DNA from: a virus
Reading direction: 5' to 3' (one strand)
DNA length: 64,000 nucleotides
IMG/VR virus record: IMGVR_UViG_3300029787_000005
Location: 64,319 to 128,318 of that record
Shown: positions 1 through 64,000 of the stretch, piece after piece
How positions within the stretch are numbered: the stretch's first letter is position 1
How the letters are laid out: each line of letters starts with the position of its first letter
Program-made: the position numbers and the translations under genes
The notes under the pieces: generated by a model
Seen by the model: the letters and a program-made list of their open reading frames with translations, nothing else
Told to the model about the DNA's origin: nothing
Databases searched by the model: none

Positions 1-2
1 AC

Positions 3-3000
3 GAAACTATTGGTGCTTCAAGAACACAAATAAGAAAAGGCACAACAACTGCTAATGTTGAAAATGCTACAATAAGTCAAAACTATGGTAACTATATCAT
101 TGTTGATGAATACTTAGGTAGCTTTGATTTCAATACTGGTGCTGCAATCAAATTACTTGATACAGCTGGTAATAGAATATCAACGTGTCCAGCAGGTTCT
201 GCAGAGACAGTTCCATCTACAAACACTGCAACAGCTGTTTCAGCATCAGCTCCAACATATTCTGGTACCATCATTGGTAATGCAAGAGTAAGATCTGTTG
301 TTTATCACGATGGTGTTGGTGGTAAAGAAGACGGAAAGTATAGGTTATATCTATTTGATATTGTAATGAACCAAGGTAAAAACTTTGCAGACGTAAGAGC
401 TGCTTCTTATTTTACCGGTGCAGATGCTGGTGTAGGTTTTGCTGATGTGGTATTAAACAACGGTAGAGCTGTACTCAATGATACAAACCTAAGAAAATTT
501 GTAGTACCTACTGGTGTGAAAGGTATCAAAACTTTCAATCATAAGACATTAGCTGAGTCGTCATACACATATAGAACAATATCAACTGGTACTGCTGCAA
601 CTAATGGTACCATAGTTATTACATTAACAGGTAACCAAGTCTTTGACTATACTGGTGGTTCAACTCTATCTACTGATCAAGAAAAAGATTTTGTTATTGT
701 AGCTAACAATACATCTGCTCAGACAGCAACATTAACTGGAACTGTAACTACAACTACTTCTAATGTTGTTACTGGTAGTAGTACTACATTTACTACTGAC
801 TTTCAAGTTGGTGATACAATAAGAGTTACTGGATCAGAAGATGAAGTTATCACAGGTATAACAAACTCTACACATTTAACAACAAGAGCAGCTTTCTCAA
901 CTGCTGTTAGTGGTGCTGCATATAGACGATTATATGTTGCAGATAAAGTTATTCATTTGGATGATGTATCCGGAAACACAGGTTCAAATGTTACAATCAG
1001 TACAGACCAGAAGTCTGCTACTATCAATATGTCAAGAGGTTCAACTCTTGAGTCTACATTTGCTTTACATATAACTCATAACATTACAAAAAGACAATCA
1101 GCTCAGAAGAATAAACTTCTATCGGCTAATACTTATGTAAAAATTAACTGTGCAACCAACGCAGATACATCTGTAGGACCTTGGTGCTTAGGAGCTCCAG
1201 ACGTTCTTAATCTACAAAAAGTATATGTTCAATATAATAACTTTACAAGTATTGAAGCTGCAGGTAATGATAAGACTGAACACTTTGAGTTGTTACCAAA
1301 CCAGAAAGATGGATTCTATGATCTATCTAAACTGAAACTAAGAACCGATACTCTTGGTGCACCTACGATTAACAGTACAGCAAGAATACTTGCAGTGTTC
1401 AATCACTTTGTAGAAAGTGGTAGTGGTTTTGGTTATGCTACTGTAGATAGTTATCCTGTTGATGATGACACAGCAACATTACCAGCTGATAAGATGAGAA
1501 CAGAACGTATTCCAATCTACACATCTCCACAGGATGGTCAATCAATTGATCTTAGAGATGCTGTAGACTTTAGACCATATGCTGCTAACACAGCCAATAC
1601 AACTAATGCATTGACTGCTGGAGCTGCAACTACAAACCCAGCTAAAACAGTTTCATTTAGTGGTGAGCAATATCTAGCTGCTCCTGGTAAGTCAATGGCT
1701 GTTGACTACGAACATTACCTACCAAGGATTGATAAACTTATGATGGACACTCAAGGAGTGTTCAGTACAACTGAAGGTGCATCAAATATAAGACCTGTAC
1801 CTCCTCAAGACTCTGCAACAGCTATGACTGTTGGATTGATTACTGTACCTGTCTTTCCATCACTAGCAAGTCTACAAGCTGCTCGTTCAGGTCGACCAGA
1901 CTATGCATATCAAATCTTGAGTAAACAGCAACGTAACTTCACAATGAAAGACATTGGTCAGATCAAAAATGAAGTTAGAAAGATACAATACTACACATCT
2001 CTTAACTTACTAGAGAAACAAGCTATTGATCTTACTATTCCATCATCTGCAAATGCTTCATTAGAGAGATTCAAAAACGGAATACTTGTTGATAACTTTG
2101 TTGATCAAACTGTAGCTGACATTGGAAACAGAGAATTCAAAGCTGGTTACGATAAAGTAAACTCTGTATTGACTTCAAGACAAAAGAATAATGTGATTGA
2201 TATCACACCAAATGCATATTCCAATACAGTAAAAACTGGTGATCTAATCACTCTTACATATGATGCTGTAGCTGAATATGATCAGAGGTCTGCTACAAGA
2301 ACAAGAAACCTAGCTGAGTTGTTCTGGAATTATTCTGGTATTGTAAACGTATTTCCAAATTATGATAACTTTCACGACATCAGACATCCGCCTTCAAATG
2401 ACTTTCATGTTGAGTTAGACTTAACACAAGGTACACGATCGTTGTTGAATAGTATACGAGACCTTGAAGCAATTCAAGAACCTCGTAGTGAAGTTATTGG
2501 TGATACATCAGCAACTAACTTTCTTGGAGCTACACAAAGTTCTGTAGTTAACCAAGTAAGAAGTCCTGTTCCTGGTGGTAGTGTTTCAAGAAATGATACA
2601 ACTACAACAACAGTAAACAACTTTGAAACCATTAGAACTATCAGACGACAGCAAAGTGAAAACCAGTTTCAAACACAAGACATTGTTAATACACAAACTG
2701 TTGGTGAGTTTGTAAGAGACATATCTTTCAATCCATTCATTAGAGAACAGTTGTTATATCTACATGCATTTGGATTAAAACCAAATACAAGACACTACAT
2801 ATACTTTGACTCTAAAGCAGTCAGTACTCAATGTCAACCAGCTACAGTAAATGTTGGTGATGCTATAAATGAGTCTAACTTTAGAACAACTGGTGCTGTA
2901 GGTGATGCAATAAGATCAAATGAATCTGGTGAGGTGTTTGCGGTATTTCATCTTCCAGCAGAAACATATCCAGTTGGTGAAAGACAAGTCAACGTTTCTG

Positions 3001-5279
3001 ATCAAGCAACAGTTGCTGCTGCTTTTGATACTGGATCACAGGCTGGTGGGGTATTCAATGCATATAACTTTGGTATTGATAAGTCTAGCATACAATTGAC
3101 AACAAGACAACTAGGTGTTACAAGATCAAGAGTTGTAACTGGTGAAACAGTTGAAACACAAGCTACTAGATCAAGAAGAACAGAAACAAATACAATTCCT
3201 GGTCCAGGTACATTTGTTGCTAATCCTCCTGCAGCTGCAGTTCCTCCTGCAATTATTACAACACCTCCTCCTACTGCAGCTCCAGAAGATGATGGAGATG
3301 GCGACGGTGATGGAGATCCTTTAGCACAAACATTTATAGTTAAGAATGTTAATACAACCACAGGTCAATTTATCACTAAGATGGATATCTTCTTTGAAAG
3401 TAAAGATCCAGTACTTGGTGTGTTGTTACAGATAAGAACAGTTGAGAATGGTTTTCCATCATCTCACGTTATGCCTAATGGTGAAGTACATCTAAGGTCA
3501 GCTGATGTTAATGTAAGTACTGATGGAACAACAGCAACAACATTTACATTCCCCGCTCCAGTATTCTTGAGAAGTGGATTAGAGTATTGCTTTGTATTGA
3601 AACCTGATGCAAACAATCCAAACTACAACATCTATGTTAGAAAGACTGGTGATACAGATATCACTACAAATACTATAATAAACCAAGATAACTTTGAAGG
3701 TCTTATGTTCTTATCTACAAACAACAGAGCATGGAGACCATATCAACAAGAAGATGTTAAGTTTACAATCTATAGAGCTGAGTTCAATGCATCTGATGGT
3801 AGTGTTGATTATCAGAATGCTGATCATGAATTCTTTACATTGGAAAGTGTCAATGGTACATTTGAACAAGGTGAGAGAGCATTTGTATACAATAATGCAG
3901 CAAACATTACTGGTAATGTTGCATTTTCAACAACCAGCGAAACAGTTACTGGCACAGGTTCGACATTCACATCAGACCTTGCAGTAGGACAGTTTGTTGC
4001 TCTGACTAATGGTACATCTCACTCAGTTAGAGAGGTGACGGCAATAACAAACAACACCATACTAACTGTACGAGGATTTCCAGACTTTACGTCATCTCAA
4101 GCTGATGTTCAATTGACACCAACTGGTGAAATATTCTATTATGAAAGTACTAATCAGCTTAGAGAGATGCATCTAATCAAGTCTACTGCTGCTAATGCTA
4201 CATTCAAATTTGCTAACACAAATAGTATTGTTGGTAGTGAATCTGGTGCAAATGCTACAATCACAGAAGTTGAAAATATTAACATGACTGCATTTGATAA
4301 CATGATATATCAAATCACACCAGCAGATACAGCATTAACTCAATTTCATCAATCAAATACTGCAACTGGACAAACTGCTAATACACAGTTTCCAATCAAC
4401 AACAGAAATAGATTGACTGAAGTTGCTATAATTAAGAGTAGATCAAATGAGATAGTTGATGGAACAGGTAAGTCATTGAAACATACTTTCTTGTTTAACT
4501 CAGCTAAGTCCCATCTATCTCCTGTGCTTGATGATGGTATTAGTAATATACTAAGAGTTGAAAATATAATTAACAACAGTAATACTAATGAGCACTTACC
4601 ATTAACTGGTGATGCAACCGCTAAGTATCTTTCCAAATCTGTTACTTTGGATGAAGGATTAGATGCTGAAGACTTGAGAGTGTTTGTTACAGCTACCAAA
4701 CCTGGTTCAGCTGATGTTGAAATATATGCAAGAATATCTAATGAGTTAGAAGTTGATGACTTTGAGGACAGACATTGGACAAGGTTACAGCTTGAAGGGT
4801 TCAATAAACAATCAGCTCCAGGTTCAATAGATGACTTTGCTGAGTATGAATATAGAATACCCGATACACCTCCATCAACATTGCTTGTTGGTAAAGGTCT
4901 TGCTGATAATGCAAATGCATTGATTGCAACAACTGATGATCAATCTAGTGCACTATCTGCAGGAGACTTGATAAAGATAGTTAACACAGATGCATCAATA
5001 GATTATCAAATTGAAACAGTAACTGCAGTTAACTCTACAGTTGTTACAGTTGGAAATGCAATCAGCTTTGATAACACACAAGCAGATATACTGAAGGTAG
5101 ACACGCCTCAGACAGCGTTTAAAGACCCTCAGAACGAGTTCATTGCAACATACTACAATAGTAGTCAGAATAAATTTGATACATTCAAAAACTTTCAGAT
5201 TAAGATTGTATTGAAGAGTGGTAATGCTGCATTAGCACCAAGGGTAAGGGACTTCAGAGCTCTGGCATTGAGTATTTAA
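3..5279 (+). CDS. Large virion structural protein (VrlC-like / baseplate-tail associated), 5'-truncated by the window
   Basis: The frame of the 366..5279 ORF stays open back to base 3. Motifs RFKNGILVDNF, DPLAQTF, YLPRIDKL and C-terminal PRVRDFRALAL are typical of the large VrlC-like proteins of marine T4-like phages. Confidence 0.8.
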   Translation, partial: ETIGASRTQIRKGTTTANVENATISQNYGNYIIVDEYLGSFDFNTGAAIKLLDTAGNRISTCPAGSAETVPSTNTATAVSASAPTYSGTIIGNARVRSVVYHDGVGGKEDGKYRLYLFDIVMNQGKNFADVRAASYFTGADAGVGFADVVLNNGRAVLNDTNLRKFVVPTGVKGIKTFNHKTLAESSYTYRTISTGTAATNGTIVITLTGNQVFDYTGGSTLSTDQEKDFVIVANNTSAQTATLTGTVTTTTSNVVTGSSTTFTTDFQVGDTIRVTGSEDEVITGITNSTHLTTRAAFSTAVSGAAYRRLYVADKVIHLDDVSGNTGSNVTISTDQKSATINMSRGSTLESTFALHITHNITKRQSAQKNKLLSANTYVKINCATNADTSVGPWCLGAPDVLNLQKVYVQYNNFTSIEAAGNDKTEHFELLPNQKDGFYDLSKLKLRTDTLGAPTINSTARILAVFNHFVESGSGFGYATVDSYPVDDDTATLPADKMRTERIPIYTSPQDGQSIDLRDAVDFRPYAANTANTTNALTAGAATTNPAKTVSFSGEQYLAAPGKSMAVDYEHYLPRIDKLMMDTQGVFSTTEGASNIRPVPPQDSATAMTVGLITVPVFPSLASLQAARSGRPDYAYQILSKQQRNFTMKDIGQIKNEVRKIQYYTSLNLLEKQAIDLTIPSSANASLERFKNGILVDNFVDQTVADIGNREFKAGYDKVNSVLTSRQKNNVIDITPNAYSNTVKTGDLITLTYDAVAEYDQRSATRTRNLAELFWNYSGIVNVFPNYDNFHDIRHPPSNDFHVELDLTQGTRSLLNSIRDLEAIQEPRSEVIGDTSATNFLGATQSSVVNQVRSPVPGGSVSRNDTTTTTVNNFETIRTIRRQQSENQFQTQDIVNTQTVGEFVRDISFNPFIREQLLYLHAFGLKPNTRHYIYFDSKAVSTQCQPATVNVGDAINESNFRTTGAVGDAIRSNESGEVFAVFHLPAETYPVGERQVNVSDQATVAAAFDTGSQAGGVFNAYNFGIDKSSIQLTTRQLGVTRSRVVTGETVETQATRSRRTETNTIPGPGTFVANPPAAAVPPAIITTPPPTAAPEDDGDGDGDGDPLAQTFIVKNVNTTTGQFITKMDIFFESKDPVLGVLLQIRTVENGFPSSHVMPNGEVHLRSADVNVSTDGTTATTFTFPAPVFLRSGLEYCFVLKPDANNPNYNIYVRKTGDTDITTNTIINQDNFEGLMFLSTNNRAWRPYQQEDVKFTIYRAEFNASDGSVDYQNADHEFFTLESVNGTFEQGERAFVYNNAANITGNVAFSTTSETVTGTGSTFTSDLAVGQFVALTNGTSHSVREVTAITNNTILTVRGFPDFTSSQADVQLTPTGEIFYYESTNQLREMHLIKSTAANATFKFANTNSIVGSESGANATITEVENINMTAFDNMIYQITPADTALTQFHQSNTATGQTANTQFPINNRNRLTEVAIIKSRSNEIVDGTGKSLKHTFLFNSAKSHLSPVLDDGISNILRVENIINNSNTNEHLPLTGDATAKYLSKSVTLDEGLDAEDLRVFVTATKPGSADVEIYARISNELEVDDFEDRHWTRLQLEGFNKQSAPGSIDDFAEYEYRIPDTPPSTLLVGKGLADNANALIATTDDQSSALSAGDLIKIVNTDASIDYQIETVTAVNSTVVTVGNAISFDNTQADILKVDTPQTAFKDPQNEFIATYYNSSQNKFDTFKNFQIKIVLKSGNAALAPRVRDFRALALSI

Positions 5280-5280
5280 C

Positions 5281-5496
5281 ATGTCAGATCAAATACGATA
5301 TGAAACAGATAACGATTCTTTTGATCGGGATCCTAACTCCATGGCTCTTATAAATACAGATAGGAATGCCTACTCACTCTATAAGAGTCGTAGGAAAGAC
5401 GCGCTTGCAGCAAGACAACTACATAATGATGTAGAAGAACTCAAGTCTGATATTGGTGAGATCAAACGAATGATACAGAATTTAGCTAGAGGATAG
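5281..5496 (+). CDS. Small conserved hypothetical protein with C-terminal coiled coil
   Basis: 71-aa ORF directly after the VrlC-like gene; RDPNSMALINTD...LKSDIGEIK pattern as in small proteins at this position in T4-like marine phages. Confidence 0.65.
   Translation: MSDQIRYETDNDSFDRDPNSMALINTDRNAYSLYKSRRKDALAARQLHNDVEELKSDIGEIKRMIQNLARG
5349..5356 (+). promoter_or_regulatory. T4-type late promoter TATAAATA
   Basis: Exact gp55 consensus about 140 nt upstream of the 5498 tail-fibre gene. Confidence 0.5.
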
Positions 5497-5497
5497 T

Positions 5498-6157
5498 ATG
5501 GCAAAAACATCTTACTTAGGAGCTAATATAGCAGTAGCTACTGATACGTTTAGAGAATGGGTTGAGAGAACTAACCAGCTCGTATATGATCAAGGAACTA
5601 TTGTTATAACTGCTGGAGCAGTTGCTCTACCAAATTCAACTAACCATACTATAACATCAGGTAACGGTCATGTCAACGGTATCTTTTCTGCAAATACATT
5701 AGTAGCAAAAGATAATATAAGAGGTGGTACAGTACAAACTGCTGCTGCCATGACTCTTGCATCTAATCTTCATGCATCTGCAAATATCACTCATGATATT
5801 GGTACACCAACAATGCAGTTTGGAAATGGATACTTTAAGAATGTATTAGCATCAGGAGATGTTGAAGCTAGTTATTCTTCTGACATTGCTTTGAAAACTG
5901 ATCTACAAAAAATGGAAAATGCAGTAGAGGTATGTAGAAACCTTAATGGCTATATGTTTAAATGGAAGACAGATGATCAAAAGAATGGTCAGACTGATCT
6001 AGGTGTTATTGCTCAAGAGATAGAAGCTGAATTACCATTTCTTGTATCAACAAATGGAAATGGAAACAAGGCTGTTAAATACCAGTCGCTCATTCCTCTG
6101 TTAATAGAAGCTGTAAAAGAGCTTGACAAGAGAGTTGAAGAATTGGAGAAAGACTAA
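5498..6157 (+). CDS. Tail fibre protein with C-terminal intramolecular chaperone (peptidase S74) domain
   Basis: SSDIALKTDL...GVIAQEIE...V.YQSLIPLLIEAVKEL plus terminal coiled coil is the S74 autocleaving chaperone signature; N-terminal DTFREWVERTN. Confidence 0.8.
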   Translation: MAKTSYLGANIAVATDTFREWVERTNQLVYDQGTIVITAGAVALPNSTNHTITSGNGHVNGIFSANTLVAKDNIRGGTVQTAAAMTLASNLHASANITHDIGTPTMQFGNGYFKNVLASGDVEASYSSDIALKTDLQKMENAVEVCRNLNGYMFKWKTDDQKNGQTDLGVIAQEIEAELPFLVSTNGNGNKAVKYQSLIPLLIEAVKELDKRVEELEKD

Positions 6158-6450
6158 TGCCATTAAAAGTTAACGGTGTTACGATTGTTAACAGCACAGC
6201 CAATGTGCAAACATCTACACTGCCGGATACAGGCATATCAACAGGCAACTTTGGAAACACGACCTTTGCTGTCACGGCAAATGTAACTAGTAGAGGACTT
6301 GTTAATGCTATAAGTGTAGCAGCCATTACAAAGACATCACGTAACTTTGAAGCTGCATCTAATAATGATTCCGAGTATGTTGTCTACGTTAGTACATCGA
6401 CACCTTCTGGTGGCGCTAATGGAGATATCTGGTACCAGACATTTAGTTGA
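6157..6450 (+). CDS. Small tail-fibre-associated protein
   Basis: 97 aa, ends in YVSTSTPSGGANGDIWYQ, a common fibre-tip motif; start overlaps the upstream stop (TAATG). Confidence 0.6.
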   Translation: MPLKVNGVTIVNSTANVQTSTLPDTGISTGNFGNTTFAVTANVTSRGLVNAISVAAITKTSRNFEAASNNDSEYVVYVSTSTPSGGANGDIWYQTFS

Positions 6451-6464
6451 GGCATATATAAAGT

Positions 6465-9400
6465 ATGTCTTACTCTAATCGACTTTACGCAAAAGAATAT
6501 GCTGGAGGGGATCGAACCTTTGAGGTTTCGTATACTGGTACTGGTACCAGGACTCCTTACATCGTATACACGAATGCGTTCCATGGATTCTATAATGGAT
6601 TCGAGGGAGTCTATACTAATAGTAGGACATCAACTCTTGCATGGCAAACAAACTTTGCTGGAGCATACACAGCTTCATATGAAGGCTTTGTAAACTATAA
6701 TTCAGACGATACAGATACTTACTCAAAAGCATATACATCATTAAAGAACTTTACTGGTCAATTAGGATACAGAAAAGACTATTCAGCCACAGGTAATCAA
6801 CCAGATAATATCTGGTCTACAATGAACATCTTGGCTAACTACAGTGGTACATATAGTACTGATATTGCATACAGCCGTGTTGTTGGTTATGTTGGCGATG
6901 GAAACTATGATGGTGCAGCATATACAGCTACATGGGTTGGAGAGCTAGCATACACACCAACATATAGTGGATTTGTTGGCTTTGCTTCATATACAAAAAC
7001 ATATGAAGGTTCAACAACATATACCAAAACATACACTAAGACATATGTTGGTAACACAATATACCAAGCTGAGTGGCAGAGAGACTACTTAAAAGCATAT
7101 GGTGGTACAGCAACCTATACAAAAGCGTATACTGTTGATGTAAACTACGACAAAGATTATTCTGCTGGTGCATGGGTAGGAGCAGACAGTTTCGTAGTTT
7201 ATAGTAAAGACTATGGTGGTGCAATAACATATCTTGATTCTACTGGTGCTGGTTTCACAGGGTTTGTTAACTACACCAAGGGTTATCAGGCTACACAATT
7301 CTATACAAAGACATATGTTGGTACAGTAGATTATAACAAAAACTATGTTGGTGCTGCTGATTACACTAAGGCATACACTGGCCGTGCTTCATACATGGCT
7401 GAAGAGAACTTCAATAAAAACTATACAAAAGCATATACAACAGTAGCTGACTTTACAAGAGTGTGGTCTGGTGGCTTGTCATATCTTGGTAACGTAAACT
7501 ATGATGGACTAACATACACAGGCACATATGCTGGTGATACAAACTATCAAACTCTTGTATACTATGTTGGAACATCTGACTATGTTGGTACATATGAAGG
7601 TCTGGCAGACAATTCATATCTTGGTTCTGCATTTGTTGGTGTATATGAAAAAGATTACATTGGTAACTATTTTAGAATATACACTAAGATCTGGCAAAAA
7701 GATTATGTAACAGATTACAACAAGAACTATGTAAAAACTTATACTAAAAGATATGAAAAGTTATATGTTGGTGATTACGTTGCTGCATATCGGACATCAT
7801 ATCACAAAGATTATGATAAAGTCTATTCTAAAATATGGACAAAAGCATACGAAGTTCCATATACCAAGATTTATTCTAAAGATTGGGAAAAGACATATAC
7901 CAAAATCTATACAAAAGTTTGGACAAAAGACTACCTTGAAGATTATGGCAAAGCATGGCTTGGCATATACAACAAAGATTATATCAAACTATACAACAAA
8001 GTATATTCCAAAGATTGGGTTAAAGATTACGGAAAAGCATATGTAGGTCCAGTCTACTATGGAGGATTTGCATCCGGTTCTCAAACAACTGCATACAATA
8101 AAGTTTGGCAGAAAGCATATACAGCTGATTATACAAAAGATTGGGAAAAGGCATATGTCAAATCCTACGAAGGTAGCTTTGATGCAACATATACTAAAAA
8201 CTGGTTAACAGATTATGCAGCAGACTATTCCAAAGACTGGGTTAAAGCATATGCTAAAGACTATGATAAAGTTTGGAATGCTACTTACGAAAAAGATTAT
8301 GGCGCCGACTATACCAAGATATGGACTAAGAACTATGATGAGTCTTGGGCCAAGGAATGGGAAAAAGATTACGGCAAGACATATACAAAAATCTGGACTA
8401 AGATTTGGCAGAAAGATTATGTTACAGATTATGAAAAAGACTATGGTAAGACATATACCACTGACTATCTAAAAGACTATGTTGCAACATACAACAAAGA
8501 TTATGTTGCAAACTATGATCAAATATATCTTAAAAATTGGTCTAAAGACTATGCAGAAGACTATACTAAGATATGGGAAAAAGCATACGATGCAGCTTAT
8601 ACTAAGATATGGGTTGGAACGTATGAGAAAAACTGGGTCAAAGCATACGAGAAAAATTATGTCAAGGCTTACATAAAAGCATATGGTAAGACTTGGGAAA
8701 AAGACTATGTCACAGATTATGATAAAGTCTATACAAAAGCATACAACAAAGGTTATGTCAAAGCATACACTGCTGCATATACTAAGATCTGGAATAGAGA
8801 TTGGGTCAAAGCATATGCTAAGGTTTGGCTTGGTGAGTATACAAAAATTTGGGATAGAAATTGGGAAAAAGACTATTCCAAGGCATATGAAAAAGCATGG
8901 GTTGGTGTATACAGCAAAGACTATGTTACATCTTACCATGTTCCATATGATAACTTTGACACCACTGTTCTATTACTAAATGCTGAAATACCAAATGCAA
9001 CTGATGGTGATGTAGAGTTTATTGATGCATCTGATCAAGGTAACCATGTTACAACTGTACACGGTAGTGCTGCTAAGAGTACAGATCAAAAGAAATTTGG
9101 TTCTGCAGCTATAGAAGTTCCAAGCAGTGGTTCTAGTGGTCTAACAATTAACTTTGCAGATGATGACTTCAACTTTCAAAATGAAGACTTTACAATTGAG
9201 TTTTGGTTAAGAGCTCCTGGTACAAACAATGCTACAATCTTAGAAGCATACGATCATTCTGACAATAGTGTCAAATGGGCTATCAGAGGTAACGATGCAT
9301 CTAGTCCTAGTGAGATAATATTCTACGAAGGAACAACTGCTAGAGTTACAGCAGATGACAATAGTCCTTGGTCATCTGATACATTTAATCATGTTGCAAT

Positions 9401-12400
9401 TGTAAGAATAAGCAACGCAATCAAAGTATACATTAATGGTACAGCTGATGCAGCAACGTATACCTCAGCTGCTAACTTAACTGGAGCCACTAGATTAGTA
9501 ATTGGTAACAGAAGACAATTAGATGCATCTGTTGGTGGTTTCATTGATGACCTTAGAATAGACAAAACCAATGGTAAGTATACTGGTAACTTTAATGTTA
9601 CTGATAATGAGACAGCTCAAGAACAAATAAATTCTGCCGATTGGACATCATTCCAAAAAGCATATGTTAAAACATACAGTGCAGACTATACTAAGATCTG
9701 GGCAAAGGATTATGATAAGACATACGAAGGTGTCTTTGATGCAAGTTATGAAAAAGCATATGATAAAGTATATACAAAGGTATGGGAAAAAGATTACGTC
9801 ACAGATTATACCAAGGTCTGGAATAAGAACTGGGAAAAGGCATACGATAAAGTATACACTAAAGCCTGGGTTGGAGCGTATACTAAAATATATGTAGGTC
9901 CAGTTTACTATGGTGGTTTCGCATCAGGATCACAGACAACAAACTATACCAAAGTTTGGGAAGGTAGCTTTGATGCTGACTATACTAAAATTTGGAACAA
10001 AGATTATGAAAAAGCATACGATAAAATCTATACCAAAAACTGGGTAAAAGCATACGATAAGACATACACTAAAGACTGGGTCAAGGCATATGCTAAGACA
10101 TGGACTGGTGTATATACTAAGATATGGACAAAAGATTACGATAAAGTTTATACTAAAATTTGGAACAAAGACTATGTAAAAGATTACGTCAATGTTTGGG
10201 TTGGTGAATGGGTCAAGAATTGGGTTAAAGATTACGAAGGTTCTTTTGATGCAACATACAACAAAGTTTGGGTGAAAGCATATTCCAAAGACTATGATAA
10301 AGTATATGAAGGTTCTTTTGATGCCACATATGAGAAGGCATACTCTAAAGACTATGATAAGGTCTATGAGACAGATTGGAACAAAGAGTATGTTGAAACA
10401 TATGAAAAAGACTATACTAAGATATGGACTAAGAACTGGGTCAAGAATTATGATACTGAATACGAAAAGCAGTATGATAAAGATTGGGTTAAGGCATACG
10501 AGAAAGATTATGTAGCTGCATATGACAAGAACTGGGATGCAGTCTACAACAAAGATTGGGTCAAAGCCTACGATAAGGTTTATACTAAGTTATGGGCTAA
10601 AGACTATGAAGCTGCTTATACCAAGATTTGGGATAGAGCTTGGGTCAAGAGTTACGATAAAAACTGGGTCAAGACTTATACCAAAGACTGGAACAAAGTA
10701 TATGTTAAGACGTATACTAAAAATTGGGTTAAAAATTACGAGACAGATTACTCAACTGATTACGGTAAGACATATACAAAAGCATATGAAGCTCACTATA
10801 CAAGAGACTTCCTCAAGTTATGGCAAGGTGAGTATACTAAGAACTATGACAAAGACTACTTAAAAGACTATGTCAAAACGTATACTAAAAACTGGGTCAA
10901 AGATTACGAGACTGACTATACTCAAGAGTATCAAGGTACTTACACCAAAGCCTATGAAGGTATCTTTGCAACATTTATCAAATACTATCTCGGTGCTAAA
11001 AACTGGGAAGGTAATATAAACTACACCAAGAACTATACTGGTCTAAGGTATTATGGTAAGGCTTGGGGTACTGAGTATGCAAAAACTTGGACTGGTAACT
11101 ATACTCACGCATACGAAAAAGATTATGTTAAGAACTATGATGCTGACTATACAAAAGATTGGACCGCAACATATACCAAGGCATATGTTAAGAACTATGA
11201 TAAAGTATACACCAAAGTATGGGCTAAAGATTGGACCAAGGCTTATGTTGATGGGTCTGGTGATACCTATACTAAGGTATGGTCAGCAGATTATGCTGCA
11301 GACTATACTAAGGCTTGGAACAAAGATTATGAAAAAGCATACGATAAAGTTTGGAACAAAGTATATACCAAGTCTTGGGAAAAGGGTTACGTTAAGAATT
11401 ATGATAAAGAGTATGTTGCTAACTATACTGGATCGTATGGAGGTGCAGCAGCTTATCTAAAAGCATATGCTGGAACAACTGATTACTCAGGTCCTGTTAA
11501 CTATACTAAGACTTGGGAAGGACCATACATAGCCAGCTTTGCACCATCGTATACTGGTGATAGTGACTTTACACAAAGATATACTGGTGCACTAACAAGG
11601 AATGTTCCTTACGAAGGTACAACAAGTTTTGTAGGTCCTTCTGGTGGTCAGCTTGATTCTAACCTTGCTGGTCAACCTAAACTTCATATTATGCAAGACA
11701 ATACTTGGAAGAATGTCAAGCAATTGTTTGTACATGCATCTGGTCAGTGGAAGAAAGTCAAGTACTTAAATACTAAACAAGGTGATACTTGGAAGCTAGC
11801 ATACATTGGTTACGATACAACTGATATCTTCTTAGATGAAGGTGAAGTTCTTACTAGCGATAGTGATGCAGGTTCAGCTCGAGGTCACGATCTTCATATG
11901 GGTAAGATCACTTACTATGTAAATGACTTCAACTTAAAATCATATCTTGAAGCTAAAGGTAAGACACCAGATACTGTTCCACAATTAGTGAACATATTTG
12001 TTGGTGTAAAAGATGACTATACTAAGAACTTTGTATTTGGTTCTACAGCAAATAATATTCCTGCTGTAAACTTAAATATGGATTCTGTTACAGCTAATGT
12101 TTCAGGAGATACACAAGCAGAGATCAAACACCTTGTACGCATTGTAAACTACACAACTGGATTCATCGTAGGTAAAGGTGGAGATGGTGGTGATGCAAAT
12201 GGAAGCACAAGAGGTCTAGGCAGCCATGGTAGTGATGGTGGTCATGCTATTGAGTCTGGAGCCAATGTACATCTGTTTGTAGAAAACTATGGTACTATTG
12301 GTGGTGGCGGTGGTGGTGGAGGTGCATCTGGTATCTCTGATCCATACAGTAAAGAATCTGGTGTGTACACAACTACATATCTTGGTGACACATATCATGG

Positions 12401-15400
12401 TTCTGGAGTACTTACTGAGTATGGTGCTACGTGGAGTAAAACATATACAAAAGACTGGATTAAAAATTACGTTAAAGTATATGTTGGCGACTACACTAAA
12501 GTATATGAAAAAGATTATTCTGCAGACTATGTTAAGGCATACGTTGGTGTATATAATAAAGACTGGGAAAAGGTATACGTTAAAGAATATGCAGCAGACT
12601 ACACTAAAGTATATGCTAAGGATTGGGAAAAGACATATACTAAAGCATACGAAGGCTCATTTGATGCAACTTATACTAAGACATATACCAAGATATGGGA
12701 AGGTAATTATACCAAAACATATACTAAAAACTATGATAAAGTTTACACAAAAGTATGGGCCAAAGACTTCAGCACAGTATATCAAGGTGAGTATACAAAA
12801 GTATGGTCTAAAGGATATGCAAGAGATTTTGAAGCAGCATTCAATGGTGGCGGTACAGACTATCTAAGAATCTTCTCAAAAGATTACGCCAAAGGATATG
12901 AGGTTGTATACACCGGTGACTACACTAAAGTGTGGTCTACAGACTTCAGCGCTGACTATACTAAATCTTGGGAAAAGGCATACGATAAAGAGTATGTTGG
13001 AGCATACACTAAAGATTATAATAAAGACTATGCAAAGGCTTGGGTTGGAGTATATAATAAAGATTGGGTCAAGGCTTATTCCAAAGATTATACTAAAGTG
13101 TGGACTGGGAACTATCTTAAAGACTATGCTAAGGTATGGGCAAAAGCATATGAAGGATCTTTTGATGGTACTTGGACTAAGGTTTGGACTAAAACATACA
13201 CTAAGATCTGGCAAGGTGCATACGAGAAAGATTATCTCAAAGCATACCAGAAAGTATACAACAAACAATATGATGCAAGTTATACTGAAGCATACCAGAA
13301 AGCATACACTGGACAATTGTATTGGATTGATGAAGACGTAGCATCTTATACTGGAGCTGCTGGAAATTTCACATCTGCTCGAGCATATGGAGATGGTGAA
13401 GTTAGCTTTATCAAAGACTTTAACAAAGAATATGTTTCTGGATTTACTGGCCAGACAGCTTACACTGCAGGAGTACCAGGATCAAGAGGTGAGCTTGGAT
13501 CATTCTCACAAGCAGAGAACTATGATGTTGATTATACTAAACTATATGCATCTCCATATACTAAAGCATACGATAAGATATATGCTAAGGCTTGGGATTC
13601 ATCTGCTGCTAACTATACAGTTAACTGGGAGAAGGCTTGGGTAGAAGATTGGGCTTCAAACTGGGCTGGATCTTTCCATGGTGGTCAGCAAGATGCAATG
13701 ACACCAACAAACTTTATGAAGACTTATCTTCCAGACTCTGGTGTTGCTCTATATGCAAAAGAATATACAAATACAAGATTTGGTCGTACATATGGTGGAT
13801 ATGAATCTGCTGGATTCATTACATCAGTTGGATCATATGCAAAAGCATACACCAAAACATATACTAAGATATGGACTAAATCATATACCAAGGCTTGGGA
13901 AAAAACATATACTAAAGTATACGAGAAAGATTACAACAAAGCATACGATGGTGCTGCATTTGCTAAAGAATGGACTAAGACATATACCAAAACATATGAT
14001 GGTACAATATATGGTGGCGTATATGAAAAAACATATCAAAAAGCATATGACAAAGTATGGCAAGGAAGTTATGTTGATGAGTGGGGTGGAGCATATGATA
14101 AAGAATATGAAGCAGATTATCTTGCAACATATGTTAAGACATACATTGGTATCTATACCAAGACATACGAGAGTGCAGACGATGCATATGTAGGACCTAC
14201 TTATGATGGTGCAACATATACTAAGAGTTGGGAAAAAGCATACTCTGTTGATTACTCAACTGATTGGGAAAAAGCATACACCAAGTCATACGACAAAGAC
14301 TATGAAAAAGCATACGAAGCTGCTTATACAAAAGCATGGTCCAAAGACTATAATAAAGATTATGAAAAAGACTACGAAGGAACTTTCTCTAAGAGTTATG
14401 TTAAGAACTACGATCGTGTATATGTTGGTGATTATACTAAGACTTACGATAAAGATTATTCCAAAGACTATGCTAAGGTATGGAACAGCTCTGCTGCAAC
14501 ATATACAAAAGTATATACTAAGAGTTATGACAAAACATACTCAAGTGATTGGACTAAGTCATATGAGAAGGATTATGTAAAAGATTACACTGGTGCATTT
14601 ACCAAAGCGTATACTAAAACATATACAAAAGATTACTCAGCTGATTACGCTAAAGAATGGACAAAAGCATATACCAAAACATATGATAAAGATTACACTA
14701 AAGCGTATACAAAAATCTATACAAAAGATTATGTCAAAAACTACGATGCAGATTATGTTGGATCATACACTGCAACATTCTCAAGATCATACGATGCAGA
14801 ATACGAAGGATCATATGATAAAGAGTATGAAAAAGCATGGACAAAAATATGGACTAAGGGTTTTGGTTCTACTACATACATTGGTGACTACTCAGCAACA
14901 TATCTTGCTGACTTTACAAAACAATATCAAAAAGACTTTGGTAGCTCATACAGTAGAGACTATAATGCTGAATATGAAGCATCATATACAGGAACATATG
15001 TTGCAACATATGTCAAGACATACTCAAAAGATTGGGTCAAGGCATATGAAGCAGACTACAACAAAGACTATACAGCAGATTATGCTACAACATGGATAAA
15101 AGAATATCTTGGTAACTATAGCAGACCTGGTGGTGTGTATGGTGCATTCCTCAAAGAATACACAGATACATTTGTTAGAGTATACAACACCAAAGGTTCA
15201 TTCATTGGTACATATCTCAAAACATATACCAAGAACTATGATCAATTGTATCAAGGTGTTTATACAAAAGCATATCAAAAGGCATATGAAGGTACATTTA
15301 ACCAAGACTATCTAGTAATATACAACAAAGATTATGCTAAGGCATATGTTGGACCAGTCTTCTACGGTGGTTTTGCTTCTGGCTCACAGACAACAACATA

Positions 15401-15944
15401 CAACAAAGCATATACTAAAGGTTATGAGAAGAACTGGATTAAGACTTACACAGGTATCTTCACTAAAGATTATGAGAAGGCATACACTGGTGACTATACT
15501 AAGTCTTGGACAAAAGACTATGTTAAGACATTTGAAGATACAGCATATTCAAGAGAAGTAAACATTGCATATCTTGGATTTGCAGAGACAACTGGTGTAG
15601 CTGGTTCTGGTGGAGCTGGTTGGAACATTGGTGAAGAAGGTACTACTGAAGCTGATCACAGTCATATGTTATTCCTACCACAAGAAGGTAATCTAATCAA
15701 TGGTGGTAGTCGTGGTGTTCCTGATTGGGAATATGGTAACTCAAGAGCCATTGGTGGTAAAGGTGGAGACTTAGGTAATGTTGGTACCGGTGGTGGTGAA
15801 AGGTTCCTAAGAAAATCAAGACTTGGAAGATCTGGTGATGGTGGTAAACCTGGTGCAGCCATTAAAGGTTATGACTCTGATTATGTTAACATGATCTACC
15901 AGGGTAATATATTAGGTGACCCCAACTACATGTTCCAAGGTTAA
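6465..15944 (+). CDS. Giant Tyr/Trp-x-Lys-x repeat protein (3159 aa) with internal LamG/concanavalin-like domain and glycine-rich adhesin-like core; putative virion fibre/appendage
   Basis: Long 4-residue-period tracts (YTKI-WEKD-YVKA); LamG-like segment about 8955-9600 (DFTIEFW, FNHVAIVR, GFIDDLRI); Gly-rich segments about 12170-12335 and 15594-15870; located among tail-fibre genes. Confidence 0.75.
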   Translation: MSYSNRLYAKEYAGGDRTFEVSYTGTGTRTPYIVYTNAFHGFYNGFEGVYTNSRTSTLAWQTNFAGAYTASYEGFVNYNSDDTDTYSKAYTSLKNFTGQLGYRKDYSATGNQPDNIWSTMNILANYSGTYSTDIAYSRVVGYVGDGNYDGAAYTATWVGELAYTPTYSGFVGFASYTKTYEGSTTYTKTYTKTYVGNTIYQAEWQRDYLKAYGGTATYTKAYTVDVNYDKDYSAGAWVGADSFVVYSKDYGGAITYLDSTGAGFTGFVNYTKGYQATQFYTKTYVGTVDYNKNYVGAADYTKAYTGRASYMAEENFNKNYTKAYTTVADFTRVWSGGLSYLGNVNYDGLTYTGTYAGDTNYQTLVYYVGTSDYVGTYEGLADNSYLGSAFVGVYEKDYIGNYFRIYTKIWQKDYVTDYNKNYVKTYTKRYEKLYVGDYVAAYRTSYHKDYDKVYSKIWTKAYEVPYTKIYSKDWEKTYTKIYTKVWTKDYLEDYGKAWLGIYNKDYIKLYNKVYSKDWVKDYGKAYVGPVYYGGFASGSQTTAYNKVWQKAYTADYTKDWEKAYVKSYEGSFDATYTKNWLTDYAADYSKDWVKAYAKDYDKVWNATYEKDYGADYTKIWTKNYDESWAKEWEKDYGKTYTKIWTKIWQKDYVTDYEKDYGKTYTTDYLKDYVATYNKDYVANYDQIYLKNWSKDYAEDYTKIWEKAYDAAYTKIWVGTYEKNWVKAYEKNYVKAYIKAYGKTWEKDYVTDYDKVYTKAYNKGYVKAYTAAYTKIWNRDWVKAYAKVWLGEYTKIWDRNWEKDYSKAYEKAWVGVYSKDYVTSYHVPYDNFDTTVLLLNAEIPNATDGDVEFIDASDQGNHVTTVHGSAAKSTDQKKFGSAAIEVPSSGSSGLTINFADDDFNFQNEDFTIEFWLRAPGTNNATILEAYDHSDNSVKWAIRGNDASSPSEIIFYEGTTARVTADDNSPWSSDTFNHVAIVRISNAIKVYINGTADAATYTSAANLTGATRLVIGNRRQLDASVGGFIDDLRIDKTNGKYTGNFNVTDNETAQEQINSADWTSFQKAYVKTYSADYTKIWAKDYDKTYEGVFDASYEKAYDKVYTKVWEKDYVTDYTKVWNKNWEKAYDKVYTKAWVGAYTKIYVGPVYYGGFASGSQTTNYTKVWEGSFDADYTKIWNKDYEKAYDKIYTKNWVKAYDKTYTKDWVKAYAKTWTGVYTKIWTKDYDKVYTKIWNKDYVKDYVNVWVGEWVKNWVKDYEGSFDATYNKVWVKAYSKDYDKVYEGSFDATYEKAYSKDYDKVYETDWNKEYVETYEKDYTKIWTKNWVKNYDTEYEKQYDKDWVKAYEKDYVAAYDKNWDAVYNKDWVKAYDKVYTKLWAKDYEAAYTKIWDRAWVKSYDKNWVKTYTKDWNKVYVKTYTKNWVKNYETDYSTDYGKTYTKAYEAHYTRDFLKLWQGEYTKNYDKDYLKDYVKTYTKNWVKDYETDYTQEYQGTYTKAYEGIFATFIKYYLGAKNWEGNINYTKNYTGLRYYGKAWGTEYAKTWTGNYTHAYEKDYVKNYDADYTKDWTATYTKAYVKNYDKVYTKVWAKDWTKAYVDGSGDTYTKVWSADYAADYTKAWNKDYEKAYDKVWNKVYTKSWEKGYVKNYDKEYVANYTGSYGGAAAYLKAYAGTTDYSGPVNYTKTWEGPYIASFAPSYTGDSDFTQRYTGALTRNVPYEGTTSFVGPSGGQLDSNLAGQPKLHIMQDNTWKNVKQLFVHASGQWKKVKYLNTKQGDTWKLAYIGYDTTDIFLDEGEVLTSDSDAGSARGHDLHMGKITYYVNDFNLKSYLEAKGKTPDTVPQLVNIFVGVKDDYTKNFVFGSTANNIPAVNLNMDSVTANVSGDTQAEIKHLVRIVNYTTGFIVGKGGDGGDANGSTRGLGSHGSDGGHAIESGANVHLFVENYGTIGGGGGGGGASGISDPYSKESGVYTTTYLGDTYHGSGVLTEYGATWSKTYTKDWIKNYVKVYVGDYTKVYEKDYSADYVKAYVGVYNKDWEKVYVKEYAADYTKVYAKDWEKTYTKAYEGSFDATYTKTYTKIWEGNYTKTYTKNYDKVYTKVWAKDFSTVYQGEYTKVWSKGYARDFEAAFNGGGTDYLRIFSKDYAKGYEVVYTGDYTKVWSTDFSADYTKSWEKAYDKEYVGAYTKDYNKDYAKAWVGVYNKDWVKAYSKDYTKVWTGNYLKDYAKVWAKAYEGSFDGTWTKVWTKTYTKIWQGAYEKDYLKAYQKVYNKQYDASYTEAYQKAYTGQLYWIDEDVASYTGAAGNFTSARAYGDGEVSFIKDFNKEYVSGFTGQTAYTAGVPGSRGELGSFSQAENYDVDYTKLYASPYTKAYDKIYAKAWDSSAANYTVNWEKAWVEDWASNWAGSFHGGQQDAMTPTNFMKTYLPDSGVALYAKEYTNTRFGRTYGGYESAGFITSVGSYAKAYTKTYTKIWTKSYTKAWEKTYTKVYEKDYNKAYDGAAFAKEWTKTYTKTYDGTIYGGVYEKTYQKAYDKVWQGSYVDEWGGAYDKEYEADYLATYVKTYIGIYTKTYESADDAYVGPTYDGATYTKSWEKAYSVDYSTDWEKAYTKSYDKDYEKAYEAAYTKAWSKDYNKDYEKDYEGTFSKSYVKNYDRVYVGDYTKTYDKDYSKDYAKVWNSSAATYTKVYTKSYDKTYSSDWTKSYEKDYVKDYTGAFTKAYTKTYTKDYSADYAKEWTKAYTKTYDKDYTKAYTKIYTKDYVKNYDADYVGSYTATFSRSYDAEYEGSYDKEYEKAWTKIWTKGFGSTTYIGDYSATYLADFTKQYQKDFGSSYSRDYNAEYEASYTGTYVATYVKTYSKDWVKAYEADYNKDYTADYATTWIKEYLGNYSRPGGVYGAFLKEYTDTFVRVYNTKGSFIGTYLKTYTKNYDQLYQGVYTKAYQKAYEGTFNQDYLVIYNKDYAKAYVGPVFYGGFASGSQTTTYNKAYTKGYEKNWIKTYTGIFTKDYEKAYTGDYTKSWTKDYVKTFEDTAYSREVNIAYLGFAETTGVAGSGGAGWNIGEEGTTEADHSHMLFLPQEGNLINGGSRGVPDWEYGNSRAIGGKGGDLGNVGTGGGERFLRKSRLGRSGDGGKPGAAIKGYDSDYVNMIYQGNILGDPNYMFQG
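7632..15575 (+). repeat. Degenerate 12-bp-period coding repeat ([YW]-x-K-x)n in several blocks
   Basis: Recurring units such as tatactaagata, tgggaaaaagat, tatgttaaagca; interrupted by the LamG domain and the Gly-rich core. Confidence 0.9.
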
Positions 15945-15950
15945 GGTGTC

Positions 15951-18900
15951 ATGGGACGGCCCCTTAAAATTAAAACCTCTGGAGGTGGAACATGGATAGC
16001 TCTACAAGAGATACCAGATACAGAATTAACCCACATAGTCCATCAAGTTCTTACAGAGTTTGCATCTAGTACTTCTGGTACTGGAACACTTTCTGTTGGA
16101 ACAGATACTGGAACAAGTATTGGTACATTTACAGATACCAATTCATCAACAAGTTCCACAACTACTGTTTATCAAAATTTAACGTCCGTGTCAGAATCAA
16201 GTATGGTCCGCCCCGTGGAGTTCGGTTCAACTATTCAAGAGGCATCTGATGCAAACATTAATTCGTTCATCATTAGCACTGCTCTTTCTAATCTTGTGTC
16301 TAACGGAATTGGGTCTTATGTCCTGTCAACAACAAATCCTGACTCAGATAGATACACTGCTATAACACCAGCGCTAACTGATAACACAACGAGTACTTCT
16401 ACAAGTTATAATTTATACAGAAAAACATCTGTTGCAACTGCACCAGCTCAAGTAATACCATTAAAGGTTACTGGTAGTACAGTTAAACAGATGACTAATA
16501 CAGAGATCAAAACTCTCACAGCAAGAGTAAGAAATAGAATCATTGACACAGGAATTGGTAAGTATGCTATTCAAGCAGCTGCACCATCTACTGGTACATG
16601 GGTTGATCAAGGAACAATACTTGATACAAAGATCATTGATTCTGATAGCGATTCCTATTCAAGGACTTACTTAAAAACATACACTAAAGCATTTGCAAAG
16701 AATTATCTCAAGACATACACTGGAACATTTGTTGGACAGTATGTTGGTACATATGAGAAAGATTATCAAAAAGCATATACCAGTGCAATAAACTATGAGA
16801 AGATATACACTACAGTTTGGACTAAGTCATATAGTAAAGACTTTATTGGTGTGTATCAAGGTGTAGTCAACTTCAATAGAACATTTGAAGGTGACTTTGC
16901 AAAAGATTGGATCAAGTCTTACAGTAAAGCATACACTGGCTTTATACTATATGCAAAAGATTATGATCAAACATTCACAGGAAACTTTCATAAAGACTAT
17001 CTCAAGGGATATGTTGGTGAGAGAAACTATCTAGCAGAGTATGCAAGAGATTGGAACAAAACATACACCAAGTTATATACTGGTGAATATCAAAAGACAG
17101 AAAACTTTGAAGTTAATTATGAAGGTGAAAGAGTTGTAAACTACAATGCAACCTTTGCTGCTTTCTACGAAGGTGAGATAACTTCAGCTGCAACATATGT
17201 CAAAGCATATGTAAAAGATTTTGGAAATGATTATGCTGCTTCATTCTCAGCTGCTGCAAACTATTCTGGTACATTCAACAGAACATACACGAAAGATTAT
17301 GGTAGAGCATGGACTGTTGAGTTTTCAGGTCCTGGTGTATTCCAATCTGAATGGACTAAAAACTATACAGTAAACTATCAAAAGGCTTATGCAAAGCTCT
17401 GGACAAAAGATTGGGTAAAGCAATATATTGTTCAGTATGAAAAGTTATATGAAAAGAGTTGGTTGGAAGATTGGGTCAAGGCTTACGAGAAAGACTATGA
17501 AGCAGCATATGATAAAGATTGGATTAAAAACTGGGTCAAATCATATTCAAAAGATTGGAATAAAGATTATTCTGCTGACTATCTAAAAGACTATGGTAAG
17601 ACATATACTACTGATTACAACAAAGATTATATCACCAACTACGAGAAAACATATGTGAAGGCATACGTTGGTGTATACAATAAAGACTATATCAAAGCAT
17701 ACGAGAAAGATTGGGTTACAGACTATACTCACAATTGGGTCAAAGCATATCTAAAGGTATGGAACAAAGACTATGTCAAAGGTTATGAGATTGCATGGAA
17801 CAAAGTATGGTTAGGTATCTATACTAAAGACTGGTCAAAAGACTATGAAAAAATATATGTAAAGAATTGGGTAAAATCATATGATGCGGACTACGCAAAA
17901 CAATGGCTTGGTGAGTATGAAAAAAATTATGTCAAGTCTTATGACAAAGATTATGTTAAGGCATACGATCGCATCTGGTCACAAACGTACACAAAAATCT
18001 ACGATGCAGCATACACAAAGATCTGGGCCAAGGACTGGGAAAAAGATTACGTAAAGATATATCAAAAGAACTACGTTAAAACATATAGTGCTGCATATGA
18101 AGGATCGTTTGATGAAAACTATAACAAAGATTATGTAGCTGCATATACAAAGATATGGAACAAGACTTATACTAAGATCTGGCAGAAAGACTATGTCACA
18201 GATTACACAAAGACATACACAACAGATTATAATAAAGACTATACAAAAATTTATGCTAAGGCTTGGGTTGGTGCATATACAAAAATATATGTTGGGCCTG
18301 TGTACTACGGTGGTTTTGCATCTGGATCTCAAACTACAAACTACACAAAAGTTTGGGAAGGTAGCTTTGGTGCCAACTATACAAAGGTATGGGTAAAGAC
18401 ATATACCAAAGATTGGAACAAAGCATATACCAAGAACTGGATAAAAAACTATGATGCTGATTATGTAAAAGCATATGATAAGATATACGAAAAGGCTTGG
18501 GTCAAGACTTATACTAAAGCATATGTTGGTGTTTACAATAAGGATTGGAACAAAGATTACGTTAAGGATTATTCCAAAAATTGGGTTAAAGCATATACTA
18601 AGAATTACGATAAAGTATATAACAAAGATTGGTCTAAAGATTGGAACGTTGATTACGTTGCAGTGTATCTAAAGAATTGGGTTAAGACATACGACAAAGA
18701 TTATGTTAAAGCATATGAAGGTGCCTTTGATGCAACCTACACAAAGATATGGAATAAAGATTATCTAAAAGACTATGCTAAGTTGTGGGCTAAGGATTAT
18801 GATAAAGAGTATGAAGGATCTTTTGATGCTGCATATGTTAAACAATATGCAAAGAACTGGGTAAAGGCTTATGAGGCTAGTTACGAGAAAGACTACGAAG

Positions 18901-20042
18901 CAGCATATACAAAGAACTGGGTTACACAATACGAGAAGAACTATGTCAAATCATACGAAGGATCATTTGATGCTGACTGGGTAAAGGCTTATACAAAAAA
19001 TTGGGTTAAGACATATACAACTGATTGGAACAAAACTTATACCAAGACTTATACTAAGTTGTGGACCAAGACATATACAACTGAGTATGAAAAGGACTAT
19101 GTTAAAAATTATGTTGCAAGATATCTTACAAACTGGGTAAAGACTTATGAAAAAGCATACGAGAAGTCCTACGCAAAAACTTATGAAAGAATATGGACAA
19201 AAATTTGGGAGAAAGCATATACTCGCAACTACTCCGCCACATACCTCAAAGACTATACCAAGGTATGGTCACGGGATTATGAAGGCAATTATACTGGTTT
19301 CATCAATTACACTGGACAATTTATTTCAAACTACCTCAAAGACTACGTTGGACAAGTAACAAAAACATTTTCTGGCTTTATTAATTACAATAAACTGTTT
19401 ACTAAGAGCTGGGGTCGGATGTATAATAAAGAATATGTCAACGAATGGGCTAAGGTTCAAAACTTCCAAAAAGACTTTGAAAAAGATTTTGCTAAAGAAT
19501 ACGTAGGTGTGTATACTAAAACATACTCATCTATTCATACGTATGAAGGAACAAGAACTGTAGACTATCAGAAAACATATACAGCAGATTATACAAAAGA
19601 GTATGCAGCAGACATAACCTATGTCAAGACTTATACAGCTACACGCTCTCAAGGATTTGAAGGAGCATATGAAAAAACATATAGTAGTGAGACAGACTAT
19701 GAAAAAGACTACGATAAAGAATATGAAGCTGTATATAATAGTAACTTTGGTAGCATTAACTTTTCTGCTACACTCAATTTTGAAAAGGCTTGGACTAAGA
19801 ACTTTGCAAAATTTTATGATGCAGAATATGCGAAGAACTACGAAGGATATATAGACTACACACAAGACTACAATAAGGCTTATGAAGGAACTTTCACAGG
19901 ATACTTTGAGACAGACTTCATAAAAACTTATTCAATAGATTATTCAAACGACTATATTAAGAGCTATATAAATACATATGTAGATACAACCAACTATGTG
20001 GGAACCGCATCTACACTTAAATTATGGGTGAGGGTTGCTTAA
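15951..20042 (+). CDS. Second Tyr/Trp-x-Lys-x repeat protein (1363 aa); small N-terminal domain followed by a mirror-symmetric repeat region
   Basis: Residues 1-235 are non-repetitive and Ser/Thr-rich; residues 236-1349 have an aromatic nearly every 4th position; central GPVYYGGFASGSQTT; ends in LKLWVRVA. Confidence 0.75.
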   Translation: MGRPLKIKTSGGGTWIALQEIPDTELTHIVHQVLTEFASSTSGTGTLSVGTDTGTSIGTFTDTNSSTSSTTTVYQNLTSVSESSMVRPVEFGSTIQEASDANINSFIISTALSNLVSNGIGSYVLSTTNPDSDRYTAITPALTDNTTSTSTSYNLYRKTSVATAPAQVIPLKVTGSTVKQMTNTEIKTLTARVRNRIIDTGIGKYAIQAAAPSTGTWVDQGTILDTKIIDSDSDSYSRTYLKTYTKAFAKNYLKTYTGTFVGQYVGTYEKDYQKAYTSAINYEKIYTTVWTKSYSKDFIGVYQGVVNFNRTFEGDFAKDWIKSYSKAYTGFILYAKDYDQTFTGNFHKDYLKGYVGERNYLAEYARDWNKTYTKLYTGEYQKTENFEVNYEGERVVNYNATFAAFYEGEITSAATYVKAYVKDFGNDYAASFSAAANYSGTFNRTYTKDYGRAWTVEFSGPGVFQSEWTKNYTVNYQKAYAKLWTKDWVKQYIVQYEKLYEKSWLEDWVKAYEKDYEAAYDKDWIKNWVKSYSKDWNKDYSADYLKDYGKTYTTDYNKDYITNYEKTYVKAYVGVYNKDYIKAYEKDWVTDYTHNWVKAYLKVWNKDYVKGYEIAWNKVWLGIYTKDWSKDYEKIYVKNWVKSYDADYAKQWLGEYEKNYVKSYDKDYVKAYDRIWSQTYTKIYDAAYTKIWAKDWEKDYVKIYQKNYVKTYSAAYEGSFDENYNKDYVAAYTKIWNKTYTKIWQKDYVTDYTKTYTTDYNKDYTKIYAKAWVGAYTKIYVGPVYYGGFASGSQTTNYTKVWEGSFGANYTKVWVKTYTKDWNKAYTKNWIKNYDADYVKAYDKIYEKAWVKTYTKAYVGVYNKDWNKDYVKDYSKNWVKAYTKNYDKVYNKDWSKDWNVDYVAVYLKNWVKTYDKDYVKAYEGAFDATYTKIWNKDYLKDYAKLWAKDYDKEYEGSFDAAYVKQYAKNWVKAYEASYEKDYEAAYTKNWVTQYEKNYVKSYEGSFDADWVKAYTKNWVKTYTTDWNKTYTKTYTKLWTKTYTTEYEKDYVKNYVARYLTNWVKTYEKAYEKSYAKTYERIWTKIWEKAYTRNYSATYLKDYTKVWSRDYEGNYTGFINYTGQFISNYLKDYVGQVTKTFSGFINYNKLFTKSWGRMYNKEYVNEWAKVQNFQKDFEKDFAKEYVGVYTKTYSSIHTYEGTRTVDYQKTYTADYTKEYAADITYVKTYTATRSQGFEGAYEKTYSSETDYEKDYDKEYEAVYNSNFGSINFSATLNFEKAWTKNFAKFYDAEYAKNYEGYIDYTQDYNKAYEGTFTGYFETDFIKTYSIDYSNDYIKSYINTYVDTTNYVGTASTLKLWVRVA
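16656..19997 (+). repeat. Tetrapeptide-period coding repeat with 26-residue super-period on both flanks
   Basis: Aromatic spacing 4,4,4,4,4,6 repeated on both outer arms; uninterrupted 4-period from F464 to Y780 and from Y798 to Y1114. Confidence 0.9.
19967..19974 (+). promoter_or_regulatory. T4-type late promoter TATAAATA
   Basis: Exact consensus about 80 nt upstream of the 20053 start. Confidence 0.6.
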
Positions 20043-20052
20043 GGAGTATATA

Positions 20053-20850
20053 ATGAGTAGTGAAGAAGTAATGGATATTGATCCTAGAGCCCATGGCTTT
20101 AAGATTGATACGGCCGGTAAGGTCGCTAGCTCAGAAGCAGAGTTAGCAAACAAAAGAATAGATGCTAAAATTCCAGAGTTTGAAGAAGAAATAGATCATG
20201 ACATTCCTCATGACAAGGAAGAAGTGGTTGAAGAAGTTTACAAAGAAAGTCTCAGTAAAGATCGTTCAGACCGACTAGGGTTGGTCAGACCTCCAGATAA
20301 GAATATGAAAACATCATGGATGCGTGATCCTGTCGAGGCAGATGATATGGAGGAGATCAAATTGGCAGAAGAAAAAGCTAGGGAACCTGAATGGCCTTTT
20401 GGTGATGGTGAACCAATATATGCATTCTTTAGTAATGATGCAAGGACAGTACTTACATTCTTTCTAAGAATGCCAGATGATAGAGTTGAGAATCATACTA
20501 TAGACTCAGCTCCTATGCATGAAGCTGCATGGCATCATCTACGAAAAATCTTCACAGAAGAAATGTTGAATAAGAATACTAGTCGAGAGATCAATAAGAT
20601 TCATAGACTGCGTTCCAAAGAAGAAGATGAAGAAAAAGAACGTGAAAGTAAGATGAAGCAAGAAGGGTTGTTCGGTGCTAAAGTTGAGGCATTTGAACTG
20701 GAAGTTGTTAGTAAGTCTACTAATAGAGATTTGAAATCAGCTATCCGTAAATCAAAATCTACTATGGAAGTTATTGCCACTGTAGGTGCTCTCATTGCTC
20801 TTGATCATTTGGAGTCTAAAAAAGAAGATGTCCCAGCAGCAGCCGAATAA
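20053..20850 (+). CDS. Hypothetical acidic protein (possible fibre assembly factor)
   Basis: ATG at 20053 preceded by AAGGAG; lies between the repeat proteins and the glycosyltransferase-like gene. Confidence 0.6.
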   Translation: MSSEEVMDIDPRAHGFKIDTAGKVASSEAELANKRIDAKIPEFEEEIDHDIPHDKEEVVEEVYKESLSKDRSDRLGLVRPPDKNMKTSWMRDPVEADDMEEIKLAEEKAREPEWPFGDGEPIYAFFSNDARTVLTFFLRMPDDRVENHTIDSAPMHEAAWHHLRKIFTEEMLNKNTSREINKIHRLRSKEEDEEKERESKMKQEGLFGAKVEAFELEVVSKSTNRDLKSAIRKSKSTMEVIATVGALIALDHLESKKEDVPAAAE

Positions 20851-21715
20851 TGGTTTTCTGTACGTAGGATCTCTGACTAAACCATATTATGATGCTGCTG
20901 TAATGTCAGCAGAGTCCATTAAGGACTACTGGCCAGAAGCTAAGATAATGTTGTTTACTCATGAAGATTGGGTACAAGAACCAAGAGACTCTAGAATCTT
21001 TGATAAAATTGTTACTGGAGTCCCAGCACATTGTCGAGCTAAGCTATGGGCATTAAATCAAACTATATTTGATAAGACATGCTATATGGATGCTGACACA
21101 TATTGTGAGCATGAAGACATAAAGTATATCTTTGATGATCTACCTGATAACTATGATATGGCTATGACTACAAATAGACCATATAATGCTAAGGTTGTCT
21201 ACTTTAAGAAAGATAGAGAGCTTACTCATTATGAAGAAGAAGACAAGAAGTTAATCTGGGAAGGTGGGGACCCAGATGGCAAACCATTGTATGCAGTGCA
21301 CTCTTGGGAAGAGAATGCCAAGAATGAAGTATACAGAATGTTATGGCATTGTGGAATGTTTATATATAATAATAAGCCGCATACGCTAAAAATGTTACAT
21401 GCATGGTATACTAATTATAGGGAACAGATTGAAAACAAAAAGACATGGCACGAAAGATTTGAACATCCAAGATCATTGTGGTTCTGGGATACGTATGCTT
21501 TCTGGCGAACAAACTTTTATACAAATTATGAAGTCAAGATTCGTGAGATCCATCCAAAGTGGAACTTTGTAAATGGATACAGAGAATTTGAATTAAGTGA
21601 AAAACATCCAAAAGTTATTCACCACTACACAGTACCAGCTCGACCACAGGATGAAGGATTAATAGATGACCCCAATATATCAAATACAATCGGAAATTTT
21701 GACATACTTAAATGA
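20828..21715 (+). CDS. Putative glycosyltransferase (GT-A fold, nucleotide-diphospho-sugar transferase-like)
   Basis: RAKLWAL..T.FDKTCYMDADT with DxD motif; ...KWNFV...IHHY C-terminus reminiscent of GT8-like proteins. Confidence 0.6.
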   Translation: MSQQQPNNGFLYVGSLTKPYYDAAVMSAESIKDYWPEAKIMLFTHEDWVQEPRDSRIFDKIVTGVPAHCRAKLWALNQTIFDKTCYMDADTYCEHEDIKYIFDDLPDNYDMAMTTNRPYNAKVVYFKKDRELTHYEEEDKKLIWEGGDPDGKPLYAVHSWEENAKNEVYRMLWHCGMFIYNNKPHTLKMLHAWYTNYREQIENKKTWHERFEHPRSLWFWDTYAFWRTNFYTNYEVKIREIHPKWNFVNGYREFELSEKHPKVIHHYTVPARPQDEGLIDDPNISNTIGNFDILK

Positions 21716-22439
21716 GTGGCAAGAGTTCATATGGGGACTAGAGCTCCATGAAAACTTTGGTAAAGATAAGAAGTTTAAAGCTCGAGGTGGCAAGTTCTTT
21801 AACGAGAACCGATCAGAGTATGCAAGTTCCGTAGAGTGTTTGATGTCTCTTAAACATGATGAGCATGATGGCTTTCCACCAGACTCATATGGATATGACT
21901 TTAATCAGATACCACAATGGATCAAGTCAGGATCTATTAGTAAAGATATAGGTGAGCCATTAGCTGAGAAGAGTAAATGGTTGGATGATAATCTTGGTGC
22001 TTATCTTGGATATAGGTTCTGTGCATTAAAGATGTTCTATCCTCCAGAAGGATATATTTCTTGGCATACTAACTGGAACGTACCAAGCTACAACATTTTA
22101 TTTACATACAATCCTACTGGTGATGGTTTCTGGAGACATATTAATCCAACTGGATCAGAGTCACATAGACCTAACATAGGAGAGAATGAAGAGAACGTAG
22201 TTACTATTCCTGACAAGCCAGGTTGGTCATGTAAGGTTGGTTACTATGGACGTAAAGAAGAACATGACAGGATTGTTTGGCATACAGCTTATACTAAGGA
22301 GCCAAGAATCACATTAGGTTATGTTATCTTTGAAGAAAGTATTTGGAAGAATACAGTTGAAGAGATTGCTGGTAAAGAATTAGTATGGCCTCTAGCTCCA
22401 TATGAACCAGAGGCCGTACAAACATCCTTTACTAAATAA
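21666..22439 (+). CDS. Putative cupin / Fe(II)-2OG oxygenase-like protein
   Basis: YPPEGYISWHTN (HxN) ... VWHTAY...RITLGY double-stranded beta-helix pattern. Confidence 0.45.
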   Translation: MTPIYQIQSEILTYLNEWQEFIWGLELHENFGKDKKFKARGGKFFNENRSEYASSVECLMSLKHDEHDGFPPDSYGYDFNQIPQWIKSGSISKDIGEPLAEKSKWLDDNLGAYLGYRFCALKMFYPPEGYISWHTNWNVPSYNILFTYNPTGDGFWRHINPTGSESHRPNIGENEENVVTIPDKPGWSCKVGYYGRKEEHDRIVWHTAYTKEPRITLGYVIFEESIWKNTVEEIAGKELVWPLAPYEPEAVQTSFTK

Positions 22440-22821
22440 ACCTCGATCCAAACTTATTATAGTTCTTATGGGACTTTTTACATACGTTCACAAGCACGTA
22501 GTATAATATCTTCTCGTGCTTGGATGTCACTGAGTCAGCTAAATTTATACCTGGTACTCTATAGTTACACATAGCATACATTATAAACCACAGGTCTCTA
22601 GGACCTGTGAAAGTTATATTGTCCAACCCATTGTATGCAATAGCCTTTACATAACCTTGCCATTGATGCTCTGGAGTCATAGACTCATGGAGCTCTTTTA
22701 CAATGGGCTGGATCTTTTTCCATTCTGCATCTTGCTCAGCAACAAACATTTGATTGAACAGTTGCTGACTGTATAGTAACATAATAAAGCCATATATTTG
22801 GCTGTCAATCATCATTTTCAT
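22432..22821 (-). CDS. Hypothetical protein
   Basis: 129-aa ORF downstream of pstS, convergent with the upstream + strand operon. Confidence 0.5.
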   Translation of the reverse strand: MKMMIDSQIYGFIMLLYSQQLFNQMFVAEQDAEWKKIQPIVKELHESMTPEHQWQGYVKAIAYNGLDNITFTGPRDLWFIMYAMCNYRVPGINLADSVTSKHEKILYYVLVNVCKKSHKNYNKFGSRFI

Positions 22822-22851
22822 TTTATGTAAACCTTATATATTATCCCTTAT

Positions 22852-23841
22852 TTATTTAAGTTGTGCAGCTAATCTTTTTAGAGCAGCTGCTCTCTCCTTA
22901 GGTTGTAGTGGAATTAATCCTTTGTCAACTAAACGTCCTTCAGGACCAGACATACCATCTGACATAAAATGATCTACATATGGCTTTAAAGGATAATCAT
23001 TTAAATGTTCTTTTTTTACATAAAAGTATAGTGCTCTTGAAATAGGATATGATCCATCTGCAATTCCTTCAAAGGTTGGTTCTTTACCATTTATCGTTGC
23101 ACCTTGTACTAGATTAGTATTTTCTTCCAAAAATGAAAAACCAAAAATTCCAAATCTTTCTGGATTGCTACCTAACTTTTGAATAATGAGATTGTCATTT
23201 TCTCCAGCTTCAATATAACCACCATCTTCTCTTACTTGTGAACAACGTGTCTTATAACCATCAGGTCCTTTCTTTTTGATACCCATCTTCTTACAAGCCT
23301 TATGTAAAACAAGTTCTACAAATGCATCTCTTGTACCTGATGTTGGAGGAGGGCCCATTATTTCAATTTTTCTATTTGGTAGACTCTTATTTATATCTGA
23401 CCATTTTACATATGGATTTTCAATAAACTTTTTTCCATCCCAAACTTCTTTTGAAACAGCCTTGTATAAATCTTTACGTGAAATAGTCATTGGTTTAGAT
23501 TGTTTTGAATTAGCTAAAACAATACCATCATATCCAATATGTACTTCTATTGGTGTTACACCATTCTTTGTACATTTTTTAATTTCTGATTTCTTGATTG
23601 CTCTACTTGCATTTGTTGCATCTGGATGTTTTTTTCCTACACCATTGCAGAATAATTTCATTCCACCACCAGTACCTGTTGATTCTATAACTGGTGTTTT
23701 ATGTCCTGATTTGCCTAGAGATTCTGCAACAACAGTTGCAAATGGAAAAACAGTAGACGAGCCAACTACTAATAGACTATCTCGTGCATAGACGGATGTA
23801 CTCATTACTAGCATAGCTAGCACTAAAAAAACTCTTTTCAT
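22852..23841 (-). CDS. pstS: Phosphate ABC transporter substrate-binding protein PstS
   Basis: Signal peptide; VGSSTVFPF, ESTGTGGGMKLFC, GPPPTSGTRDAF, YPISRALYFYVK motifs; AAGGAG RBS. Confidence 0.93.
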   Translation of the reverse strand: MKRVFLVLAMLVMSTSVYARDSLLVVGSSTVFPFATVVAESLGKSGHKTPVIESTGTGGGMKLFCNGVGKKHPDATNASRAIKKSEIKKCTKNGVTPIEVHIGYDGIVLANSKQSKPMTISRKDLYKAVSKEVWDGKKFIENPYVKWSDINKSLPNRKIEIMGPPPTSGTRDAFVELVLHKACKKMGIKKKGPDGYKTRCSQVREDGGYIEAGENDNLIIQKLGSNPERFGIFGFSFLEENTNLVQGATINGKEPTFEGIADGSYPISRALYFYVKKEHLNDYPLKPYVDHFMSDGMSGPEGRLVDKGLIPLQPKERAAALKRLAAQLK

Positions 23842-23936
23842 TTTTTTCTCCTTGGGGGTTGTGTCGACGATGACATCATTATTTAACTCTCAAAATAGAG
23901 TGTAGTATTATCATTATATTAAAGTTTAATTACCAT

Positions 23937-24578
23937 TCAAGTTTCATCTTTATTGACCTTTCCAATAACCATTATACGTTTAGCACCTAAGAACTCTCTT
24001 GACTCTCCATAGAATACCTTTCTAAGATGCCCTTGTGTAGCTAACTCTCCTGCACCTTCAGCACAATTGATGTGTAGCCATTTAACATTCTTGTTGTTGT
24101 TACTTTGTAATACATATAACTTATCTGGATATTGATTTGTTATATGTTTCATATCCATCATATGTTCACAAGAACAATTAATAACAACATTGCCTTTGAG
24201 ATCTAAGTTATCAAACACAACATCTTTATGATTAACTGTTACTTGTGGAAACTCATCTTTGTAAATATGCTGTGCAATATCGCAAGTATACTCATCAATG
24301 TCATATAGATTAATAGGAATATCATAACCAAGACGATTAACAAGCATAGGCACAATGACAATACCATACCAGCTAGCCAAGATATCAATGCCTTTAATTT
24401 GTCTATCACGGAACCTCGCATCTACTAATGTCTCAACTAACCACCACTTACTTTGTATTTGTGTTTCAAATATACATTCACTGTAGTCTTTGAACTTGTA
24501 TATATGCTTGTCAGCTATATATCCCATCCCTTTATGGAACAGCTGGTATGTTCTATCTAATGAATAATGTTGCATCAA
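23937..24578 (-). CDS. Putative class I SAM-dependent methyltransferase
   Basis: QIQSKWWL...DILASWYG...YDID...VINCSCEHM...LQSNN pattern of a phage methyltransferase-like family. Confidence 0.55.
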   Translation of the reverse strand: MMQHYSLDRTYQLFHKGMGYIADKHIYKFKDYSECIFETQIQSKWWLVETLVDARFRDRQIKGIDILASWYGIVIVPMLVNRLGYDIPINLYDIDEYTCDIAQHIYKDEFPQVTVNHKDVVFDNLDLKGNVVINCSCEHMMDMKHITNQYPDKLYVLQSNNNKNVKWLHINCAEGAGELATQGHLRKVFYGESREFLGAKRIMVIGKVNKDET

Positions 24579-25234
24579 TCACCCCAAAATTGTTTCAACG
24601 TTTCTTCCTTATCTTCTACATTATCAAAACATGCAACAACATGATTATCTCTCTTTTTATACTCATCAAGATCATCTGGAAACGATGAACCATACTTATA
24701 TGAGTATGCAAGTTTACTTGGAAAAAACTTTAGCTTATCTCTATGCCTTCTATACATCCAGCCATCCAATCCATAGAATGACTTATATACCTTCTCTTTG
24801 TTGTCTTGAAAGTCTTTGTATTGTTCTTCAAAATTATTATCTTTAAGATATAGTATTGATGAGTTAACATCACAGTTAAAGATATACTTGTTTATATCAT
24901 TACTGAACCATGTTGTCTTTAATATCTGACCATTATCAACAAACTCTTTTAGTTGACCATGAACAAAGCAATCCAGATCAAGATATATTGTATCGTTAGT
25001 AAACAATCCAGGTTCAAACAAGTTTACTTTATTCCACCACAATCTATCAAGACAAAATGATTTATAGTTATAGACTTGTATGTTCTGATCAAACCCTCTA
25101 GGATTATCAGTCCAGCATGTAAAGGTATTGACTTGATGTTTGACTTGGTGAAACAATTGGTTAACAAACTCATGTTTGTAGCCTGTACCAACCTTCATAC
25201 ATACAACATCTAACTTCATAGGTATTGCTTCCAC
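24575..25234 (-). CDS. Putative glycosyltransferase (GT-A)
   Basis: VVCMKVGTGY...WWNKVNLF...YLDLD...NSSIL. Confidence 0.65.
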   Translation of the reverse strand: MEAIPMKLDVVCMKVGTGYKHEFVNQLFHQVKHQVNTFTCWTDNPRGFDQNIQVYNYKSFCLDRLWWNKVNLFEPGLFTNDTIYLDLDCFVHGQLKEFVDNGQILKTTWFSNDINKYIFNCDVNSSILYLKDNNFEEQYKDFQDNKEKVYKSFYGLDGWMYRRHRDKLKFFPSKLAYSYKYGSSFPDDLDEYKKRDNHVVACFDNVEDKEETLKQFWGD

Positions 25235-25977
25235 TCTTTAGCAACCCATCCAGTTTTTATATCTAATGGGTCTGGCTCATGATCTTCCATAAAGACACAG
25301 ACAGCATGATCTGGTCTATACTTATATTTAGCCTCGCTACCTTTGACTGTATAATTGTCTGGATATGCAGCACCTCTATTGAATGAGTATACAGATCCTT
25401 TTGGATATGTGTGTATCTTATCTCTCCACTTACGCCATAAGTAAGCATCAGCACTATACAACGATTGCTTAATCATCTTATAGTTCTTACTAAAGTGTGT
25501 CCATATCTCATTTGTAACTGGATCAGTATTGTCTACGTATATCAAACTGGCATTAAACAACATAGTTAAGAAATAATTACCACCATGCATACCAACATGC
25601 CAAGGTGGCATCCAGTCACATGCAATCATTGCTGGTGTTGGTGTTTCAAGTATTCTATCCATTGGACCAAGAAATAAGTTATCAAGATCAGTGAATAATA
25701 TCTTACCTTCTATGCCACATAACTTAGGAGCAAACAATGACATCTTGATACCATCCCAGAAGTACCATTGTTCGTTGTTTATTATATCACTCCATAGCCA
25801 TTGTTCTGTGCATTCAACTGCTTTGATGTCTTCGTCTAATCCTTTTGGATCATCTGTCATACAATAGGATTTGAACTCTTGATTGAAATGCTTCTTGGCC
25901 ATTCTGTGGATTAAGTTTGGATACTCAGGACCAAACTTATCACCCCACTTCATAGTCATCAAGTTAATAATATTCAA
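25216..25977 (-). CDS. Putative glycosyltransferase (GT-A), paralogue
   Basis: TMKWGDKFGPEY...CMTDDP.G...KMSLF...FTDLD...NASL. Confidence 0.65.
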   Translation of the reverse strand: MNIINLMTMKWGDKFGPEYPNLIHRMAKKHFNQEFKSYCMTDDPKGLDEDIKAVECTEQWLWSDIINNEQWYFWDGIKMSLFAPKLCGIEGKILFTDLDNLFLGPMDRILETPTPAMIACDWMPPWHVGMHGGNYFLTMLFNASLIYVDNTDPVTNEIWTHFSKNYKMIKQSLYSADAYLWRKWRDKIHTYPKGSVYSFNRGAAYPDNYTVKGSEAKYKYRPDHAVCVFMEDHEPDPLDIKTGWVAKEWKQYL

Positions 25978-26812
25978 TACTCCTTATCACATGCTGACGT
26001 TCAGTCTTAATAATGTGTTCTTTCTGCTGACGTACAAGATGCATTGATGGATTATCTTTATGATCTTCTGCATTGAGATCAACATACTTCTTACCCATAC
26101 CATTGAGCAATCTAAACACATATGCTTCTCTACGATGGAATGGTTGTTTATCTTTTGCAAAGAACTCTGATCCTTGTTCAGCTCCAAAGAAGTATGAGTA
26201 TGCCCAACCTCTTGGTAGAGTGTTGATTATATCTCTGTGGTAATGGTTTATATATTCATCATTGCCTCTGAATTTGAATGCATATGTTTCTGGATCATGC
26301 ATGAACTCTTTTGTAATAAAGTTCATAGAGTGACCATGCCACATCATAATAGAAGAATTAACTAATGCAGCAAACTCAAAGTCTGGATCAAACCCTGATT
26401 GTTTGAATGCTTGTGATTCCCAATCAATAGGTTTCCAATAACAATACAACATAGTAAGTTTATCTTTAACAGCAAAGTCACACATTTGATCAAAGTCTCT
26501 TTGTATGACTGTATCAAGATCAAAGTATATGTTAAGCCCATCACCAGATATAGATTCATCAAACAGCATCATCTTGTTCCACCAACCCCATAAGTTGTAT
26601 TCATTAACATCTATGATATTAATGCCAGGGACTGCTATAGTTGTTTGATTTGTTAGTAAGTTAAAATTATATGGCTCACTAAAGTTTGCATCTATCTGAG
26701 CCTTTAATTGATATACGTGTTCATCTGTATAGTACTCACTAGGATCAAACTCCATTTGGTATGGAGTCTCAGTGTGTACAGTTTTGATGCAGTAAATATT
26801 AATGCGTGTCAT
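25964..26812 (-). CDS. Putative glycosyltransferase (GT-A), paralogue
   Basis: GWWNKMMLF...YFDLDTVI...NSSIMMW...RGNDEY. Confidence 0.65.
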   Translation of the reverse strand: MTRINIYCIKTVHTETPYQMEFDPSEYYTDEHVYQLKAQIDANFSEPYNFNLLTNQTTIAVPGINIIDVNEYNLWGWWNKMMLFDESISGDGLNIYFDLDTVIQRDFDQMCDFAVKDKLTMLYCYWKPIDWESQAFKQSGFDPDFEFAALVNSSIMMWHGHSMNFITKEFMHDPETYAFKFRGNDEYINHYHRDIINTLPRGWAYSYFFGAEQGSEFFAKDKQPFHRREAYVFRLLNGMGKKYVDLNAEDHKDNPSMHLVRQQKEHIIKTERQHVIRSIEYY

Positions 26813-27212
26813 CTATCCACCTTCTTGTAATACTCAAGAATTCATCCACTTTTGTTACTCTCTCTTTATTATCTCTATTGATAAGTGCTAGAGGTAACCA
26901 ATCTTTACATGCTATCCAATCATGTATTGTATGATGGTCACTTATAGTTGACCAAGTCAACCATGTACCGACACCATGATTCTTCAACTCTCTAAAACAT
27001 TTCTCTATTGTAAATGCTCTGAGAGTCTTATCAAATTCAAATGGTAGTCTACCAGACGCATGAAACTGTTGAGGGTCTAAGTACGCCTGGTACGTATCTT
27101 TATAAGTTGCAACATAATAATACTTATACTTCTTATTATTATATAATAATCTTATTGGGTTAAGCTCATCACCTTTTGGCTTCTCGAAGAATGTTGGCAC
27201 TAACTTCTTCAT
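26799..27212 (-). CDS. Hypothetical protein
   Basis: 137-aa ORF overlapping both neighbours in the minus-strand operon. Confidence 0.55.
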   Translation of the reverse strand: MKKLVPTFFEKPKGDELNPIRLLYNNKKYKYYYVATYKDTYQAYLDPQQFHASGRLPFEFDKTLRAFTIEKCFRELKNHGVGTWLTWSTISDHHTIHDWIACKDWLPLALINRDNKERVTKVDEFLSITRRWIDDTH

Positions 27213-28141
27213 TAGTAGCCTCCTTCGTTTGCAACGATATGTGCGGGAAGGGGCGCCAGTCTAAAGTCTTCCGTAATTCTTCCTCTGCGAGTTTGGTCCA
27301 TGAATGGGTAAAGCCTAGCGTCCATATGACTATCCCAATCCGCAATTTTAATCCATATACCGCTTCGATGTAACGCTCTTCCAATTGAATCCGGGTTAAG
27401 GGGGAACATAAAGGTGTCCGGTTCAACATGTTGGCCATAGATTGGTTTCTCCTTCCATGAGTTGATATAGTCCACTGTTAGACTATAATGATCTGCACAC
27501 ATCTGAATCATGTCATCCATGCTCCAGTTGTCTACACTCTCTAATAAATACCTACCATGCTGGCCAACGTTTTTGAAGCGTATCATTGCGTGGTCGATAT
27601 TCTTTTGTTTAAATAAATGAAGAAGTCTACTTGGTGCATCATCATTTATTCCTTTACATAATATAGTGCCTGTGTCAACAATAAATTTACAAGCCTTGAT
27701 ATTCTCAAGAGCCATTATCTTTTGTTTAGCACATCTAAGTTCATCAATAGCTTCATACCAATCATCATTATCCACACCGTTCAATGACAAATAAACATGC
27801 GACAGCTTAGCCTCTCGCAAGCTACGAGTATACCTAATACTAGCCAATTTCAGTCCATTAGTCAACAGGGTACATCTATGCCCTGCCTTTCTGATCCTGA
27901 CTATAATATCAGTTAGATCATTTCTCATGGTTGGCTCAGCACCCATGATTCTGATCATAGTTCTTTTTGGGAATCTACTGATTGTATTTATAAGACGATC
28001 AATGTCCATGTCAGGAATATCTCTATTTGGTATGTAACAATTTTGACATGTCATATTACATTGATGAGTCACATCAGCTGTGACATCAGTGAAATGATTA
28101 TCTTCTGGATCTAGTTCATAGTAACCTGGTAAGGTGGTCAT
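27212..28141 (-). CDS. Radical SAM enzyme (MoaA/PqqE-like core)
   Basis: CNMTCQNC (CxxxCxxC), GAEPT, LLTNG, SLNG motifs. Confidence 0.85.
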   Translation of the reverse strand: MTTLPGYYELDPEDNHFTDVTADVTHQCNMTCQNCYIPNRDIPDMDIDRLINTISRFPKRTMIRIMGAEPTMRNDLTDIIVRIRKAGHRCTLLTNGLKLASIRYTRSLREAKLSHVYLSLNGVDNDDWYEAIDELRCAKQKIMALENIKACKFIVDTGTILCKGINDDAPSRLLHLFKQKNIDHAMIRFKNVGQHGRYLLESVDNWSMDDMIQMCADHYSLTVDYINSWKEKPIYGQHVEPDTFMFPLNPDSIGRALHRSGIWIKIADWDSHMDARLYPFMDQTRRGRITEDFRLAPLPAHIVANEGGY

Positions 28142-28706
28142 ATGCTTCCTCTGTGTACTCGAAGTTTGCTAGGATAGCAACTCTTACATCATTCGATTCA
28201 TGAAACGATGCATGAGGATGACTTGGATTAATAAACCAAATCTCTCCTATGTTCATAAAATATTTTTTTTGATTTTTATTCCAAAGGTCTTCACCTCGCT
28301 TACCTGTCTGTGCTTTTATTGTAACTGGATCACTTAAAGGACATATAATATTATATGTGTTGGGTGGATCCATATGGTAGTCCAAATGTTGACCTGGATC
28401 TAACATAGCATATCTTTTATTGTTTATATCAATATTTTGAACAGGTAAACTTATCTCATCTGAATGGATTTGATTATAAAAATCAGCAAGTTGATAAACG
28501 CTTTCACCAGTACTAACACCAACAACAGCATTTTGATGTCTATGTTCTGCAGTCTGCTCACCGGTCAAATTACTTGGATCATCCGCTAAAGAATGGTATA
28601 TAAATAAATTGTGTACAGTAATTTCTGGGGTTAGTTGCCCCACTTTGATAGCTGGAGGCAGCTTTCGGTTACGACCATGAAGTCGTAATTCGTCAATTTT
28701 ACTCAT
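28116..28706 (-). CDS. Putative Fe(II)/2OG hydroxylase (aspartyl/asparaginyl beta-hydroxylase-like)
   Basis: LDPGQHLDYHMD (HxD), IICPL, GEIWFIN...PHAS...RVAI. Confidence 0.6.
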   Translation of the reverse strand: MSKIDELRLHGRNRKLPPAIKVGQLTPEITVHNLFIYHSLADDPSNLTGEQTAEHRHQNAVVGVSTGESVYQLADFYNQIHSDEISLPVQNIDINNKRYAMLDPGQHLDYHMDPPNTYNIICPLSDPVTIKAQTGKRGEDLWNKNQKKYFMNIGEIWFINPSHPHASFHESNDVRVAILANFEYTEEAYDHLTRLL

Positions 28707-28728
28707 AATATGACCACATCATTGTTAT

Positions 28729-28744
28729 TATAAATATATTTAGC
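28729..28744. promoter_or_regulatory. Adjacent late promoters on opposite strands: TATAAATA (+) and GCTAAATA (-)
   Basis: TATAAATA at 28729-28736 upstream of the 28765 gene; reverse complement of 28737-28744 is GCTAAATA, the same octamer found before gp19 (38477-38484). Confidence 0.55.
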
Positions 28745-28764
28745 TAAGTTAATAGGAGCACATA

Positions 28765-29100
28765 ATGGCGACAAAGGCAAACATTGTAATAGATCAAGGG
28801 GCATCATTCTCCACAGATATTGATATTACAGACGCAGCTGGCGCCCGAGTAGACTTATCTAATTATACAGCAAACTCTCAGCTACGTAAACACTTTTCTT
28901 CAACAAATGCAACTGCTACTTTTACTTGTACTACTGGTGGTACAAATGGTACAGTTACTATGGTACTCACACATGCAGTAACAGCCAATATAACAGAAGG
29001 AAGATATGTTTACGATCTATCATTACACAACACATCTGCTAACACAAAGTTGAGAGCTGTAGAAGGAATTGTAACTGTCACACCAAGGGTAACAGCATAA
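28765..29100 (+). CDS. Virion structural protein (small beta-sandwich)
   Basis: ANIVIDQGASFS...GRYVYD...RAVEGIVTVTP, common in T4-like marine phages; AGGAG RBS. Confidence 0.7.
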   Translation: MATKANIVIDQGASFSTDIDITDAAGARVDLSNYTANSQLRKHFSSTNATATFTCTTGGTNGTVTMVLTHAVTANITEGRYVYDLSLHNTSANTKLRAVEGIVTVTPRVTA

Positions 29101-29294
29101 TGGTAAAAATGCTAAGAAATGATTTAGATACATTAACAATTTATGGTAATCCAATAGTAGGATCTGCCAACAAGCTATCTGCTTGTGAAGATGTTTCAGA
29201 ACAAACATTAGCCAATGGAGCTATACTTGTATACAGTTCTAATGACAAGAAGTATATACTCCAAGCAGATTCAAATGATGGTGGTGAGTTCTAG
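29100..29294 (+). CDS. Small hypothetical structural protein
   Basis: 64 aa ending in DGGEF; LxxxxDV...NGAILVY repeat unit. Confidence 0.5.
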   Translation: MVKMLRNDLDTLTIYGNPIVGSANKLSACEDVSEQTLANGAILVYSSNDKKYILQADSNDGGEF

Positions 29295-29569
29295 TGGGAC
29301 TCAGCATTCAGCTACCTGGTAATACCAAACCAACACCACTACATGCTAATGGTACAGCTTTAGCAAATGTGGCATCTGGTACTATCCATTTAGCTAATAC
29401 AACAGGAACAATAAAGTTAAAGATGCCAACTAAGCTAGCAAGAAGAGTTGGAGATTTTGCTGATGTAAATAGTAGTAGTGTGAGTAACGGACAAGTACTA
29501 AGATACATATCTGCTAATGATACATTCATTACAACAGATAGAAACGATGTGGACGGAGGTAGTTTCTAG
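29294..29569 (+). CDS. Small hypothetical structural protein
   Basis: 91 aa ending in DGGSF; similar DV...NGQVLRY unit to the previous ORF. Confidence 0.5.
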   Translation: MGLSIQLPGNTKPTPLHANGTALANVASGTIHLANTTGTIKLKMPTKLARRVGDFADVNSSSVSNGQVLRYISANDTFITTDRNDVDGGSF

Positions 29570-30195
29570 TGGCCATACAAATAAAAAGAAGTGCTAATAC
29601 GGCAACACCAACTAGTTTGGAAGTTGGTGAATTAGCATGGTCAAGTAATAGTGAAGTTATATTTGTTGGTAATGGAAGTGCAGTAGTTGCAGTAGCTGGT
29701 AAAAGAGTACCAGGAACATTGACAGCTAACCAAGCTATTGTTGTTGATGCAAATAGTTTTCTAGATGAAATAAAAACTGGTGGACTAACTCTTACTACAT
29801 CAGGTACATCTAACACAAAGGTTGTAGGTATTGTTGCTAATGTTGAAGTTGCCAACACAACTACTCTTGCAACATCACAAGCTCTAAAAAATTATGTCGA
29901 TGAAAATGCTGTCACAGGAGGATCAACACAACTCAATGGTTTAACAGATGTCACCATAACAGATAGAGCTCAAAGTGATTTTATGATGGCTTCTAACACA
30001 ACTCATGTTAGAAATGTAACAACAGCTGGAGGTGTTACTGCAACTGCAAATGATACAATAGTAACATTCAACTGTGTTAATGCTTCTTCAGATTTTCTTG
30101 TTGGAGCAAACTTAACAGTCACAACAGCATTGAAAGATGGTAGTGGCAATAGATTACAAATTTTATACGCCAATGGCGACGCAGCCTGGGGGTAA
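29569..30195 (+). CDS. Fibre/whisker-like protein with tail-fibre N-terminal anchor motif
   Basis: AIQIKRS...PTSLEVGELAW...IFVGNG N-terminal motif; position just before gp13 (fibritin position in T4). Confidence 0.6.
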   Translation: MAIQIKRSANTATPTSLEVGELAWSSNSEVIFVGNGSAVVAVAGKRVPGTLTANQAIVVDANSFLDEIKTGGLTLTTSGTSNTKVVGIVANVEVANTTTLATSQALKNYVDENAVTGGSTQLNGLTDVTITDRAQSDFMMASNTTHVRNVTTAGGVTATANDTIVTFNCVNASSDFLVGANLTVTTALKDGSGNRLQILYANGDAAWG

Positions 30196-30198
30196 CAA

Positions 30199-30939
30199 AT
30201 GGCCGTACCAAGTAGTAGAAGTGCATTCAAAGAACTGTGTCTCAGACGATTGGGTAAACCAGTCATTGAGATTAATGTTGATGACGATCAAGTAGAAGAT
30301 CGTATTGATCAAGCACTAGCATATTATCAAGACTATCATTTTGATGGTGTTGAAAAAACATTTTTAAAACATGTTGTCACACAGACAGACATTGACAACC
30401 AATATATTGATATACCCAATACTACTATTGGTGTCATTAATATATTTGACATTGGTGATGCAACCAGTACCAATAACTTATTCAACATTAGATATCAAAT
30501 TGCGTTGAATGACTTGTATGATCTATCAAGATATGATCTTGTTCCTTTCTACATGAACTTTATGAACATAAGAATGATTGAAGAGATATTAGTTGGTAAA
30601 CAACCAATAAGATATAACAGACATGTAAACAAACTCCACATTGATATGGATTGGGAAAAGTTAAATGTAGGTGACTTCATTGTAGCTCATGTATACAATA
30701 AGGTTGATGGTGATACATACACAGACCTTTGGGGTGATAGATGGTTAGCTGAGTATACAACATGCTTAATAAAGTATCAATGGGGTTCAAATCTATCTAA
30801 GTTTACAGGTATGCAACTCCCTGGAGGTGTACAATTCAATGGAGCAGATATACTCTCACAGGCACAAATTGAAAAAGATAAATTAGAACAGGAGATGCTT
30901 TCATCATACTCCTTACCAGTACACGATATGACAGGTTAA
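30199..30939 (+). CDS. gp13: Neck protein gp13
   Basis: LRRLGKPVIEINVDDDQVEDRID...QWGSNLSKF.GMQLPGGV; gene order. Confidence 0.9.
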   Translation: MAVPSSRSAFKELCLRRLGKPVIEINVDDDQVEDRIDQALAYYQDYHFDGVEKTFLKHVVTQTDIDNQYIDIPNTTIGVINIFDIGDATSTNNLFNIRYQIALNDLYDLSRYDLVPFYMNFMNIRMIEEILVGKQPIRYNRHVNKLHIDMDWEKLNVGDFIVAHVYNKVDGDTYTDLWGDRWLAEYTTCLIKYQWGSNLSKFTGMQLPGGVQFNGADILSQAQIEKDKLEQEMLSSYSLPVHDMTG

Positions 30940-30940
30940 G

Positions 30941-31711
30941 ATGGTAGGTACAACAAGCCTTTATTTCAATAAGTTTGAACACTTTGGTGAACAAAACTTA
31001 ATAGCTGATCTGGTTATTGAATCCATTGCAATATATGGAATCGATGTTGGATACCTATGTAAGAAGTTTACGTCAGAAGGATACGATCAACTATACACAG
31101 AAGAAGACTTGGCTTTATTTGATAATGTAACAGATGTTGCAATGTATGTTAGAAATGTTGATGGCTTTGAAGGAGAAGGTGACTTCTTATCTAAGTTTGG
31201 TTTAGAGATAAGAGACTCAATGACATTATCTGTTGCCAGAAGATCATTTGAAAGTGAAGTAGAAGCTACACAAAACATATCAAGACCAAGAGAAGGTGAC
31301 TTGATATTCTTCCCATTGAACCAAAAATTATATGAGATCAAGTTTGTAGAACACGAACCAGTATTCTATCAAATGGGTACCTTACAATTTTACGATTGTA
31401 GAGTTGAGTTGTTTGAATATTCTAATGAAAGAATGAACACAGGCATACCTGAGATTGATGAGTTAGAAACTAAATTCTCTCTTGACATCTATGAAGAAGT
31501 ACAGATGTTGGCTGAGGATGGAGAAGCATTATTCACTGAAGATGGTTATAGACTTCTATCAGAAGAAGAGTCTGCAGAAGATGCTAGTGCAGATGATGAT
31601 AGAGATTATGATACAATTACGGATGCAGAAAATGTATTCTTGGAGTCGGAAGCTGATAGCATAATAGATTTCAGTGATGCTGATCCATTTAGTGAGGGTG
31701 GTAGGTTTTAA
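30941..31711 (+). CDS. gp14: Neck/head-closure protein gp14
   Basis: EQNLIADLVIESI...FLSKFGLEIRD...RPREGDLIFFP...FSDADPF. Confidence 0.9.
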   Translation: MVGTTSLYFNKFEHFGEQNLIADLVIESIAIYGIDVGYLCKKFTSEGYDQLYTEEDLALFDNVTDVAMYVRNVDGFEGEGDFLSKFGLEIRDSMTLSVARRSFESEVEATQNISRPREGDLIFFPLNQKLYEIKFVEHEPVFYQMGTLQFYDCRVELFEYSNERMNTGIPEIDELETKFSLDIYEEVQMLAEDGEALFTEDGYRLLSEEESAEDASADDDRDYDTITDAENVFLESEADSIIDFSDADPFSEGGRF

Positions 31712-32607
31712 TGTTTGGACATACTTTCTATCATGGTACGCTACGTAAATATATTATCATCTTTGGTACTCTATTCAATGAGATAGTTATTAACAGAACA
31801 GATAATAATGGCAATCGTGTTCAGGATATCAAAGTTCCATTAGCATATGGTCCTCGTGATAAAACAATTGCAAGACTAGAACAAGATCCTGATTTAGATA
31901 GAGAAGCAGCAATAGTTCTTCCTCGTATGTCATTTGAAATGATTGGAATGTCATATGCAACAGAGCGTAAGTTAAACACTGTACGTAGAAATGTTGCAAT
32001 ACATGATAGTAATAATAATTCTAATCTAAGAACAATGTATAACCCTGTTCCATATGATATCAATATTGAGTTGAATATATTCAGTAGATATGCTGAAGAC
32101 TCAACAAAAATACTTGAACAGATAATGCCATTCTTTACACCAGAGTTTACTGTTACAGCTGAGTTGATTCCAGAGATGGATTGGAAGATTGATATTCCAG
32201 TTGTCCTAGAAGCTGTAACTATATCAGATACTTATGAAGCAGACTTTCAACAAAGACGAGCTTTGATACACACTCTTACATTTACAGTTAAAGGACAATT
32301 GTTTGGTCCTGTGAGTAAGACTGGTGTCATTAGGAAAGCTAATACAATGTTTTATGTTGACACAACAACTAAGTTTGCTAATGTACATCCATCTAACACA
32401 GTAGTGAAGACTATTTCAACAGGCCTTTCAAATGGTACTCAATTTACACTTCACTCTCGCCAAACAATCACACCAGGCTTACTGGCTAATGGTTCACCAA
32501 CAACAAATGCATCATTAACAGTAGCCGCTTCATCGATAAAGTCAACTGATGATTATGATTATATAACTAACTTTGAGGAGTTCTTCGATGGTGATGGAAC
32601 AGGATAG
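31711..32607 (+). CDS. gp15: Tail sheath stabiliser / terminator gp15
   Basis: FYHGTLRKYIIIFGTLFN...VPLAYGP...LPRMSFE...EQIMPFFTP. Confidence 0.9.
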   Translation: MFGHTFYHGTLRKYIIIFGTLFNEIVINRTDNNGNRVQDIKVPLAYGPRDKTIARLEQDPDLDREAAIVLPRMSFEMIGMSYATERKLNTVRRNVAIHDSNNNSNLRTMYNPVPYDINIELNIFSRYAEDSTKILEQIMPFFTPEFTVTAELIPEMDWKIDIPVVLEAVTISDTYEADFQQRRALIHTLTFTVKGQLFGPVSKTGVIRKANTMFYVDTTTKFANVHPSNTVVKTISTGLSNGTQFTLHSRQTITPGLLANGSPTTNASLTVAASSIKSTDDYDYITNFEEFFDGDGTG

Positions 32608-33061
32608 ACCTTTCAATGCTCATGCTGATCCTATTGCTAATGCTTTGGACATCAGTCCTAACACTGCCCCTTTGTCACTACACTCATCTAAAGATGCACC
32701 CACCAATGTACCGGCCAGAGGAACTGAAGCGACAGAAAAAGATATAGAGTATGCTAGAGAAAATCTTTATCATCTAGCTGAAAGAGGCAGGGATGCATTA
32801 GATGGTATACTTGATCTTGCCAATCAATCTCAACATCCTAGAGCATATGAGGTTGTAGGTCAACTGATAAAAACACTAACTGATACAAACGAAAAAATTG
32901 TAGATTTGCAAGCAAAGGCAAAAGATATTTTGTCTGATCCTAAAGGTAAAGATGGACCTGACAAAGTAACAAATAATTTATTTGTTGGAACTAATGCAGA
33001 CCTTACTAAACTATTAGGCGGTAATGCAAGGAGTCAATTGTTAGATGAACCTAAAAAATGA
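32588..33061 (+). CDS. gp16: Terminase small subunit gp16
   Basis: DIEYARENLY...HPRAYEVVGQLIK...NNLFVGTNADL; exact start uncertain (32588 or 32594). Confidence 0.88.
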   Translation: MVMEQDRPFNAHADPIANALDISPNTAPLSLHSSKDAPTNVPARGTEATEKDIEYARENLYHLAERGRDALDGILDLANQSQHPRAYEVVGQLIKTLTDTNEKIVDLQAKAKDILSDPKGKDGPDKVTNNLFVGTNADLTKLLGGNARSQLLDEPKK

Positions 33062-34085
33062 GTACATTTGGCATAGCGGTGATCCGGACTACGCTGGTAA
33101 AAGTTATATAATAAACGAAAAAGGCTTTCACTGGATGCAAAGGTTTGAAAAAACCAAGATGACATTCAGAGAGGCTTGCTTCGATGCAGCGCTGAGACTA
33201 AGAGAAAGAACAAATAAAAGATTAGTGTTGCCAGTCAGTGGTGGCTGTGATAGTGCAATCATTGCATATGTTTTTGATAAGCTAAACATTGAACACGTAA
33301 AGATCAATCAAGTATATCAATTCAGACATAAAATATTGAATCATGAAGAAATACACAATCTAACTCACAACATGCCTTTTACTTGTGACTATGTTCAAAA
33401 TGTAGATGTTGTCAAATTTGTCAAGTCAGATTACTATCAAAATACATTTCAAGATATGTTTCCTTGTCCAGCATATGCTGTATCTGAAACAGAGTTAATA
33501 AATCATGAAATGATTGACCCAAAGAATGACTTCATTGTATGGGGTACTGGTGTACCTGTGATAAACAGATACGTTGAGAACTGGCCAATACAATGTTATG
33601 AACAAGGACTAAGAAGATTTAGAAGATTAGGATGCTCTGTAGTTGGAGTAGAGGATACTGAGTTCTTTGAGGACAATCCAATAATCAATGCTGCATGGTG
33701 GGATGATCCAATGAAAGAGCAATTGGATATGTGGTTTGAGAGTGGAATATACAATCACTCTTGGGATAAGATACTCAAAGCAATATACTTTGTCAAATGG
33801 TTTCCAGAATTAGATAGATGGATGTTGCCAAAGAAGAGCTCGCAAGAAGCATGGATATGGTTTGATAGAGAAGTACTTGACCATGGTACTAATCATTACT
33901 TGAATATGGGTACTGGAGAGACATACTTCTCTAGTCCATATAGAACATTCAACTCTTGCAAGACAGATGATATCTATGATATTGTCAATAATGATCGATC
34001 TATAAAAACTATAAATAACTTAAAAGGACAAATCTATTCCTATAAAGACTGGGCGGTAGAGGGTGATGATAGTAAATGGCAATAG
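33045..34085 (+). CDS. Hypothetical protein with PP-loop-like SGGxDS motif (adenine nucleotide alpha-hydrolase-like)
   Basis: LVLPVSGGCDSAII. Confidence 0.5.
   Translation: MNLKNEYIWHSGDPDYAGKSYIINEKGFHWMQRFEKTKMTFREACFDAALRLRERTNKRLVLPVSGGCDSAIIAYVFDKLNIEHVKINQVYQFRHKILNHEEIHNLTHNMPFTCDYVQNVDVVKFVKSDYYQNTFQDMFPCPAYAVSETELINHEMIDPKNDFIVWGTGVPVINRYVENWPIQCYEQGLRRFRRLGCSVVGVEDTEFFEDNPIINAAWWDDPMKEQLDMWFESGIYNHSWDKILKAIYFVKWFPELDRWMLPKKSSQEAWIWFDREVLDHGTNHYLNMGTGETYFSSPYRTFNSCKTDDIYDIVNNDRSIKTINNLKGQIYSYKDWAVEGDDSKWQ
34010..34017 (+). promoter_or_regulatory. T4-type late promoter TATAAATA
   Basis: Exact consensus upstream of the nuclease and gp17. Confidence 0.55.
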
Positions 34086-34139
34086 TATCTGTCCGGGCCA
34101 CATAGTTTATTATACACCAAAATAAGGATAAGTCAACGG

Positions 34140-34568
34140 ATGTTTGAATATAATTTTAAATTAGTTAAAGTAGTTGATGGTGATACCGTTGACATTGATA
34201 TTGATCTGGGCTTTGGTGTGTGGTTGAGAAACCAACGTATCAGAATAATGGGAATTGATACACCAGAATCAAGAACATCTGATCCAGTAGAGAAAAAGTA
34301 TGGTATGTTAGCAAAAGATCAAGTAGTTAGGTATCTTGCTAATAGTATAAAGTTCAGATCATTCAAGGATGAAAAAGGAAAGTTTGGTAGAATATTAGGT
34401 GACTTTGAAGTGTTCCATCCTACATCAAACAAATGGATGATGATGGCAGAAGCTATGATCATGGAAAACTACGGTGTTAAGTATCATGGACAATCAAAAG
34501 ATATGATAGTATCTGAACATCTTAACAACAGAACAAAGTTGAAAGAGCGTGGAATTATCCCCGAATGA
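34140..34568 (+). CDS. Thermonuclease (SNase-like) family protein
   Basis: KVVDGDTVD..IDLGF...RIMGIDTPESRT...GKFGRILG. Confidence 0.85.
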   Translation: MFEYNFKLVKVVDGDTVDIDIDLGFGVWLRNQRIRIMGIDTPESRTSDPVEKKYGMLAKDQVVRYLANSIKFRSFKDEKGKFGRILGDFEVFHPTSNKWMMMAEAMIMENYGVKYHGQSKDMIVSEHLNNRTKLKERGIIPE

Positions 34569-36201
34569 AATCTATCTAGGTAATCCCAGACTCAAAAAAG
34601 CTGGAGTTAAACTAGATTATACAGAAGAGCAAATCAATGAGCTTGTAAGATGCTCAAAGGATATTGAATACTTTTGTCGTACATATATGAAGATTGTCAA
34701 CATCGATGAAGGTGTTGTTCCTCTTGATCTATATGATTTCCAATTAGACATAATGAAATCTGTGGTTCATAATCGTTTCTCTATATGTAAGATGCCTCGA
34801 CAGTCTGGTAAGACAACAACAATGGTTGCTGTTATACTTTGGTTTATATTATTCAACGAATCATTCAACTGCGCTATTCTGGCCAACAAAGCTAGTACTG
34901 CTCGAGAGATATTGAGTAGATTGCAAATGGCATATGAATGGTTACCTCATTGGTTACAACAAGGACTAGTTGAATGGAACAAGGGTAGTCTTGAGTTAGA
35001 GAATGGTAGTAAAGTTCTTGCAAGCTCAACATCATCATCTGCCATACGAGGTGGTTCATTTTCATTAGTGTATCTTGATGAGTTTGCATTCGTAGATTCT
35101 CAGCTACAAGAAGAGTTTTTTGCATCAGTTTATCCTACCATTTCATCTGGTAGAACATCAAGAGTTATGATTACATCTACACCAAAAGGTATGAACTTGT
35201 TCTACAAGTTATGGGTAGATGCTGAAGAAGGAAGAAATGAATACGTTCCTATCCAAGTTCATTGGTCTGCTGTACCAGGTAGAGATGAAGAGTGGAAAGA
35301 ACAAACTATCAAGAACACTAGTGAAGAACAATTCAGACAAGAGTTTGAATGTGATTTTATAGGTTCATCCAATACACTTATCAATCCTAGTAAGCTAGCA
35401 GCACTGACGTTCCATGAACCAATATCACAAAATGAAAATATGAAAATATGGAAAGAGAATGAAAGAGGACATGTATATGCTATTAGTGTTGATACTTCAA
35501 GAGGTATAGGTAATGACTATAGTGCTTTTACTGTTGTCGATTGTACTACTGTACCTTACGAAATTGTTTGTACGTATAGATCCAATGTTATTGCTCCTAT
35601 GCTATATCCTAATATTATTTATGACGCTGCACGTAAGTATAACGATGCTATCGTACTTGTCGAGATTAATGATATAGGACAACAAGTTGCTGACATACTA
35701 CATCATGAGTTAGAGTACGAAGGTATATTGACAGCTGAGTGGAAAGGTAGAGCTGGTCAATTATTGACAGCTGGCTTTGGTGGTAAGGCTCAACAATTAG
35801 GTGTCAGAACAACTAAACAATTGAAAAGAGTTGGTTGCGCAGGTTTAAAAACTATTATTGAAAATGATCGTTTAAAGATCAATGATTTTGAAATCCTCAA
35901 AGAGTTGACAGCATTTGTTGTGAGAGGTCAAAGCTATGCAGCTGAAGAAGGATACAATGATGATCTGGTAATGTCATTGGTATTGTTTGCTTGGTTAACA
36001 GGTCAAGAATACTTTAAAGAAATGACTGACATAGATATAAGAAAGAACTTACTTCTAGCAAATGAAAAAGCTATAGAAGAAGAAATGTTACCATTTGGAT
36101 TCTTCCAAGATGGTATAAATGATCCAGAAGATGATATGCAAAAATATAAGTCGGACGATTGGATAACAACCACGCCTTATGAGATCGAAGGATCGTGGTG
36201 A
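34549..36201 (+). CDS. gp17: Terminase large subunit gp17
   Basis: Walker A MPRQSGKTT, Walker B YLDEFAF, ITSTPKG, nuclease DDLVMSL. Confidence 0.97.
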   Translation: MELSPNEIYLGNPRLKKAGVKLDYTEEQINELVRCSKDIEYFCRTYMKIVNIDEGVVPLDLYDFQLDIMKSVVHNRFSICKMPRQSGKTTTMVAVILWFILFNESFNCAILANKASTAREILSRLQMAYEWLPHWLQQGLVEWNKGSLELENGSKVLASSTSSSAIRGGSFSLVYLDEFAFVDSQLQEEFFASVYPTISSGRTSRVMITSTPKGMNLFYKLWVDAEEGRNEYVPIQVHWSAVPGRDEEWKEQTIKNTSEEQFRQEFECDFIGSSNTLINPSKLAALTFHEPISQNENMKIWKENERGHVYAISVDTSRGIGNDYSAFTVVDCTTVPYEIVCTYRSNVIAPMLYPNIIYDAARKYNDAIVLVEINDIGQQVADILHHELEYEGILTAEWKGRAGQLLTAGFGGKAQQLGVRTTKQLKRVGCAGLKTIIENDRLKINDFEILKELTAFVVRGQSYAAEEGYNDDLVMSLVLFAWLTGQEYFKEMTDIDIRKNLLLANEKAIEEEMLPFGFFQDGINDPEDDMQKYKSDDWITTTPYEIEGSW

Positions 36202-36213
36202 AAGCCGCTTTTT

Positions 36214-36221
36214 TATAAATA
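36214..36221 (+). promoter_or_regulatory. T4-type late promoter TATAAATA
   Basis: Intergenic, upstream of gp18. Confidence 0.8.
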
Positions 36222-36271
36222 ATGACATGCAAATCAAGCATTTCAAAACCTTAATGAAGGAGAATTAAGCC

Positions 36272-38476
36272 ATGGCATTCCAAGTAAGTCCTGGTGTAAA
36301 TGTTTCAGAAATTGACTTAACAACTATTGTACCTGCTGTTTCAACAACAGAAGGTGCATTTGCTGGTTCCCTAAAGTGGGGTCCTGCAGAAGTTGCAACT
36401 CTTATTTCATCTGAAGAAGAGTTGGTATCTAGGTTTCATAAACCAGACGGTACGTCTTTTGAATCATTTTTCACTGCTGCCAACTTCCTCGCGTATGGGA
36501 ACGCATTATACGTAAGCCGAGCTGTAGCAGCTACGGCATTGAATGCAACTGTGTTACAAAACCCTGCTACTGCAGTTAACTCAAGTAACACATCACATAC
36601 TATCATGATAAAAAATAGAGAACATTATGACAATGATGTTACAGTTCCAGCTGATAGTTCTTTCATAGCAAAGTATCCTGGTTCTCTTGGTAACTCATTA
36701 AAGATATCTATTTGTGATAGCTCTGGTGCATTCGAATCAACAGTTTCTAATAACGTATCTGGTATATCTAACGTAGCATTAAATGTTGCAGTTGGTAACA
36801 CTAGCGTTATAATTACTGCCGCTGATGTTAAAACAAGTTTCACACAAACATCTAACGTGACTGTTGCAGAGTACTTACTCGCACAGAACACAGTATCAAA
36901 TGTTGCTTCTAGCTTTGCAGTTGGAGACATCATTCGTTTAGGTAACTCTTCTATTGGAGTTCAAGAATTAGAAGTTGCTACTATTGGGTCTACATCTACT
37001 TCTGGTGCATTGCACGAAAACAACAACGACACAATCTTTTCAGCAACAGCTACCTTAACATTGAAGTCTAAGTTTACATTATCAACTGCCTTTTCACTAG
37101 ACTTAACAACACAATCTGTTACACGTAAGTGGCAATATCATAATAACTTTGATAAAGCTCCTGGTACAACATTGTGGACAAACAATGTTGCTAATAACTC
37201 TGATGCATCTGATGAGCTTCATATTATTGTTGCAGACGAAGATGGAGACATCACTGGAGTCAAAGGACAAATAATAGAAAAATTTGCTGGACTATCTCGT
37301 GCAACTGATGCAAAAGATGAGTCTGGTGAATCAATTTACTACTATAATGTAATTGATAACCAATCACAATGGGTACTTAACGGTGGTAAGAAAGTTCGAG
37401 CAGGATCTGAGACACAAAACTCTACAGCTGATTATTCTAACACTGCTGTAAATATGTCTAACTCTGCTGTTACTAATACTGTTCCTTTCACAAGATCATT
37501 TACAATTGGTCGTGATGGTGGTACAGCAAATGTAACATCTTTCCAAATTGCTGGTGACTCAGATAGTGGTGAAGCAAACATAGCAATTGGTCAATTATCT
37601 AATGCTATTGATGTATTCAAGAATGCAGAAGATATTGACATATCAATTGTAATGCAAGGTAAAGCTAGAGGTGGTACTCACGATCATCAATGGGGTAACT
37701 ATATTATTGATAACATTGCAGAGGCAAGAAAAGACTGTGTTGTAACAGTATCTCCTCCTAAGTCTGATGTTATTAATAACTTTGGTAACGAGTCTGCTAA
37801 TACAGTTGACTTTAGAAATGCTCTAACATCATCCTCATATGGTATCATGGATGGTGGATTCAAGTATCAATATGATAGATACAATGACGTATACCGATAT
37901 GTTCCATACAACGGAGACGTTGCTGGACTAATGGTTAGAACAGATACAACTAGAGACCCATGGTACTCTCCAGCTGGATTCAATAGAGGCATCATTAAGA
38001 ATGTTGTTAAGAATTCTTACAATGCTGACAAAGCTGATAGAGATGTACTGTACAAGAATGGTATTAATCCAATTACTACATTCCCAGGTCAAGGAACTAT
38101 CTTGTTTGGCGACAAGACGCTGTTAGATAAGCCTAGTGCGTTTGATAGAATTAATGTTCGAAGATTGTTCATTGTTCTTGAAAAAGCAATAGCTACAGCA
38201 GCTAAATTCACCTTGTTTGAATTCAACGACGAATTCACAAGAGCTCAGTTCAGAAATCTAGTCGAGCCTTTCCTACGGGATGTTCAAGGTCGACGTGGTA
38301 TTTTTGACTTTAAGGTTGTTTGTGACGAAACAAATAACACTGGCGAGGTGATTGATAGAAACGAGTTTGTTGGTGACATATACATCAAGCCAGCTCGATC
38401 AATTAACTTCATACAGTTAAACTTTGTTGCGGTCAGAACCAACGTTGAGTTCAGTGAAATCGTTGGACAATTCTAA
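36272..38476 (+). CDS. gp18: Tail sheath protein gp18
   Basis: SPGVNVSEIDLT...WYSPAGFNRG...FDRINVRRLF...KPARSINFIQLNF. Confidence 0.97.
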   Translation: MAFQVSPGVNVSEIDLTTIVPAVSTTEGAFAGSLKWGPAEVATLISSEEELVSRFHKPDGTSFESFFTAANFLAYGNALYVSRAVAATALNATVLQNPATAVNSSNTSHTIMIKNREHYDNDVTVPADSSFIAKYPGSLGNSLKISICDSSGAFESTVSNNVSGISNVALNVAVGNTSVIITAADVKTSFTQTSNVTVAEYLLAQNTVSNVASSFAVGDIIRLGNSSIGVQELEVATIGSTSTSGALHENNNDTIFSATATLTLKSKFTLSTAFSLDLTTQSVTRKWQYHNNFDKAPGTTLWTNNVANNSDASDELHIIVADEDGDITGVKGQIIEKFAGLSRATDAKDESGESIYYYNVIDNQSQWVLNGGKKVRAGSETQNSTADYSNTAVNMSNSAVTNTVPFTRSFTIGRDGGTANVTSFQIAGDSDSGEANIAIGQLSNAIDVFKNAEDIDISIVMQGKARGGTHDHQWGNYIIDNIAEARKDCVVTVSPPKSDVINNFGNESANTVDFRNALTSSSYGIMDGGFKYQYDRYNDVYRYVPYNGDVAGLMVRTDTTRDPWYSPAGFNRGIIKNVVKNSYNADKADRDVLYKNGINPITTFPGQGTILFGDKTLLDKPSAFDRINVRRLFIVLEKAIATAAKFTLFEFNDEFTRAQFRNLVEPFLRDVQGRRGIFDFKVVCDETNNTGEVIDRNEFVGDIYIKPARSINFIQLNFVAVRTNVEFSEIVGQF

Positions 38477-38484
38477 GCTAAATA
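38477..38484 (+). promoter_or_regulatory. Late promoter variant GCTAAATA
   Basis: Intergenic, directly upstream of gp19. Confidence 0.55.
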
Positions 38485-38507
38485 GATATAAGGAATAGGA
38501 GAGTTCA

Positions 38508-39059
38508 ATGGCCTTTAATATAAACGAAATCAGATCACAGCTAGCACTAGGTGGTGCACGCCCTGCTCTGTTTCAGGTTATCATGAACAACCCAGTCAAT
38601 CCGGCTGGGGACGCGAAGCTGCCATTTATGGCTAGAGCAGCACAGATTCCTGCATCAACAATTGGAACAATCGAAGTGGGATACTTCGGTAGAAAGATCA
38701 AGATTGCTGGTGACAGAACATTCGCAGAGTGGACTATTACGGTAGTTAATGATGAGGACTTCCTCATCAGAAACGCAATGGAAGAGTGGATGCAAAACAT
38801 CAACACTCATCTTGGTAACGTAAGGTCTTTTGGAACTTCGGCTCCAGCTCTATACAAAGAAAATGCCCAGGTTATCCAATATGCAAAAGTTGGTACACCG
38901 TTGCGCCAATATACCTTCAATGGTATGTGGCCAATTGAAGTCAGCTCAATTGACTTAGATTGGAACACAACAGATGCTATAGAAGAATTCAGTGTGACCT
39001 TCCAGTATGACTGGTGGGAAGTTGACGGAGGAACAACGGGTAACGCTGGCGGCAATTAG
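38508..39059 (+). CDS. gp19: Tail tube protein gp19
   Basis: GGARPALF...GRKIKIAGDRTFAEWTITVVNDEDF...IEEFSVTFQYDWW. Confidence 0.96.
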   Translation: MAFNINEIRSQLALGGARPALFQVIMNNPVNPAGDAKLPFMARAAQIPASTIGTIEVGYFGRKIKIAGDRTFAEWTITVVNDEDFLIRNAMEEWMQNINTHLGNVRSFGTSAPALYKENAQVIQYAKVGTPLRQYTFNGMWPIEVSSIDLDWNTTDAIEEFSVTFQYDWWEVDGGTTGNAGGN

Positions 39060-39100
39060 ATGAATAATCTAACTACATAATGTGAAAGTGATATAATTAC

Positions 39101-40669
39101 ATGGCTACCCTTTTTGGTTTTGAAATAAAAAGAAGGGCGGACGATCAGGCAACTGCTTCGTTCGCTCCTCTTGCTTTGGATGATGGTGCACATCAAGTCT
39201 CTACTGGAGGCATGTATGGCACATACGTTGATCTCGAAGGAGCAACACGCACCGAAGCAGAAATGATAACAAGATATCGTCGAATGTCTATGCAGCCTGA
39301 GTGCGACATGGCTATCGATGATATCATTCATGAGTTTATAGTATATGATGAACATCAAAGACTAGTAGAGATTAACCTAGATCACGTTAAAGGTATAGGT
39401 GCATCTACTAAGAAAGTCATTCAAGAAGAGTTTGAATACATTCTTGATCTATTAGAGTTCAATGAAAAAGGCTATGAAGTAGCTAGACACTGGTATATTG
39501 ATGGACGTATGTTCTATCATGTTATCATTGATCCAGAGAACGTAGCTGATGGTATTCAAGAACTTAGATATATTGATCCTCGTAAGATCAAAAAGATTAG
39601 AGAAAACAAAAAAGAACGTATACCTGGTACACAAGTTCAAGTAGAACGTACCAGAAGTGAGTTCTTTTTATATAACAACAAAGGATTTGTTGGATATCCT
39701 GGAGGCACTCCTTCATCTGCTGGTCAAGACCAAGGTGTTAAGATTGCCAAGGATGCTATTCTCCATTGCACTTCTGGTGTGATGAGTGAAGATAACAGAT
39801 TAGTTTTATCTCATTTACATAAGGCTATCAAGCCTCTCAACCAACTTCGTATATTAGAAGACGCAACGGTCATCTACCGGATAGCTAGAGCTCCTGAAAG
39901 GCGTATATTCTATATTGATGTTGGTAATCTACCCAAGATGAAAGCAGAGCAATACCTAAGAGATATGATGGTCAAGCATAAGAACAGATTGATCTATGAT
40001 GCAGCCACTGGTGAGATCAGAGACGATCGTAAGTTTATGACAATGCTTGAGGACTATTGGCTCCCACGACGAGAAGGTGGTCGAGGTACAGAGATTACCA
40101 CACTACCGGGCGGTCAAAATCTTGGTGAGATGGATGATGTTATATACTTCCAAAAGAAGATGTATAAGTCTCTCAATGTTCCTGTCAGTCGCTTAGAGCC
40201 TGAAACAGGAATGACGTTGGGTCGCGCAACAGAGATCAATCGCGATGAAGTTAAGTTTCAAAAGTTTATACAAAGATTGCGCATGCGCTTTGCAATGCTA
40301 TTTGATGGTGCATTAGAAAAGCAATTGGTACTAAAAGGTCACATGACACCAGAAGAGTATCAAGATATAAGACGTAACATCAAGTATGACTTCAAACAAG
40401 ATAACTACTTTACTGAACTCAAGGAGAATGAAATCATCACAGAAAGAGTCAATACATTGAATAGTATCGACCCGTATGTTGGTAAGTATTTCTCACAAGA
40501 ATGGGTAAAACGTAATGTACTTAGAATGTCCGATGACGAAATTGCCACATTGGAAGATCAAATGAAGGACGAGAATGACGCAAATACAGAAATGGATGCG
40601 GCGTTAGCGGATCCTGACATGGGGACTAACAATATTGACGGGCAAAATGGTCCCCCTAGTGACGGATAA
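39101..40669 (+). CDS. gp20: Portal protein gp20
   Basis: RAPERRIFYIDVGNLPK.KAEQYL...EDYWLPRREGGRGTEITTLPGGQNLG. Confidence 0.98.
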   Translation: MATLFGFEIKRRADDQATASFAPLALDDGAHQVSTGGMYGTYVDLEGATRTEAEMITRYRRMSMQPECDMAIDDIIHEFIVYDEHQRLVEINLDHVKGIGASTKKVIQEEFEYILDLLEFNEKGYEVARHWYIDGRMFYHVIIDPENVADGIQELRYIDPRKIKKIRENKKERIPGTQVQVERTRSEFFLYNNKGFVGYPGGTPSSAGQDQGVKIAKDAILHCTSGVMSEDNRLVLSHLHKAIKPLNQLRILEDATVIYRIARAPERRIFYIDVGNLPKMKAEQYLRDMMVKHKNRLIYDAATGEIRDDRKFMTMLEDYWLPRREGGRGTEITTLPGGQNLGEMDDVIYFQKKMYKSLNVPVSRLEPETGMTLGRATEINRDEVKFQKFIQRLRMRFAMLFDGALEKQLVLKGHMTPEEYQDIRRNIKYDFKQDNYFTELKENEIITERVNTLNSIDPYVGKYFSQEWVKRNVLRMSDDEIATLEDQMKDENDANTEMDAALADPDMGTNNIDGQNGPPSDG

Positions 40670-40670
40670 A

Positions 40671-40678
40671 TATAAATA
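40671..40678 (+). promoter_or_regulatory. T4-type late promoter TATAAATA
   Basis: Intergenic, after gp20. Confidence 0.75.
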
Positions 40679-40693
40679 ATTGGAGATATAATA

Positions 40694-41017
40694 ATGGCTG
40701 AACCTGAGGTGGAAACACCAGGACAAGAATTGAATGATATGATAAAGGCCGCAAACAAAGGAGAACCAACTGCTTTTGCAGATTACTTCTCTGGAGCAAT
40801 GGTCGATAGGGTTAATGATAAAGTTGACCAGATACGGCAAGTTGTTGCGGACAAACTGGCTGGATTAGATCCATCAAGTACTCCTGCTATGGAGCTTGGA
40901 CCAGAAGAACAAGAAGGTGAAGTAGAGGCATCAGCCGAAGACGATACAACTGAAGAAGAGGAAGAACAGTCAGATGAAGAGATTGAAACAGCTGACGGAA
41001 CAACCGAAGAAGATTGA
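40694..41017 (+). CDS. Acidic prohead core protein (gp67-like by position)
   Basis: Short, very acidic ORF between gp20 and gp21; GGAG RBS. Confidence 0.55.
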   Translation: MAEPEVETPGQELNDMIKAANKGEPTAFADYFSGAMVDRVNDKVDQIRQVVADKLAGLDPSSTPAMELGPEEQEGEVEASAEDDTTEEEEEQSDEEIETADGTTEED

Positions 41018-41570
41018 TATCGTTCCTACTCCTGGACAGGACAAAGGAATGAATGTCAGTTACAAAAATCCCGGTGTACCTGGTGAGCGAGACTTTAAAG
41101 ACAAGCACGTCATTGCCAAGACGGATTACCCTGTTCCTGAAAAGAATGCTGGAGACAAAGACGAACTTTTCTCTGGTGGTAAACGTACTAAAAAGAAACG
41201 CATTGCAGACCAAGAAAACGAAACTAATTCACAAATGTATGAAGCTGCTGCTAATAAGAAAGCAGAAGAGATCGTACAGTCTATGAAAAAGAATAAGTCA
41301 GACTTTGTTAGCCGATATGGTAAAGATGCAGAGTCAGTCATGTATGCAACAGCTAACAAAATGTCTCAAGAAGACTTTGATCCTGAACAGGATGGAATGT
41401 GGTTGTTGGATGATGATTCAGAAGTTAAGATAGAAGCTGATGAAATGGCTAAAATAGAAGAAGTATTTGATAGCCTATCTGATGAACATCAAGAACAGTT
41501 TGAAAATCTATTTCTACAAAACAGAGAAACCAACTCTGCATTATTGAATTGGGTTAGGAGTGTAGCGTGA
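40974..41570 (+). CDS. Hypothetical prohead-region protein
   Basis: 198 aa with KK...F..RYGKDAESVMYATANK motif typical of T4-like head-region proteins. Confidence 0.55.
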   Translation: MKRLKQLTEQPKKIDIVPTPGQDKGMNVSYKNPGVPGERDFKDKHVIAKTDYPVPEKNAGDKDELFSGGKRTKKKRIADQENETNSQMYEAAANKKAEEIVQSMKKNKSDFVSRYGKDAESVMYATANKMSQEDFDPEQDGMWLLDDDSEVKIEADEMAKIEEVFDSLSDEHQEQFENLFLQNRETNSALLNWVRSVA

Positions 41571-41833
41571 TAAAGGTAATTGCTAATACAGCCGTATTGG
41601 ATGCTGATCATGATCAACAATCTTACCGCTATGTTAGGATTGTTAACACGCATGCTACATCAGTTGCCAACGTAGAGATTGGAACAACAAACAGTAATGT
41701 TGTTAAGACAATCAACTTAGATGGTGGCGAGTCAATTAATCTTGATCTTGGTGCAACTGGATTGTATGTTTCATTGCACACTAATGTCGCAACGTGTTAC
41801 ATCACTCCGATAGCTGGAGGAAGCTCAGAATGA
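41567..41833 (+). CDS. Hypothetical protein
   Basis: 88-aa ORF overlapping both neighbours; AGGAG RBS. Confidence 0.55.
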   Translation: MIKVIANTAVLDADHDQQSYRYVRIVNTHATSVANVEIGTTNSNVVKTINLDGGESINLDLGATGLYVSLHTNVATCYITPIAGGSSE

Positions 41834-42486
41834 AGCTAGTAACAGAACTGATTGAGTCTGTTGATGTTAGAGTCCAGATCGATGAAGAGACAAAACAAAA
41901 AAGTCATTTCATTGAAGGTGTATTCCTGCAAGCAGAAATGAAGAACCGTAATGGTAGAATGTATCCTATGTCTACAATGTCAAAGGAAGTCAACCGTTAC
42001 AATGAAGAATATATTAAAAAGAATAGAGCATTTGGGGAGCTTGGTCATCCTAATGGACCAACTATAAACTTGGAAAGAGCATCCCATATGATTAAAGATT
42101 TGCGCCAAGAAGGTAACAACTATATTGGTAAAGCAAAAATTTTAGATACCCCGTATGGTAATATTGTCAAAAACTTAATTGACGAAGGTGCTCAATTGGG
42201 AGTTTCAAGCCGCGGTATGGGTACTCTAAGAGAGAAGGCAGGATGTCAAGTAGTACAAGATGACTTTATGCTTTCTACGGCTGCAGATATTGTGGCTGAT
42301 CCCTCAGCACCTCAAGCATTTGTTAATGGAGTGATGGAAGGGGTCGATTGGGTATATGACGCTGCATCTGGACATTTCAACGCAATGAAAGTTGTAGAAG
42401 AAACGAAAGATTTAGGACGGAAGTCGAGTAAGGAACTTCAAGAATCAGCGCTAAGACTATTCGATAAATACCTAAAATCGCTATAA
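41830..42486 (+). CDS. gp21: Prohead protease gp21
   Basis: IEGVFLQAEMKNRNGRMYP...GELGHP...GVSSRGMG...DIVADPSAP. Confidence 0.96.
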   Translation: MKLVTELIESVDVRVQIDEETKQKSHFIEGVFLQAEMKNRNGRMYPMSTMSKEVNRYNEEYIKKNRAFGELGHPNGPTINLERASHMIKDLRQEGNNYIGKAKILDTPYGNIVKNLIDEGAQLGVSSRGMGTLREKAGCQVVQDDFMLSTAADIVADPSAPQAFVNGVMEGVDWVYDAASGHFNAMKVVEETKDLGRKSSKELQESALRLFDKYLKSL

Positions 42487-42499
42487 AAAACAGTAAAAT

Positions 42500-42507
42500 T
42501 ATAAATA
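42500..42507 (+). promoter_or_regulatory. T4-type late promoter TATAAATA
   Basis: Intergenic, upstream of gp22. Confidence 0.8.
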
Positions 42508-42536
42508 AGTTTAATGACAAACTATAGGAGTCAATA

Positions 42537-43655
42537 ATGGCAAGAGAAGAAGCTCAGGATCAGATTGAGGATTTAGAATCCTTAACTGACGAAGAAGAAA
42601 TTCTTGAAGCCGCTGACGACGATGAAGAACAAGAAGAAGAGCTTGTTGAATTCCAGGCTTCTGGTGAGGACTCTAGTGTGGCCGACCCAATCGATACTGG
42701 TTCTTCACGTAGGAAAGCGGATAAATCAAACGCTATGCCAATGCCTAAGTTAGGTAAAACTGGCGTAATACAAAACGTAGTAGATATGTTTTCAAAGATG
42801 ACACCAGGCCAAGCCTCTAAGGCTTACAAAGGCTTGATGGATTCTTCTGGAAACAAAGCATCTATTACAGCAAAGGGCAATGCAGCTGCCCCTGTTAAAC
42901 TTCATACAATGGCAAACATCAAAGTCAAAGAAGACTTAGAACTGCTATTCAAAGACAAAGAGAGTCTCACAGAGGAATTCTTTGATCAAGCATCTACAAT
43001 CTTTGAAGCAGCTTTGAATGCTAAAGCTACACTAGTAGAAGAAGCATTGAAGGAAGCCTATGACAAGAAGTTGGCAGAAGCTACAGCTCAACACGAAACA
43101 GATCTTGAAAACAAGTTAGACGAATACTTAGAGTACGTTGCTGAAACTTGGATGAAAGAGAACGAGATCGCCATTGAATCAGCTCTTAAAGTAGAAATGG
43201 CTGAAAATTTCATGAATGGCGTCAAGGACCTGTTCAAAGAATCTTACATTGAGATTCCTGAAGACAAGGTTGACCATGTTTCTAATATGGAATCTGAAGT
43301 TGAAGAACTAAAGAAGAAGTTGGACGAAGCAATCAACCAAGAGATTGACCTCAAGAAGGTCATGAAAGATCAACACGCAGCTATCCTTTTCAATGAGAAG
43401 AGTAGAGGCATGACCCTTAAACAACAAGATGAGTTTAAGGATCTAGTTGAAGGCCTAGACTATGATAGTGAAGAAGACTTCACATCGAAGCTCGACACTA
43501 TTCTTGAAACATACTTTAACAAGAAACCAGCCGCAACAGAAACTGAAATCAATGAAGAATTAGTTGAAGTTGAGAACGAAGATAAGCCTACGGGAATCTC
43601 TGACGGGAACATGGCTGCTTATGCTCAGGCTATTTCAAGAACCCTTACAAAATAA
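42537..43655 (+). CDS. gp22: Prohead scaffold protein gp22
   Basis: Acidic coiled coil; TIFEAAL...YLEYVAETWMKENEIAIE...MAAYAQAIS; between gp21 and gp23. Confidence 0.9.
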   Translation: MAREEAQDQIEDLESLTDEEEILEAADDDEEQEEELVEFQASGEDSSVADPIDTGSSRRKADKSNAMPMPKLGKTGVIQNVVDMFSKMTPGQASKAYKGLMDSSGNKASITAKGNAAAPVKLHTMANIKVKEDLELLFKDKESLTEEFFDQASTIFEAALNAKATLVEEALKEAYDKKLAEATAQHETDLENKLDEYLEYVAETWMKENEIAIESALKVEMAENFMNGVKDLFKESYIEIPEDKVDHVSNMESEVEELKKKLDEAINQEIDLKKVMKDQHAAILFNEKSRGMTLKQQDEFKDLVEGLDYDSEEDFTSKLDTILETYFNKKPAATETEINEELVEVENEDKPTGISDGNMAAYAQAISRTLTK

Positions 43656-43677
43656 ATCTTAACATACGGAGAAATAA

Positions 43678-45039
43678 ATGTTAAACGAAGATTTATTGCA
43701 GAAATGGCAGCCCATTATTGAGCACCCCGACTTAGACAAAATTGGGGATGTTCATAAGCGGAACGTCACAGCTGTAATGCTAGAGAATACAGAAACTGCT
43801 CTTCGTGAGTCAGCTTCTTTTAACCCACAATCGTTGCTTGAAGCAGCCCCAACAAACGCAATGGGTGCTTCGTCTTCAACAGCTGGCGATGGTAACATTG
43901 ATATCTACGACCCAGTTCTAATCAGCTTGGTTCGTCGTGCAATGCCAAACTTGGTAGCATATGACATCATGGGTGTTCAGCCTATGACTGGTCCTACTGG
44001 TTTGATCTTTGCAATGAGATCACGTTACACTAACCAGACTGGCGATGAGACATTCTACAACGAAGTTAACACTGGCCATTCCTTGGACAAAGATAGCTCC
44101 ACAAACACAAACGTTGGTGGTGCTACTCAGAACCTTGGTACATTCGTAGGTAACGGTTACTTAAACAGTTCTGCTTCTAACATTGAACTGTACAACTATG
44201 CTGCTGGTATGACAACAGCTCAAGCAGAGCGCTTGGGTGATGGTTCCGCCAACGCTTTCCCAGAGATGGCATTCAGCATTGAGAAGATTGCTGTGACTGC
44301 AAAGTCCAGAGCTCTCAAAGCAGAATACACAATGGAATTGGCACAGGACTTAAAAGCAATCCACGGATTGGATGCTGAGTCCGAGCTAGCAAACATTCTT
44401 TCGACTGAAATCTTGGCTGAAATCAACCGAGAAATGATTCGAACAGTTAATGTTATTGCTAAAGTTGGTGCCCAAGATGACACAACCACAGCAGGTAAAT
44501 TTGACTTAGACACCGACTCTAACGGTCGTTGGATGGTTGAAAAGTTCAAAGGTCTGATGTTCCAGATCGAACGAGAAGCTAACAGTATTGCGAAAGGTAC
44601 TCGTAGAGGGAAAGGCAACATGCTGATCTGCTCTTCAGATGTTGCTTCCGCACTACAAATGGCTGGTGTATTAGATTACACTCCAGCTCTTAACTCTAAC
44701 AATTTGCAAGTAGATGACACAGGCAACACTTTTGCTGGTGTACTAAACGGACGAATTCGAGTATACATTGATCCTTATACAACTGGTAACTATATGACTA
44801 TCGGTTATAAAGGCTCTAGTGCATTTGATGCCGGTCTATTCTACTGCCCATATGTTCCATTACAAATGGTTCGTGCGGTTGGGGAAGATACTTTCCAACC
44901 TAAAATCGGCTTCAAGACTCGTTACGGCGTGATCGAGAATCCGTTTGCACGAGGTACATCAGCTCTAGCAGCTGCTGGTACACTTTCTGCAGACTCTAAT
45001 GAGTACTACAGAAAGATCCTTGTAGACAACATTATGTAA
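43678..45039 (+). CDS. gp23: Major capsid protein gp23
   Basis: LVRRAMPNL.AYD..GVQPMTGPTGLIFAMRS...SRALKAEYT.ELAQDLKAIHGLDAE...FQPKIGFKTRYG. Confidence 0.99.
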   Translation: MLNEDLLQKWQPIIEHPDLDKIGDVHKRNVTAVMLENTETALRESASFNPQSLLEAAPTNAMGASSSTAGDGNIDIYDPVLISLVRRAMPNLVAYDIMGVQPMTGPTGLIFAMRSRYTNQTGDETFYNEVNTGHSLDKDSSTNTNVGGATQNLGTFVGNGYLNSSASNIELYNYAAGMTTAQAERLGDGSANAFPEMAFSIEKIAVTAKSRALKAEYTMELAQDLKAIHGLDAESELANILSTEILAEINREMIRTVNVIAKVGAQDDTTTAGKFDLDTDSNGRWMVEKFKGLMFQIEREANSIAKGTRRGKGNMLICSSDVASALQMAGVLDYTPALNSNNLQVDDTGNTFAGVLNGRIRVYIDPYTTGNYMTIGYKGSSAFDAGLFYCPYVPLQMVRAVGEDTFQPKIGFKTRYGVIENPFARGTSALAAAGTLSADSNEYYRKILVDNIM

Positions 45040-45060
45040 TTTAGGTTACATAACCAACTT

Positions 45061-45088
45061 AGAGGAGGCTTCGGCCTCCTCTTTTTTT
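45061..45088 (+). terminator. Rho-independent terminator with UUCG tetraloop
   Basis: AGAGGAGGC-TTCG-GCCTCCTCT followed by a T run, directly after gp23. Confidence 0.93.
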
Positions 45089-45089
45089 G

Positions 45090-45097
45090 TATAAATA
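45090..45097 (+). promoter_or_regulatory. T4-type late promoter TATAAATA
   Basis: Immediately after the gp23 terminator, upstream of the Usg-like gene and gp3. Confidence 0.7.
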
Positions 45098-45102
45098 GAC
45101 AT

Positions 45103-45342
45103 ATGATAGTTAAACAACAAGTACTGGTTAACGTCAGATATTGGATGCCAGACTACAATAACATCCTTCAAGAATTTATCTGGGGCACTGAAGACATTGT
45201 ACCAGAATATCCCAGAGTGCATAAATTTTTGATATATTGGCATCATAACATTGATGCTGTAATCAATGAGGTATTGGTTGCAGATTCAAACACAAGAGAG
45301 TATAGGAGCATCGATTGGCTACTCAAGTCGCAGGAGCACTAA
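45103..45342 (+). CDS. Usg-family protein
   Basis: V.YWMPDY..ILQEFIW...D..PEYPRVHKFL.YW...ID..I..V matches the Usg pattern known from alphaproteobacteria. Confidence 0.7.
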   Translation: MIVKQQVLVNVRYWMPDYNNILQEFIWGTEDIVPEYPRVHKFLIYWHHNIDAVINEVLVADSNTREYRSIDWLLKSQEH

Positions 45343-45902
45343 GGGATCAGCCTGATAACACTCAGTTTCTATCACCACTGGGTTTCAACTTTTCCATTAA
45401 GAAGCTACCAAATACAAACTACTTTGTGCAAGCAGTAAATGTACCTACAGTACAAATGGGTGATGCAGTATTACCAACACCTTTTGTTAACATTCCAACA
45501 ATTGGTGATCGTATGGCATTTGCTGAGTTCCAGCTTTCTTTTAAAGTTGATGAGGATATGAAAAACTATATTGAATTGTTTGATTGGATGGTTCAATTAG
45601 GATTCCCAGAAGACTTTGCTCAATCTAAAAACATATATGAAAAGCAAAGAAGCGTTGACTTTTTAGCAGATGGGCCGTATAGTGATGCTACAGTAACTAT
45701 TTTGAACAGTGCTATGCAGCCTAATGTAGAAGTACAATTTGAAGACTGTTATCCAACAGCACTGTCTGATTTACAATTTTCAACCACGGCACCTTCAGTT
45801 GATTACATAGAGTGCCAAGCAACATTTAGATATAAACTGTTCAGGATTCTAAGACTGAGCTCATCTGGGACTACGGATACACAATCTACTAATTTTGCAT
45901 AG
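45315..45902 (+). CDS. gp3: Tail completion / tube terminator gp3
   Basis: FLSPLGFNF.I.KLP...F.VDEDMKNYIEL.DW...SDATVTILNS...F.D.YPTALS. Confidence 0.85.
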   Translation: MATQVAGALRDQPDNTQFLSPLGFNFSIKKLPNTNYFVQAVNVPTVQMGDAVLPTPFVNIPTIGDRMAFAEFQLSFKVDEDMKNYIELFDWMVQLGFPEDFAQSKNIYEKQRSVDFLADGPYSDATVTILNSAMQPNVEVQFEDCYPTALSDLQFSTTAPSVDYIECQATFRYKLFRILRLSSSGTTDTQSTNFA

Positions 45903-45910
45903 GATTTATA

Positions 45911-46918
45911 ATGAGTTATATTGAACCGAAGTGCGTCGAAGGCGCCTTCTCTGAAGACCTATTGCTCGACATCAAAAGAAAATATTGCACATGGTTCCAA
46001 CATGGTTGGAAGTCTCATAATCGTAACACATTTGAATACGGTCATGGTCAACACAACATTGTCAAGCAGCCAAAACACTTCCAGTGGGATATGTTACTAT
46101 CACCAGACATAGAAACAAACCATCCAATAATGTTAGATACATTTGACGTTCTTCAAGATGTTATAGGTAAGAGAGCATTGTATAGAACATATACAAAGAC
46201 ATATCATTATGGACAAGATGCATATCCACATACAGATAAACAAGCAAGAGATGGAGACGTAGTTCAATCACATCCTGGATTTGAAACTGCTATTCTTTAT
46301 ATGACAAAGGATTGGGATCCTAAGTACTATGGTATGACTCTATTGTATGACGATAGTCAAGATGTAGAAGTTGCCATGTTGCCAAAGTATAATAGATTGT
46401 TTATCTTTGATAGTGCTCAGCTACATTCAACATCACCTCTATCAAGAATAACTCCTTTTGAGAAAACCATTATGGTATTCAACACTGCTCCAAAAGGATA
46501 TGGTGATGAAGGTGTTAAGTATTTGTATGACAATACAACTAAAGTTCAACACACAGGAAGACCATTCTTTCATCACCTATGGAATGTCTATATGTACTTA
46601 GAACAGTTAGGTGCAGAGAAACCAGTATGTATGGCTGGGCTATGGCATAGTGTGTACGGTGATGTGTATAAGAAACATGATGTCAATATGTTCACACCAA
46701 AGATAGTTGAGAAGCATATTGGTAAAGAAGCAGAACGTCTTATCAAAACATATGGTGATATGGCTGGTGGAATATCTCCACGATTTGTCAATGTCATCAA
46801 TAGTGGTGATAAGAGACTAATGATGATTGAGTTGGCTAATCTTGTTGACCAGAACTTCAATGGACAGTATAATGAAAGATGTCAGAAGTTAGTGGTAGCA
46901 ATCGATGAACTTAAATGA
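45911..46918 (+). CDS. Fe(II)/2OG oxygenase fused to an HD-like (DUF6817-type) helical domain
   Basis: YPHTD...PKYNRLFIFDS..LH in the N-half; HTGRPFFHHL..V...AGLWHSVYG...IGKEAERL in the C-half. Confidence 0.65.
   Translation: MSYIEPKCVEGAFSEDLLLDIKRKYCTWFQHGWKSHNRNTFEYGHGQHNIVKQPKHFQWDMLLSPDIETNHPIMLDTFDVLQDVIGKRALYRTYTKTYHYGQDAYPHTDKQARDGDVVQSHPGFETAILYMTKDWDPKYYGMTLLYDDSQDVEVAMLPKYNRLFIFDSAQLHSTSPLSRITPFEKTIMVFNTAPKGYGDEGVKYLYDNTTKVQHTGRPFFHHLWNVYMYLEQLGAEKPVCMAGLWHSVYGDVYKKHDVNMFTPKIVEKHIGKEAERLIKTYGDMAGGISPRFVNVINSGDKRLMMIELANLVDQNFNGQYNERCQKLVVAIDELK
46845..46873 (+). promoter_or_regulatory. Sigma70-type promoter TTGACC-N17-TATAAT
   Basis: Near-consensus with 17-nt spacer, 31 nt upstream of uvsY. 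Confidence 0.7.
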
Positions 46919-47339
46919 TTATTATGATCACTGGGCAAAAGATTCTAAGATAGATAGAACTGAGCTTGGTGAAGAGTCTATACGTATACCTCAACTCCAT
47001 CACAAATACTATAGGTATTTTGCTGAAGAGAGATTGAAGTTAACTAAACTTCAAGAGGAATATAAGAGTCTCAAGAAAGATAAACATGATTACTATTCTG
47101 GTGTAATGGCAGAAGAGGATCTTGTTGAACGTGGTTGGGAACCTAACCCTCTACGTATTCTAAAAACAGATGTTCCAATGTATATTGAGTCTGATAAACA
47201 CATAACAAATCATAACTTAAAAATAGCATATGCAAAAGAAAAGGTAGAGTTCTTAGAGTCAATAATAAGATCATTGAATGTAAGAGGATACCAGATAAAG
47301 ACTGCTGTTGATTGGGAAAAGTTTAAAGTCGGTCTATGA
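46905..47339 (+). CDS. uvsY: Recombination mediator UvsY
   Basis: W.KDSKID...ES.RIPQLH.KY...R.YQIK.AVDW.KF. Confidence 0.9.
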   Translation: MNLNDYYDHWAKDSKIDRTELGEESIRIPQLHHKYYRYFAEERLKLTKLQEEYKSLKKDKHDYYSGVMAEEDLVERGWEPNPLRILKTDVPMYIESDKHITNHNLKIAYAKEKVEFLESIIRSLNVRGYQIKTAVDWEKFKVGL

Positions 47340-48769
47340 TAGAAATAGTATACAAAGATGACGTACACCTCCAAGTAAAATGTGATTCTTCTGTAGCTCA
47401 AGAGCTAACAGACTTCTTTACGTTTGATGTACCCGGTGCAAAGTTTATGCCAGCTGTACGCAATAGAGTATGGGATGGTAAGATAAGATTGTTCAATTCT
47501 GTAACAAGAACAGTGTACACAGGATTGAAAGATTATATTGTTGACTTTTGTGGTGTGCGAGGATATAATTGTATAGTGGACGAAAGATTAGTCGCCACAA
47601 CCCCTTTCACAATTGATGATGTAGATGACTTGGCTAAGACATTGAAACTAAGTATGGAACCAAGAAACTATCAGAAGAATGCTGTAGCTCATGCTATAAC
47701 AAACAAGAGAGCTATGATGGTATCTCCTACTGCTTCTGGTAAGTCTATGATCATCTATATGATTGCAAGATACTATCCTATGAAGAAGTTAATCATTGTA
47801 CCTACAACAGGTCTTGTTGCACAGCTTGCATCAGACTTTCATGAGTATGGATACACAGATGACATACATATGATTACAGCTGGTGCTAGTAAAGATATTG
47901 ATACAGAGATTACTATAACAACATGGCAGTCAATATACAAGCTACCAAGAAAATGGTTTGAGCAATTCCAAGTTGTTATTGGTGATGAAGCTCACTTATT
48001 CAAAGCCAAGTCATTGACTACAATAATGTCTAAGCTAGTTAACTGTCCATACAAGTTTGGATTCACAGGTACACTAGATGACTCACAGACACATAAGTTA
48101 GTATTAGAAGGATTGTTTGGTCCAGTTGAAAAGGTAGTATCAACATCTGAATTGATAGAACAAAAGCATTTAGCTGAGTTAAAGATAAATATATGTATCC
48201 TAGACCATAGTAGTGAGAACAAGGCAAAAATGGCTAGGGCGTCTTACAGAGATGAAGTTAACTATATTATAGCAAGTAAAGCTCGTAATGACTTTCTAAT
48301 TGAGTTGTGTAAGGAGCTGAAAGGTAATACACTCTTGCTATATGCACTAGTTGAAAAGCATGGAAAAGTGTTATATGACATGGCTCAAGAATTGGATAAA
48401 CCAACATTCTTTATCCATGGTGGCGTTTCTGGGGAGGAAAGAAATGAAGTTAGAGCAATTGTGGAGAAAGAAGAACGAGCAGTCATCATTGCATCGTATG
48501 GTACATTTAGTACTGGTGTTAACATTCGTAGGCTTAATAACATCGTGTTCGCTAGCCCCTCAAAAAGTAAAATTCGGGTATTGCAATCAATTGGTAGAGG
48601 CTTGCGGAAAGACCCAGATAATATGGGAACTAGACTTTACGACATCGTCGACAATCTTTCCAAAGGAAAGTGGGTTAACTATACCGCCAGGCATTACTCG
48701 GATAGAGTAAAGCTGTACAATGATGAACAATTTCCATATAAAGTATACACGTATACATTAAAGGAGTAG
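47336..48769 (+). CDS. uvsW: DNA helicase UvsW
   Basis: WDGKIRLF, SPTASGKS, GDEAH, GFTGT, LQSIGRGLR. Confidence 0.96.
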   Translation: MIEIVYKDDVHLQVKCDSSVAQELTDFFTFDVPGAKFMPAVRNRVWDGKIRLFNSVTRTVYTGLKDYIVDFCGVRGYNCIVDERLVATTPFTIDDVDDLAKTLKLSMEPRNYQKNAVAHAITNKRAMMVSPTASGKSMIIYMIARYYPMKKLIIVPTTGLVAQLASDFHEYGYTDDIHMITAGASKDIDTEITITTWQSIYKLPRKWFEQFQVVIGDEAHLFKAKSLTTIMSKLVNCPYKFGFTGTLDDSQTHKLVLEGLFGPVEKVVSTSELIEQKHLAELKINICILDHSSENKAKMARASYRDEVNYIIASKARNDFLIELCKELKGNTLLLYALVEKHGKVLYDMAQELDKPTFFIHGGVSGEERNEVRAIVEKEERAVIIASYGTFSTGVNIRRLNNIVFASPSKSKIRVLQSIGRGLRKDPDNMGTRLYDIVDNLSKGKWVNYTARHYSDRVKLYNDEQFPYKVYTYTLKE

Positions 48770-48771
48770 TT

Positions 48772-49155
48772 ATGCCAGCAGGGTATTATGGCTTAGTAAA
48801 GCTAATGAATGGTGAAGAGCTCTTAACAAGAGTGGTTGAAGATGATGGAGAGTATCTTCTATTTGAAGATCCTGTCATTATGTACAGATCTATCTCACCT
48901 AATGGAATGACATGGATCCAATGTTCGCATTGGTTACTATTCAACAAGACAAATCTAATCACAGTTCATAAGTCTAAGGTCATTGCAATTGCAGATGATC
49001 TACACGAAAATATTATCAGTAATTATGAAAGATTTTTGAAAGAAGGATATACAGAGATGGATGCACAGAATGAAGATATTGCGGAGCAACGCAAGAGAAC
49101 CAAACGAATGGTTGAAGCTCTAGGCGTTGGTGATGCCAACACTACTTATCACTGA
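48772..49155 (+). CDS. Conserved hypothetical protein (Sm-like fold likely)
   Basis: VKLMNGEELL motif; conserved position between uvsW and gp55. Confidence 0.6.
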   Translation: MPAGYYGLVKLMNGEELLTRVVEDDGEYLLFEDPVIMYRSISPNGMTWIQCSHWLLFNKTNLITVHKSKVIAIADDLHENIISNYERFLKEGYTEMDAQNEDIAEQRKRTKRMVEALGVGDANTTYH

Positions 49156-49691
49156 TGGCTAAGCCTAAGAAGGCACACTATGTCGATAACAAGCAATTGT
49201 ATGCTGTTATGGTCGAGTACAAAAAAGCTGTCAACGAATCAGAAGAAAGTGGAGATATCAAACCACAGATACCAAACTATGTTGGACGATGTCTCTTGCA
49301 GATTGCTAATAGGTTAGCAACAAAACCAAACTTTGCTAACTATACATTCAAAGATGATATGATTAGTGATGGTATTGAGAACTGTGTGAGTTATATTCAT
49401 AACTTTGATCCAGAGAAGTCTAATAATCCCTTTGCATACTTCACACAAATTATATACTATGCATTCTTGAGAAGGATACAAAAGGAAAAGAAGCAGCTAT
49501 ACATTAAGCATAAGTCATTAGAGCAGTCTGTACTGTTTAACTCATTAGTTGAGGGTGATGATATGGGTATAGGTAACAATGTTGAAATTGGTAGTGACTA
49601 TATGAATGACTTTGTTAAAAACTTTGAAGCTAAAGAAGTAAAGACAAAGGAAAAACGTAAGCAAGCCAAAGGTGTTGAGAAATATTTTTAA
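49155..49691 (+). CDS. gp55: Late-transcription sigma factor gp55
   Basis: HYVDNK...PNFANYTFKDDMISDGIENC...NFDPEKS.NPFAYFTQIIYYAFLRRIQKEKKQ. Confidence 0.96.
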   Translation: MAKPKKAHYVDNKQLYAVMVEYKKAVNESEESGDIKPQIPNYVGRCLLQIANRLATKPNFANYTFKDDMISDGIENCVSYIHNFDPEKSNNPFAYFTQIIYYAFLRRIQKEKKQLYIKHKSLEQSVLFNSLVEGDDMGIGNNVEIGSDYMNDFVKNFEAKEVKTKEKRKQAKGVEKYF

Positions 49692-50753
49692 ATGAAAATT
49701 GCATTATTGACGGACCTTCATTTTGGAGCTCGCAATGACAATCAAAAGGTTGCAGCATTCCAGAAGAAGTTCTTTGACGAAGTATTCTTTCCTTACATAG
49801 ATGAGAATAACATACAAGAGATAGTTAACTTGGGTGATACGTTTGATAGACGAAAGTTTATATCTTACACATCACTCAAGATTGCTAAAGAGATGTTGTT
49901 TCAGCCATTGTATGAGCGTAACATTAAGATGTATACTATTGTAGGTAACCATGATATCACCTATAAGAATACATTAGATGTGAATAGTATCAATCTATTG
50001 CTTGATGGCTATGATAACATTATTGAGTATAGTCAACCTACAGAGATCAATATTGATGGTCTTGATATACTATTGGTTCCATGGATTTGTAAAGATAATG
50101 AAGAGAAGACTTGGGAGATGGTTGAGAAGACTAAAGCACAGGTTTGCTTTGGACATCTTGAGCTCACTGGCTTTCAAATGTATAGAGGTATGCCTAACTA
50201 TGAAGGATGCAATCCAAAAGCATTTGAGAAGTTTGACCAGGTCTATAGTGGACACTTTCACCATAGAAGTACATCTGGTAATGTAACTTATCTTGGAACA
50301 GCATATGAGATGACATGGTCATGTTATGATGACATAAAAGGATTTCATATCTATGATACTGATACAAGAGAGTTGACTTTCATACCAAATAGTAGTATAC
50401 TATTTAATAAGATCTGGTATGATGATACCAATATGACATACGAGGATCTAAATGAGATTACACATAATGGCTTGGAAAACTCTTACATCAAACTGATTAT
50501 TAAAGAAAAGAATAATCCGGTGATGTTTGATACGTTGATCTCTTCGTTAGAAGATTACAATCCAATCCATCTACAAGTTGTGGATGATCATTTGAATCTT
50601 GACTTAGATGATGATGCTGATATTATCGATGAAGCTGAGGATACAATGACTATACTTGATGGGTATATTGAAGGGTTGGATCTAAAGCACAACAAGAAAG
50701 AATTGAAGAATCTTATGCATGGACTATATAGTGAAGCCTTGGCGGTTGAATGA
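49692..50753 (+). CDS. gp47: Recombination endonuclease subunit gp47 (Mre11/SbcD-like)
   Basis: TDLHFG, LGDTFDRRK, VGNHD, SGHFH metallophosphoesterase motifs. Confidence 0.95.
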   Translation: MKIALLTDLHFGARNDNQKVAAFQKKFFDEVFFPYIDENNIQEIVNLGDTFDRRKFISYTSLKIAKEMLFQPLYERNIKMYTIVGNHDITYKNTLDVNSINLLLDGYDNIIEYSQPTEINIDGLDILLVPWICKDNEEKTWEMVEKTKAQVCFGHLELTGFQMYRGMPNYEGCNPKAFEKFDQVYSGHFHHRSTSGNVTYLGTAYEMTWSCYDDIKGFHIYDTDTRELTFIPNSSILFNKIWYDDTNMTYEDLNEITHNGLENSYIKLIIKEKNNPVMFDTLISSLEDYNPIHLQVVDDHLNLDLDDDADIIDEAEDTMTILDGYIEGLDLKHNKKELKNLMHGLYSEALAVE

Positions 50754-52465
50754 TTGAGTTTAAATGTGTGCGTTGGAAGAACTTTGTTTCTTATGGGGAT
50801 GCGCAGACTGAAGTAGTCTTTAACACTAATAAAGCTACTCTAGTCATTGGGGATAATGGAGCTGGTAAGTCGACTATGATCGATGCTATTTGCTATGCAT
50901 TGTATGGTAAGGCTTTTCGTAATGTTGCAACTACACAATTAATTAACTCGGTCAATACTAATCACATGGAGGTAGAGTGTGAGTTTAGGATTGGTAAGCA
51001 GGAATATCGTATTGCTCGTGGTCTTAAGCCGAGGTATTTTGAAGTGTGGCAAAATGGTAAGCTGCTCAATCAAGATGCTAATGCAAGAGACTATCAAGAA
51101 GTTCTTGAGAAGCAAATCCTAAAAGTAACATACAAGTCATTCAAACAGATAGTTGTTCTTGGTTCAAGTAACTTCGTTCCATTCATGCAAATGAATACTA
51201 AAGATAGGAAGGAAGTTATTGAAGACCTATTGGACATTGGTATCTTTTCTGTGATGTCTTCCATACTAAAGGACAAGGTATCAAGACACAGAGAAGAGCT
51301 CCAAAAAATTGAGTATGAAAAAAGCCTGGTTGAAACTCGTATATCCTTACTCCACGAGAACATTGAGAGTCTAAGACAAGCACAATCTGATGACATTGCA
51401 AGAAAGAAAAAATCTATCGAGGCTGCAAACAAAGACATCTCTCTTTTGAAGTTTACCGTTGAAGAAATCCAAGGAACTATAAGCGAGTTTGAACAACGTA
51501 AATCTGATGAAGATAAAGTAAATAAAGAAAAGAAAGAAGGAGAAAAGATTCTTGACAGACTTATCAATAAGCAAGATCGTCATAGGCACACCATTGACTT
51601 CTTTCATAACAAAGATGAATGTCCAACTTGTCAGCAAGAGATTAATCCAGAGTTCAAAGAAGGACGCATTGCAGAGGAAGAAGAGGCATTTCTTGAACTC
51701 GGCAACGGAATGGATGAACTCAGAAAAGTTATAACAGATAAAGAAGAACGGCTTGGAGAGATCAATAAAATACAATTAGAGATTAATGCATTGCAACATC
51801 AAGTTATTGATAAGCAATCTTTGATCAATAGTAAGACAATGTTGATTAATGAACTACAAGAACAAGTTACACAGGTTGCAGATAATGATAAACTAATCAA
51901 AGCTAAGGAAGCTGAGATAACAGAAGAAGATGTTAATCTACAGAACTTACATACAGAAACATCTGATGCAATACTAAAGAAGAATGTTATGGATGTAGGT
52001 ACAAAGCTATTGAGAGATACTGGAATTAAGAGTCGTATCATTAAGCAGTATATACCAATTATAAATAAGCTCATCAATAAATATCTTGCAGCCATGGATT
52101 TCTTTGTACAGTTTGAACTGGACGAGAACTTCAATGAGACTATCAAGTCACGGTACCGTGATGAATTTAGTTATGCCTCCTTTAGTGAAGGAGAAAAGAT
52201 GCGTATTGATCTATCTCTTCTATTTGCTTGGCGGGCTATTGCTAAGCTAAAAAACAGTGCAAATACTAATCTGTTGATAATGGATGAGGTGTTTGATAGT
52301 AGTCTGGATACAACAGGTACAGATGAGTTCATGAAGATAATTATGGAAATTGTATCTGATACCAACGTATTCATTATTAGTCATAAAACAGATCAACTAG
52401 TTGATAAATTTACAAACGTAATAAGATTTGAGAAACATAAAAACTTTAGTAGGATGGTAGCATAA
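50750..52465 (+). CDS. gp46: Recombination ATPase subunit gp46 (Rad50/SbcC-like)
   Basis: GDNGAGKST, CPTCQQ zinc hook, FSEGEKMRID, MDEVFDSSLD. Confidence 0.96.
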   Translation: MIEFKCVRWKNFVSYGDAQTEVVFNTNKATLVIGDNGAGKSTMIDAICYALYGKAFRNVATTQLINSVNTNHMEVECEFRIGKQEYRIARGLKPRYFEVWQNGKLLNQDANARDYQEVLEKQILKVTYKSFKQIVVLGSSNFVPFMQMNTKDRKEVIEDLLDIGIFSVMSSILKDKVSRHREELQKIEYEKSLVETRISLLHENIESLRQAQSDDIARKKKSIEAANKDISLLKFTVEEIQGTISEFEQRKSDEDKVNKEKKEGEKILDRLINKQDRHRHTIDFFHNKDECPTCQQEINPEFKEGRIAEEEEAFLELGNGMDELRKVITDKEERLGEINKIQLEINALQHQVIDKQSLINSKTMLINELQEQVTQVADNDKLIKAKEAEITEEDVNLQNLHTETSDAILKKNVMDVGTKLLRDTGIKSRIIKQYIPIINKLINKYLAAMDFFVQFELDENFNETIKSRYRDEFSYASFSEGEKMRIDLSLLFAWRAIAKLKNSANTNLLIMDEVFDSSLDTTGTDEFMKIIMEIVSDTNVFIISHKTDQLVDKFTNVIRFEKHKNFSRMVA

Positions 52466-52632
52466 TGGCAGCTGGTAAAGACCCTGGAAACGCACACTTT
52501 TGGTTGAGTATGATTAAGAGTGGAGTGAGAATAGTAGGATGTTTAATATTATGTAATGGTTTGTTTCTGTTTGCAGGAGGGTTCTTGTTACTTGCAGAGG
52601 TGATAGGTATAGCTGAGGAACTGGTAGATTGA
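52465..52632 (+). CDS. Small membrane protein (55 aa, not in the ORF track)
   Basis: Translated by hand: MAAGKDPGNAHFWLSMIKSGVRIVGCLILCNGLFLFAGGFLLLAEVIGIAEELVD; overlaps both neighbours and fills the gap exactly. Confidence 0.7.
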   Translation: MAAGKDPGNAHFWLSMIKSGVRIVGCLILCNGLFLFAGGFLLLAEVIGIAEELVD

Positions 52633-53054
52633 TAACAGGAATAACAGCATCATCATTTGACTTGTTACATGCAGGTCATATCTTAATGTTGAGAGAAGCA
52701 AAGACACAGTGTGATCATTTGATATGTGCATTACAAGTAGATCCAACAAAAGATAGACCAGAGAAGAATAAACCTATACAAACGTATATGGAAAGGTACA
52801 TTCAACTGGAAGCAGTAAAGTATGTTGATGAGATTATACCATATGAAACTGAGGAAGAGCTTCTAGCTCTTCTTCGTCATCTTCCTGTTGATATAAGAGT
52901 CATTGGTGAGGACTATAAAGACAAAGAGTTTACAGGAAAAGATGATGTGCCTGTATACTATAATAAAAGACAACATGAGTTTAGTACTTCAGGGTTAAGA
53001 GATAGAATAAAATTGTCAGGCCGTGAGACATTTAGCCAGGAATGGAGATTGTAA
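52629..53054 (+). CDS. Cytidylyltransferase (glycerol-3-phosphate CT, TagD-like)
   Basis: FDLLHAGH (HxGH), KYVDEIIPY, R.HEFSTSGLR. Confidence 0.85.
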   Translation: MITGITASSFDLLHAGHILMLREAKTQCDHLICALQVDPTKDRPEKNKPIQTYMERYIQLEAVKYVDEIIPYETEEELLALLRHLPVDIRVIGEDYKDKEFTGKDDVPVYYNKRQHEFSTSGLRDRIKLSGRETFSQEWRL

Positions 53055-53659
53055 TGGCTGAGTTAACTTTTAATACTAAGTCATCAGATAAAGGCGTTCC
53101 ATTTTGGTATGCCTACAAGCCAATGATCCATGATAAAGATGGAACGTTGGATTTGGATATCAAACATGACTTTCTAAATGATACAGAACTAGAGAAGTTT
53201 GACTTTAACAACCCTCAAGTTGATGCACCTAACTTATCTGCATCAATGGTGAAGCTCATGAGGAAGCTAGGTGGATATGGTCTTGCAGCTAATCAAGTAG
53301 GCTTGCCATTGAGAATGTTTGTAATAGAAGGAGAACCAGCATATGCTGTATTCAATCCAAGGATAACATACTATGGAGATGAAGAGATTCTATTGGAAGA
53401 AGGGTGTCTTTCATATCCAGGTTTAAGTTTAAAAATTAGACGGCCAAGATTTATGAGAGCCAGGTTCCAAGATCCATATGGTGACTTTGTTACCAAACAG
53501 TTTGATGGAATTACATCAAGAGTATTCCAACATGAATATGATCACACAGAAGGTGTTGACTTTACACAAAAAGTAAGTAAAATGAAGTTGCAAATGGCTA
53601 AGAAGAAATGGACAAAGAAATATGGCAGAACGAAGCTCAGCTTACCAAGTAGCCTATAG
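53054..53659 (+). CDS. def: Peptide deformylase
   Basis: GLAANQVG, EEGCLS, QHEYDH motifs. Confidence 0.93.
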   Translation: MAELTFNTKSSDKGVPFWYAYKPMIHDKDGTLDLDIKHDFLNDTELEKFDFNNPQVDAPNLSASMVKLMRKLGGYGLAANQVGLPLRMFVIEGEPAYAVFNPRITYYGDEEILLEEGCLSYPGLSLKIRRPRFMRARFQDPYGDFVTKQFDGITSRVFQHEYDHTEGVDFTQKVSKMKLQMAKKKWTKKYGRTKLSLPSSL

Positions 53660-54539
53660 TGAAATCTTTCACTCTATTCAAGGTGAAGGAAAGTATACTG
53701 GTGTTCCTACTGCATGGTTTAGATTCTTTCTATGTAACTTACAATGCGATGGGTTCATGCAGAAAGATCCAACTAATCCAGATACATATGAACTACCATA
53801 CTTAAATATTGATCCACAAGAGTTTGAGACTTTAGAAGACCTTCCTGTCTTCAATAAAGGTTGTGATAGTTCTTACTCCTGGAGTAAAAAGTATAAGCAT
53901 CTACAACGTAAAGGTACCCCAGATGAAATTGTACAACGTCTTACTGAGATGATGATATCGCCAAGTAATCCAAAAGGAAGATTTCAACATCCTAATGGTG
54001 TATGGCAACATATGTGCTTTACTGGAGGCGAGCCTCTTATGAAGCATGCACAGAAAGCTGTACCAGATATCCTTAGAGCATTTAAGGACGATGAATATAA
54101 CATGCCTGAGAGTGTTACATTCGAGACTAATGGTACACAAGAGTTGACTCCTGCTTTTATAGACTTCTTTACCAACAGAGGTTTATTTGATCAAGAGTTA
54201 TTTTTCTCAGTAAGTCCTAAGTTAGAAACTGTATCTGGTGAGAAGAGAGATAAAGCTATCAAGCCTGATACTCTCAAGAGTTATAGAATGCTATCTAAGC
54301 ATGGCCAGTTAAAGTTTGTTCTTGGGGCTGAGGAACGACAATGGGAGGAGATGGAAGATGTTCTATCTGATCTTAGGAGTGTTGGTATTGATTATCCTGT
54401 CTGGATTATGCCTGTTGGGGCGCTTGCTGAGCAGCAAGAAGAAACTGCTGGAGAAGTGGCTCAAAAGGCATTCAAGAGAGGGTACAACGTAAGTGCTAGA
54501 GTGCACTGTTATTTGTGGGGGAATTTGATAGGTGTTTGA
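53622..54539 (+). CDS. queE: 7-carboxy-7-deazaguanine synthase QueE (radical SAM)
   Basis: SEIFHSIQGEGKYTGVP..W.RF..CNLQC...CDS, FTGGEP, ETNGT, SVSPK; adjacent to queD and folE. Confidence 0.88.
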   Translation: MAERSSAYQVAYSEIFHSIQGEGKYTGVPTAWFRFFLCNLQCDGFMQKDPTNPDTYELPYLNIDPQEFETLEDLPVFNKGCDSSYSWSKKYKHLQRKGTPDEIVQRLTEMMISPSNPKGRFQHPNGVWQHMCFTGGEPLMKHAQKAVPDILRAFKDDEYNMPESVTFETNGTQELTPAFIDFFTNRGLFDQELFFSVSPKLETVSGEKRDKAIKPDTLKSYRMLSKHGQLKFVLGAEERQWEEMEDVLSDLRSVGIDYPVWIMPVGALAEQQEETAGEVAQKAFKRGYNVSARVHCYLWGNLIGV

Positions 54540-55122
54540 GACAGTATCATGTACCAAAGTGTTACATACAGAAATTGGTAAAGAGCTTAACAATCGAAAG
54601 ATTAGTGAGCTTTGTATGGCTTGGCAACATAAGAAGATTGATGAGAGTCCTAATGCAACAGGATATGAAGACTCTAGGATACCAGATGATCCTGAGATAA
54701 CAAGACTCACTGATAAAGTTATGTCTGTTGTTCATTCAAATATTGATGATAGATATTATCTTGCTGAGATTTGGGCACACATTCTTGTAGAGAATCAATC
54801 TACTATGATTCATAGTCATCGTAACGAAAGAGACACCAAGAATTTATTTTTATCTTGGGTTTACTATCCACTGTTGCCTGATAAGAAGTATGGTGGTAAA
54901 CTAAGATTCCAAATGGTAAGTCATATGCAGATGAACAATCATGAGATTACTCCACAGGTTGGTCATCTTGTTATATTTCCATCATGGTTGAATCACTATA
55001 CAACTCCAAACACGTCTGAGGATGTTCGTATATCAATTAGTGGTAACCTAAAGATACAAGAAGAGGATTACCAAAAGGTTTGGCGTGATAGAACTTCTGG
55101 AATACATGACTTTTATAGTTAG
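54532..55122 (+). CDS. Putative Fe(II)/2OG oxygenase (TIGR02466-like)
   Basis: HSH...SWVYY...IFPSWLNH.T...RISISGN. Confidence 0.7.
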   Translation: MFETVSCTKVLHTEIGKELNNRKISELCMAWQHKKIDESPNATGYEDSRIPDDPEITRLTDKVMSVVHSNIDDRYYLAEIWAHILVENQSTMIHSHRNERDTKNLFLSWVYYPLLPDKKYGGKLRFQMVSHMQMNNHEITPQVGHLVIFPSWLNHYTTPNTSEDVRISISGNLKIQEEDYQKVWRDRTSGIHDFYS

Positions 55123-55131
55123 GGAACAACA

Positions 55132-55605
55132 ATGGCAAAATATGTTAGTACAAAGACCTATACGCATCTAGGACCTGTTGCATATAGACAATGGAGAGCT
55201 GACTCTCACTGCAATCTAATCCATGGATATGCATTATCATTCCACTTTGAGTTTGAATGTGATACATTAGATGCACGCAATTGGTGTATGGACTTTGGTG
55301 GCTTGAAGCCTCTCAAAGCAAACCTAGAAGATTGGTTTGATCATACATTACTTGTTGCAGAAGATGATCCTGATAGAGAACATCTATTGAAACTTGGTGA
55401 GCTTGGACTTGCTAAGATTACTGAAGTAGCAAAGACTGGATGTGAAGGTATTGCAGACTTCTTGTATGAGTATATCAACACAATTATGTTACCAGACTAC
55501 GGTGAAGGTGATCGTGTTTGGTGTAGTAAAGTAGAAGTCAGAGAAACAGCTAGCAATATGGCTATGAGGATTGGTCATAGAGCAGATGGAGAGTTTGATG
55601 AATAG
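55132..55605 (+). CDS. queD: 6-carboxytetrahydropterin synthase QueD
   Basis: SHCNLIHGY (CxxxHG), MDFGGLK, FDHT, VEVRET. Confidence 0.88.
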   Translation: MAKYVSTKTYTHLGPVAYRQWRADSHCNLIHGYALSFHFEFECDTLDARNWCMDFGGLKPLKANLEDWFDHTLLVAEDDPDREHLLKLGELGLAKITEVAKTGCEGIADFLYEYINTIMLPDYGEGDRVWCSKVEVRETASNMAMRIGHRADGEFDE

Positions 55606-55792
55606 TTTTCTCATTGCCTTAGAGGCTAGGTACAAAGCTGAAATGGCTGCTGCTAAAGCTAACATTGAAGTGTATCTATCTAACCCTACAGGTATAGGTG
55701 AGCATCCAGATCTAGTAGAAGCAATAGACTCACAGATAGCTATTCTTGCAGAGGCTGAAGATAAACTTGACTCTTTAAAACATTTCAAATGA
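55598..55792 (+). CDS. Small conserved hypothetical protein
   Basis: AKANIEVYL.NP.GIGEHPDLVEAID pattern seen in marine T4-like phages. Confidence 0.65.
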   Translation: MNSFLIALEARYKAEMAAAKANIEVYLSNPTGIGEHPDLVEAIDSQIAILAEAEDKLDSLKHFK

Positions 55793-56262
55793 TAAACTAT
55801 ACATACAAACAATTCAGTAATGATGTTGAAAAGCTAAGTCAAACTATAGTTTGTATGGAGGAAGTATCAACTCCTCATCTCAGATGGCAACCAAACACAG
55901 TTGTATCTATTGCTAGAGGTGGTTTAGTTCCTGGAGTATATCTATCACATAGTCTTAATATAAAGAATGTTCCTATTGTATGGCAGACAAGAGATGGATG
56001 TACTAAAGAACCTATACCTGATACTCTTCTGAGTAAAGGTTGCCAGCTACTGATTGTAGATGATATAAATGATTCCGGTGAAACTTTTCACCAGATAATG
56101 GATGATATAAAAAGGAGGTATCAACACGGAGAAGCAGAGTTAAAACAGAACATAAAGACTGCGACACTATGGTCGAGGTCCGTATCAAACTTTCACGTTG
56201 ACTTTACAATAAGAAAGATTGATACTGACGAATGGATAATATTCCCTTGGGAAAAAGGATAG
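55789..56262 (+). CDS. Purine phosphoribosyltransferase (Gpt/XGPRT-like)
   Basis: IARGGLVPG, LIVDDINDSGET (PRPP-binding loop), WIIFPWE. Confidence 0.88.
   Translation: MINYTYKQFSNDVEKLSQTIVCMEEVSTPHLRWQPNTVVSIARGGLVPGVYLSHSLNIKNVPIVWQTRDGCTKEPIPDTLLSKGCQLLIVDDINDSGETFHQIMDDIKRRYQHGEAELKQNIKTATLWSRSVSNFHVDFTIRKIDTDEWIIFPWEKG
56198..56226 (+). promoter_or_regulatory. Putative sigma70-type promoter TTGACT-N17-GATACT
   Basis: 17-nt spacer, about 40 nt upstream of folE. Confidence 0.45.
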
Positions 56263-56265
56263 CGA

Positions 56266-56958
56266 ATGTCACACCCAGATTATAAATCTGACCCTGAACT
56301 GGGTCTAAAAGTAAAAGAACATCTAGAACGTATGGGTCTTGAGACACCTATGACTAAACTAGTCAATGCGGACATGTCTGTAAAGATAAAAAATATTGAA
56401 GAACATATGCGCCAGGTACTAATGGTTCTTGGCTTGGATCTTACAGATGATTCTTTAATGGATACACCTAGTCGTGTAGCTAAAATGTATGTAAGAGAAA
56501 TCTTTTGGGGACTGGATTACAAACAGTTTCCTAAATGTACTACAATTACAAATAAGTTTGGTACTAAAAATTCACCAGGATCGTTTGTAATTGAACGTAA
56601 TGTTAATGTACAGTCTAACTGTGAGCATCACCTTGTTGTGATTGATGGTAAGGCTTGTGTAGCATATATTCCAAGAGAGAAAGTTCTTGGACTATCTAAG
56701 TTGAATCGTATTGTAGAGTTCTTTGCAAAGAGGCCTCAGGTACAAGAACGATTGACTGAGCAGATTGCATCAACAATATCTTTTATTACTGGTACGCCAG
56801 ATGTTGCAGTCTATCTTGATGCAGTACACTATTGTGTTAAGAGTAGAGGTATACAAGATCAAGGATCTAGTACTTCAACCTTAGCTGTGCATGGTGTGTT
56901 TGCTGAATATGAATCTGACATACGGAGAGAGTTTCTTAATCTTGTACGTATGCAGTAA
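56266..56958 (+). CDS. folE: GTP cyclohydrolase I FolE
   Basis: DTPSRVAKMY, SNCEHH, GLSKLNRIV, RPQVQERLT, HYCVKSRG. Confidence 0.95.
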   Translation: MSHPDYKSDPELGLKVKEHLERMGLETPMTKLVNADMSVKIKNIEEHMRQVLMVLGLDLTDDSLMDTPSRVAKMYVREIFWGLDYKQFPKCTTITNKFGTKNSPGSFVIERNVNVQSNCEHHLVVIDGKACVAYIPREKVLGLSKLNRIVEFFAKRPQVQERLTEQIASTISFITGTPDVAVYLDAVHYCVKSRGIQDQGSSTSTLAVHGVFAEYESDIRREFLNLVRMQ

Positions 56959-56984
56959 ACTAAACCGAGAAGCGGATAATAAAA

Positions 56985-57431
56985 ATGAATGTGTATTTTA
57001 CGAAATGGTCTTGTAATGGAGCCTCTGCATACAAGATTGGTATCTCTAAATGGGGTAAAGACAAACTTATTGAAGAAAGATTTGGTGATAGATTTGGTAC
57101 CAAGTCTCAATATGACATGTTTGAAAAAGAAGTACTTGCATGCGTAGAGTTCTCTAGTGAGACATACTCTCTAGCTCGAGCAGCAGCTCTTGGAATGGAA
57201 CATGCCTTTCACAGCCTCTGTCCTAAAGATTTCAGATTAGAAGAACATTTTGGTCTTGAAGATGGCATCCTTGATGGTATGGGTGGCATTAGTGAGTTCT
57301 TTCTTCTACCTAATGATGTGTCTGAAGAGTTAGTTCTTAGGACTTTTTCATCTGCCTATGAAAACAAATGGAAGTTGGAAAACAAACTGAAATCATATAG
57401 AGGTAGTGCAACAACGGAGATGACTATATGA
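56985..57431 (+). CDS. Hypothetical protein (N-terminus weakly GIY-YIG/T5orf172-like)
   Basis: VYF...YKIGIS...R...E pattern; weak. Confidence 0.4.
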   Translation: MNVYFTKWSCNGASAYKIGISKWGKDKLIEERFGDRFGTKSQYDMFEKEVLACVEFSSETYSLARAAALGMEHAFHSLCPKDFRLEEHFGLEDGILDGMGGISEFFLLPNDVSEELVLRTFSSAYENKWKLENKLKSYRGSATTEMTI

Positions 57432-57754
57432 GCCACACTGCTTTAATTAATAAAGGTTGGCCTGGTTTGTTACGACAGGAACTGACAACCTATGAAATGT
57501 ATTCTGGAACAGTATCTAAGAAGACTGTTACAAGAGTATTTGATCACACTGGTAGATATTATGATAGTAACAATGAGTTCTCTTTTCACCAAGAAGGTAC
57601 TACTTGGTCTAGTTCATTACAGAATACTATGTTACTAGATCCAAAGTCAAGAGAGCATCTTGTAGAGTCTGATTTTACTGGTGTAGCAATTGAATCTAAA
57701 ATTTATGATGGGGATGGGAGTGAAGAGAATGAGTACGAAGAAGAGCAGCAGTAA
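57428..57754 (+). CDS. Hypothetical protein
   Basis: 108-aa ORF with GGAG RBS overlapping the upstream stop. Confidence 0.55.
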   Translation: MSHTALINKGWPGLLRQELTTYEMYSGTVSKKTVTRVFDHTGRYYDSNNEFSFHQEGTTWSSSLQNTMLLDPKSREHLVESDFTGVAIESKIYDGDGSEENEYEEEQQ

Positions 57755-58436
57755 ATACGATGCTGAAACAAATGAGTTCAAAACTTATGTAGTTAACCCT
57801 GACGTGTTTGTAGAAACTGGTACTGGTCCTGAACAATCAGTACCATATCCACCTAATGGTCCAGAGATATCATTACCATATGGTGCACCAGATATGATAG
57901 TATCACCAACAGTCAGTGGTACTATTGATGCTATATCTGATGCATACAATATTGCTGGTGCAGATAATATAACATTTACAGCTGGTGATAGTATATCATT
58001 TGGTGATGATATGAGGGTTCATTATACTCCTGCATCAGAAGAAAACTTGACAAAGACTGAGAAGTTTAGAATGTATCCAAGTAAGTGGATCTTTGTTACA
58101 TTCCAAAGAGAAGGTATACATTGTTGGCCTGGAGCCAAGGATCTACCTGGGGTTGAGTTCTTAGCTAATCCTCATAGGCATTTGTTTAAGTTTAGGGTCG
58201 AGGTTCAAGTCTTTCATGATGATCGTGAGATAGAATTTATCCTGTTCAAAAGAGAACTTGAAAAACTCTATGGTGATGGTATTCTTGAATTAGATTACAA
58301 AAGTTGTGAGATGATTGCTGATGAGTTGGCTAAATACATCAAAGATCATTATCCAGGCCGCTTCATGAAGATTGAAGTATCTGAAGATGGTGAGAATGGT
58401 GCAGTTGGTTATTATGAAGGTTTGATTAAAATATGA
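57690..58436 (+). CDS. QueD-like T-fold protein, DpdL-like (putative CDG decarboxylase); start uncertain
   Basis: C-terminal about 115 aa: EGIHCWP...FLANPHRHLF (LxxxHRHxF)...DREIEFI...SCEMIA...VSEDGENG, inside a folE/queD/queE cluster. Confidence 0.6.
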   Translation: MNLKFMMGMGVKRMSTKKSSSKYDAETNEFKTYVVNPDVFVETGTGPEQSVPYPPNGPEISLPYGAPDMIVSPTVSGTIDAISDAYNIAGADNITFTAGDSISFGDDMRVHYTPASEENLTKTEKFRMYPSKWIFVTFQREGIHCWPGAKDLPGVEFLANPHRHLFKFRVEVQVFHDDREIEFILFKRELEKLYGDGILELDYKSCEMIADELAKYIKDHYPGRFMKIEVSEDGENGAVGYYEGLIKI

Positions 58437-59263
58437 TTGATTTCTGTCACATTACTCCTACAGCCTTTATAGATGATATTTTCTCTAAAGAAGAGCAGAG
58501 AATACATCTGGTATTGGCTCATCTTATTGAAGAAGACTCAGAGTATCGCAATCAATATAATTTTCTAGCAGCTAATGATCATGAGATCATTATGGATAAC
58601 AGTGCATTTGAAATGTACAAACGTAAGCAGCCTATGTATCCTACAGAGAAGTTGATACAGATGGCTATAGCATGTCAAGCAAGTTATGTTGTCATGTCTG
58701 ACTATCCTGGTGAGGATTGGTTAAAGACTGTTCATGCTGCTGAGAAAATGATACCTCAGCTGAAAGAAGCTAAGTTAGGTACATTCTATTGTCCACAGTC
58801 TCTACCAGGAGATGTGGATGGATTGGTTGATTCATTTAAGTGGGGTCTGAGTAATCCAGATATTGACTATATTGCATTCTCTATACTCAATATACCTTTG
58901 GCATATGGATGTGAATCTAACAATCCAATACAAAAATATCTATCACGACTACACTTCATGAATAGACTTGAGGATGAAGGTCTATTGCCAGGTCTTCTTG
59001 GTAAGAAAGTACACTTTCTTGGTATGACTGAAGGTCCTAATGAGATTAGTCTTATGAGAGGATTTACTGACTTTATTGATACATGGGATAGCTCAGCAGC
59101 TGTGTGGGCTGGATTGAATGGTATAAAGTTTGACAATAGTCCTACTGGATTATTTCAAGGTAAGTTTGCAAAAGAAGTTGACTTTGACTATAAAGTAGGG
59201 GATAATTTAAGACTAGCTAAAGAAAATATCAATTACATTGAGGAGCTATGCTATGCAGCCTGA
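58433..59263 (+). CDS. TGT-fold protein, putative DNA 7-deazaguanine transglycosylase (DpdA-like)
   Basis: IIMDNSAFE (compare TGT DSGGF), VMSD, VHFLG, DTWDSS; located in the deazaguanine cluster. Confidence 0.6.
   Translation: MIDFCHITPTAFIDDIFSKEEQRIHLVLAHLIEEDSEYRNQYNFLAANDHEIIMDNSAFEMYKRKQPMYPTEKLIQMAIACQASYVVMSDYPGEDWLKTVHAAEKMIPQLKEAKLGTFYCPQSLPGDVDGLVDSFKWGLSNPDIDYIAFSILNIPLAYGCESNNPIQKYLSRLHFMNRLEDEGLLPGLLGKKVHFLGMTEGPNEISLMRGFTDFIDTWDSSAAVWAGLNGIKFDNSPTGLFQGKFAKEVDFDYKVGDNLRLAKENINYIEELCYAA
59178..59206 (+). promoter_or_regulatory. Putative sigma70-type promoter TTGACT-N17-GATAAT
   Basis: 17-nt spacer, upstream of the 59253 gene. Confidence 0.5.
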
Positions 59264-59600
59264 TCTATTTGGTGATAACATTATCAATCATCCAGGTATA
59301 AAGCGTAAGCCACAACTCAAACATCATGAAGATGCATTCTTGCAACAGGCATTAGAATATATTGTTGGAACCTATAAAGGTCATTACGTTGGTAATGGAG
59401 AACTGCAGACTACTGATGTCTGGGAAACACTTGGCAATGCTGATAGTACTTGTCGTGATACTGCTATAAAGTATCTAATGAGATATGGCAAGAAAGGTGG
59501 CAACAATACAACTGATCTATTGAAAGCCATTCATTACATTTGTCTAATGCATAATTTTACAGAAAGAAAGAGGATAAAGAATCATGTTACATCTGTGTAG
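59253..59600 (+). CDS. DUF3310-like protein (T7 gp1.7 nucleotide kinase-related)
   Basis: HY...D......AIKYLMRYGKKGG...DLLKAIHY. Confidence 0.7.
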   Translation: MQPDLFGDNIINHPGIKRKPQLKHHEDAFLQQALEYIVGTYKGHYVGNGELQTTDVWETLGNADSTCRDTAIKYLMRYGKKGGNNTTDLLKAIHYICLMHNFTERKRIKNHVTSV

Positions 59601-60087
59601 TGAAGATTCAGAATCCAGTCTTAGTGAGTACACTAGTGACCAGGTACAACCTAACGCTGTAGACTTGCGTTTGGATAAGATATTTAAGTTGGGTAATAAA
59701 GACTTTGTTATCGATGAGAACAGTAAAGAACACAGAGGTAGCGATCAGCTGGCTCCAGATCAAGATGGTTGGTTTAAGTTAGATGTGGGTACCTATGAGA
59801 TCATTATGGAAGGTATCATTACTATTGGACCAAATGAAGCAGGCTTTGTTATTACTAGGTCTACACTTAACAGGAATGGTTTGTTTATTACTAGCGGGCT
59901 GTATGATTCTGGTTACAGTGGGGTTATGGCTGGTGCTTTGCATGTTAATGGCGGTCCTGCTTACATTAAAAGAGGTACCAGAGTTGGTCAGTTCTTACTA
60001 TTCAAAGCAGAGTCTCTAAATCAATACGCTGGAAGTTATGGCAGCGGTTCTCTCCATGACGTTCAATATGAGGGTACAGTTAATTAA
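59584..60087 (+). CDS. Trimeric dUTPase / dCTP deaminase family protein
   Basis: QPNAVDLRL, TRSTLNRNG, YDSGYSG, RVGQF. Confidence 0.8.
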   Translation: MLHLCSEDSESSLSEYTSDQVQPNAVDLRLDKIFKLGNKDFVIDENSKEHRGSDQLAPDQDGWFKLDVGTYEIIMEGIITIGPNEAGFVITRSTLNRNGLFITSGLYDSGYSGVMAGALHVNGGPAYIKRGTRVGQFLLFKAESLNQYAGSYGSGSLHDVQYEGTVN

Positions 60088-61034
60088 TGGAGATAAAAAT
60101 TGAAATAGAAGACCTACGTAAGAGAAAGCTCTTTGTAGCAACTCCTATGTATGGTGGTATGTGTGCTGGAATGTATACAAGGTCTACAAATGATCTTAGT
60201 GCACTCTGTATGCATTATGGTATAGAACTAAAGTATTATTACTTGTTTAACGAATCTTTGATCACTAGAGCAAGAAACTATTGCTGCGATGAGTTTATGC
60301 GTTCTGATTGTACTCATATGCTTTTTATCGATGCAGATATTGGTTTTGAAGCAAATGATGTTATTTCTATGATGGCTCTTATGGATCCAGAAGACGAAAG
60401 GACAGATGAATATGACATTCTTTGCTCGCCTTATCCCAAAAAATGTATTGCGTGGGAGAAGATCAAGTCGGCCGTGGATCAGGGACATGCTGATGAAGAC
60501 CCTAATATTCTTGATAATTTTGTCGGCGACTATGTATTTAATCCTGTTCCTGGTACTACCGAGATTAGTTTAGATGAACCTGCTCCTGTGCTAGAAGGTG
60601 GCACTGGTTTCATGATGTTTACAAAGAGAGCATTACAAACATTCAAGGATGCATACTGGGATGATAGTGAGCTGTCTCCTGGTGGGTTTAGATATAAACC
60701 AGATCATATTCGTACTGAACACTTTGATGGTTCAAGAGAAATTATGATGTACTTCCAAGCTCTTATTGATCCAGAGTCAAGACGTTATCTATCTGAAGAC
60801 TATATGTTTTGTCAGTGGGCTATCAAGGCTGGATTGAAGATATGGTTATGTCCTTGGGTTAAACTAAGTCATGTTGGTAGCTTTGTCTATGGAGGTAGCT
60901 TGCAAGCTCTTGCATCTATTGGAGCATCTGCTACTGCTGATAAGAATCAGCTTGGTAAGAAGATACAGTCACCGGTTGCAGAGTTAGAAAAGAAACAGAA
61001 AAAGGCTAAGGAGGCAAATGAGAGAGTTAAGTAA
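60087..61034 (+). CDS. Putative glycosyltransferase-like protein (GT-A)
   Basis: ATPMYGG, ESLITRARN, LFIDADI (DxD), GTGFMM, YLSEDYMFC, L.HVG. Confidence 0.6.
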   Translation: MEIKIEIEDLRKRKLFVATPMYGGMCAGMYTRSTNDLSALCMHYGIELKYYYLFNESLITRARNYCCDEFMRSDCTHMLFIDADIGFEANDVISMMALMDPEDERTDEYDILCSPYPKKCIAWEKIKSAVDQGHADEDPNILDNFVGDYVFNPVPGTTEISLDEPAPVLEGGTGFMMFTKRALQTFKDAYWDDSELSPGGFRYKPDHIRTEHFDGSREIMMYFQALIDPESRRYLSEDYMFCQWAIKAGLKIWLCPWVKLSHVGSFVYGGSLQALASIGASATADKNQLGKKIQSPVAELEKKQKKAKEANERVK

Positions 61035-62086
61035 TGCGTGATTGGAAAAGAGGAAAAGAACCAGATAGGTATAACAATGATGTAGATTGGGATATTATGA
61101 AGGCCCTCAAAGCTCTTGGTCTAAGATTGATTAAGGACAATAGTATTGAGAGAGGGCCTTTGAAGACTATATCCAATGAAAGAATACTTGCAGACAAAAT
61201 GTTTGCATTTAATCAGACTACATCACATCAAGAGAACCTAGTACACTCATTAGGTAGATTCTTGCCATCTGAATCTGACCAGTATCCAACTGACACAATA
61301 CAACACTTAGAAAAACATATGGAAGGTCCTCAAACAAGAAACTTATTGAGGATCAATGGTTGGTTGATACAACCAAAGACTGCTGAGGATTTAGTCACAG
61401 ATCAAGATGAGCCTGTTGAGATAAAATACTTGATTGGTAAACAAGGATTCAGACATGATGGATCTTGTATTGATATCACAGCAGAAGAAGGTGGTGCAAT
61501 CTATATTGGAGACAGTCATACTATGGCTGTTGGCATGCCATTAGAAGAGTCGTGGACTTATAAAGCTCATTACAATTGTGAGTTGACTAAAGACATGAGA
61601 TATGTTAATATGGGTATGCCAGGATATGGTATTGACTCATACTATAGAATACTAAAGAGATGGATTAAACAAGTCAATCCAGATCTTGTTGTTATGTCTT
61701 ATCCTTGGCATACTACAAGAACAGAACAATGGGACTTGAAGAAGAATTGTTGGCAAATACAATCGATCAACAAACTAGGACGTAAACGATTGGAAGGATC
61801 CGACGAAGCTACAGTAGAATACTTTCACACTGCTGCATCATACTTGAGATGGTATAAAGGACTAGATGCTATCAAATGGTTATGTCATGAAGTAGGTGCT
61901 AAGTTTTATGCAGTAGAAGAAGACCACAATGATGTGGATAAAGACTTGCAAACAATATCTAACAAGTTTGTACACCAGATACATCCTGATGACTTTGCAA
62001 GAGACCTGGTGCACTATGGAAGAAAGACGCATGATCACAATGCTGAAGTTCTTACAGAAGCGCTTAATTATATTATGAAAACTTGA
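61034..62086 (+). CDS. SGNH/GDSL hydrolase-like protein
   Basis: IGDSHT (block I), NMGMPG, D..H (DLVHYG). Confidence 0.6.
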   Translation: MRDWKRGKEPDRYNNDVDWDIMKALKALGLRLIKDNSIERGPLKTISNERILADKMFAFNQTTSHQENLVHSLGRFLPSESDQYPTDTIQHLEKHMEGPQTRNLLRINGWLIQPKTAEDLVTDQDEPVEIKYLIGKQGFRHDGSCIDITAEEGGAIYIGDSHTMAVGMPLEESWTYKAHYNCELTKDMRYVNMGMPGYGIDSYYRILKRWIKQVNPDLVVMSYPWHTTRTEQWDLKKNCWQIQSINKLGRKRLEGSDEATVEYFHTAASYLRWYKGLDAIKWLCHEVGAKFYAVEEDHNDVDKDLQTISNKFVHQIHPDDFARDLVHYGRKTHDHNAEVLTEALNYIMKT

Positions 62087-62093
62087 GGTTGAT

Positions 62094-62768
62094 ATGAAAT
62101 TTAGTAATGAGACTGTGAATATATTGAAGAACTTTTCTATGATTAATCCTTCAATAGCTTTTAAGAAAGGTAATGCATTAGCAACAATGTCTCCTCAGAA
62201 GAGCATTATGGCTAGAGCTATGTTGGATGATGAGTTCCCGGCAGATGGAGCAATCTACGACCTCTCAAGATTCTTGGGTGTTGTTTCCTTGTTTGAAACT
62301 CCCACTTATGTGTTTAAAGAAAACCAATTAGAGATCTCTGGTAATGGTAAGAGTGTTAACTATACTTTTGCTGATCCTTCTATGATTGTTACTCCTACTA
62401 AGGAGTCTATTGATATACCAGAACCTGACTTGGATATCAATATAGTATGGGATCAAATGAATGCAGTACTAAGAGCTGCTAACATTATGCAGCTGCCAGA
62501 AATATCTATCACTGGTGATGAAGAAATCACCCTTGAAGCTATAAATAGTAATGACCCTACTTCTGATAAGTATACACAGTCTTTAGGACCCAATGATACA
62601 AACCATAAGTTCAAGTTTATCTTTAAGACAGAGAACATGAAGCTAATGAGTTATGACTATCATTGTAAGATCACATCGGCTGGTATATCACAATTTACAT
62701 CACGCAACGAAGCAGGTCCAGAAATAACTTATTGGATAGCAGTTGAACAAAATTCAGAATTCATTTGA
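62094..62768 (+). CDS. gp45: DNA polymerase sliding clamp gp45
   Basis: MKFS.ET..ILKNFS.IN.SI...IYDL..FL...YWIAVE. Confidence 0.93.
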   Translation: MKFSNETVNILKNFSMINPSIAFKKGNALATMSPQKSIMARAMLDDEFPADGAIYDLSRFLGVVSLFETPTYVFKENQLEISGNGKSVNYTFADPSMIVTPTKESIDIPEPDLDINIVWDQMNAVLRAANIMQLPEISITGDEEITLEAINSNDPTSDKYTQSLGPNDTNHKFKFIFKTENMKLMSYDYHCKITSAGISQFTSRNEAGPEITYWIAVEQNSEFI

Positions 62769-62934
62769 CGGTAAGGCTCATGTCCATCGAACTGAAGGCT
62801 ACAAGATATTTTTTAATGTAGCTGTTCATAATTTTGATGGTGATGTTGAAGTGCTTCAATCTTTTGCACATTATGAAGATGCTGTTGACTATCGTCGTAA
62901 ATGGAACGATGGTATGATAGGTGAGAAATTATAG
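62743..62934 (+). CDS. Small hypothetical protein
   Basis: 63-aa ORF filling the gp45-gp44 gap. Confidence 0.45.
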   Translation: MNKIQNSFDGKAHVHRTEGYKIFFNVAVHNFDGDVEVLQSFAHYEDAVDYRRKWNDGMIGEKL

Positions 62935-62943
62935 GATGATGTT

Positions 62944-63882
62944 ATGCGTGATGATTATTTGTGGGTTGAGAAGTATCGTCCTAAGACGATAGACGATTGT
63001 ATACTACCTGAACAAATCAAAGAGACCTTTCAGACATTTGTCAACCAAAAGAATGTACCTAATCTCATATTGAGTGGTGGTCCTGGTGTTGGTAAGACTT
63101 CTGTTGCTAAGGCTATGTTAGAACAACTAGACTCAGACTACATTGTAGTGAATGGTAGTATGTCTGGTAATATTGATACATTACGTAATGAGATCAAGAC
63201 ATTTGCTTCTTCGGTTAGTTTCTCTGGTGGTAGAAAGTATGTTATACTTGATGAGGCTGATTATCTAAATGCTCAATCTACTCAACCAGCTCTAAGAAAC
63301 TTTATGGAAGAGTTCAGTAAGAACTGTGGGTTCATACTAACTTGTAACTTTGTCAATAGGATCATTGAACCTCTACACTCTCGATGTAGTGTAGTACATT
63401 TCAAGATTCCTAACAAAGAAAAGCCTAAGATGGCTCAGCAGTTCTATAAGAGAACAATGGGGATCTTAGAAGAGAATGGTGTAAGCTCTGATCAGAAAGT
63501 TGTAGCACAGTTGTTACAAATGCACTTTCCTGATTGGAGAAGAGTACTTAATGAGTTGCAAAGGTATAGTGTATCTGGAACTATTGATAGTGGTATACTT
63601 GTATCATTATCTGATGACAATCTTAAAACTTTGATGCAGTATATCAAAGATAAAAACTTTACTGAGATGCGTAAATGGGTTGGACTAAATAGCGACAACG
63701 ATTCAACATCTATATTCAGATTGATATACGACAACAGCTCTACATATTTGAAGCCTAATAGTATACCTCAGTTGGTATTGATATTGGCTGACTATCAACA
63801 TAAAGCTGCATTTGTAGCTGATCAAGAAATAAACTTAGTAGCGTGTTTAACTGAAATGATGGCAGAGTTAGAATGGAAATAA
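62944..63882 (+). CDS. gp44: Clamp loader large subunit gp44
   Basis: LWVEKYRP, GGPGVGKT, ILDEADY, PLHSRC. Confidence 0.96.
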   Translation: MRDDYLWVEKYRPKTIDDCILPEQIKETFQTFVNQKNVPNLILSGGPGVGKTSVAKAMLEQLDSDYIVVNGSMSGNIDTLRNEIKTFASSVSFSGGRKYVILDEADYLNAQSTQPALRNFMEEFSKNCGFILTCNFVNRIIEPLHSRCSVVHFKIPNKEKPKMAQQFYKRTMGILEENGVSSDQKVVAQLLQMHFPDWRRVLNELQRYSVSGTIDSGILVSLSDDNLKTLMQYIKDKNFTEMRKWVGLNSDNDSTSIFRLIYDNSSTYLKPNSIPQLVLILADYQHKAAFVADQEINLVACLTEMMAELEWK

Positions 63883-64000
63883 CCTATGCATGTAATATCT
63901 GCAACAAAGAGTTAGCAGAGGATAAACTTGCAGTTGTATTGAAAGGTGATGATTATGAATATGCAGTGTGTGATAGTTGTCTTGTACAATTTGGAGACAG
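63873..64000 (+). CDS. Partial small zinc-finger-like protein (runs off the window)
   Basis: Translated by hand: MEITYACNICNKEL...YAVCDSCLVQFGD, two CxxC motifs. Confidence 0.5.
   Translation, partial: MEITYACNICNKELAEDKLAVVLKGDDYEYAVCDSCLVQFGD

Follow-up and report, generated by a model that had tools for sequence, protein, structure and literature searches.

Two repeat proteins share a conserved motif

The window, the 64,000-nucleotide stretch of viral DNA analysed here, contains two genes that are part of the tail-fibre cluster of an uncultured marine T4-like myovirus; the coordinates below are all for features on the forward strand. Gene 1 (6465-15944; 3159 aa) encodes a repeat fibre protein, as seen from its open reading frame, translation, aromatic spacing map and Pfam matches, and gene 2 (15951-20042; 1363 aa) encodes an N-terminal non-repeat domain of ~235 aa followed by a mirror-symmetric repeat array. 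Each of the two is built from repeats of the tetrapeptide K-x-[Y/W/F]-x (hereafter, units). Gene 1 also holds three copies of a 15-aa motif, along with a segment resembling Gp38 and a LamG insert, and a fourth copy of the motif is at the centre of the single mirror-symmetric array of gene 2, whose repeat part (aa 236-1349) has two prolines, one of them in the motif. Seven of the 10 neighbouring ORFs have no Pfam family; the rest are PstS-like, a radical-SAM protein and a below-threshold AdoHcyase match. The radical-SAM gene is on the opposite strand, 7 kb from the motif genes.

The motif, GPV[YF]YGGFASGSQTT, had been noticed at four sites in a sequence-only reading of the window, and all four were re-found: copy 1 (8046-8090, gene 1 aa 528-542), copy 2 (9897-9941, aa 1145-1159), copy 3, the F variant (15351-15395, aa 2963-2977), and copy 4 (18294-18338, gene 2 aa 782-796). 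A six-frame scan of all 64 kb with three core pieces of the motif returned these sites only, and a degenerate DNA pattern gave four forward and no reverse matches in the whole 128-kb record, where its backwards control gave none. As had also been reported, a 37-aa stretch is identical in gene 1 (9861-9971) and gene 2 (18258-18368), and the 17 of 111 bases that differ between the two are all in third codon positions. The longest substring common to the two proteins is 37 residues (17 once this stretch is masked). The identity is beyond chance, because 100 null pairs from a position-specific model of the four-residue repeat had a mean of 10.4 and reached 14 at most.

Repeat arms are in mirror order around the motif

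In gene 2, copy 4 is flanked by 79|79 consecutive aromatic spacings of 4, followed by super-repeats in mirror order. The regular parts of the ascending arm (17334-18293, aa 462-781) and the descending arm (18339-19298, aa 797-1116) each have 80 aromatics in unbroken spacing of 4, and the proximal part of the ascending arm (16656-17333) is built of a 26-residue super-repeat (5x4+6) that is mirrored in the proximal part of the descending arm (19299-19997). Glycine replaces lysine at units 1, 15, 31, 39, 51 and 79 of the ascending arm and at units 1, 15, 31, 39, 51, 78 and 79 of the descending arm, so that 6/6 are mirrored (hypergeometric P = 2.3e-8); no match was found at register shifts of 1-2 units.

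The residues facing each other across the arms are likewise constrained. If the two arms of gene 2 are interleaved into one ladder, Trp is beside Trp once, against 12.0 expected (Poisson P = 8e-5), and this rule was used in no fit. At lag 3, Trp-Trp is enriched in both gene 2 and the spliced gene 1 described below (20-21 vs 12). On the non-aromatic face of gene 2, acid-acid pairs number 3 and 5 vs 12 expected and are depleted only at mirror sums 1576-1578; the Trp avoidance is symmetric about sum 1580.

In gene 1, the ascending arm before copy 2 consists of three pieces: piece 1 (7632-7796, aa 390-444; mirror sum 1891, 3 glycine pairs), piece 2 (8343-8948, aa 627-828; mirror sum 2073, 2 glycine pairs) and piece 3 (9642-9896, aa 1060-1144; 21 units), which adjoins copy 2. 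Pieces 1 and 2 are separated by a 182-aa side hairpin (7797-8342, aa 445-626) with copy 1 at its apex and ~21 units per arm, and pieces 2 and 3 by a 231-aa LamG/concanavalin-A-like domain (8949-9641, aa 829-1059; Pfam PF13385, Laminin_G_3, E = 1e-17, 65.1 bits vs a cut-off of 27.6), after whose removal the four-residue phase is unbroken in the spacing map. The descending arm (9942-10973, aa 1160-1503) has 86 units and no proline. We therefore used a spliced model in which the LamG insert is cut out in phase together with a symmetric side hairpin of n1 units, n1 being the one fitted parameter. At the best splice (n1 = 21) the ascending arm has 86 units, as many as the descending arm, and 7/8 glycines are mirrored, a value reached in 0 of 20,000 permutations; piece 1 would then pair with the end of the descending arm. 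In an orthologue (L033, 71% identical) the spliced model mirrors 6/8 glycines (0 of 20,000 permutations). The spliced ladder has Trp beside Trp once against 12.2 expected (Poisson P = 8e-5). Copy 1 treated as a plain hairpin has 1/4 glycines mirrored and fits through the spliced model only, within which its side hairpin has no W-W pair at lag 1 and 8 at lag 3, vs 2.7 expected. Near the apex of copy 2 the mirrored glycine units are [1,13]|[1,13].

Further hairpins are found downstream in gene 1. Copy 3 is the apex of a hairpin with 12|11 spacings (ascending arm 15201-15350, aa 2913-2962; descending arm 15396-15545, aa 2978-3027), whose arms have glycine units [4,7] in common; a Gly-rich C-terminal domain follows directly. 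Two other turns are made with no copy of the motif. The short turn YVDGSGDTY (11244-11270, aa 1594-1602) has arms of 16|14, and a hairpin with arms of 35|37 (12420-13307, aa 1986-2281) turns tightly at FNGGGTDY (12840-12863); the latter has 5/5 glycines mirrored (p = 6.5e-5) and the top mirror sum of gene 1. The suggestion of the sequence-only reading that gene 1 forms several hairpins or a branched filament is supported by the spliced-arm model.

The motif and its arms in related proteins

Searches of other sequences found the motif at the same orthologous positions in 9 viral and 12 metagenome contigs, with a DNA pattern that fixed the first nine residues and is blind to variation there. Most multi-copy contigs have a single residue, either Y or F, at motif position 4 of all their copies. 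The arms of gene 2 are 79|79 in the full-length relatives L008/L031, L028 and L029, and 78|78, with eight super-repeats per side, in the L035 lineage, where the Trp rule is kept (2 vs 8.2 expected) though 56/158 ladder positions differ in Trp state. The rule also holds in L031, L028 and L033 (0 vs 9.2 expected in L033). Glycines are mirrored at [1,6,12]|[1,6,12] in L015, and in L011, L014 and L017 a Gly has been acquired at unit 13 of each arm flanking copy 1. In L014 and L033 an extra motif copy aligns with the YVDGSGDTY of the window and stands in place of the DGSGDT turn, with each arm longer by one unit (17|15 vs 16|14); arm lengths thus change together here as they do between 79|79 and 78|78. 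The counter-example is a 2.9-kb contig (L024) with arms of 53|48 and glycines that are not mirrored past unit 1, which may be a collapsed assembly of repeats.

Across 61 junctions of distant relatives, 117 mirrored glycines were counted against 103.1 expected, and shifted controls gave 84-102; the excess is slight, and this set as a whole shows no signal. Any version of the motif is absent in 64/77 distant relatives. For these the outcome is in part the one that the sequence-only reading had named as telling against it, a motif missing from homologous repeat proteins. Because of its absence from the 64 relatives, the motif represents one apex type among several and is dispensable for folding back.

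The motif as probable apex of a fold-back fibre

In general, all copies are centred in mirror-ordered arms with mirrored glycines and Trp avoiding Trp across the arms; in relatives the arm lengths co-vary and the motif takes the place of a short turn of Gly, Ser and Asp at an equivalent apex. These patterns support the turn or tip module proposed in the sequence-only reading. We consider it probable, with roughly three chances in four, that beta-ribbon fibres fold back within one chain here and that the motif forms their apex, as both turn and cap. It would then be the tip of an undescribed kind of virus fibre.

As a beta strand, K-x-[Y/W/F]-x would present its Lys and its aromatic residue on the same face. 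The chain would reverse at each motif, the next arm running antiparallel to the preceding one and the aromatic residues of both arms interleaving into one ladder. Gene 2 would be a single hairpin, ~545 residues out and ~550 back and, from the usual strand rise, ~180 nm long if fully extended, with the N-terminal domain and the C-terminus sharing one end and the motif at the opposite end. In gene 1, aa 390-1503 would form the main hairpin with copy 2 at its tip, and its ascending arm would bear the copy-1 side hairpin and the LamG lectin-like domain, both looped out; copy 3 would be the tip of a short hairpin adjoining the glycine-rich C-terminal domain. The conservation of the motif may be due to the low complexity of the arms, which might pair out of step by any multiple of four residues. 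A loop of 17 residues, rigid, aromatic and rich in Gly and Pro, would nucleate the turn and set the register, would close off the aromatic ladder at its open end and would form the exposed far end of the fibre.

The motif was also modelled with 62 residues on each side using AlphaFold2. The best model is a hairpin of two strands (2-61 and 79-138) joined by a loop (62-78), with its symmetry about the mirror centre, but its confidence is low (mean pLDDT 59.3, pTM 0.23, motif itself below 50), and the other four models have pLDDT values of 33.5-37.9. The predicted turn lends weak support to the apex reading.

Selection on the motif and alternative readings

Substitution rates between the copies were calculated by Nei-Gojobori. 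The 37-aa cores of gene 2 and of gene-1 copy 2 differ at 17.0 of 25.3 synonymous sites (dS 1.69) and at 0 of 85.7 non-synonymous sites; dN in their flanks is 0.46-0.51. Over five paralogue pairs, dS is at least 1.5 and dN is 0-0.03 in the 15-aa motif vs 0.46-1.25 in the flanks; 8-10 of the 12.3 synonymous sites within the motif differ in every pair. Synonymous sites are near saturation between copies with 0-1 replacement in the motif, supporting the earlier view of purifying selection rather than recent copying; the copies are old. It is very improbable that they are instead identical because they were recently duplicated or converted and serve no special function. Past exchange between the paralogues is suggested by a patch of nine codons immediately before the motif, which exists in two versions that are common to gene-1 copy 2 and gene 2 and vary in combination among contigs, and in the 37-aa core the orthologues show dN of 0.099 and 0.042 vs 0 for the two paralogues in the window. 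The synonymous divergence of the two identical stretches nevertheless already contradicts recent copying; from the synonymous differences within the motif, any conversion was old and the amino acids have been kept since, and the motif occupies the same orthologous positions in the contigs listed above.

The motif-less relatives and the plain turn of the 35|37 hairpin mean that turning alone leaves the extreme conservation of the motif unexplained. The motif could then be kept mainly as a putative binding epitope, for a conserved ligand on the host surface, a chaperone of phage assembly, a virion docking site or a modifying enzyme, with its place at the turn secondary. Conservation over the 15 residues is far stricter than turning needs, and other hairpins of the same protein make do with simple turns; the uniform Y/F state per contig is as expected with one common partner, and the lectin-like LamG domain is 21 units from copy 2. 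The Tyr/Gly/Ser-rich make-up also resembles the receptor-contacting tip residues of T4 gp37. The receptor-binding tips of phage fibres are, however, usually their most variable part, not the most conserved, and among the 10 neighbouring ORFs no modifying enzyme was recognisable, bar the radical-SAM protein. We regard an epitope as the main reason for conservation as unlikely; it is compatible with the apex reading and no replacement for it. We give as little credence to the idea that the chain does not reverse and the motif marks a two-fold axis, as a mid-shaft joint or kink, between two or more fully extended antiparallel chains, the N-arm of one beside the C-arm of another, even though all mirror statistics fit such pairing about a dyad at the motif equally well. 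The motif is Gly/Pro-rich and can be exchanged for a turn of 6 residues (Gly/Ser/Asp), a tight turn of 7 residues likewise joins mirrored arms in gene 1, the 12|11-unit copy-3 hairpin directly adjoins the C-terminal domain, and the one usable AlphaFold model is a hairpin. An antiparallel dimer would moreover have two equivalent fibre ends, which is hard to square with the single N-terminal non-repeat domain and with the fact that tail fibres usually have three-fold symmetry.

Comparison with known systems

Among the nearest counterparts is the distal tip of T4 gp37, whose collar D10 (residues 811-881 and 1010-1026) encloses in sequence the needle D11 (882-1009), with receptor-contacting Gly/Ser/Tyr residues mid-sequence at 940-949 (PMC6957217). 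There the fibre chain of a T4-like phage reaches a mid-sequence tip rich in Gly, Ser and Tyr and comes back, as the chains here would, and the genomic setting, the tail-fibre cluster of a T4-like myovirus, is shared. The sequence pattern predicts such an out-and-back chain around all four copies. The arms differ from those of gp37 (~60 residues of unique sequence) in being 20 to ~550 residues of strict tetrapeptide repeat without the His-x-His sites that bind iron along the gp37 needle axis; gene 2 has 0 H-x-H, and the 1 in gene 1 (aa 3065) is not part of the arms. Unlike that of gp37, the tip is conserved and not host-specific, and gene 1 would be branched. No gp37 family was among the Pfam or PHROG matches of genes 1 and 2, and a PDB sequence search gave no match below E 0.1.

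The Gp38 adhesin of S16/T2-type phages (PF05268) is matched in gene 1 by a glycine-rich segment (12066-12341, aa 1868-1959; E = 1.1e-7 and 1.3e-9, phrog_2056) that is above threshold (32.3 bits vs a cut-off of 25; 38.7 bits for the piece) and covers profile positions 38-120 of 218 only. Gene 2 has no PF05268 match; 7/9 of its length-matched relatives do, and therefore the repeat arms belong to proteins that also hold a Gp38 adhesin module. All motif copies are outside the matching segment (from aa 528, 1145 and 2963, and in gene 2), and the motif lacks the multiple Gly-rich strands of the Gp38 fold, a polyglycine-II sandwich.

With the best AlphaFold2 model, Foldseek matched long beta-hairpin stems only, such as those of the phi29 and Andhra tail/collar proteins and of beta-pore-forming toxins, which share the predicted two very long antiparallel strands and one loop. 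The likeness (TM-scores 0.13-0.25, identity 5-15%, from a model of pLDDT 59) is one of shape, not kinship; those stems have 30-60 residues per arm, form barrels of at least 12 strands and have no tetrapeptide repeat. Designed tryptophan-zipper beta-hairpins are 12-16 residue peptides with cross-strand Trp-Trp pairs. The predicted ribbon would resemble them in that aromatics of the two antiparallel strands of a hairpin interleave on a single face, and differs in that Trp beside Trp across the arms is avoided (1 vs 12 expected) and in a ladder of up to ~170 positions.

Two features are new, the apex cassette with its conservation and the predicted branching of gene 1. More tentatively, and with somewhat less than even confidence, the motif may be a portable apex cassette of an undescribed fold, in which a single chain is zipped back over up to ~550 residues into a two-stranded ribbon whose Tyr/Tyr/Trp ladder is interleaved, the register being nucleated at the cassette and checked by the mirrored glycines. 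Domains and secondary hairpins spliced into one arm would yield branched fibres with several identical tips, and the tips on the two proteins might act together, e.g. by sensing some conserved feature of the host surface through many low-affinity contacts.

Conservation of the motif copies

Two intact ORFs, gene 1 (6465-15944; 3159 aa) and gene 2 (15951-20042; 1363 aa), encode giant repeat proteins that are richest in Tyr, Lys, and Thr. In the regular stretches every fourth residue is aromatic (Y much more often than W, and W more often than F) and Lys is found two positions after the aromatic in about 70% of the units; the repeat parts contain no Cys and almost no Pro. If such a stretch is a beta strand, its aromatic and Lys residues would share one face. 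The motif GPV[YF]YGGFASGSQTT was confirmed exactly at 8046-8090, 9897-9941, and 15351-15395 in gene 1 (copies 1 to 3) and at 18294-18338 in gene 2 (copy 4), with no other occurrence in the six frames of the window or in the rest of the record.

A 37-aa stretch around the motif is identical in gene 1 (9861-9971) and gene 2 (18258-18368), and the 17 of 111 bases that differ between them are all third codon positions. This is the longest substring that the two proteins share, compared with at most 14 residues under a repeat-aware null model. Among the window's four copies the synonymous sites were near saturation (dS from 1.5 to not computable), and the 15-aa motif had 0-1 replacement (dN 0-0.03) against a dN of 0.46-1.25 in the 50-aa flanks. 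The sequence-only reading had attributed the identity to purifying selection and not to recent copying, and this holds with dS of at least 1.5 and almost no replacement in the motif; recent copying as the source of the identity is ruled out by the near-saturated synonymous divergence.

Exchange between the paralogues at an earlier time was also considered. A nine-codon patch upstream of the motif (9855-9896 and 18252-18293) has versions of the A-W-V-G-A-Y-T-K type and the V-W-L-G-N-Y-D-K type, which are spread over gene 1 copy 2 and gene 2 in combinations that differ by contig (related contigs L005, L006, L010, and L012). Within the 37-aa core, the window paralogues are identical, yet neither fully matches its L006 orthologue (dN 0.099 and 0.042). 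Given these patch combinations and the identity of paralogues whose orthologues differ, the two genes have likely undergone some old exchange or parallel selection. The Y/F state of motif position 4 is uniform among the copies within most multi-copy contigs and mixed in the window (Y, Y, F, Y), and together with the shared patch this suggests old paralogue exchange or co-selection. Such exchange does not change the conclusion that these residues were preserved while synonymous sites diverged over a long time.

The two arms of gene 2 mirror each other about the motif

The map of aromatic spacings showed that gene 2 starts with a non-repeat N-terminal part of ~235 aa, followed by eight blocks with a 26-residue super-period, 79 unbroken spacings of 4, the motif, 79 more such spacings, and then similar 26-residue blocks to the C-terminus. 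The 26-residue super-repeats (five 4-spacings plus one 6- or 3+3-spacing) occupy the proximal parts of the arms (16656-17333 and 19299-19997). There are about eight of them per side, in mirror order and with a two-residue stutter, and they are nearly perfect in the orthologue from L035.

When the first arm is reversed, starting at the motif, its phase agrees with that of the second over >450 residues. The positions at which Gly replaces Lys, counted from the motif, coincide in six out of six cases against 7 in 80 units (P 2.3e-8), and no glycines coincided when the register was shifted by one or two units. Duplication or inversion of the DNA cannot give rise to a mirror pattern in the protein, so selection on facing residues is needed.

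The Trp positions, which were used in setting no register, gave a further signal. In the interleaved ladder of the two arms only 1 pair of Trp-Trp neighbours was found where 12.0 were expected (P 8e-5), and Trp at lag 3 was enriched (20 versus 11.9 expected). The number of W-W coincidences was 1 at the mirror register, 0 at a shift of +1, and 10 at shifts of -1 and +2. On the non-aromatic face, acid-acid pairs were depleted only at mirror sums (residue number plus that of its partner on the opposite arm) of 1576-1578. Every cross-arm signal lies within one unit of the mirror register, and an aromatic may be opposite an aromatic (sum 1578) or opposite a Lys position (sum 1580). Along the ladder (17334-19298) and the gene 1 arms, Trp favours every third position in a Y-Y-W rhythm, with a lag-3 enrichment of ~1.7-fold in both proteins and 3-fold in the side hairpin at copy 1. 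This rhythm could come from ribbon twist or from inter-chain packing.

The glycine mirror tests are significant only at centres that were fixed beforehand. When mirror centres were searched globally on glycines alone, the motif centre of gene 2 had the top sum with 5 pairs and shuffles also reached 5, and the top sum in gene 1 was inside the null range.

Gene 1 reads as a branched fibre

The arms flanking the motif copies of gene 1 appear unequal when taken naively (30-34 ascending and 71 descending units for copy 1; 20 and 85 for copy 2). A plain hairpin for copy 1 across the full 35-unit arm was rejected, with just one in four glycines mirrored. The glycine positions suggested a spliced topology, which we tested with one free parameter, n1. 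In this model the descending arm is the 86 units following copy 2, and the ascending arm, going outward from copy 2, consists of the 21 units before copy 2, the preceding run backwards, and the run before copy 1, after two elements have been taken out: a 231-aa LamG insert and, centred on copy 1, a symmetric hairpin of n1 units. The model predicts three registers for gene 1 (mirror sums 2304, 2073, and 1891). Removal of the LamG insert keeps the 4-residue phase (aromatic at 828, and the next at 1063 - 231 = 832).

When n1 was scanned from 0 to 34, the best value was 21, with seven of the eight glycines mirrored against 4-5 for other values, and this value makes the ascending arm exactly 86 units long, matching the descending arm. 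Random placements of 8 glycines, maximised over n1, never reached 7 (0/20,000). At the same n1 the orthologue in L033 (71% identical over the region) had 6/8 mirrored (0/20,000). The Trp rule, which was not fitted, was also seen in the spliced ladder of gene 1 (neighbours 1 versus 12.2 expected; lag 3, 21 versus 12.1) and in that of L033 (neighbours 0 versus 9.2). The side hairpin around copy 1, with 21 units in each arm, has no adjacent Trp and 8 at lag 3 (2.7 expected), and contigs L011, L014, and L017 have an additional glycine at unit 13 on both of its arms. From these glycine and Trp results, aa 390-1503 of gene 1 are interpreted as a main hairpin tipped by copy 2, with a lectin-like domain and the copy 1 side hairpin placed 21 and 72 units below the tip, respectively. 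The earlier guess of a branched filament for gene 1 fits this model.

Copy 3 tips a shorter hairpin (arms of 12 and 11 units, two mirrored glycines) beside a Gly-rich C-terminal domain, whose 130 aa (15552-15941) matched no Pfam family when searched alone. The strongest, top mirror centre of gene 1 is free of the motif: a hairpin at aa 1986-2281 (12420-13307) with arms of 35 and 37 units has 5/5 glycines mirrored (p 6.5e-5) around a tight turn, FNGGGTDY (12840-12863). A shortened look-alike of the motif, Y-V-G-P-T-Y-D-G-A-T-Y (aa 2575-2585, 14187-14219), sits between runs of 13 and 22 units with no mirrored glycines. Gene 1 also carries a Gp38-like segment (aa 1868-1959, 12066-12341), which matches only positions 38-120 of the 218-position Gp38 profile, and the motif is outside both this segment and the LamG domain. 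Co-assembly of the hairpins of the two genes in register was rejected because their glycine units differ (1, 13, 24, 30, 73, 82, and 84 versus 1, 15, 31, 39, 51, and 79).

The motif interchanges with short turns and keeps its position in relatives

At aa 1594-1602 of gene 1, the window has YVDGSGDTY between arms of 16 and 14 units, and the aligned site in L014 and L033 has a motif copy between arms of 17 and 15, a gain of one unit per side. A short turn swapped for the motif at an aligned site means that the motif occupies a turn, and the short turns at reversals mean that turning is possible without it; the motif is therefore one of several interchangeable apex types. The proposal that it is a turn or tip module is supported by the mirrored arms, the Trp rule, and this interchange.

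We searched for related sequences with a degenerate DNA pattern, which fixes the first nine residues, so that variation there was not sampled. Among viral contigs it recovered 27 motif copies, in 14 stretches spread over 9 contigs; among metagenome contigs it recovered 26 copies, in 16 stretches over 12 contigs. The two collections overlap by at least one contig. The copies in these contigs keep the positions that they have in the window (gene 1 aa 528/529, 1145/1146, and 2963/2964-2980; gene 2 aa 782-784). Full-length gene 2 orthologues keep arms of 79 and 79 units, and the lineage of L035 (with the truncated L016) has 78 and 78, with eight very regular super-repeats per side. Trp neighbours in L035 were 2 versus 8.2 expected, though its Trp state departs from that of the window at 56 of the 158 ladder positions, and the Trp rule is also valid in L031 and L028. 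The exception is L024, a metagenome contig of 2,899 bases with a 701-aa ORF and a motif of the gene 2 type, whose arms have 53 and 48 units with glycines mirrored only at unit 1; this contig is a genuine exception or the product of repeats collapsed in assembly.

More distant relatives were found with an unbiased, profile-free search of 1.84 billion representatives using 120 residues around the motif, which returned 70 proteins at E ≤0.001, 24 at ≤1e-10, and none at ≤1e-30. A word-based search returned 9 proteins, 7 of them with the Gp38 family. The strict motif was present in 1 of the 77 distinct relatives, G-x-x-[YF]-Y-G-G-[FY] in 7, a looser version in 13, and no version in 64, and the repeat runs of these proteins are joined by many other short junctions. 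Across 61 junctions in distant relatives the mirrored glycines did not discriminate (117 shared versus 103.1 expected), since Gly is found in most repeat units of the distant relatives. Two relatives stood out, P0034 with 8/8 glycines mirrored (p 1.3e-5) and P0005 with 3/4.

Among deposited phages, 3 kb of gene 1 had no megablast match, and the only tblastn match to the gene 2 motif region was in Phage C48C1 (OQ984149.1, 141011-151054; 24% identity). The C48C1 genome belongs to the Kyanoviridae; it encodes the relative as a hypothetical protein of ~3,350 aa, and four genes further on comes a gene annotated as 'L-shaped tail fiber protein assembly'. The ESM Atlas gave a best score of 0.87 to unnamed clusters, and sequence searches of the PDB, for which the N-terminal domain of gene 2 and the alignment of the motif were the queries, returned nothing below E 0.1.

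Structure prediction

AlphaFold2 was run on the gene 2 motif with 62 residues on each side and 23 aligned copies. The best model has a strand at 2-61, a loop at 62-78, and a strand at 79-138, symmetric about the mirror centre, with a mean pLDDT of 59.3 and a pTM of 0.23 (pLDDT of the other four models, 33.5-37.9); this predicted hairpin gives weak backing to a fold-back. Its only Foldseek matches in the PDB were generic long hairpin stems, from pore-forming toxins and phage tail proteins (TM ≤0.25). A complex prediction with three copies of the same segment scored 0.00, which bears on assembly in neither direction, and the model of gene 1 aa 380-1510 from 5 aligned sequences, with a mean pLDDT of 25.7 and no residue above 50, is uninformative about the spliced topology.

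Genomic setting

The source record is an IMG/VR virus of 128,318 bases with an estimated completeness of 73%, of which the window is the second half. It encodes T4-like genes, among them a T4-type tail sheath, portal, major head protein, and large terminase. The major head protein shares 62-70% identity with its counterparts in a Stenotrophomonas phage, Pelagibacter phage Mosig, the Methylophilales phages Melnitz, and marine Synechococcus myoviruses. Upstream of gene 1 is an open-ended 1758-aa protein with DUF4815, which we infer to be the VrlC equivalent, and a 219-aa protein with likeness to the C-terminal ends of tail fibres also precedes genes 1 and 2. A survey of pelagimyophages (PMC7029224) places the host recognition cluster downstream of VrlC and states that homology failed to identify the tail fibre proteins; genes 1 and 2 are in the position that matches this cluster.

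Directly after gene 2 are three consecutive ORFs (271, 309, and 257 aa; 20035-22439) without a Pfam or PHROG family, which are candidates for chaperones of the fibre or for additional components of it. A PstS-like phosphate-binding protein (PBP_like_2, 22852-23841, E 4.9e-42) and a radical-SAM protein (27212-28141, E 3.3e-15) are encoded on the opposite (minus) strand within the fibre region, which is typical for the host recognition cluster of marine T4-like phages.

A probable fold-back apex and its potential role

A chain that turns round at the motif and pairs zipper-like with its own preceding arm explains these observations best, and we put the probability that the motif is a fold-back apex at roughly three in four. 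The 17-residue loop and ~10 flanking residues per side are extremely conserved, in contrast to the simple turns elsewhere in the protein and to arms that have diverged by 50%, so more than a turn seems to be needed. We prefer the reading that the motif would be a register-setting folding nucleus and a cap. Repeat arms can mispair at every fourth residue, and hairpins zip starting at the turn; the three aromatics of the loop could seal the aromatic ladder where it is open, and the mirrored glycines along the arms may be further register marks.

Fibre proteins mostly attach to the virion by their N-terminal domain. If this is so here, the motif would be the far tip, ~180 nm out in gene 2, and one particle would carry several kinds of fibre end that share an identical tip. 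The Gly/Ser/Tyr tip of T4 gp37 offers an analogy that makes a binding role for the motif tip plausible, although receptor-binding tips are usually variable, which fits poorly with such a role. The fold-back needle of gp37 works similarly, with a chain that runs out to the tip and back, and differs in that genes 1 and 2 fail the tests for homology and for the iron-binding His motif.

Full-text literature searches found no description of tetrapeptide-repeat fold-back tail fibres, and a term search of the RBPseg tail-fibre atlas gave no occurrence of 'hairpin', 'fold back', or 'antiparallel'. The present analysis adds a test of the apex motif itself, the Trp rule, the finding that the motif and a short turn are interchangeable, and a branched topology for gene 1. 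If true, this is a fibre principle without a solved example, in which a low-complexity tetrapeptide repeat is folded back under a conserved register-setting cap. Fibre length would be tunable through units added to both arms, and domains or side branches could be inserted without upsetting the pairing. A self-registering beta ribbon would also be of interest to protein design.

Tail fibres determine which cells a phage can attack, and in the abundant marine T4-like phages they have hardly been characterised. The motif can be used to locate turning points, to predict fibre length from sequence, and to design structural constructs, and it allows asking whether a conserved tip, as opposed to the hypervariable tips that are known, recognises a feature common to many hosts.

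What the first reader, a model, noticed from the sequence alone, without database searches (positions are those of the whole stretch)
16656..19997. Mirror-symmetric repeat protein: probable single antiparallel hairpin of about 550 residues per arm
Seen by counting the translation: the repeat region runs from Y236 to Y1349 and is centred on F789 of GPVYYGGFASGSQTT, flanked by Y780 and Y798 (sum 1578). The aromatic-every-4 register is unbroken for exactly 316 residues on each side (F464-Y780 and Y798-Y1114). Further out, 6-residue stutters occur at mirror positions: 458-464/1114-1120, 432-438/1140-1146, about 406-412/1166-1172, 380-386/1192-1198, 354-360/1218-1224, 328-334/1244-1250, 302-308/1271-1277 and 276-282/1297-1303 (one residue inserted in the C arm). 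The register then ends at 236/1343. The arms are not sequence copies, and the symmetry is in the protein register rather than a DNA inverted repeat. Inference: the arms pair antiparallel into a two-stranded ribbon with the motif as its tip, and the terminal LKLWVRVA strand returns to the N-terminal domain. At about 3.3 A per residue it would be up to about 180 nm if fully extended. I know of no described phage fibre built this way.
Basis: partly seen in the sequence, partly recalled or inferred. Interest (0 to 1): 0.95.

Follow-up and report, generated by a model that had tools for sequence, protein, structure and literature searches.

The report
Giant beta-hairpin phage fibre protein
A marine cyanophage gene encodes a 1,363-residue protein whose two halves appear to zip together, head to tail, into one very long two-stranded ribbon, a way of building a virus fibre that has not been described.

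Summary
ORF 15951-20042 (1363 aa) has an aromatic residue every 4th position for 79 steps on each side of GPVYYGGFASGSQTT. It also has eight 26-residue stutters per arm at mirror positions.

Spacing alone cannot separate mirror from translational order, because the stutters are periodic. Residue-level signals can:
- All 5 "Ar-E-G-S/A-F" motifs sit opposite an "Ar-h-G-h-Ar" motif at i+j=1578 (p about 3e-7).
- Trp-Trp neighbours are almost absent at i+j=1578 and 1582 (1 and 0, expected 6 each). This is the only such dip in 160 parallel and antiparallel offsets.
- A diverged orthologue has 78/78 steps and shows the dip at its own shifted offset.
- The neighbouring 3159-aa protein shows the same rules at four further hairpins, one with register kept across a looped-out 231-residue domain.

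The protein belongs to a large unannotated phage family of 278 to 3347 aa. AlphaFold2 on a 513-aa member gives a confident N-domain plus two long basal strands.

Best reading: an intrachain antiparallel beta-ribbon about 180 nm long. Oligomeric state and function remain open. An 89-residue one-arm insertion in two relatives is the main counter-example. The scan has not noted this on other DNA.

The parts
15951..20042 (+). Whole ORF, 1363 aa (P0001): N-domain, N arm, tip, C arm, C-terminal strand.
   Evidence: Four full-length orthologues (52-95% identical) and one cut off by its contig end, all on other IMG/VR contigs.
15951..16655 (+). N-terminal globular domain, residues 1-235. It defines the family and is the probable virion-proximal anchor.
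   Evidence: phmmer against 1.84 billion representatives gave 304 hits at E<=1e-3 and 206 at E<=1e-10. No Pfam family. AlphaFold2 on the relative P0026 gives pLDDT about 97 for this domain. The best structural matches are beta-prism domains (MABP, MACPF C-terminal) at Z 6.0-6.5, which is a weak level.
16656..17339 (+). Proximal N arm, residues 236-463: aromatic every 4 with a 6-residue stutter every 26 residues.
17340..18290 (+). Distal N arm, residues 464-780: 79 unbroken steps of [Y/W/F]-x-K-x.
   Evidence: Composition by position: pos1 Y55 W22 F2; pos3 K54 of 79. No Pro in the arms except P461.
18291..18341 (+). Hairpin tip, residues 781-797, holding GPVYYGGFASGSQTT.
   Evidence: 94-100% identical in the four full-length orthologues, while the arms fall to 46-49% in L007. 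The same motif occurs three times in the neighbouring protein.
18342..19292 (+). Distal C arm, residues 798-1114: 79 unbroken steps, paired with 464-780 in register i+j=1578-1582.
19293..19979 (+). Proximal C arm, residues 1115-1343, with eight stutters mirroring those of the N arm.
19980..20042 (+). C-terminal tail, residues 1344-1363, ending LKLWVRVA, plus the stop codon. The ending is conserved in the family and is predicted to rejoin the N-domain.
6465..15944 (+). Neighbouring 3159-aa protein (P0002), built of the same repeat. It has at least four hairpins: tips at residues 528-542, 1145-1159, about 2127-2132 and 2963-2977. A 231-residue LamG-like domain is looped out of one arm (residues 829-1062, window 8949-9650), and a gp38-like adhesin domain is present.

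Best explanation
P0001 is a structural fibre or appendage protein of a T4-like cyanophage (Kyanoviridae-like). Residues 236-780 and 798-1343 of one chain run antiparallel and pair residue by residue, with register i+j about 1580 in the distal 316 residues. Together they form one continuous two-stranded beta-ribbon hairpin of about 545 residues per arm, or about 180 nm at 3.3 A per residue.

Geometry (inferred):
- The conserved GPVYYGGFASGSQTT segment is the turn.
- The base is the 235-residue N-terminal domain, which the C-terminal LKLWVRVA strand rejoins.
- The 4-residue code [Y/W]-x-K-x puts aromatics and lysines on one face. In register 1580 each aromatic faces a lysine and has two aromatic diagonal neighbours, which are rarely both Trp.
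- The other face carries cross-strand V/I pairs between acidic and polar residues.
- Occasional 'Ar-E-G-S-F-D' motifs opposite 'Ar-h-G-h-Ar' motifs act as register locks.

Status of each step:
- Shown: the mirror order, the anti-diagonal residue correlations, their replication in an orthologue and in the neighbouring gene, and family membership.
- Inferred: beta conformation along the whole arm, intrachain rather than interchain pairing, the length, and the anchoring role of the N-domain.
- Guess: the function. I propose a long thin filament near the baseplate for first, weak, multivalent contact with host or particle surfaces.
For: 1. Observation verified; permutation z 8.5, 0 of 300.

2. Glycine lock. 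5 of 5 EG[SA]F motifs in P0001 have G exactly at 1578-i inside an Ar-h-G-h-Ar motif. 5 of 5 pos-3 glycines of the N arm are matched to 5 of 6 in the C arm, p 2.7e-7. Other antiparallel offsets give at most 1 match and parallel offsets at most 2.

3. Trp-Trp pairs: 1 of 80 at i+j=1578 and 0 of 79 at 1582, flanked by 10 of 79 and 10 of 78; about 6 expected. 0 of 20,000 shuffles reach this. It is the only strong dip among 160 offset pairs, parallel ones included.

4. Hydrophobic pairs on the other face: 21 at i+j=1580. This ranks 1 of 98 in-phase antiparallel offsets, and the pairs occur in all four quarters of the arm (3, 5, 6, 7 against about 1.2 expected each). Acid-acid pairs are depleted at 1576 and 1578 (3 and 5 against 12 expected).

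5. Orthologue L007.
   - Arms 46-49% identical; Trp positions overlap only at chance level (6 of 22/20 in the N arm, 6 of 22/16 in the C arm).
   - Steps are 78/78 and all eight stutter pairs are mirrored at sum 1570/1571.
   - The Trp dip lies at 1570/1574 (2 and 0; p 0.002).

6. P0002.
   - The best Trp-avoidance offset equals the motif-predicted one for motif 1 (best of 67 offsets) and for motif 2 (best of 71).
   - For runs 544-828 against 1161-1501, the best of 122 offsets is 2073/2077. This equals 2304 minus 231, which is exact register continuity across the looped-out LamG-like domain.
   - A fourth hairpin has 5 of 5 glycine pairs.
   - 7 of 8 EGxF motifs have a G partner.
   - Several different dyads in one chain can only be intrachain hairpins.

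7. Family and model. The N-domain and the C-terminal ending are both conserved. AlphaFold2 on P0026 with 141 sequences gives the N-domain at pLDDT about 97 and strands 234-263 and 474-511 at the base.

8. No Pro in the arms except P461, no Cys, and high Y/W/V/T content.
Against: - No experiment exists, and no confident model of the arms. AlphaFold2 gave pLDDT below 50 for residues 265-473 of P0026. For the tip-centred fragment of P0001 without an alignment it gave helices at pLDDT 32, which is not informative.
- L005 and L006 carry an 89-residue insertion at the base of the N arm only, so the arms are 633 against 545 residues. I could not show that the insert is a self-contained side hairpin.
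- Across the family, aromatic spacing does not favour mirror over translation: 79 against 64, with 71 ties, of 214 (p 0.24). The common GSR stutter motif has the same orientation in both halves.
- The hydrophobic-pair measure has an equally high parallel peak (shift 270: 18 pairs), so by itself it does not discriminate.
- In L007 the glycine match (5 of 14) is not above controls (up to 4). Its Trp dip ranks only 2 of 78.
- In P0002 motif 1 has only one G-G pair, and residues 544-680 seem to be paired on both edges. Two-stranded ribbons are therefore not the whole story.
- The outer arms of P0001 give no residue-level signal.
Confidence: 0.72

Rival explanations
1. The hairpins exist but are not free ribbons. 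Three (or another number of) chains bundle, so that the free strand edges pair between chains and form a closed multi-stranded needle. This would resemble the six-stranded needle at the tip of T4 gp37, but be more than ten times longer. It refines the best explanation rather than contradicting it.
For: - Phage fibres are as a rule trimers (general knowledge; the RBPseg abstract in the listing and the passages of PMC12143355).
- The edges of a two-stranded ribbon are otherwise unsatisfied.
- In P0002, residues 544-680 show pairing signatures on both edges, so these strands can take a second partner.
Against: - Neither face looks like a buried core. One is aromatic plus 69% Lys; the other has about a quarter Asp/Glu.
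- No second antiparallel register with a Trp dip appears in P0001 among 80 offset pairs.
- P0001 has no His-x-His metal sites.
Confidence: 0.35
2. The antiparallel pairing is between two chains, as a head-to-tail dimer or polymer, and not within one chain. The filament would then be fully extended, with an N-domain at each end.
For: Mirror order and anti-diagonal correlations cannot by themselves tell intrachain from interchain antiparallel pairing.
Against: - P0002 has at least four different dyads in one chain, three of them at the same turn motif as P0001. A single dimer axis cannot produce that.
- The Gly/Pro-rich motif sits exactly at the centre.
- Family members with arms of about 25 residues have a short palindromic Gly-rich centre.
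- AlphaFold2 places the C-terminal strand of P0026 with its own N-domain at pLDDT 83-98.
Confidence: 0.07
3. There is no hairpin. The arms adopt another repetitive fold, such as a beta-solenoid, a triple beta-helix or a helical rod. The symmetry would then be a by-product of how the repeat array grew outwards from a central seed.
For: - Family-wide spacing statistics do not prefer mirror to translation.
- Repeat arrays do expand by local duplication, and the degenerate direct DNA repeats fit that.
- Single-sequence AlphaFold2 drew helices, at pLDDT 32.
Against: - 316 residues with only a 4-residue period and no turn-forming positions cannot make solenoid coils.
- Growth history does not explain Trp avoidance and glycine pairing at one exact anti-diagonal offset, nor their re-appearance at the shifted offset in L007 despite different Trp positions.
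- It also does not explain register continuity across the LamG-like insertion in P0002.
Confidence: 0.08

Closest known systems
Needle domain of the T4 long tail fibre tip (gp37). The structure by Bartual et al. 2010, PDB 2XGF, is recalled. A passage of PMC6957217 was seen.
   Same: It is a phage fibre in which the chain runs out to a distal tip and folds back, so that N-side and C-side segments lie antiparallel along the fibre axis. The tip can carry a small head domain, as the central domains do in many family members here.
   Different: - The gp37 needle is about 50 residues per arm in an obligate trimer, held by seven iron ions on His-x-His motifs (passage).
- P0001 has about 545 residues per arm, no His-x-His and a strict 4-residue aromatic/Lys code.
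- There is no sequence, Pfam or PDB match.
- The oligomeric state here is unknown.
Short two-stranded beta-ribbon stalks and designed aromatic zippers: the bovine ultralong CDR-H3 stalk-and-knob and tryptophan-zipper hairpins (both recalled, not searched).
   Same: Each is a solvent-exposed antiparallel two-stranded ribbon, stabilised by cross-strand aromatic ladders, that can hold a knob at its end.
   Different: Those are 6-20 residues per strand and are not repeat-encoded. The ribbon here is 25 to about 545 residues per strand, with a sequence code and register-lock motifs.
Thrombospondin type-1 repeat cation-pi ladder (recalled).
   Same: It is an elongated, thin, layered stack of aromatic and basic side chains on one face of an antiparallel structure.
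   Different: The thrombospondin repeat is a 60-residue, three-stranded, disulfide-bonded domain with W-x-x-W and Arg. P0001 has no Cys and no W-x-x-W, uses Lys, and has two strands.
Triple beta-helix and triple beta-spiral fibre shafts (T4 gp5/gp12, adenovirus fibre) and beta-solenoids (recalled).
   Same: They are repeat-encoded beta-structured shafts of viral fibres.
   Different: Those have repeats of 8-22 residues with turns, parallel intertwined chains, and N and C termini at opposite ends. Here the period is 4, the arms have no turns, and both termini lie at the same end.

Membership tests
Unnamed phage family defined here (N-domain + aromatic-x-(G/K)-x arms + C-terminal strand) | Homologous N-terminal domain of about 235-260 residues | tested here: met
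   phmmer with residues 1-240 gave 304 proteins at E<=1e-3 and 18 at E<=1e-30. A search with the relative P0026 gave 1190 proteins at E<=1e-10.
Unnamed phage family defined here (N-domain + aromatic-x-(G/K)-x arms + C-terminal strand) | C-terminal ending T-x-L-[W/Y]-x-[R/K]-x-x | tested here: met
   P0001 ends LKLWVRVA. The 3347-aa protein of phage C48C1 also has it.
Unnamed phage family defined here (N-domain + aromatic-x-(G/K)-x arms + C-terminal strand) | Two arms with an aromatic every 4th residue, flanking a turn or a central domain | tested here: met
   P0001 uses Lys where most members use Gly.
T4 gp37-type fold-back needle | The chain folds back at the distal tip, with antiparallel N-side and C-side segments | tested here: met
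   Inferred from anti-diagonal residue correlations, not from a structure.
T4 gp37-type fold-back needle | His-x-His motifs binding iron along the axis | tested here: not met
   5 His in 1363 residues and no H-x-H.
T4 gp37-type fold-back needle | Homotrimer | tested here: inconclusive
   The one complex job gave no verdict.
T4 gp37-type fold-back needle | Sequence or profile similarity to gp37 or to other fibre families | tested here: not met
   No Pfam family at E<=1. Only phrog_15773 (unknown function) at E 1.5e-4. No PDB sequence match at E<=1.
Beta-solenoid / triple beta-helix shafts | Repeat long enough to make a coil (8 residues or more) with turn positions, and parallel i to i+n contacts | tested here: not met
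   Only a 4-residue period for 316 residues per arm, with no Pro or Gly periodicity. The best parallel Trp-avoidance offset has p 0.056, against 6.8e-5 for the antiparallel one.
Collagen-like phage fibres | Gly-x-y triplets | tested here: not met
   The period is 4 and Gly is rare in the arms (7 per 317 residues).
MABP / MACPF-associated beta-prism (N-domain only) | Structural similarity of the domain | tested here: inconclusive
   Z 6.0-6.5, 110-116 residues aligned, rmsd 3.5-3.8 A, on the P0026 model. This is below the level at which unrelated folds commonly score. Foldseek found nothing at E<=1e-3 in PDB or BFVD.

The most novel reading that the evidence does not exclude
These phages use a previously unrecognised class of fibrous protein architecture: a sequence-coded two-stranded beta-ribbon, with the repeat aromatic-x-Lys/Gly-x. 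Its arms can be lengthened from about 25 to about 545 residues. It behaves like nucleic-acid secondary structure, with stems, conserved tetraloop-like tips, register locks, looped-out domains and multi-hairpin proteins. P0001 would be the longest beta-hairpin known, a free filament about 180 nm long and about 1-2 nm thick that carries a continuous aromatic-lysine checkerboard.
Probability: 0.4. Interest if true: 0.92.

Novelty: categorically new. Interest (0 to 1): 0.85.

Why it matters
- If the reading holds, it adds a new way of making long thin protein filaments to the short list of coiled coil, collagen, beta-spiral, beta-helix and cross-beta.
- The sequence code is simple, and the length can be tuned by adding 4-residue units to both arms. 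That is of interest for protein design and nanomaterials.
- It would give a fold and a domain plan to a large, unannotated family of marine phage proteins: at least 1190 members at E<=1e-10 in one search.
- It would give a rule for reading giant 'low-complexity' phage proteins such as the 3159-aa neighbour: which segments pair, which domains are looped out, and which end is distal.
- It makes testable how T4-like cyanophages, whose fibre genes are poorly understood, reach their hosts.

Tried and rejected
- AlphaFold2 on the tip-centred fragment of P0001 (residues 700-880) without an alignment gave pLDDT 32 and drew helices. It is not usable.
- Complex prediction with three copies of the 314-aa family member P0245 and alignment A2 gave no verdict (score 0.00). 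This is evidence neither way.
- Foldseek on the P0026 model found nothing at E<=1e-3 in PDB or BFVD. The PDB sequence searches found nothing relevant. The ESM Atlas returned only unnamed viral clusters.
- The gapped mirror alignment of aromatic patterns was no more sensitive than the rigid test: 10 of 56 at 0 of 200 shuffles, and mirror above forward in 33 of 56.
- Mirror against translation of aromatic spacing across 214 complete members showed no difference.
- Reversed tripeptide motifs in the two halves showed no mirror asymmetry (r +0.38; GSR 45 against 62, RSG 5 against 0).
- Change-point detection of N-arm-like against C-arm-like composition was inconclusive. 27 of 134 proteins passed my periodicity filter, and only 9 of those 27 had the change point at 0.4-0.6 of the arm region.
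- Hydrophobic pairing turned out not to discriminate antiparallel from parallel in a wide scan.
- tblastn of the N-domain against 50,697 phage records found no match. The relatives P0111 and P0245, and whole P0001, matched only phage C48C1.
- Pfam at E<=5 on the three downstream ORFs gave only sub-threshold hits. The 'modification enzymes' idea of another first-reader note was therefore not confirmed.
- Seven literature searches found no description of this family or of such a repeat. I saw only listings, plus passages of PMC1079782, PMC6957217 and PMC12143355. Supplementary files were not consulted.
- I rejected a collagen-like reading (period 4, not 3) and a DNA palindrome (0 inverted repeats).

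Full report
CONTEXT. The window is part of a 128-kb IMG/VR virus record. It carries T4-type terminase, sheath, portal, scaffold and major head genes and a PstS-like phosphate-binding protein. G+C is about 36%. The only related record among 50,697 phage genomes is phage C48C1, classed in Kyanoviridae. The finding lies in ORF 15951-20042 (+), 1363 aa, here called P0001. Upstream on the same strand are a DUF4815/phrog_358 baseplate-type protein, a 219-aa fibre stub with an S74 chaperone domain, and a 3159-aa protein (P0002) with a gp38-adhesin-like stretch. P0001 has no Pfam family at E<=1, and its only PHROG is one of unknown function.

THE OBSERVATION. There are 79 unbroken steps of 4 from F464 to Y780 and 79 from Y798 to Y1114. 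The motif GPVYYGGFASGSQTT lies at 782-796. Eight stutters 26 residues apart lie on each arm, at positions summing to 1578 and, after a one-residue insertion, 1579. At i+j=1578, 83% of arm aromatics face an aromatic, against 44% when the same spacings are permuted (0 of 300 permutations). The DNA has no inverted repeat, and its direct repeats are old (60-86% identity).

A NECESSARY CAUTION. A periodic stutter pattern is both mirror-symmetric and translation-symmetric. In the proximal 250 residues the mirror and forward alignments score the same (200 against 200). Across 214 complete family members mirror beats translation only 79 times against 64, with 71 ties (p 0.24). The common stutter motif GSR points the same way in both halves. 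Spacing statistics alone therefore do not prove a hairpin. This holds although they are significant against permutation in 11 of 56 members (0 of 300) and in 52 of 114 (0 of 200). Also, the centre of a uniformly periodic block is trivially its midpoint. What is specific to a mirror in P0001 is the ABBA order of the segments, the whole-arm score of 112 against 70 of 136, and the residue-level tests that follow.

RESIDUE-LEVEL TESTS IN P0001.

(a) Glycine lock.
- The strict arms hold 7 glycines each. Five pairs sum to exactly 1578: 574/1004, 622/956, 654/924, 718/860 and 774/804. Every other antiparallel offset gives at most 1 pair and every parallel offset at most 2.
- Counting only the Lys position of the repeat, 5 of 5 N-arm glycines meet 5 of the 6 C-arm glycines among 79 sites, p 2.7e-7.
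- The pairs are always one 'Ar-E-G-S/A-F-D' motif opposite one 'Ar-V/L-G-V/I/A/E-Ar' motif (5 of 5).

(b) Tryptophan avoidance.
- Each arm has 22 Trp among 80 aromatic sites.
- Trp-Trp pairs number 1 at i+j=1578 and 0 at 1582, flanked by 10 at 1574 and 10 at 1586; about 6 are expected.
- No shuffle of 20,000 reaches this.
- Among 80 antiparallel and 80 parallel pairs of adjacent offsets this is the only strong dip (Poisson 6.8e-5; next best 0.056).
- The dip is centred on 1580. This suggests that the residue directly opposite an aromatic is the Lys at 1580-i, and that the aromatics at 1578-i and 1582-i are its two diagonal neighbours.

(c) The other face.
- V/I/L/M pairs number 21 at i+j=1580, which ranks 1 of 98 in-phase antiparallel offsets. 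They occur in all four quarters of the arm (3, 5, 6 and 7).
- Acid-acid pairs are depleted at 1576 and 1578.
- This measure is weaker than (a) and (b). A parallel shift of 270 gives 18 pairs, because the hydrophobic positions are quasi-periodic.

ORTHOLOGUES. Five close relatives were found on other IMG/VR contigs.
- L003 and L004 (95% and 88% identical) keep the same plan.
- L007 has an N-domain 86% identical and a tip 94% identical, but arms only 46-49% identical. Its strict runs are 78 and 78 steps, and all eight stutter pairs are mirrored at sums 1570/1571.
- The Trp positions of L007 coincide with those of P0001 only at chance level. Even so, Trp-Trp pairs are 2 at 1570 and 0 at 1574 (shuffle p 0.002). 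In a blind scan this ranks 2 of 78. Its glycine matches (5 of 14) do not exceed controls.
- L005, and L006 which is cut off by its contig end, keep 79/79 steps and eight stutter pairs. They carry 89 extra residues near the base of the N arm only. I could not show that this insert is a side hairpin. It is a real exception to 'equal arms', although it lies next to the N-domain and leaves the rest of the register untouched.

THE NEIGHBOURING GENE AS AN INDEPENDENT TEST. P0002 has the same repeat and three copies of the same turn motif, at residues 528, 1145 and 2963. Its strict runs on either side of those motifs are unequal, which at first looks like a refutation. A scan for Trp avoidance between all strict runs resolves this.
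- For runs 406/544 the best offset is the one predicted by motif 1 (sum 1070; best of 67).
- For runs 1063/1161 the best offset is the one predicted by motif 2 (sum 2304; best of 71).
- For runs 544/1161 the best of 122 offsets is 2073/2077 (2 and 0 pairs against 10.3 expected). This equals 2304 minus 231. The left arm of hairpin 2 therefore continues in exact register on the far side of the 231-residue LamG-like domain (residues 829-1062), which is looped out.
- With that domain removed, the arms of hairpin 2 are about 364 and 370 residues.
- A fourth hairpin (tip FNGGGTDY near 2127-2132, sum 4259) has 5 of 5 register glycines paired.
- 7 of 8 EGxF motifs in P0002 have a glycine at the predicted partner position.
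- Several dyads in one chain require intrachain hairpins.
- Residues 544-680 seem to be paired on both edges, so parts of P0002 may be three-stranded.
- The scan made 3152 tests, and none of the P0002 offsets would survive correction on its own. Their weight comes from coinciding with offsets predicted beforehand.

THE FAMILY.
- The N-domain alone finds 304 proteins. The 513-aa relative P0026 finds 1190 at E<=1e-10. All are unnamed or 'hypothetical', and the Atlas clusters are viral.
- Members share the N-domain and the ending T-x-L-[W/Y]-x-R-x-A. Between these lie two aromatic-every-4 arms, mostly Y-x-G-x.
- The arms flank either a short Gly-rich, often palindromic centre (arms of about 25 residues in 313-aa members) or non-repeat central domains.
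- Lengths run from 278 to 2316 aa among the proteins held, and to 3347 aa in C48C1.
- AlphaFold2 on P0026 with 141 aligned sequences gives the N-domain at pLDDT about 97, long strands 234-263 and 474-511, and a C-terminus at pLDDT 83-98. Residues 265-473 are below 50.
- Structural alignment to beta-prism domains (Z 6.0-6.5, weak) spans model residues 42..513. The C-terminal strand is therefore modelled as part of the N-domain. I could not inspect the coordinates.

HOW IT MOST LIKELY WORKS.
- Shown: two segments of about 545 residues have correlated residues on one anti-diagonal.
- Inferred: they form a continuous antiparallel two-stranded beta-ribbon. The conserved motif is the turn, and the base is clamped by the N-domain and the C-terminal strand. 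At 3.3 A per residue the ribbon is about 180 nm long.
- One face is an aromatic/Lys checkerboard. The other carries V/I cross-strand pairs between Asp, Glu, Asn and Thr. The EGSF/hGh pairs may set the register during folding.
- The proximal 228 residues, with their 26-residue super-period, may have a different twist or partners. They gave no residue-level signal.
- The N-domain and the tip are conserved, and the arms are the most variable part. Together with the family's conserved N-terminus, this suggests that the N-domain anchors the protein to the virion, as in other fibres.
- The role of a filament without a distal domain is a guess. I favour weak multivalent contact with polysaccharide or cell surfaces.
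- Neither face looks like a buried core, which favours an exposed ribbon. Lateral bundling (for example a trimer) is not excluded.

COMPARISON WITH WHAT IS KNOWN.
- The nearest precedent in phages is the fold-back needle of T4 gp37 (recalled; one passage). It is about 50 residues per arm, trimeric and iron-bound. P0001 lacks the defining His-x-His sites and any sequence relation.
- Short beta-ribbon stalks, tryptophan zippers and the thrombospondin cation-pi ladder (all recalled) share single principles but not the scale, the repeat code or the modular hairpin grammar.
- The 16 tail-fibre classes of the RBPseg atlas include none described with the words 'hairpin' or 'antiparallel' in the main text (0 occurrences).
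- Seven literature searches found no description.

VERDICT. The hairpin interpretation is supported by tests that could have failed, in this gene, in an orthologue and in the neighbouring gene. Still open are experimental proof, the conformation of the proximal arms, the oligomeric state, the meaning of the one-arm insertion in L005/L006, and the function. The scan's own index holds notes on this only from the same genome.

Noticed in passing
window 6465-15944 (+), P0002: The 3159-aa neighbour reads as a multi-hairpin protein. Its tips lie at residues 528-542, 1145-1159, about 2127-2132 and 2963-2977. A 231-residue LamG-like domain (residues 829-1062) is looped out of one arm without loss of register. 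Residues 544-680 appear to be paired on both edges. The pairing partners of residues 3-390, 1531-1720 and 2281-2917 were not worked out.
   Followed up: partly
window 6465-15944 (+), residues 1868-1959 and the C-terminal 130 residues: Pfam GP38 (phage tail fibre adhesin) matches residues 1868-1959 (E 1e-7). Another first-reader note says the Gly-rich adhesin domain resumes only at the C-terminus, after about 1070 residues of repeat. That would fit a domain carrying a looped-out hairpin array. I did not test it.
   Followed up: no
L005 10001-14359 and L006 3508-5520 (IMG/VR relatives): These orthologues have an 89-residue insertion at the base of the N arm only (between P0001 residues 237 and 253). 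It holds a possible turn, YVGDTGTY, but shows no clean internal mirror.
   Followed up: partly
window 20035-22439 (+), three ORFs of 271, 309 and 257 aa: These ORFs have no PHROG and no Pfam family at E<=1e-3. There are only sub-threshold hits, for example Glycos_transf_2 at E 0.3 for the middle ORF. Another first-reader note proposes a glycosyltransferase and a hydroxylase that modify the repeat lysines. This remains unconfirmed.
   Followed up: partly
window 5498-6157 (+): A 219-aa protein consists of little more than a fibre C-terminus with an S74 intramolecular-chaperone domain (Pfam E 5e-13). It matches the ends of many long tail fibre PHROGs.
   Followed up: no
L001 11722-21765 (phage C48C1, OQ984149.1): A 3347-aa 'hypothetical protein' has the family N-domain and the family ending TYTLYVRVA, with many spacing-4 runs, one of 69 steps. 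It was the only match to this family that my four tblastn queries found among 50,697 deposited phage genomes.
   Followed up: partly
window 22852-23841 (-): A PstS-like periplasmic phosphate-binding protein (PBP_like_2, E 5e-42) is present. It is a host-like auxiliary gene typical of marine cyanophages.
   Followed up: no
family members P0166, P0245: In Gly-type members some stutters and tips are palindromic at the protein level. Examples are N-R-S-G in one arm opposite G-S-R-N in the other in P0166, and the tip FFAGSIGGFF in P0245. This is what a local two-fold axis of a hairpin would favour. It is not general, since GSR occurs in both halves family-wide.
   Followed up: partly
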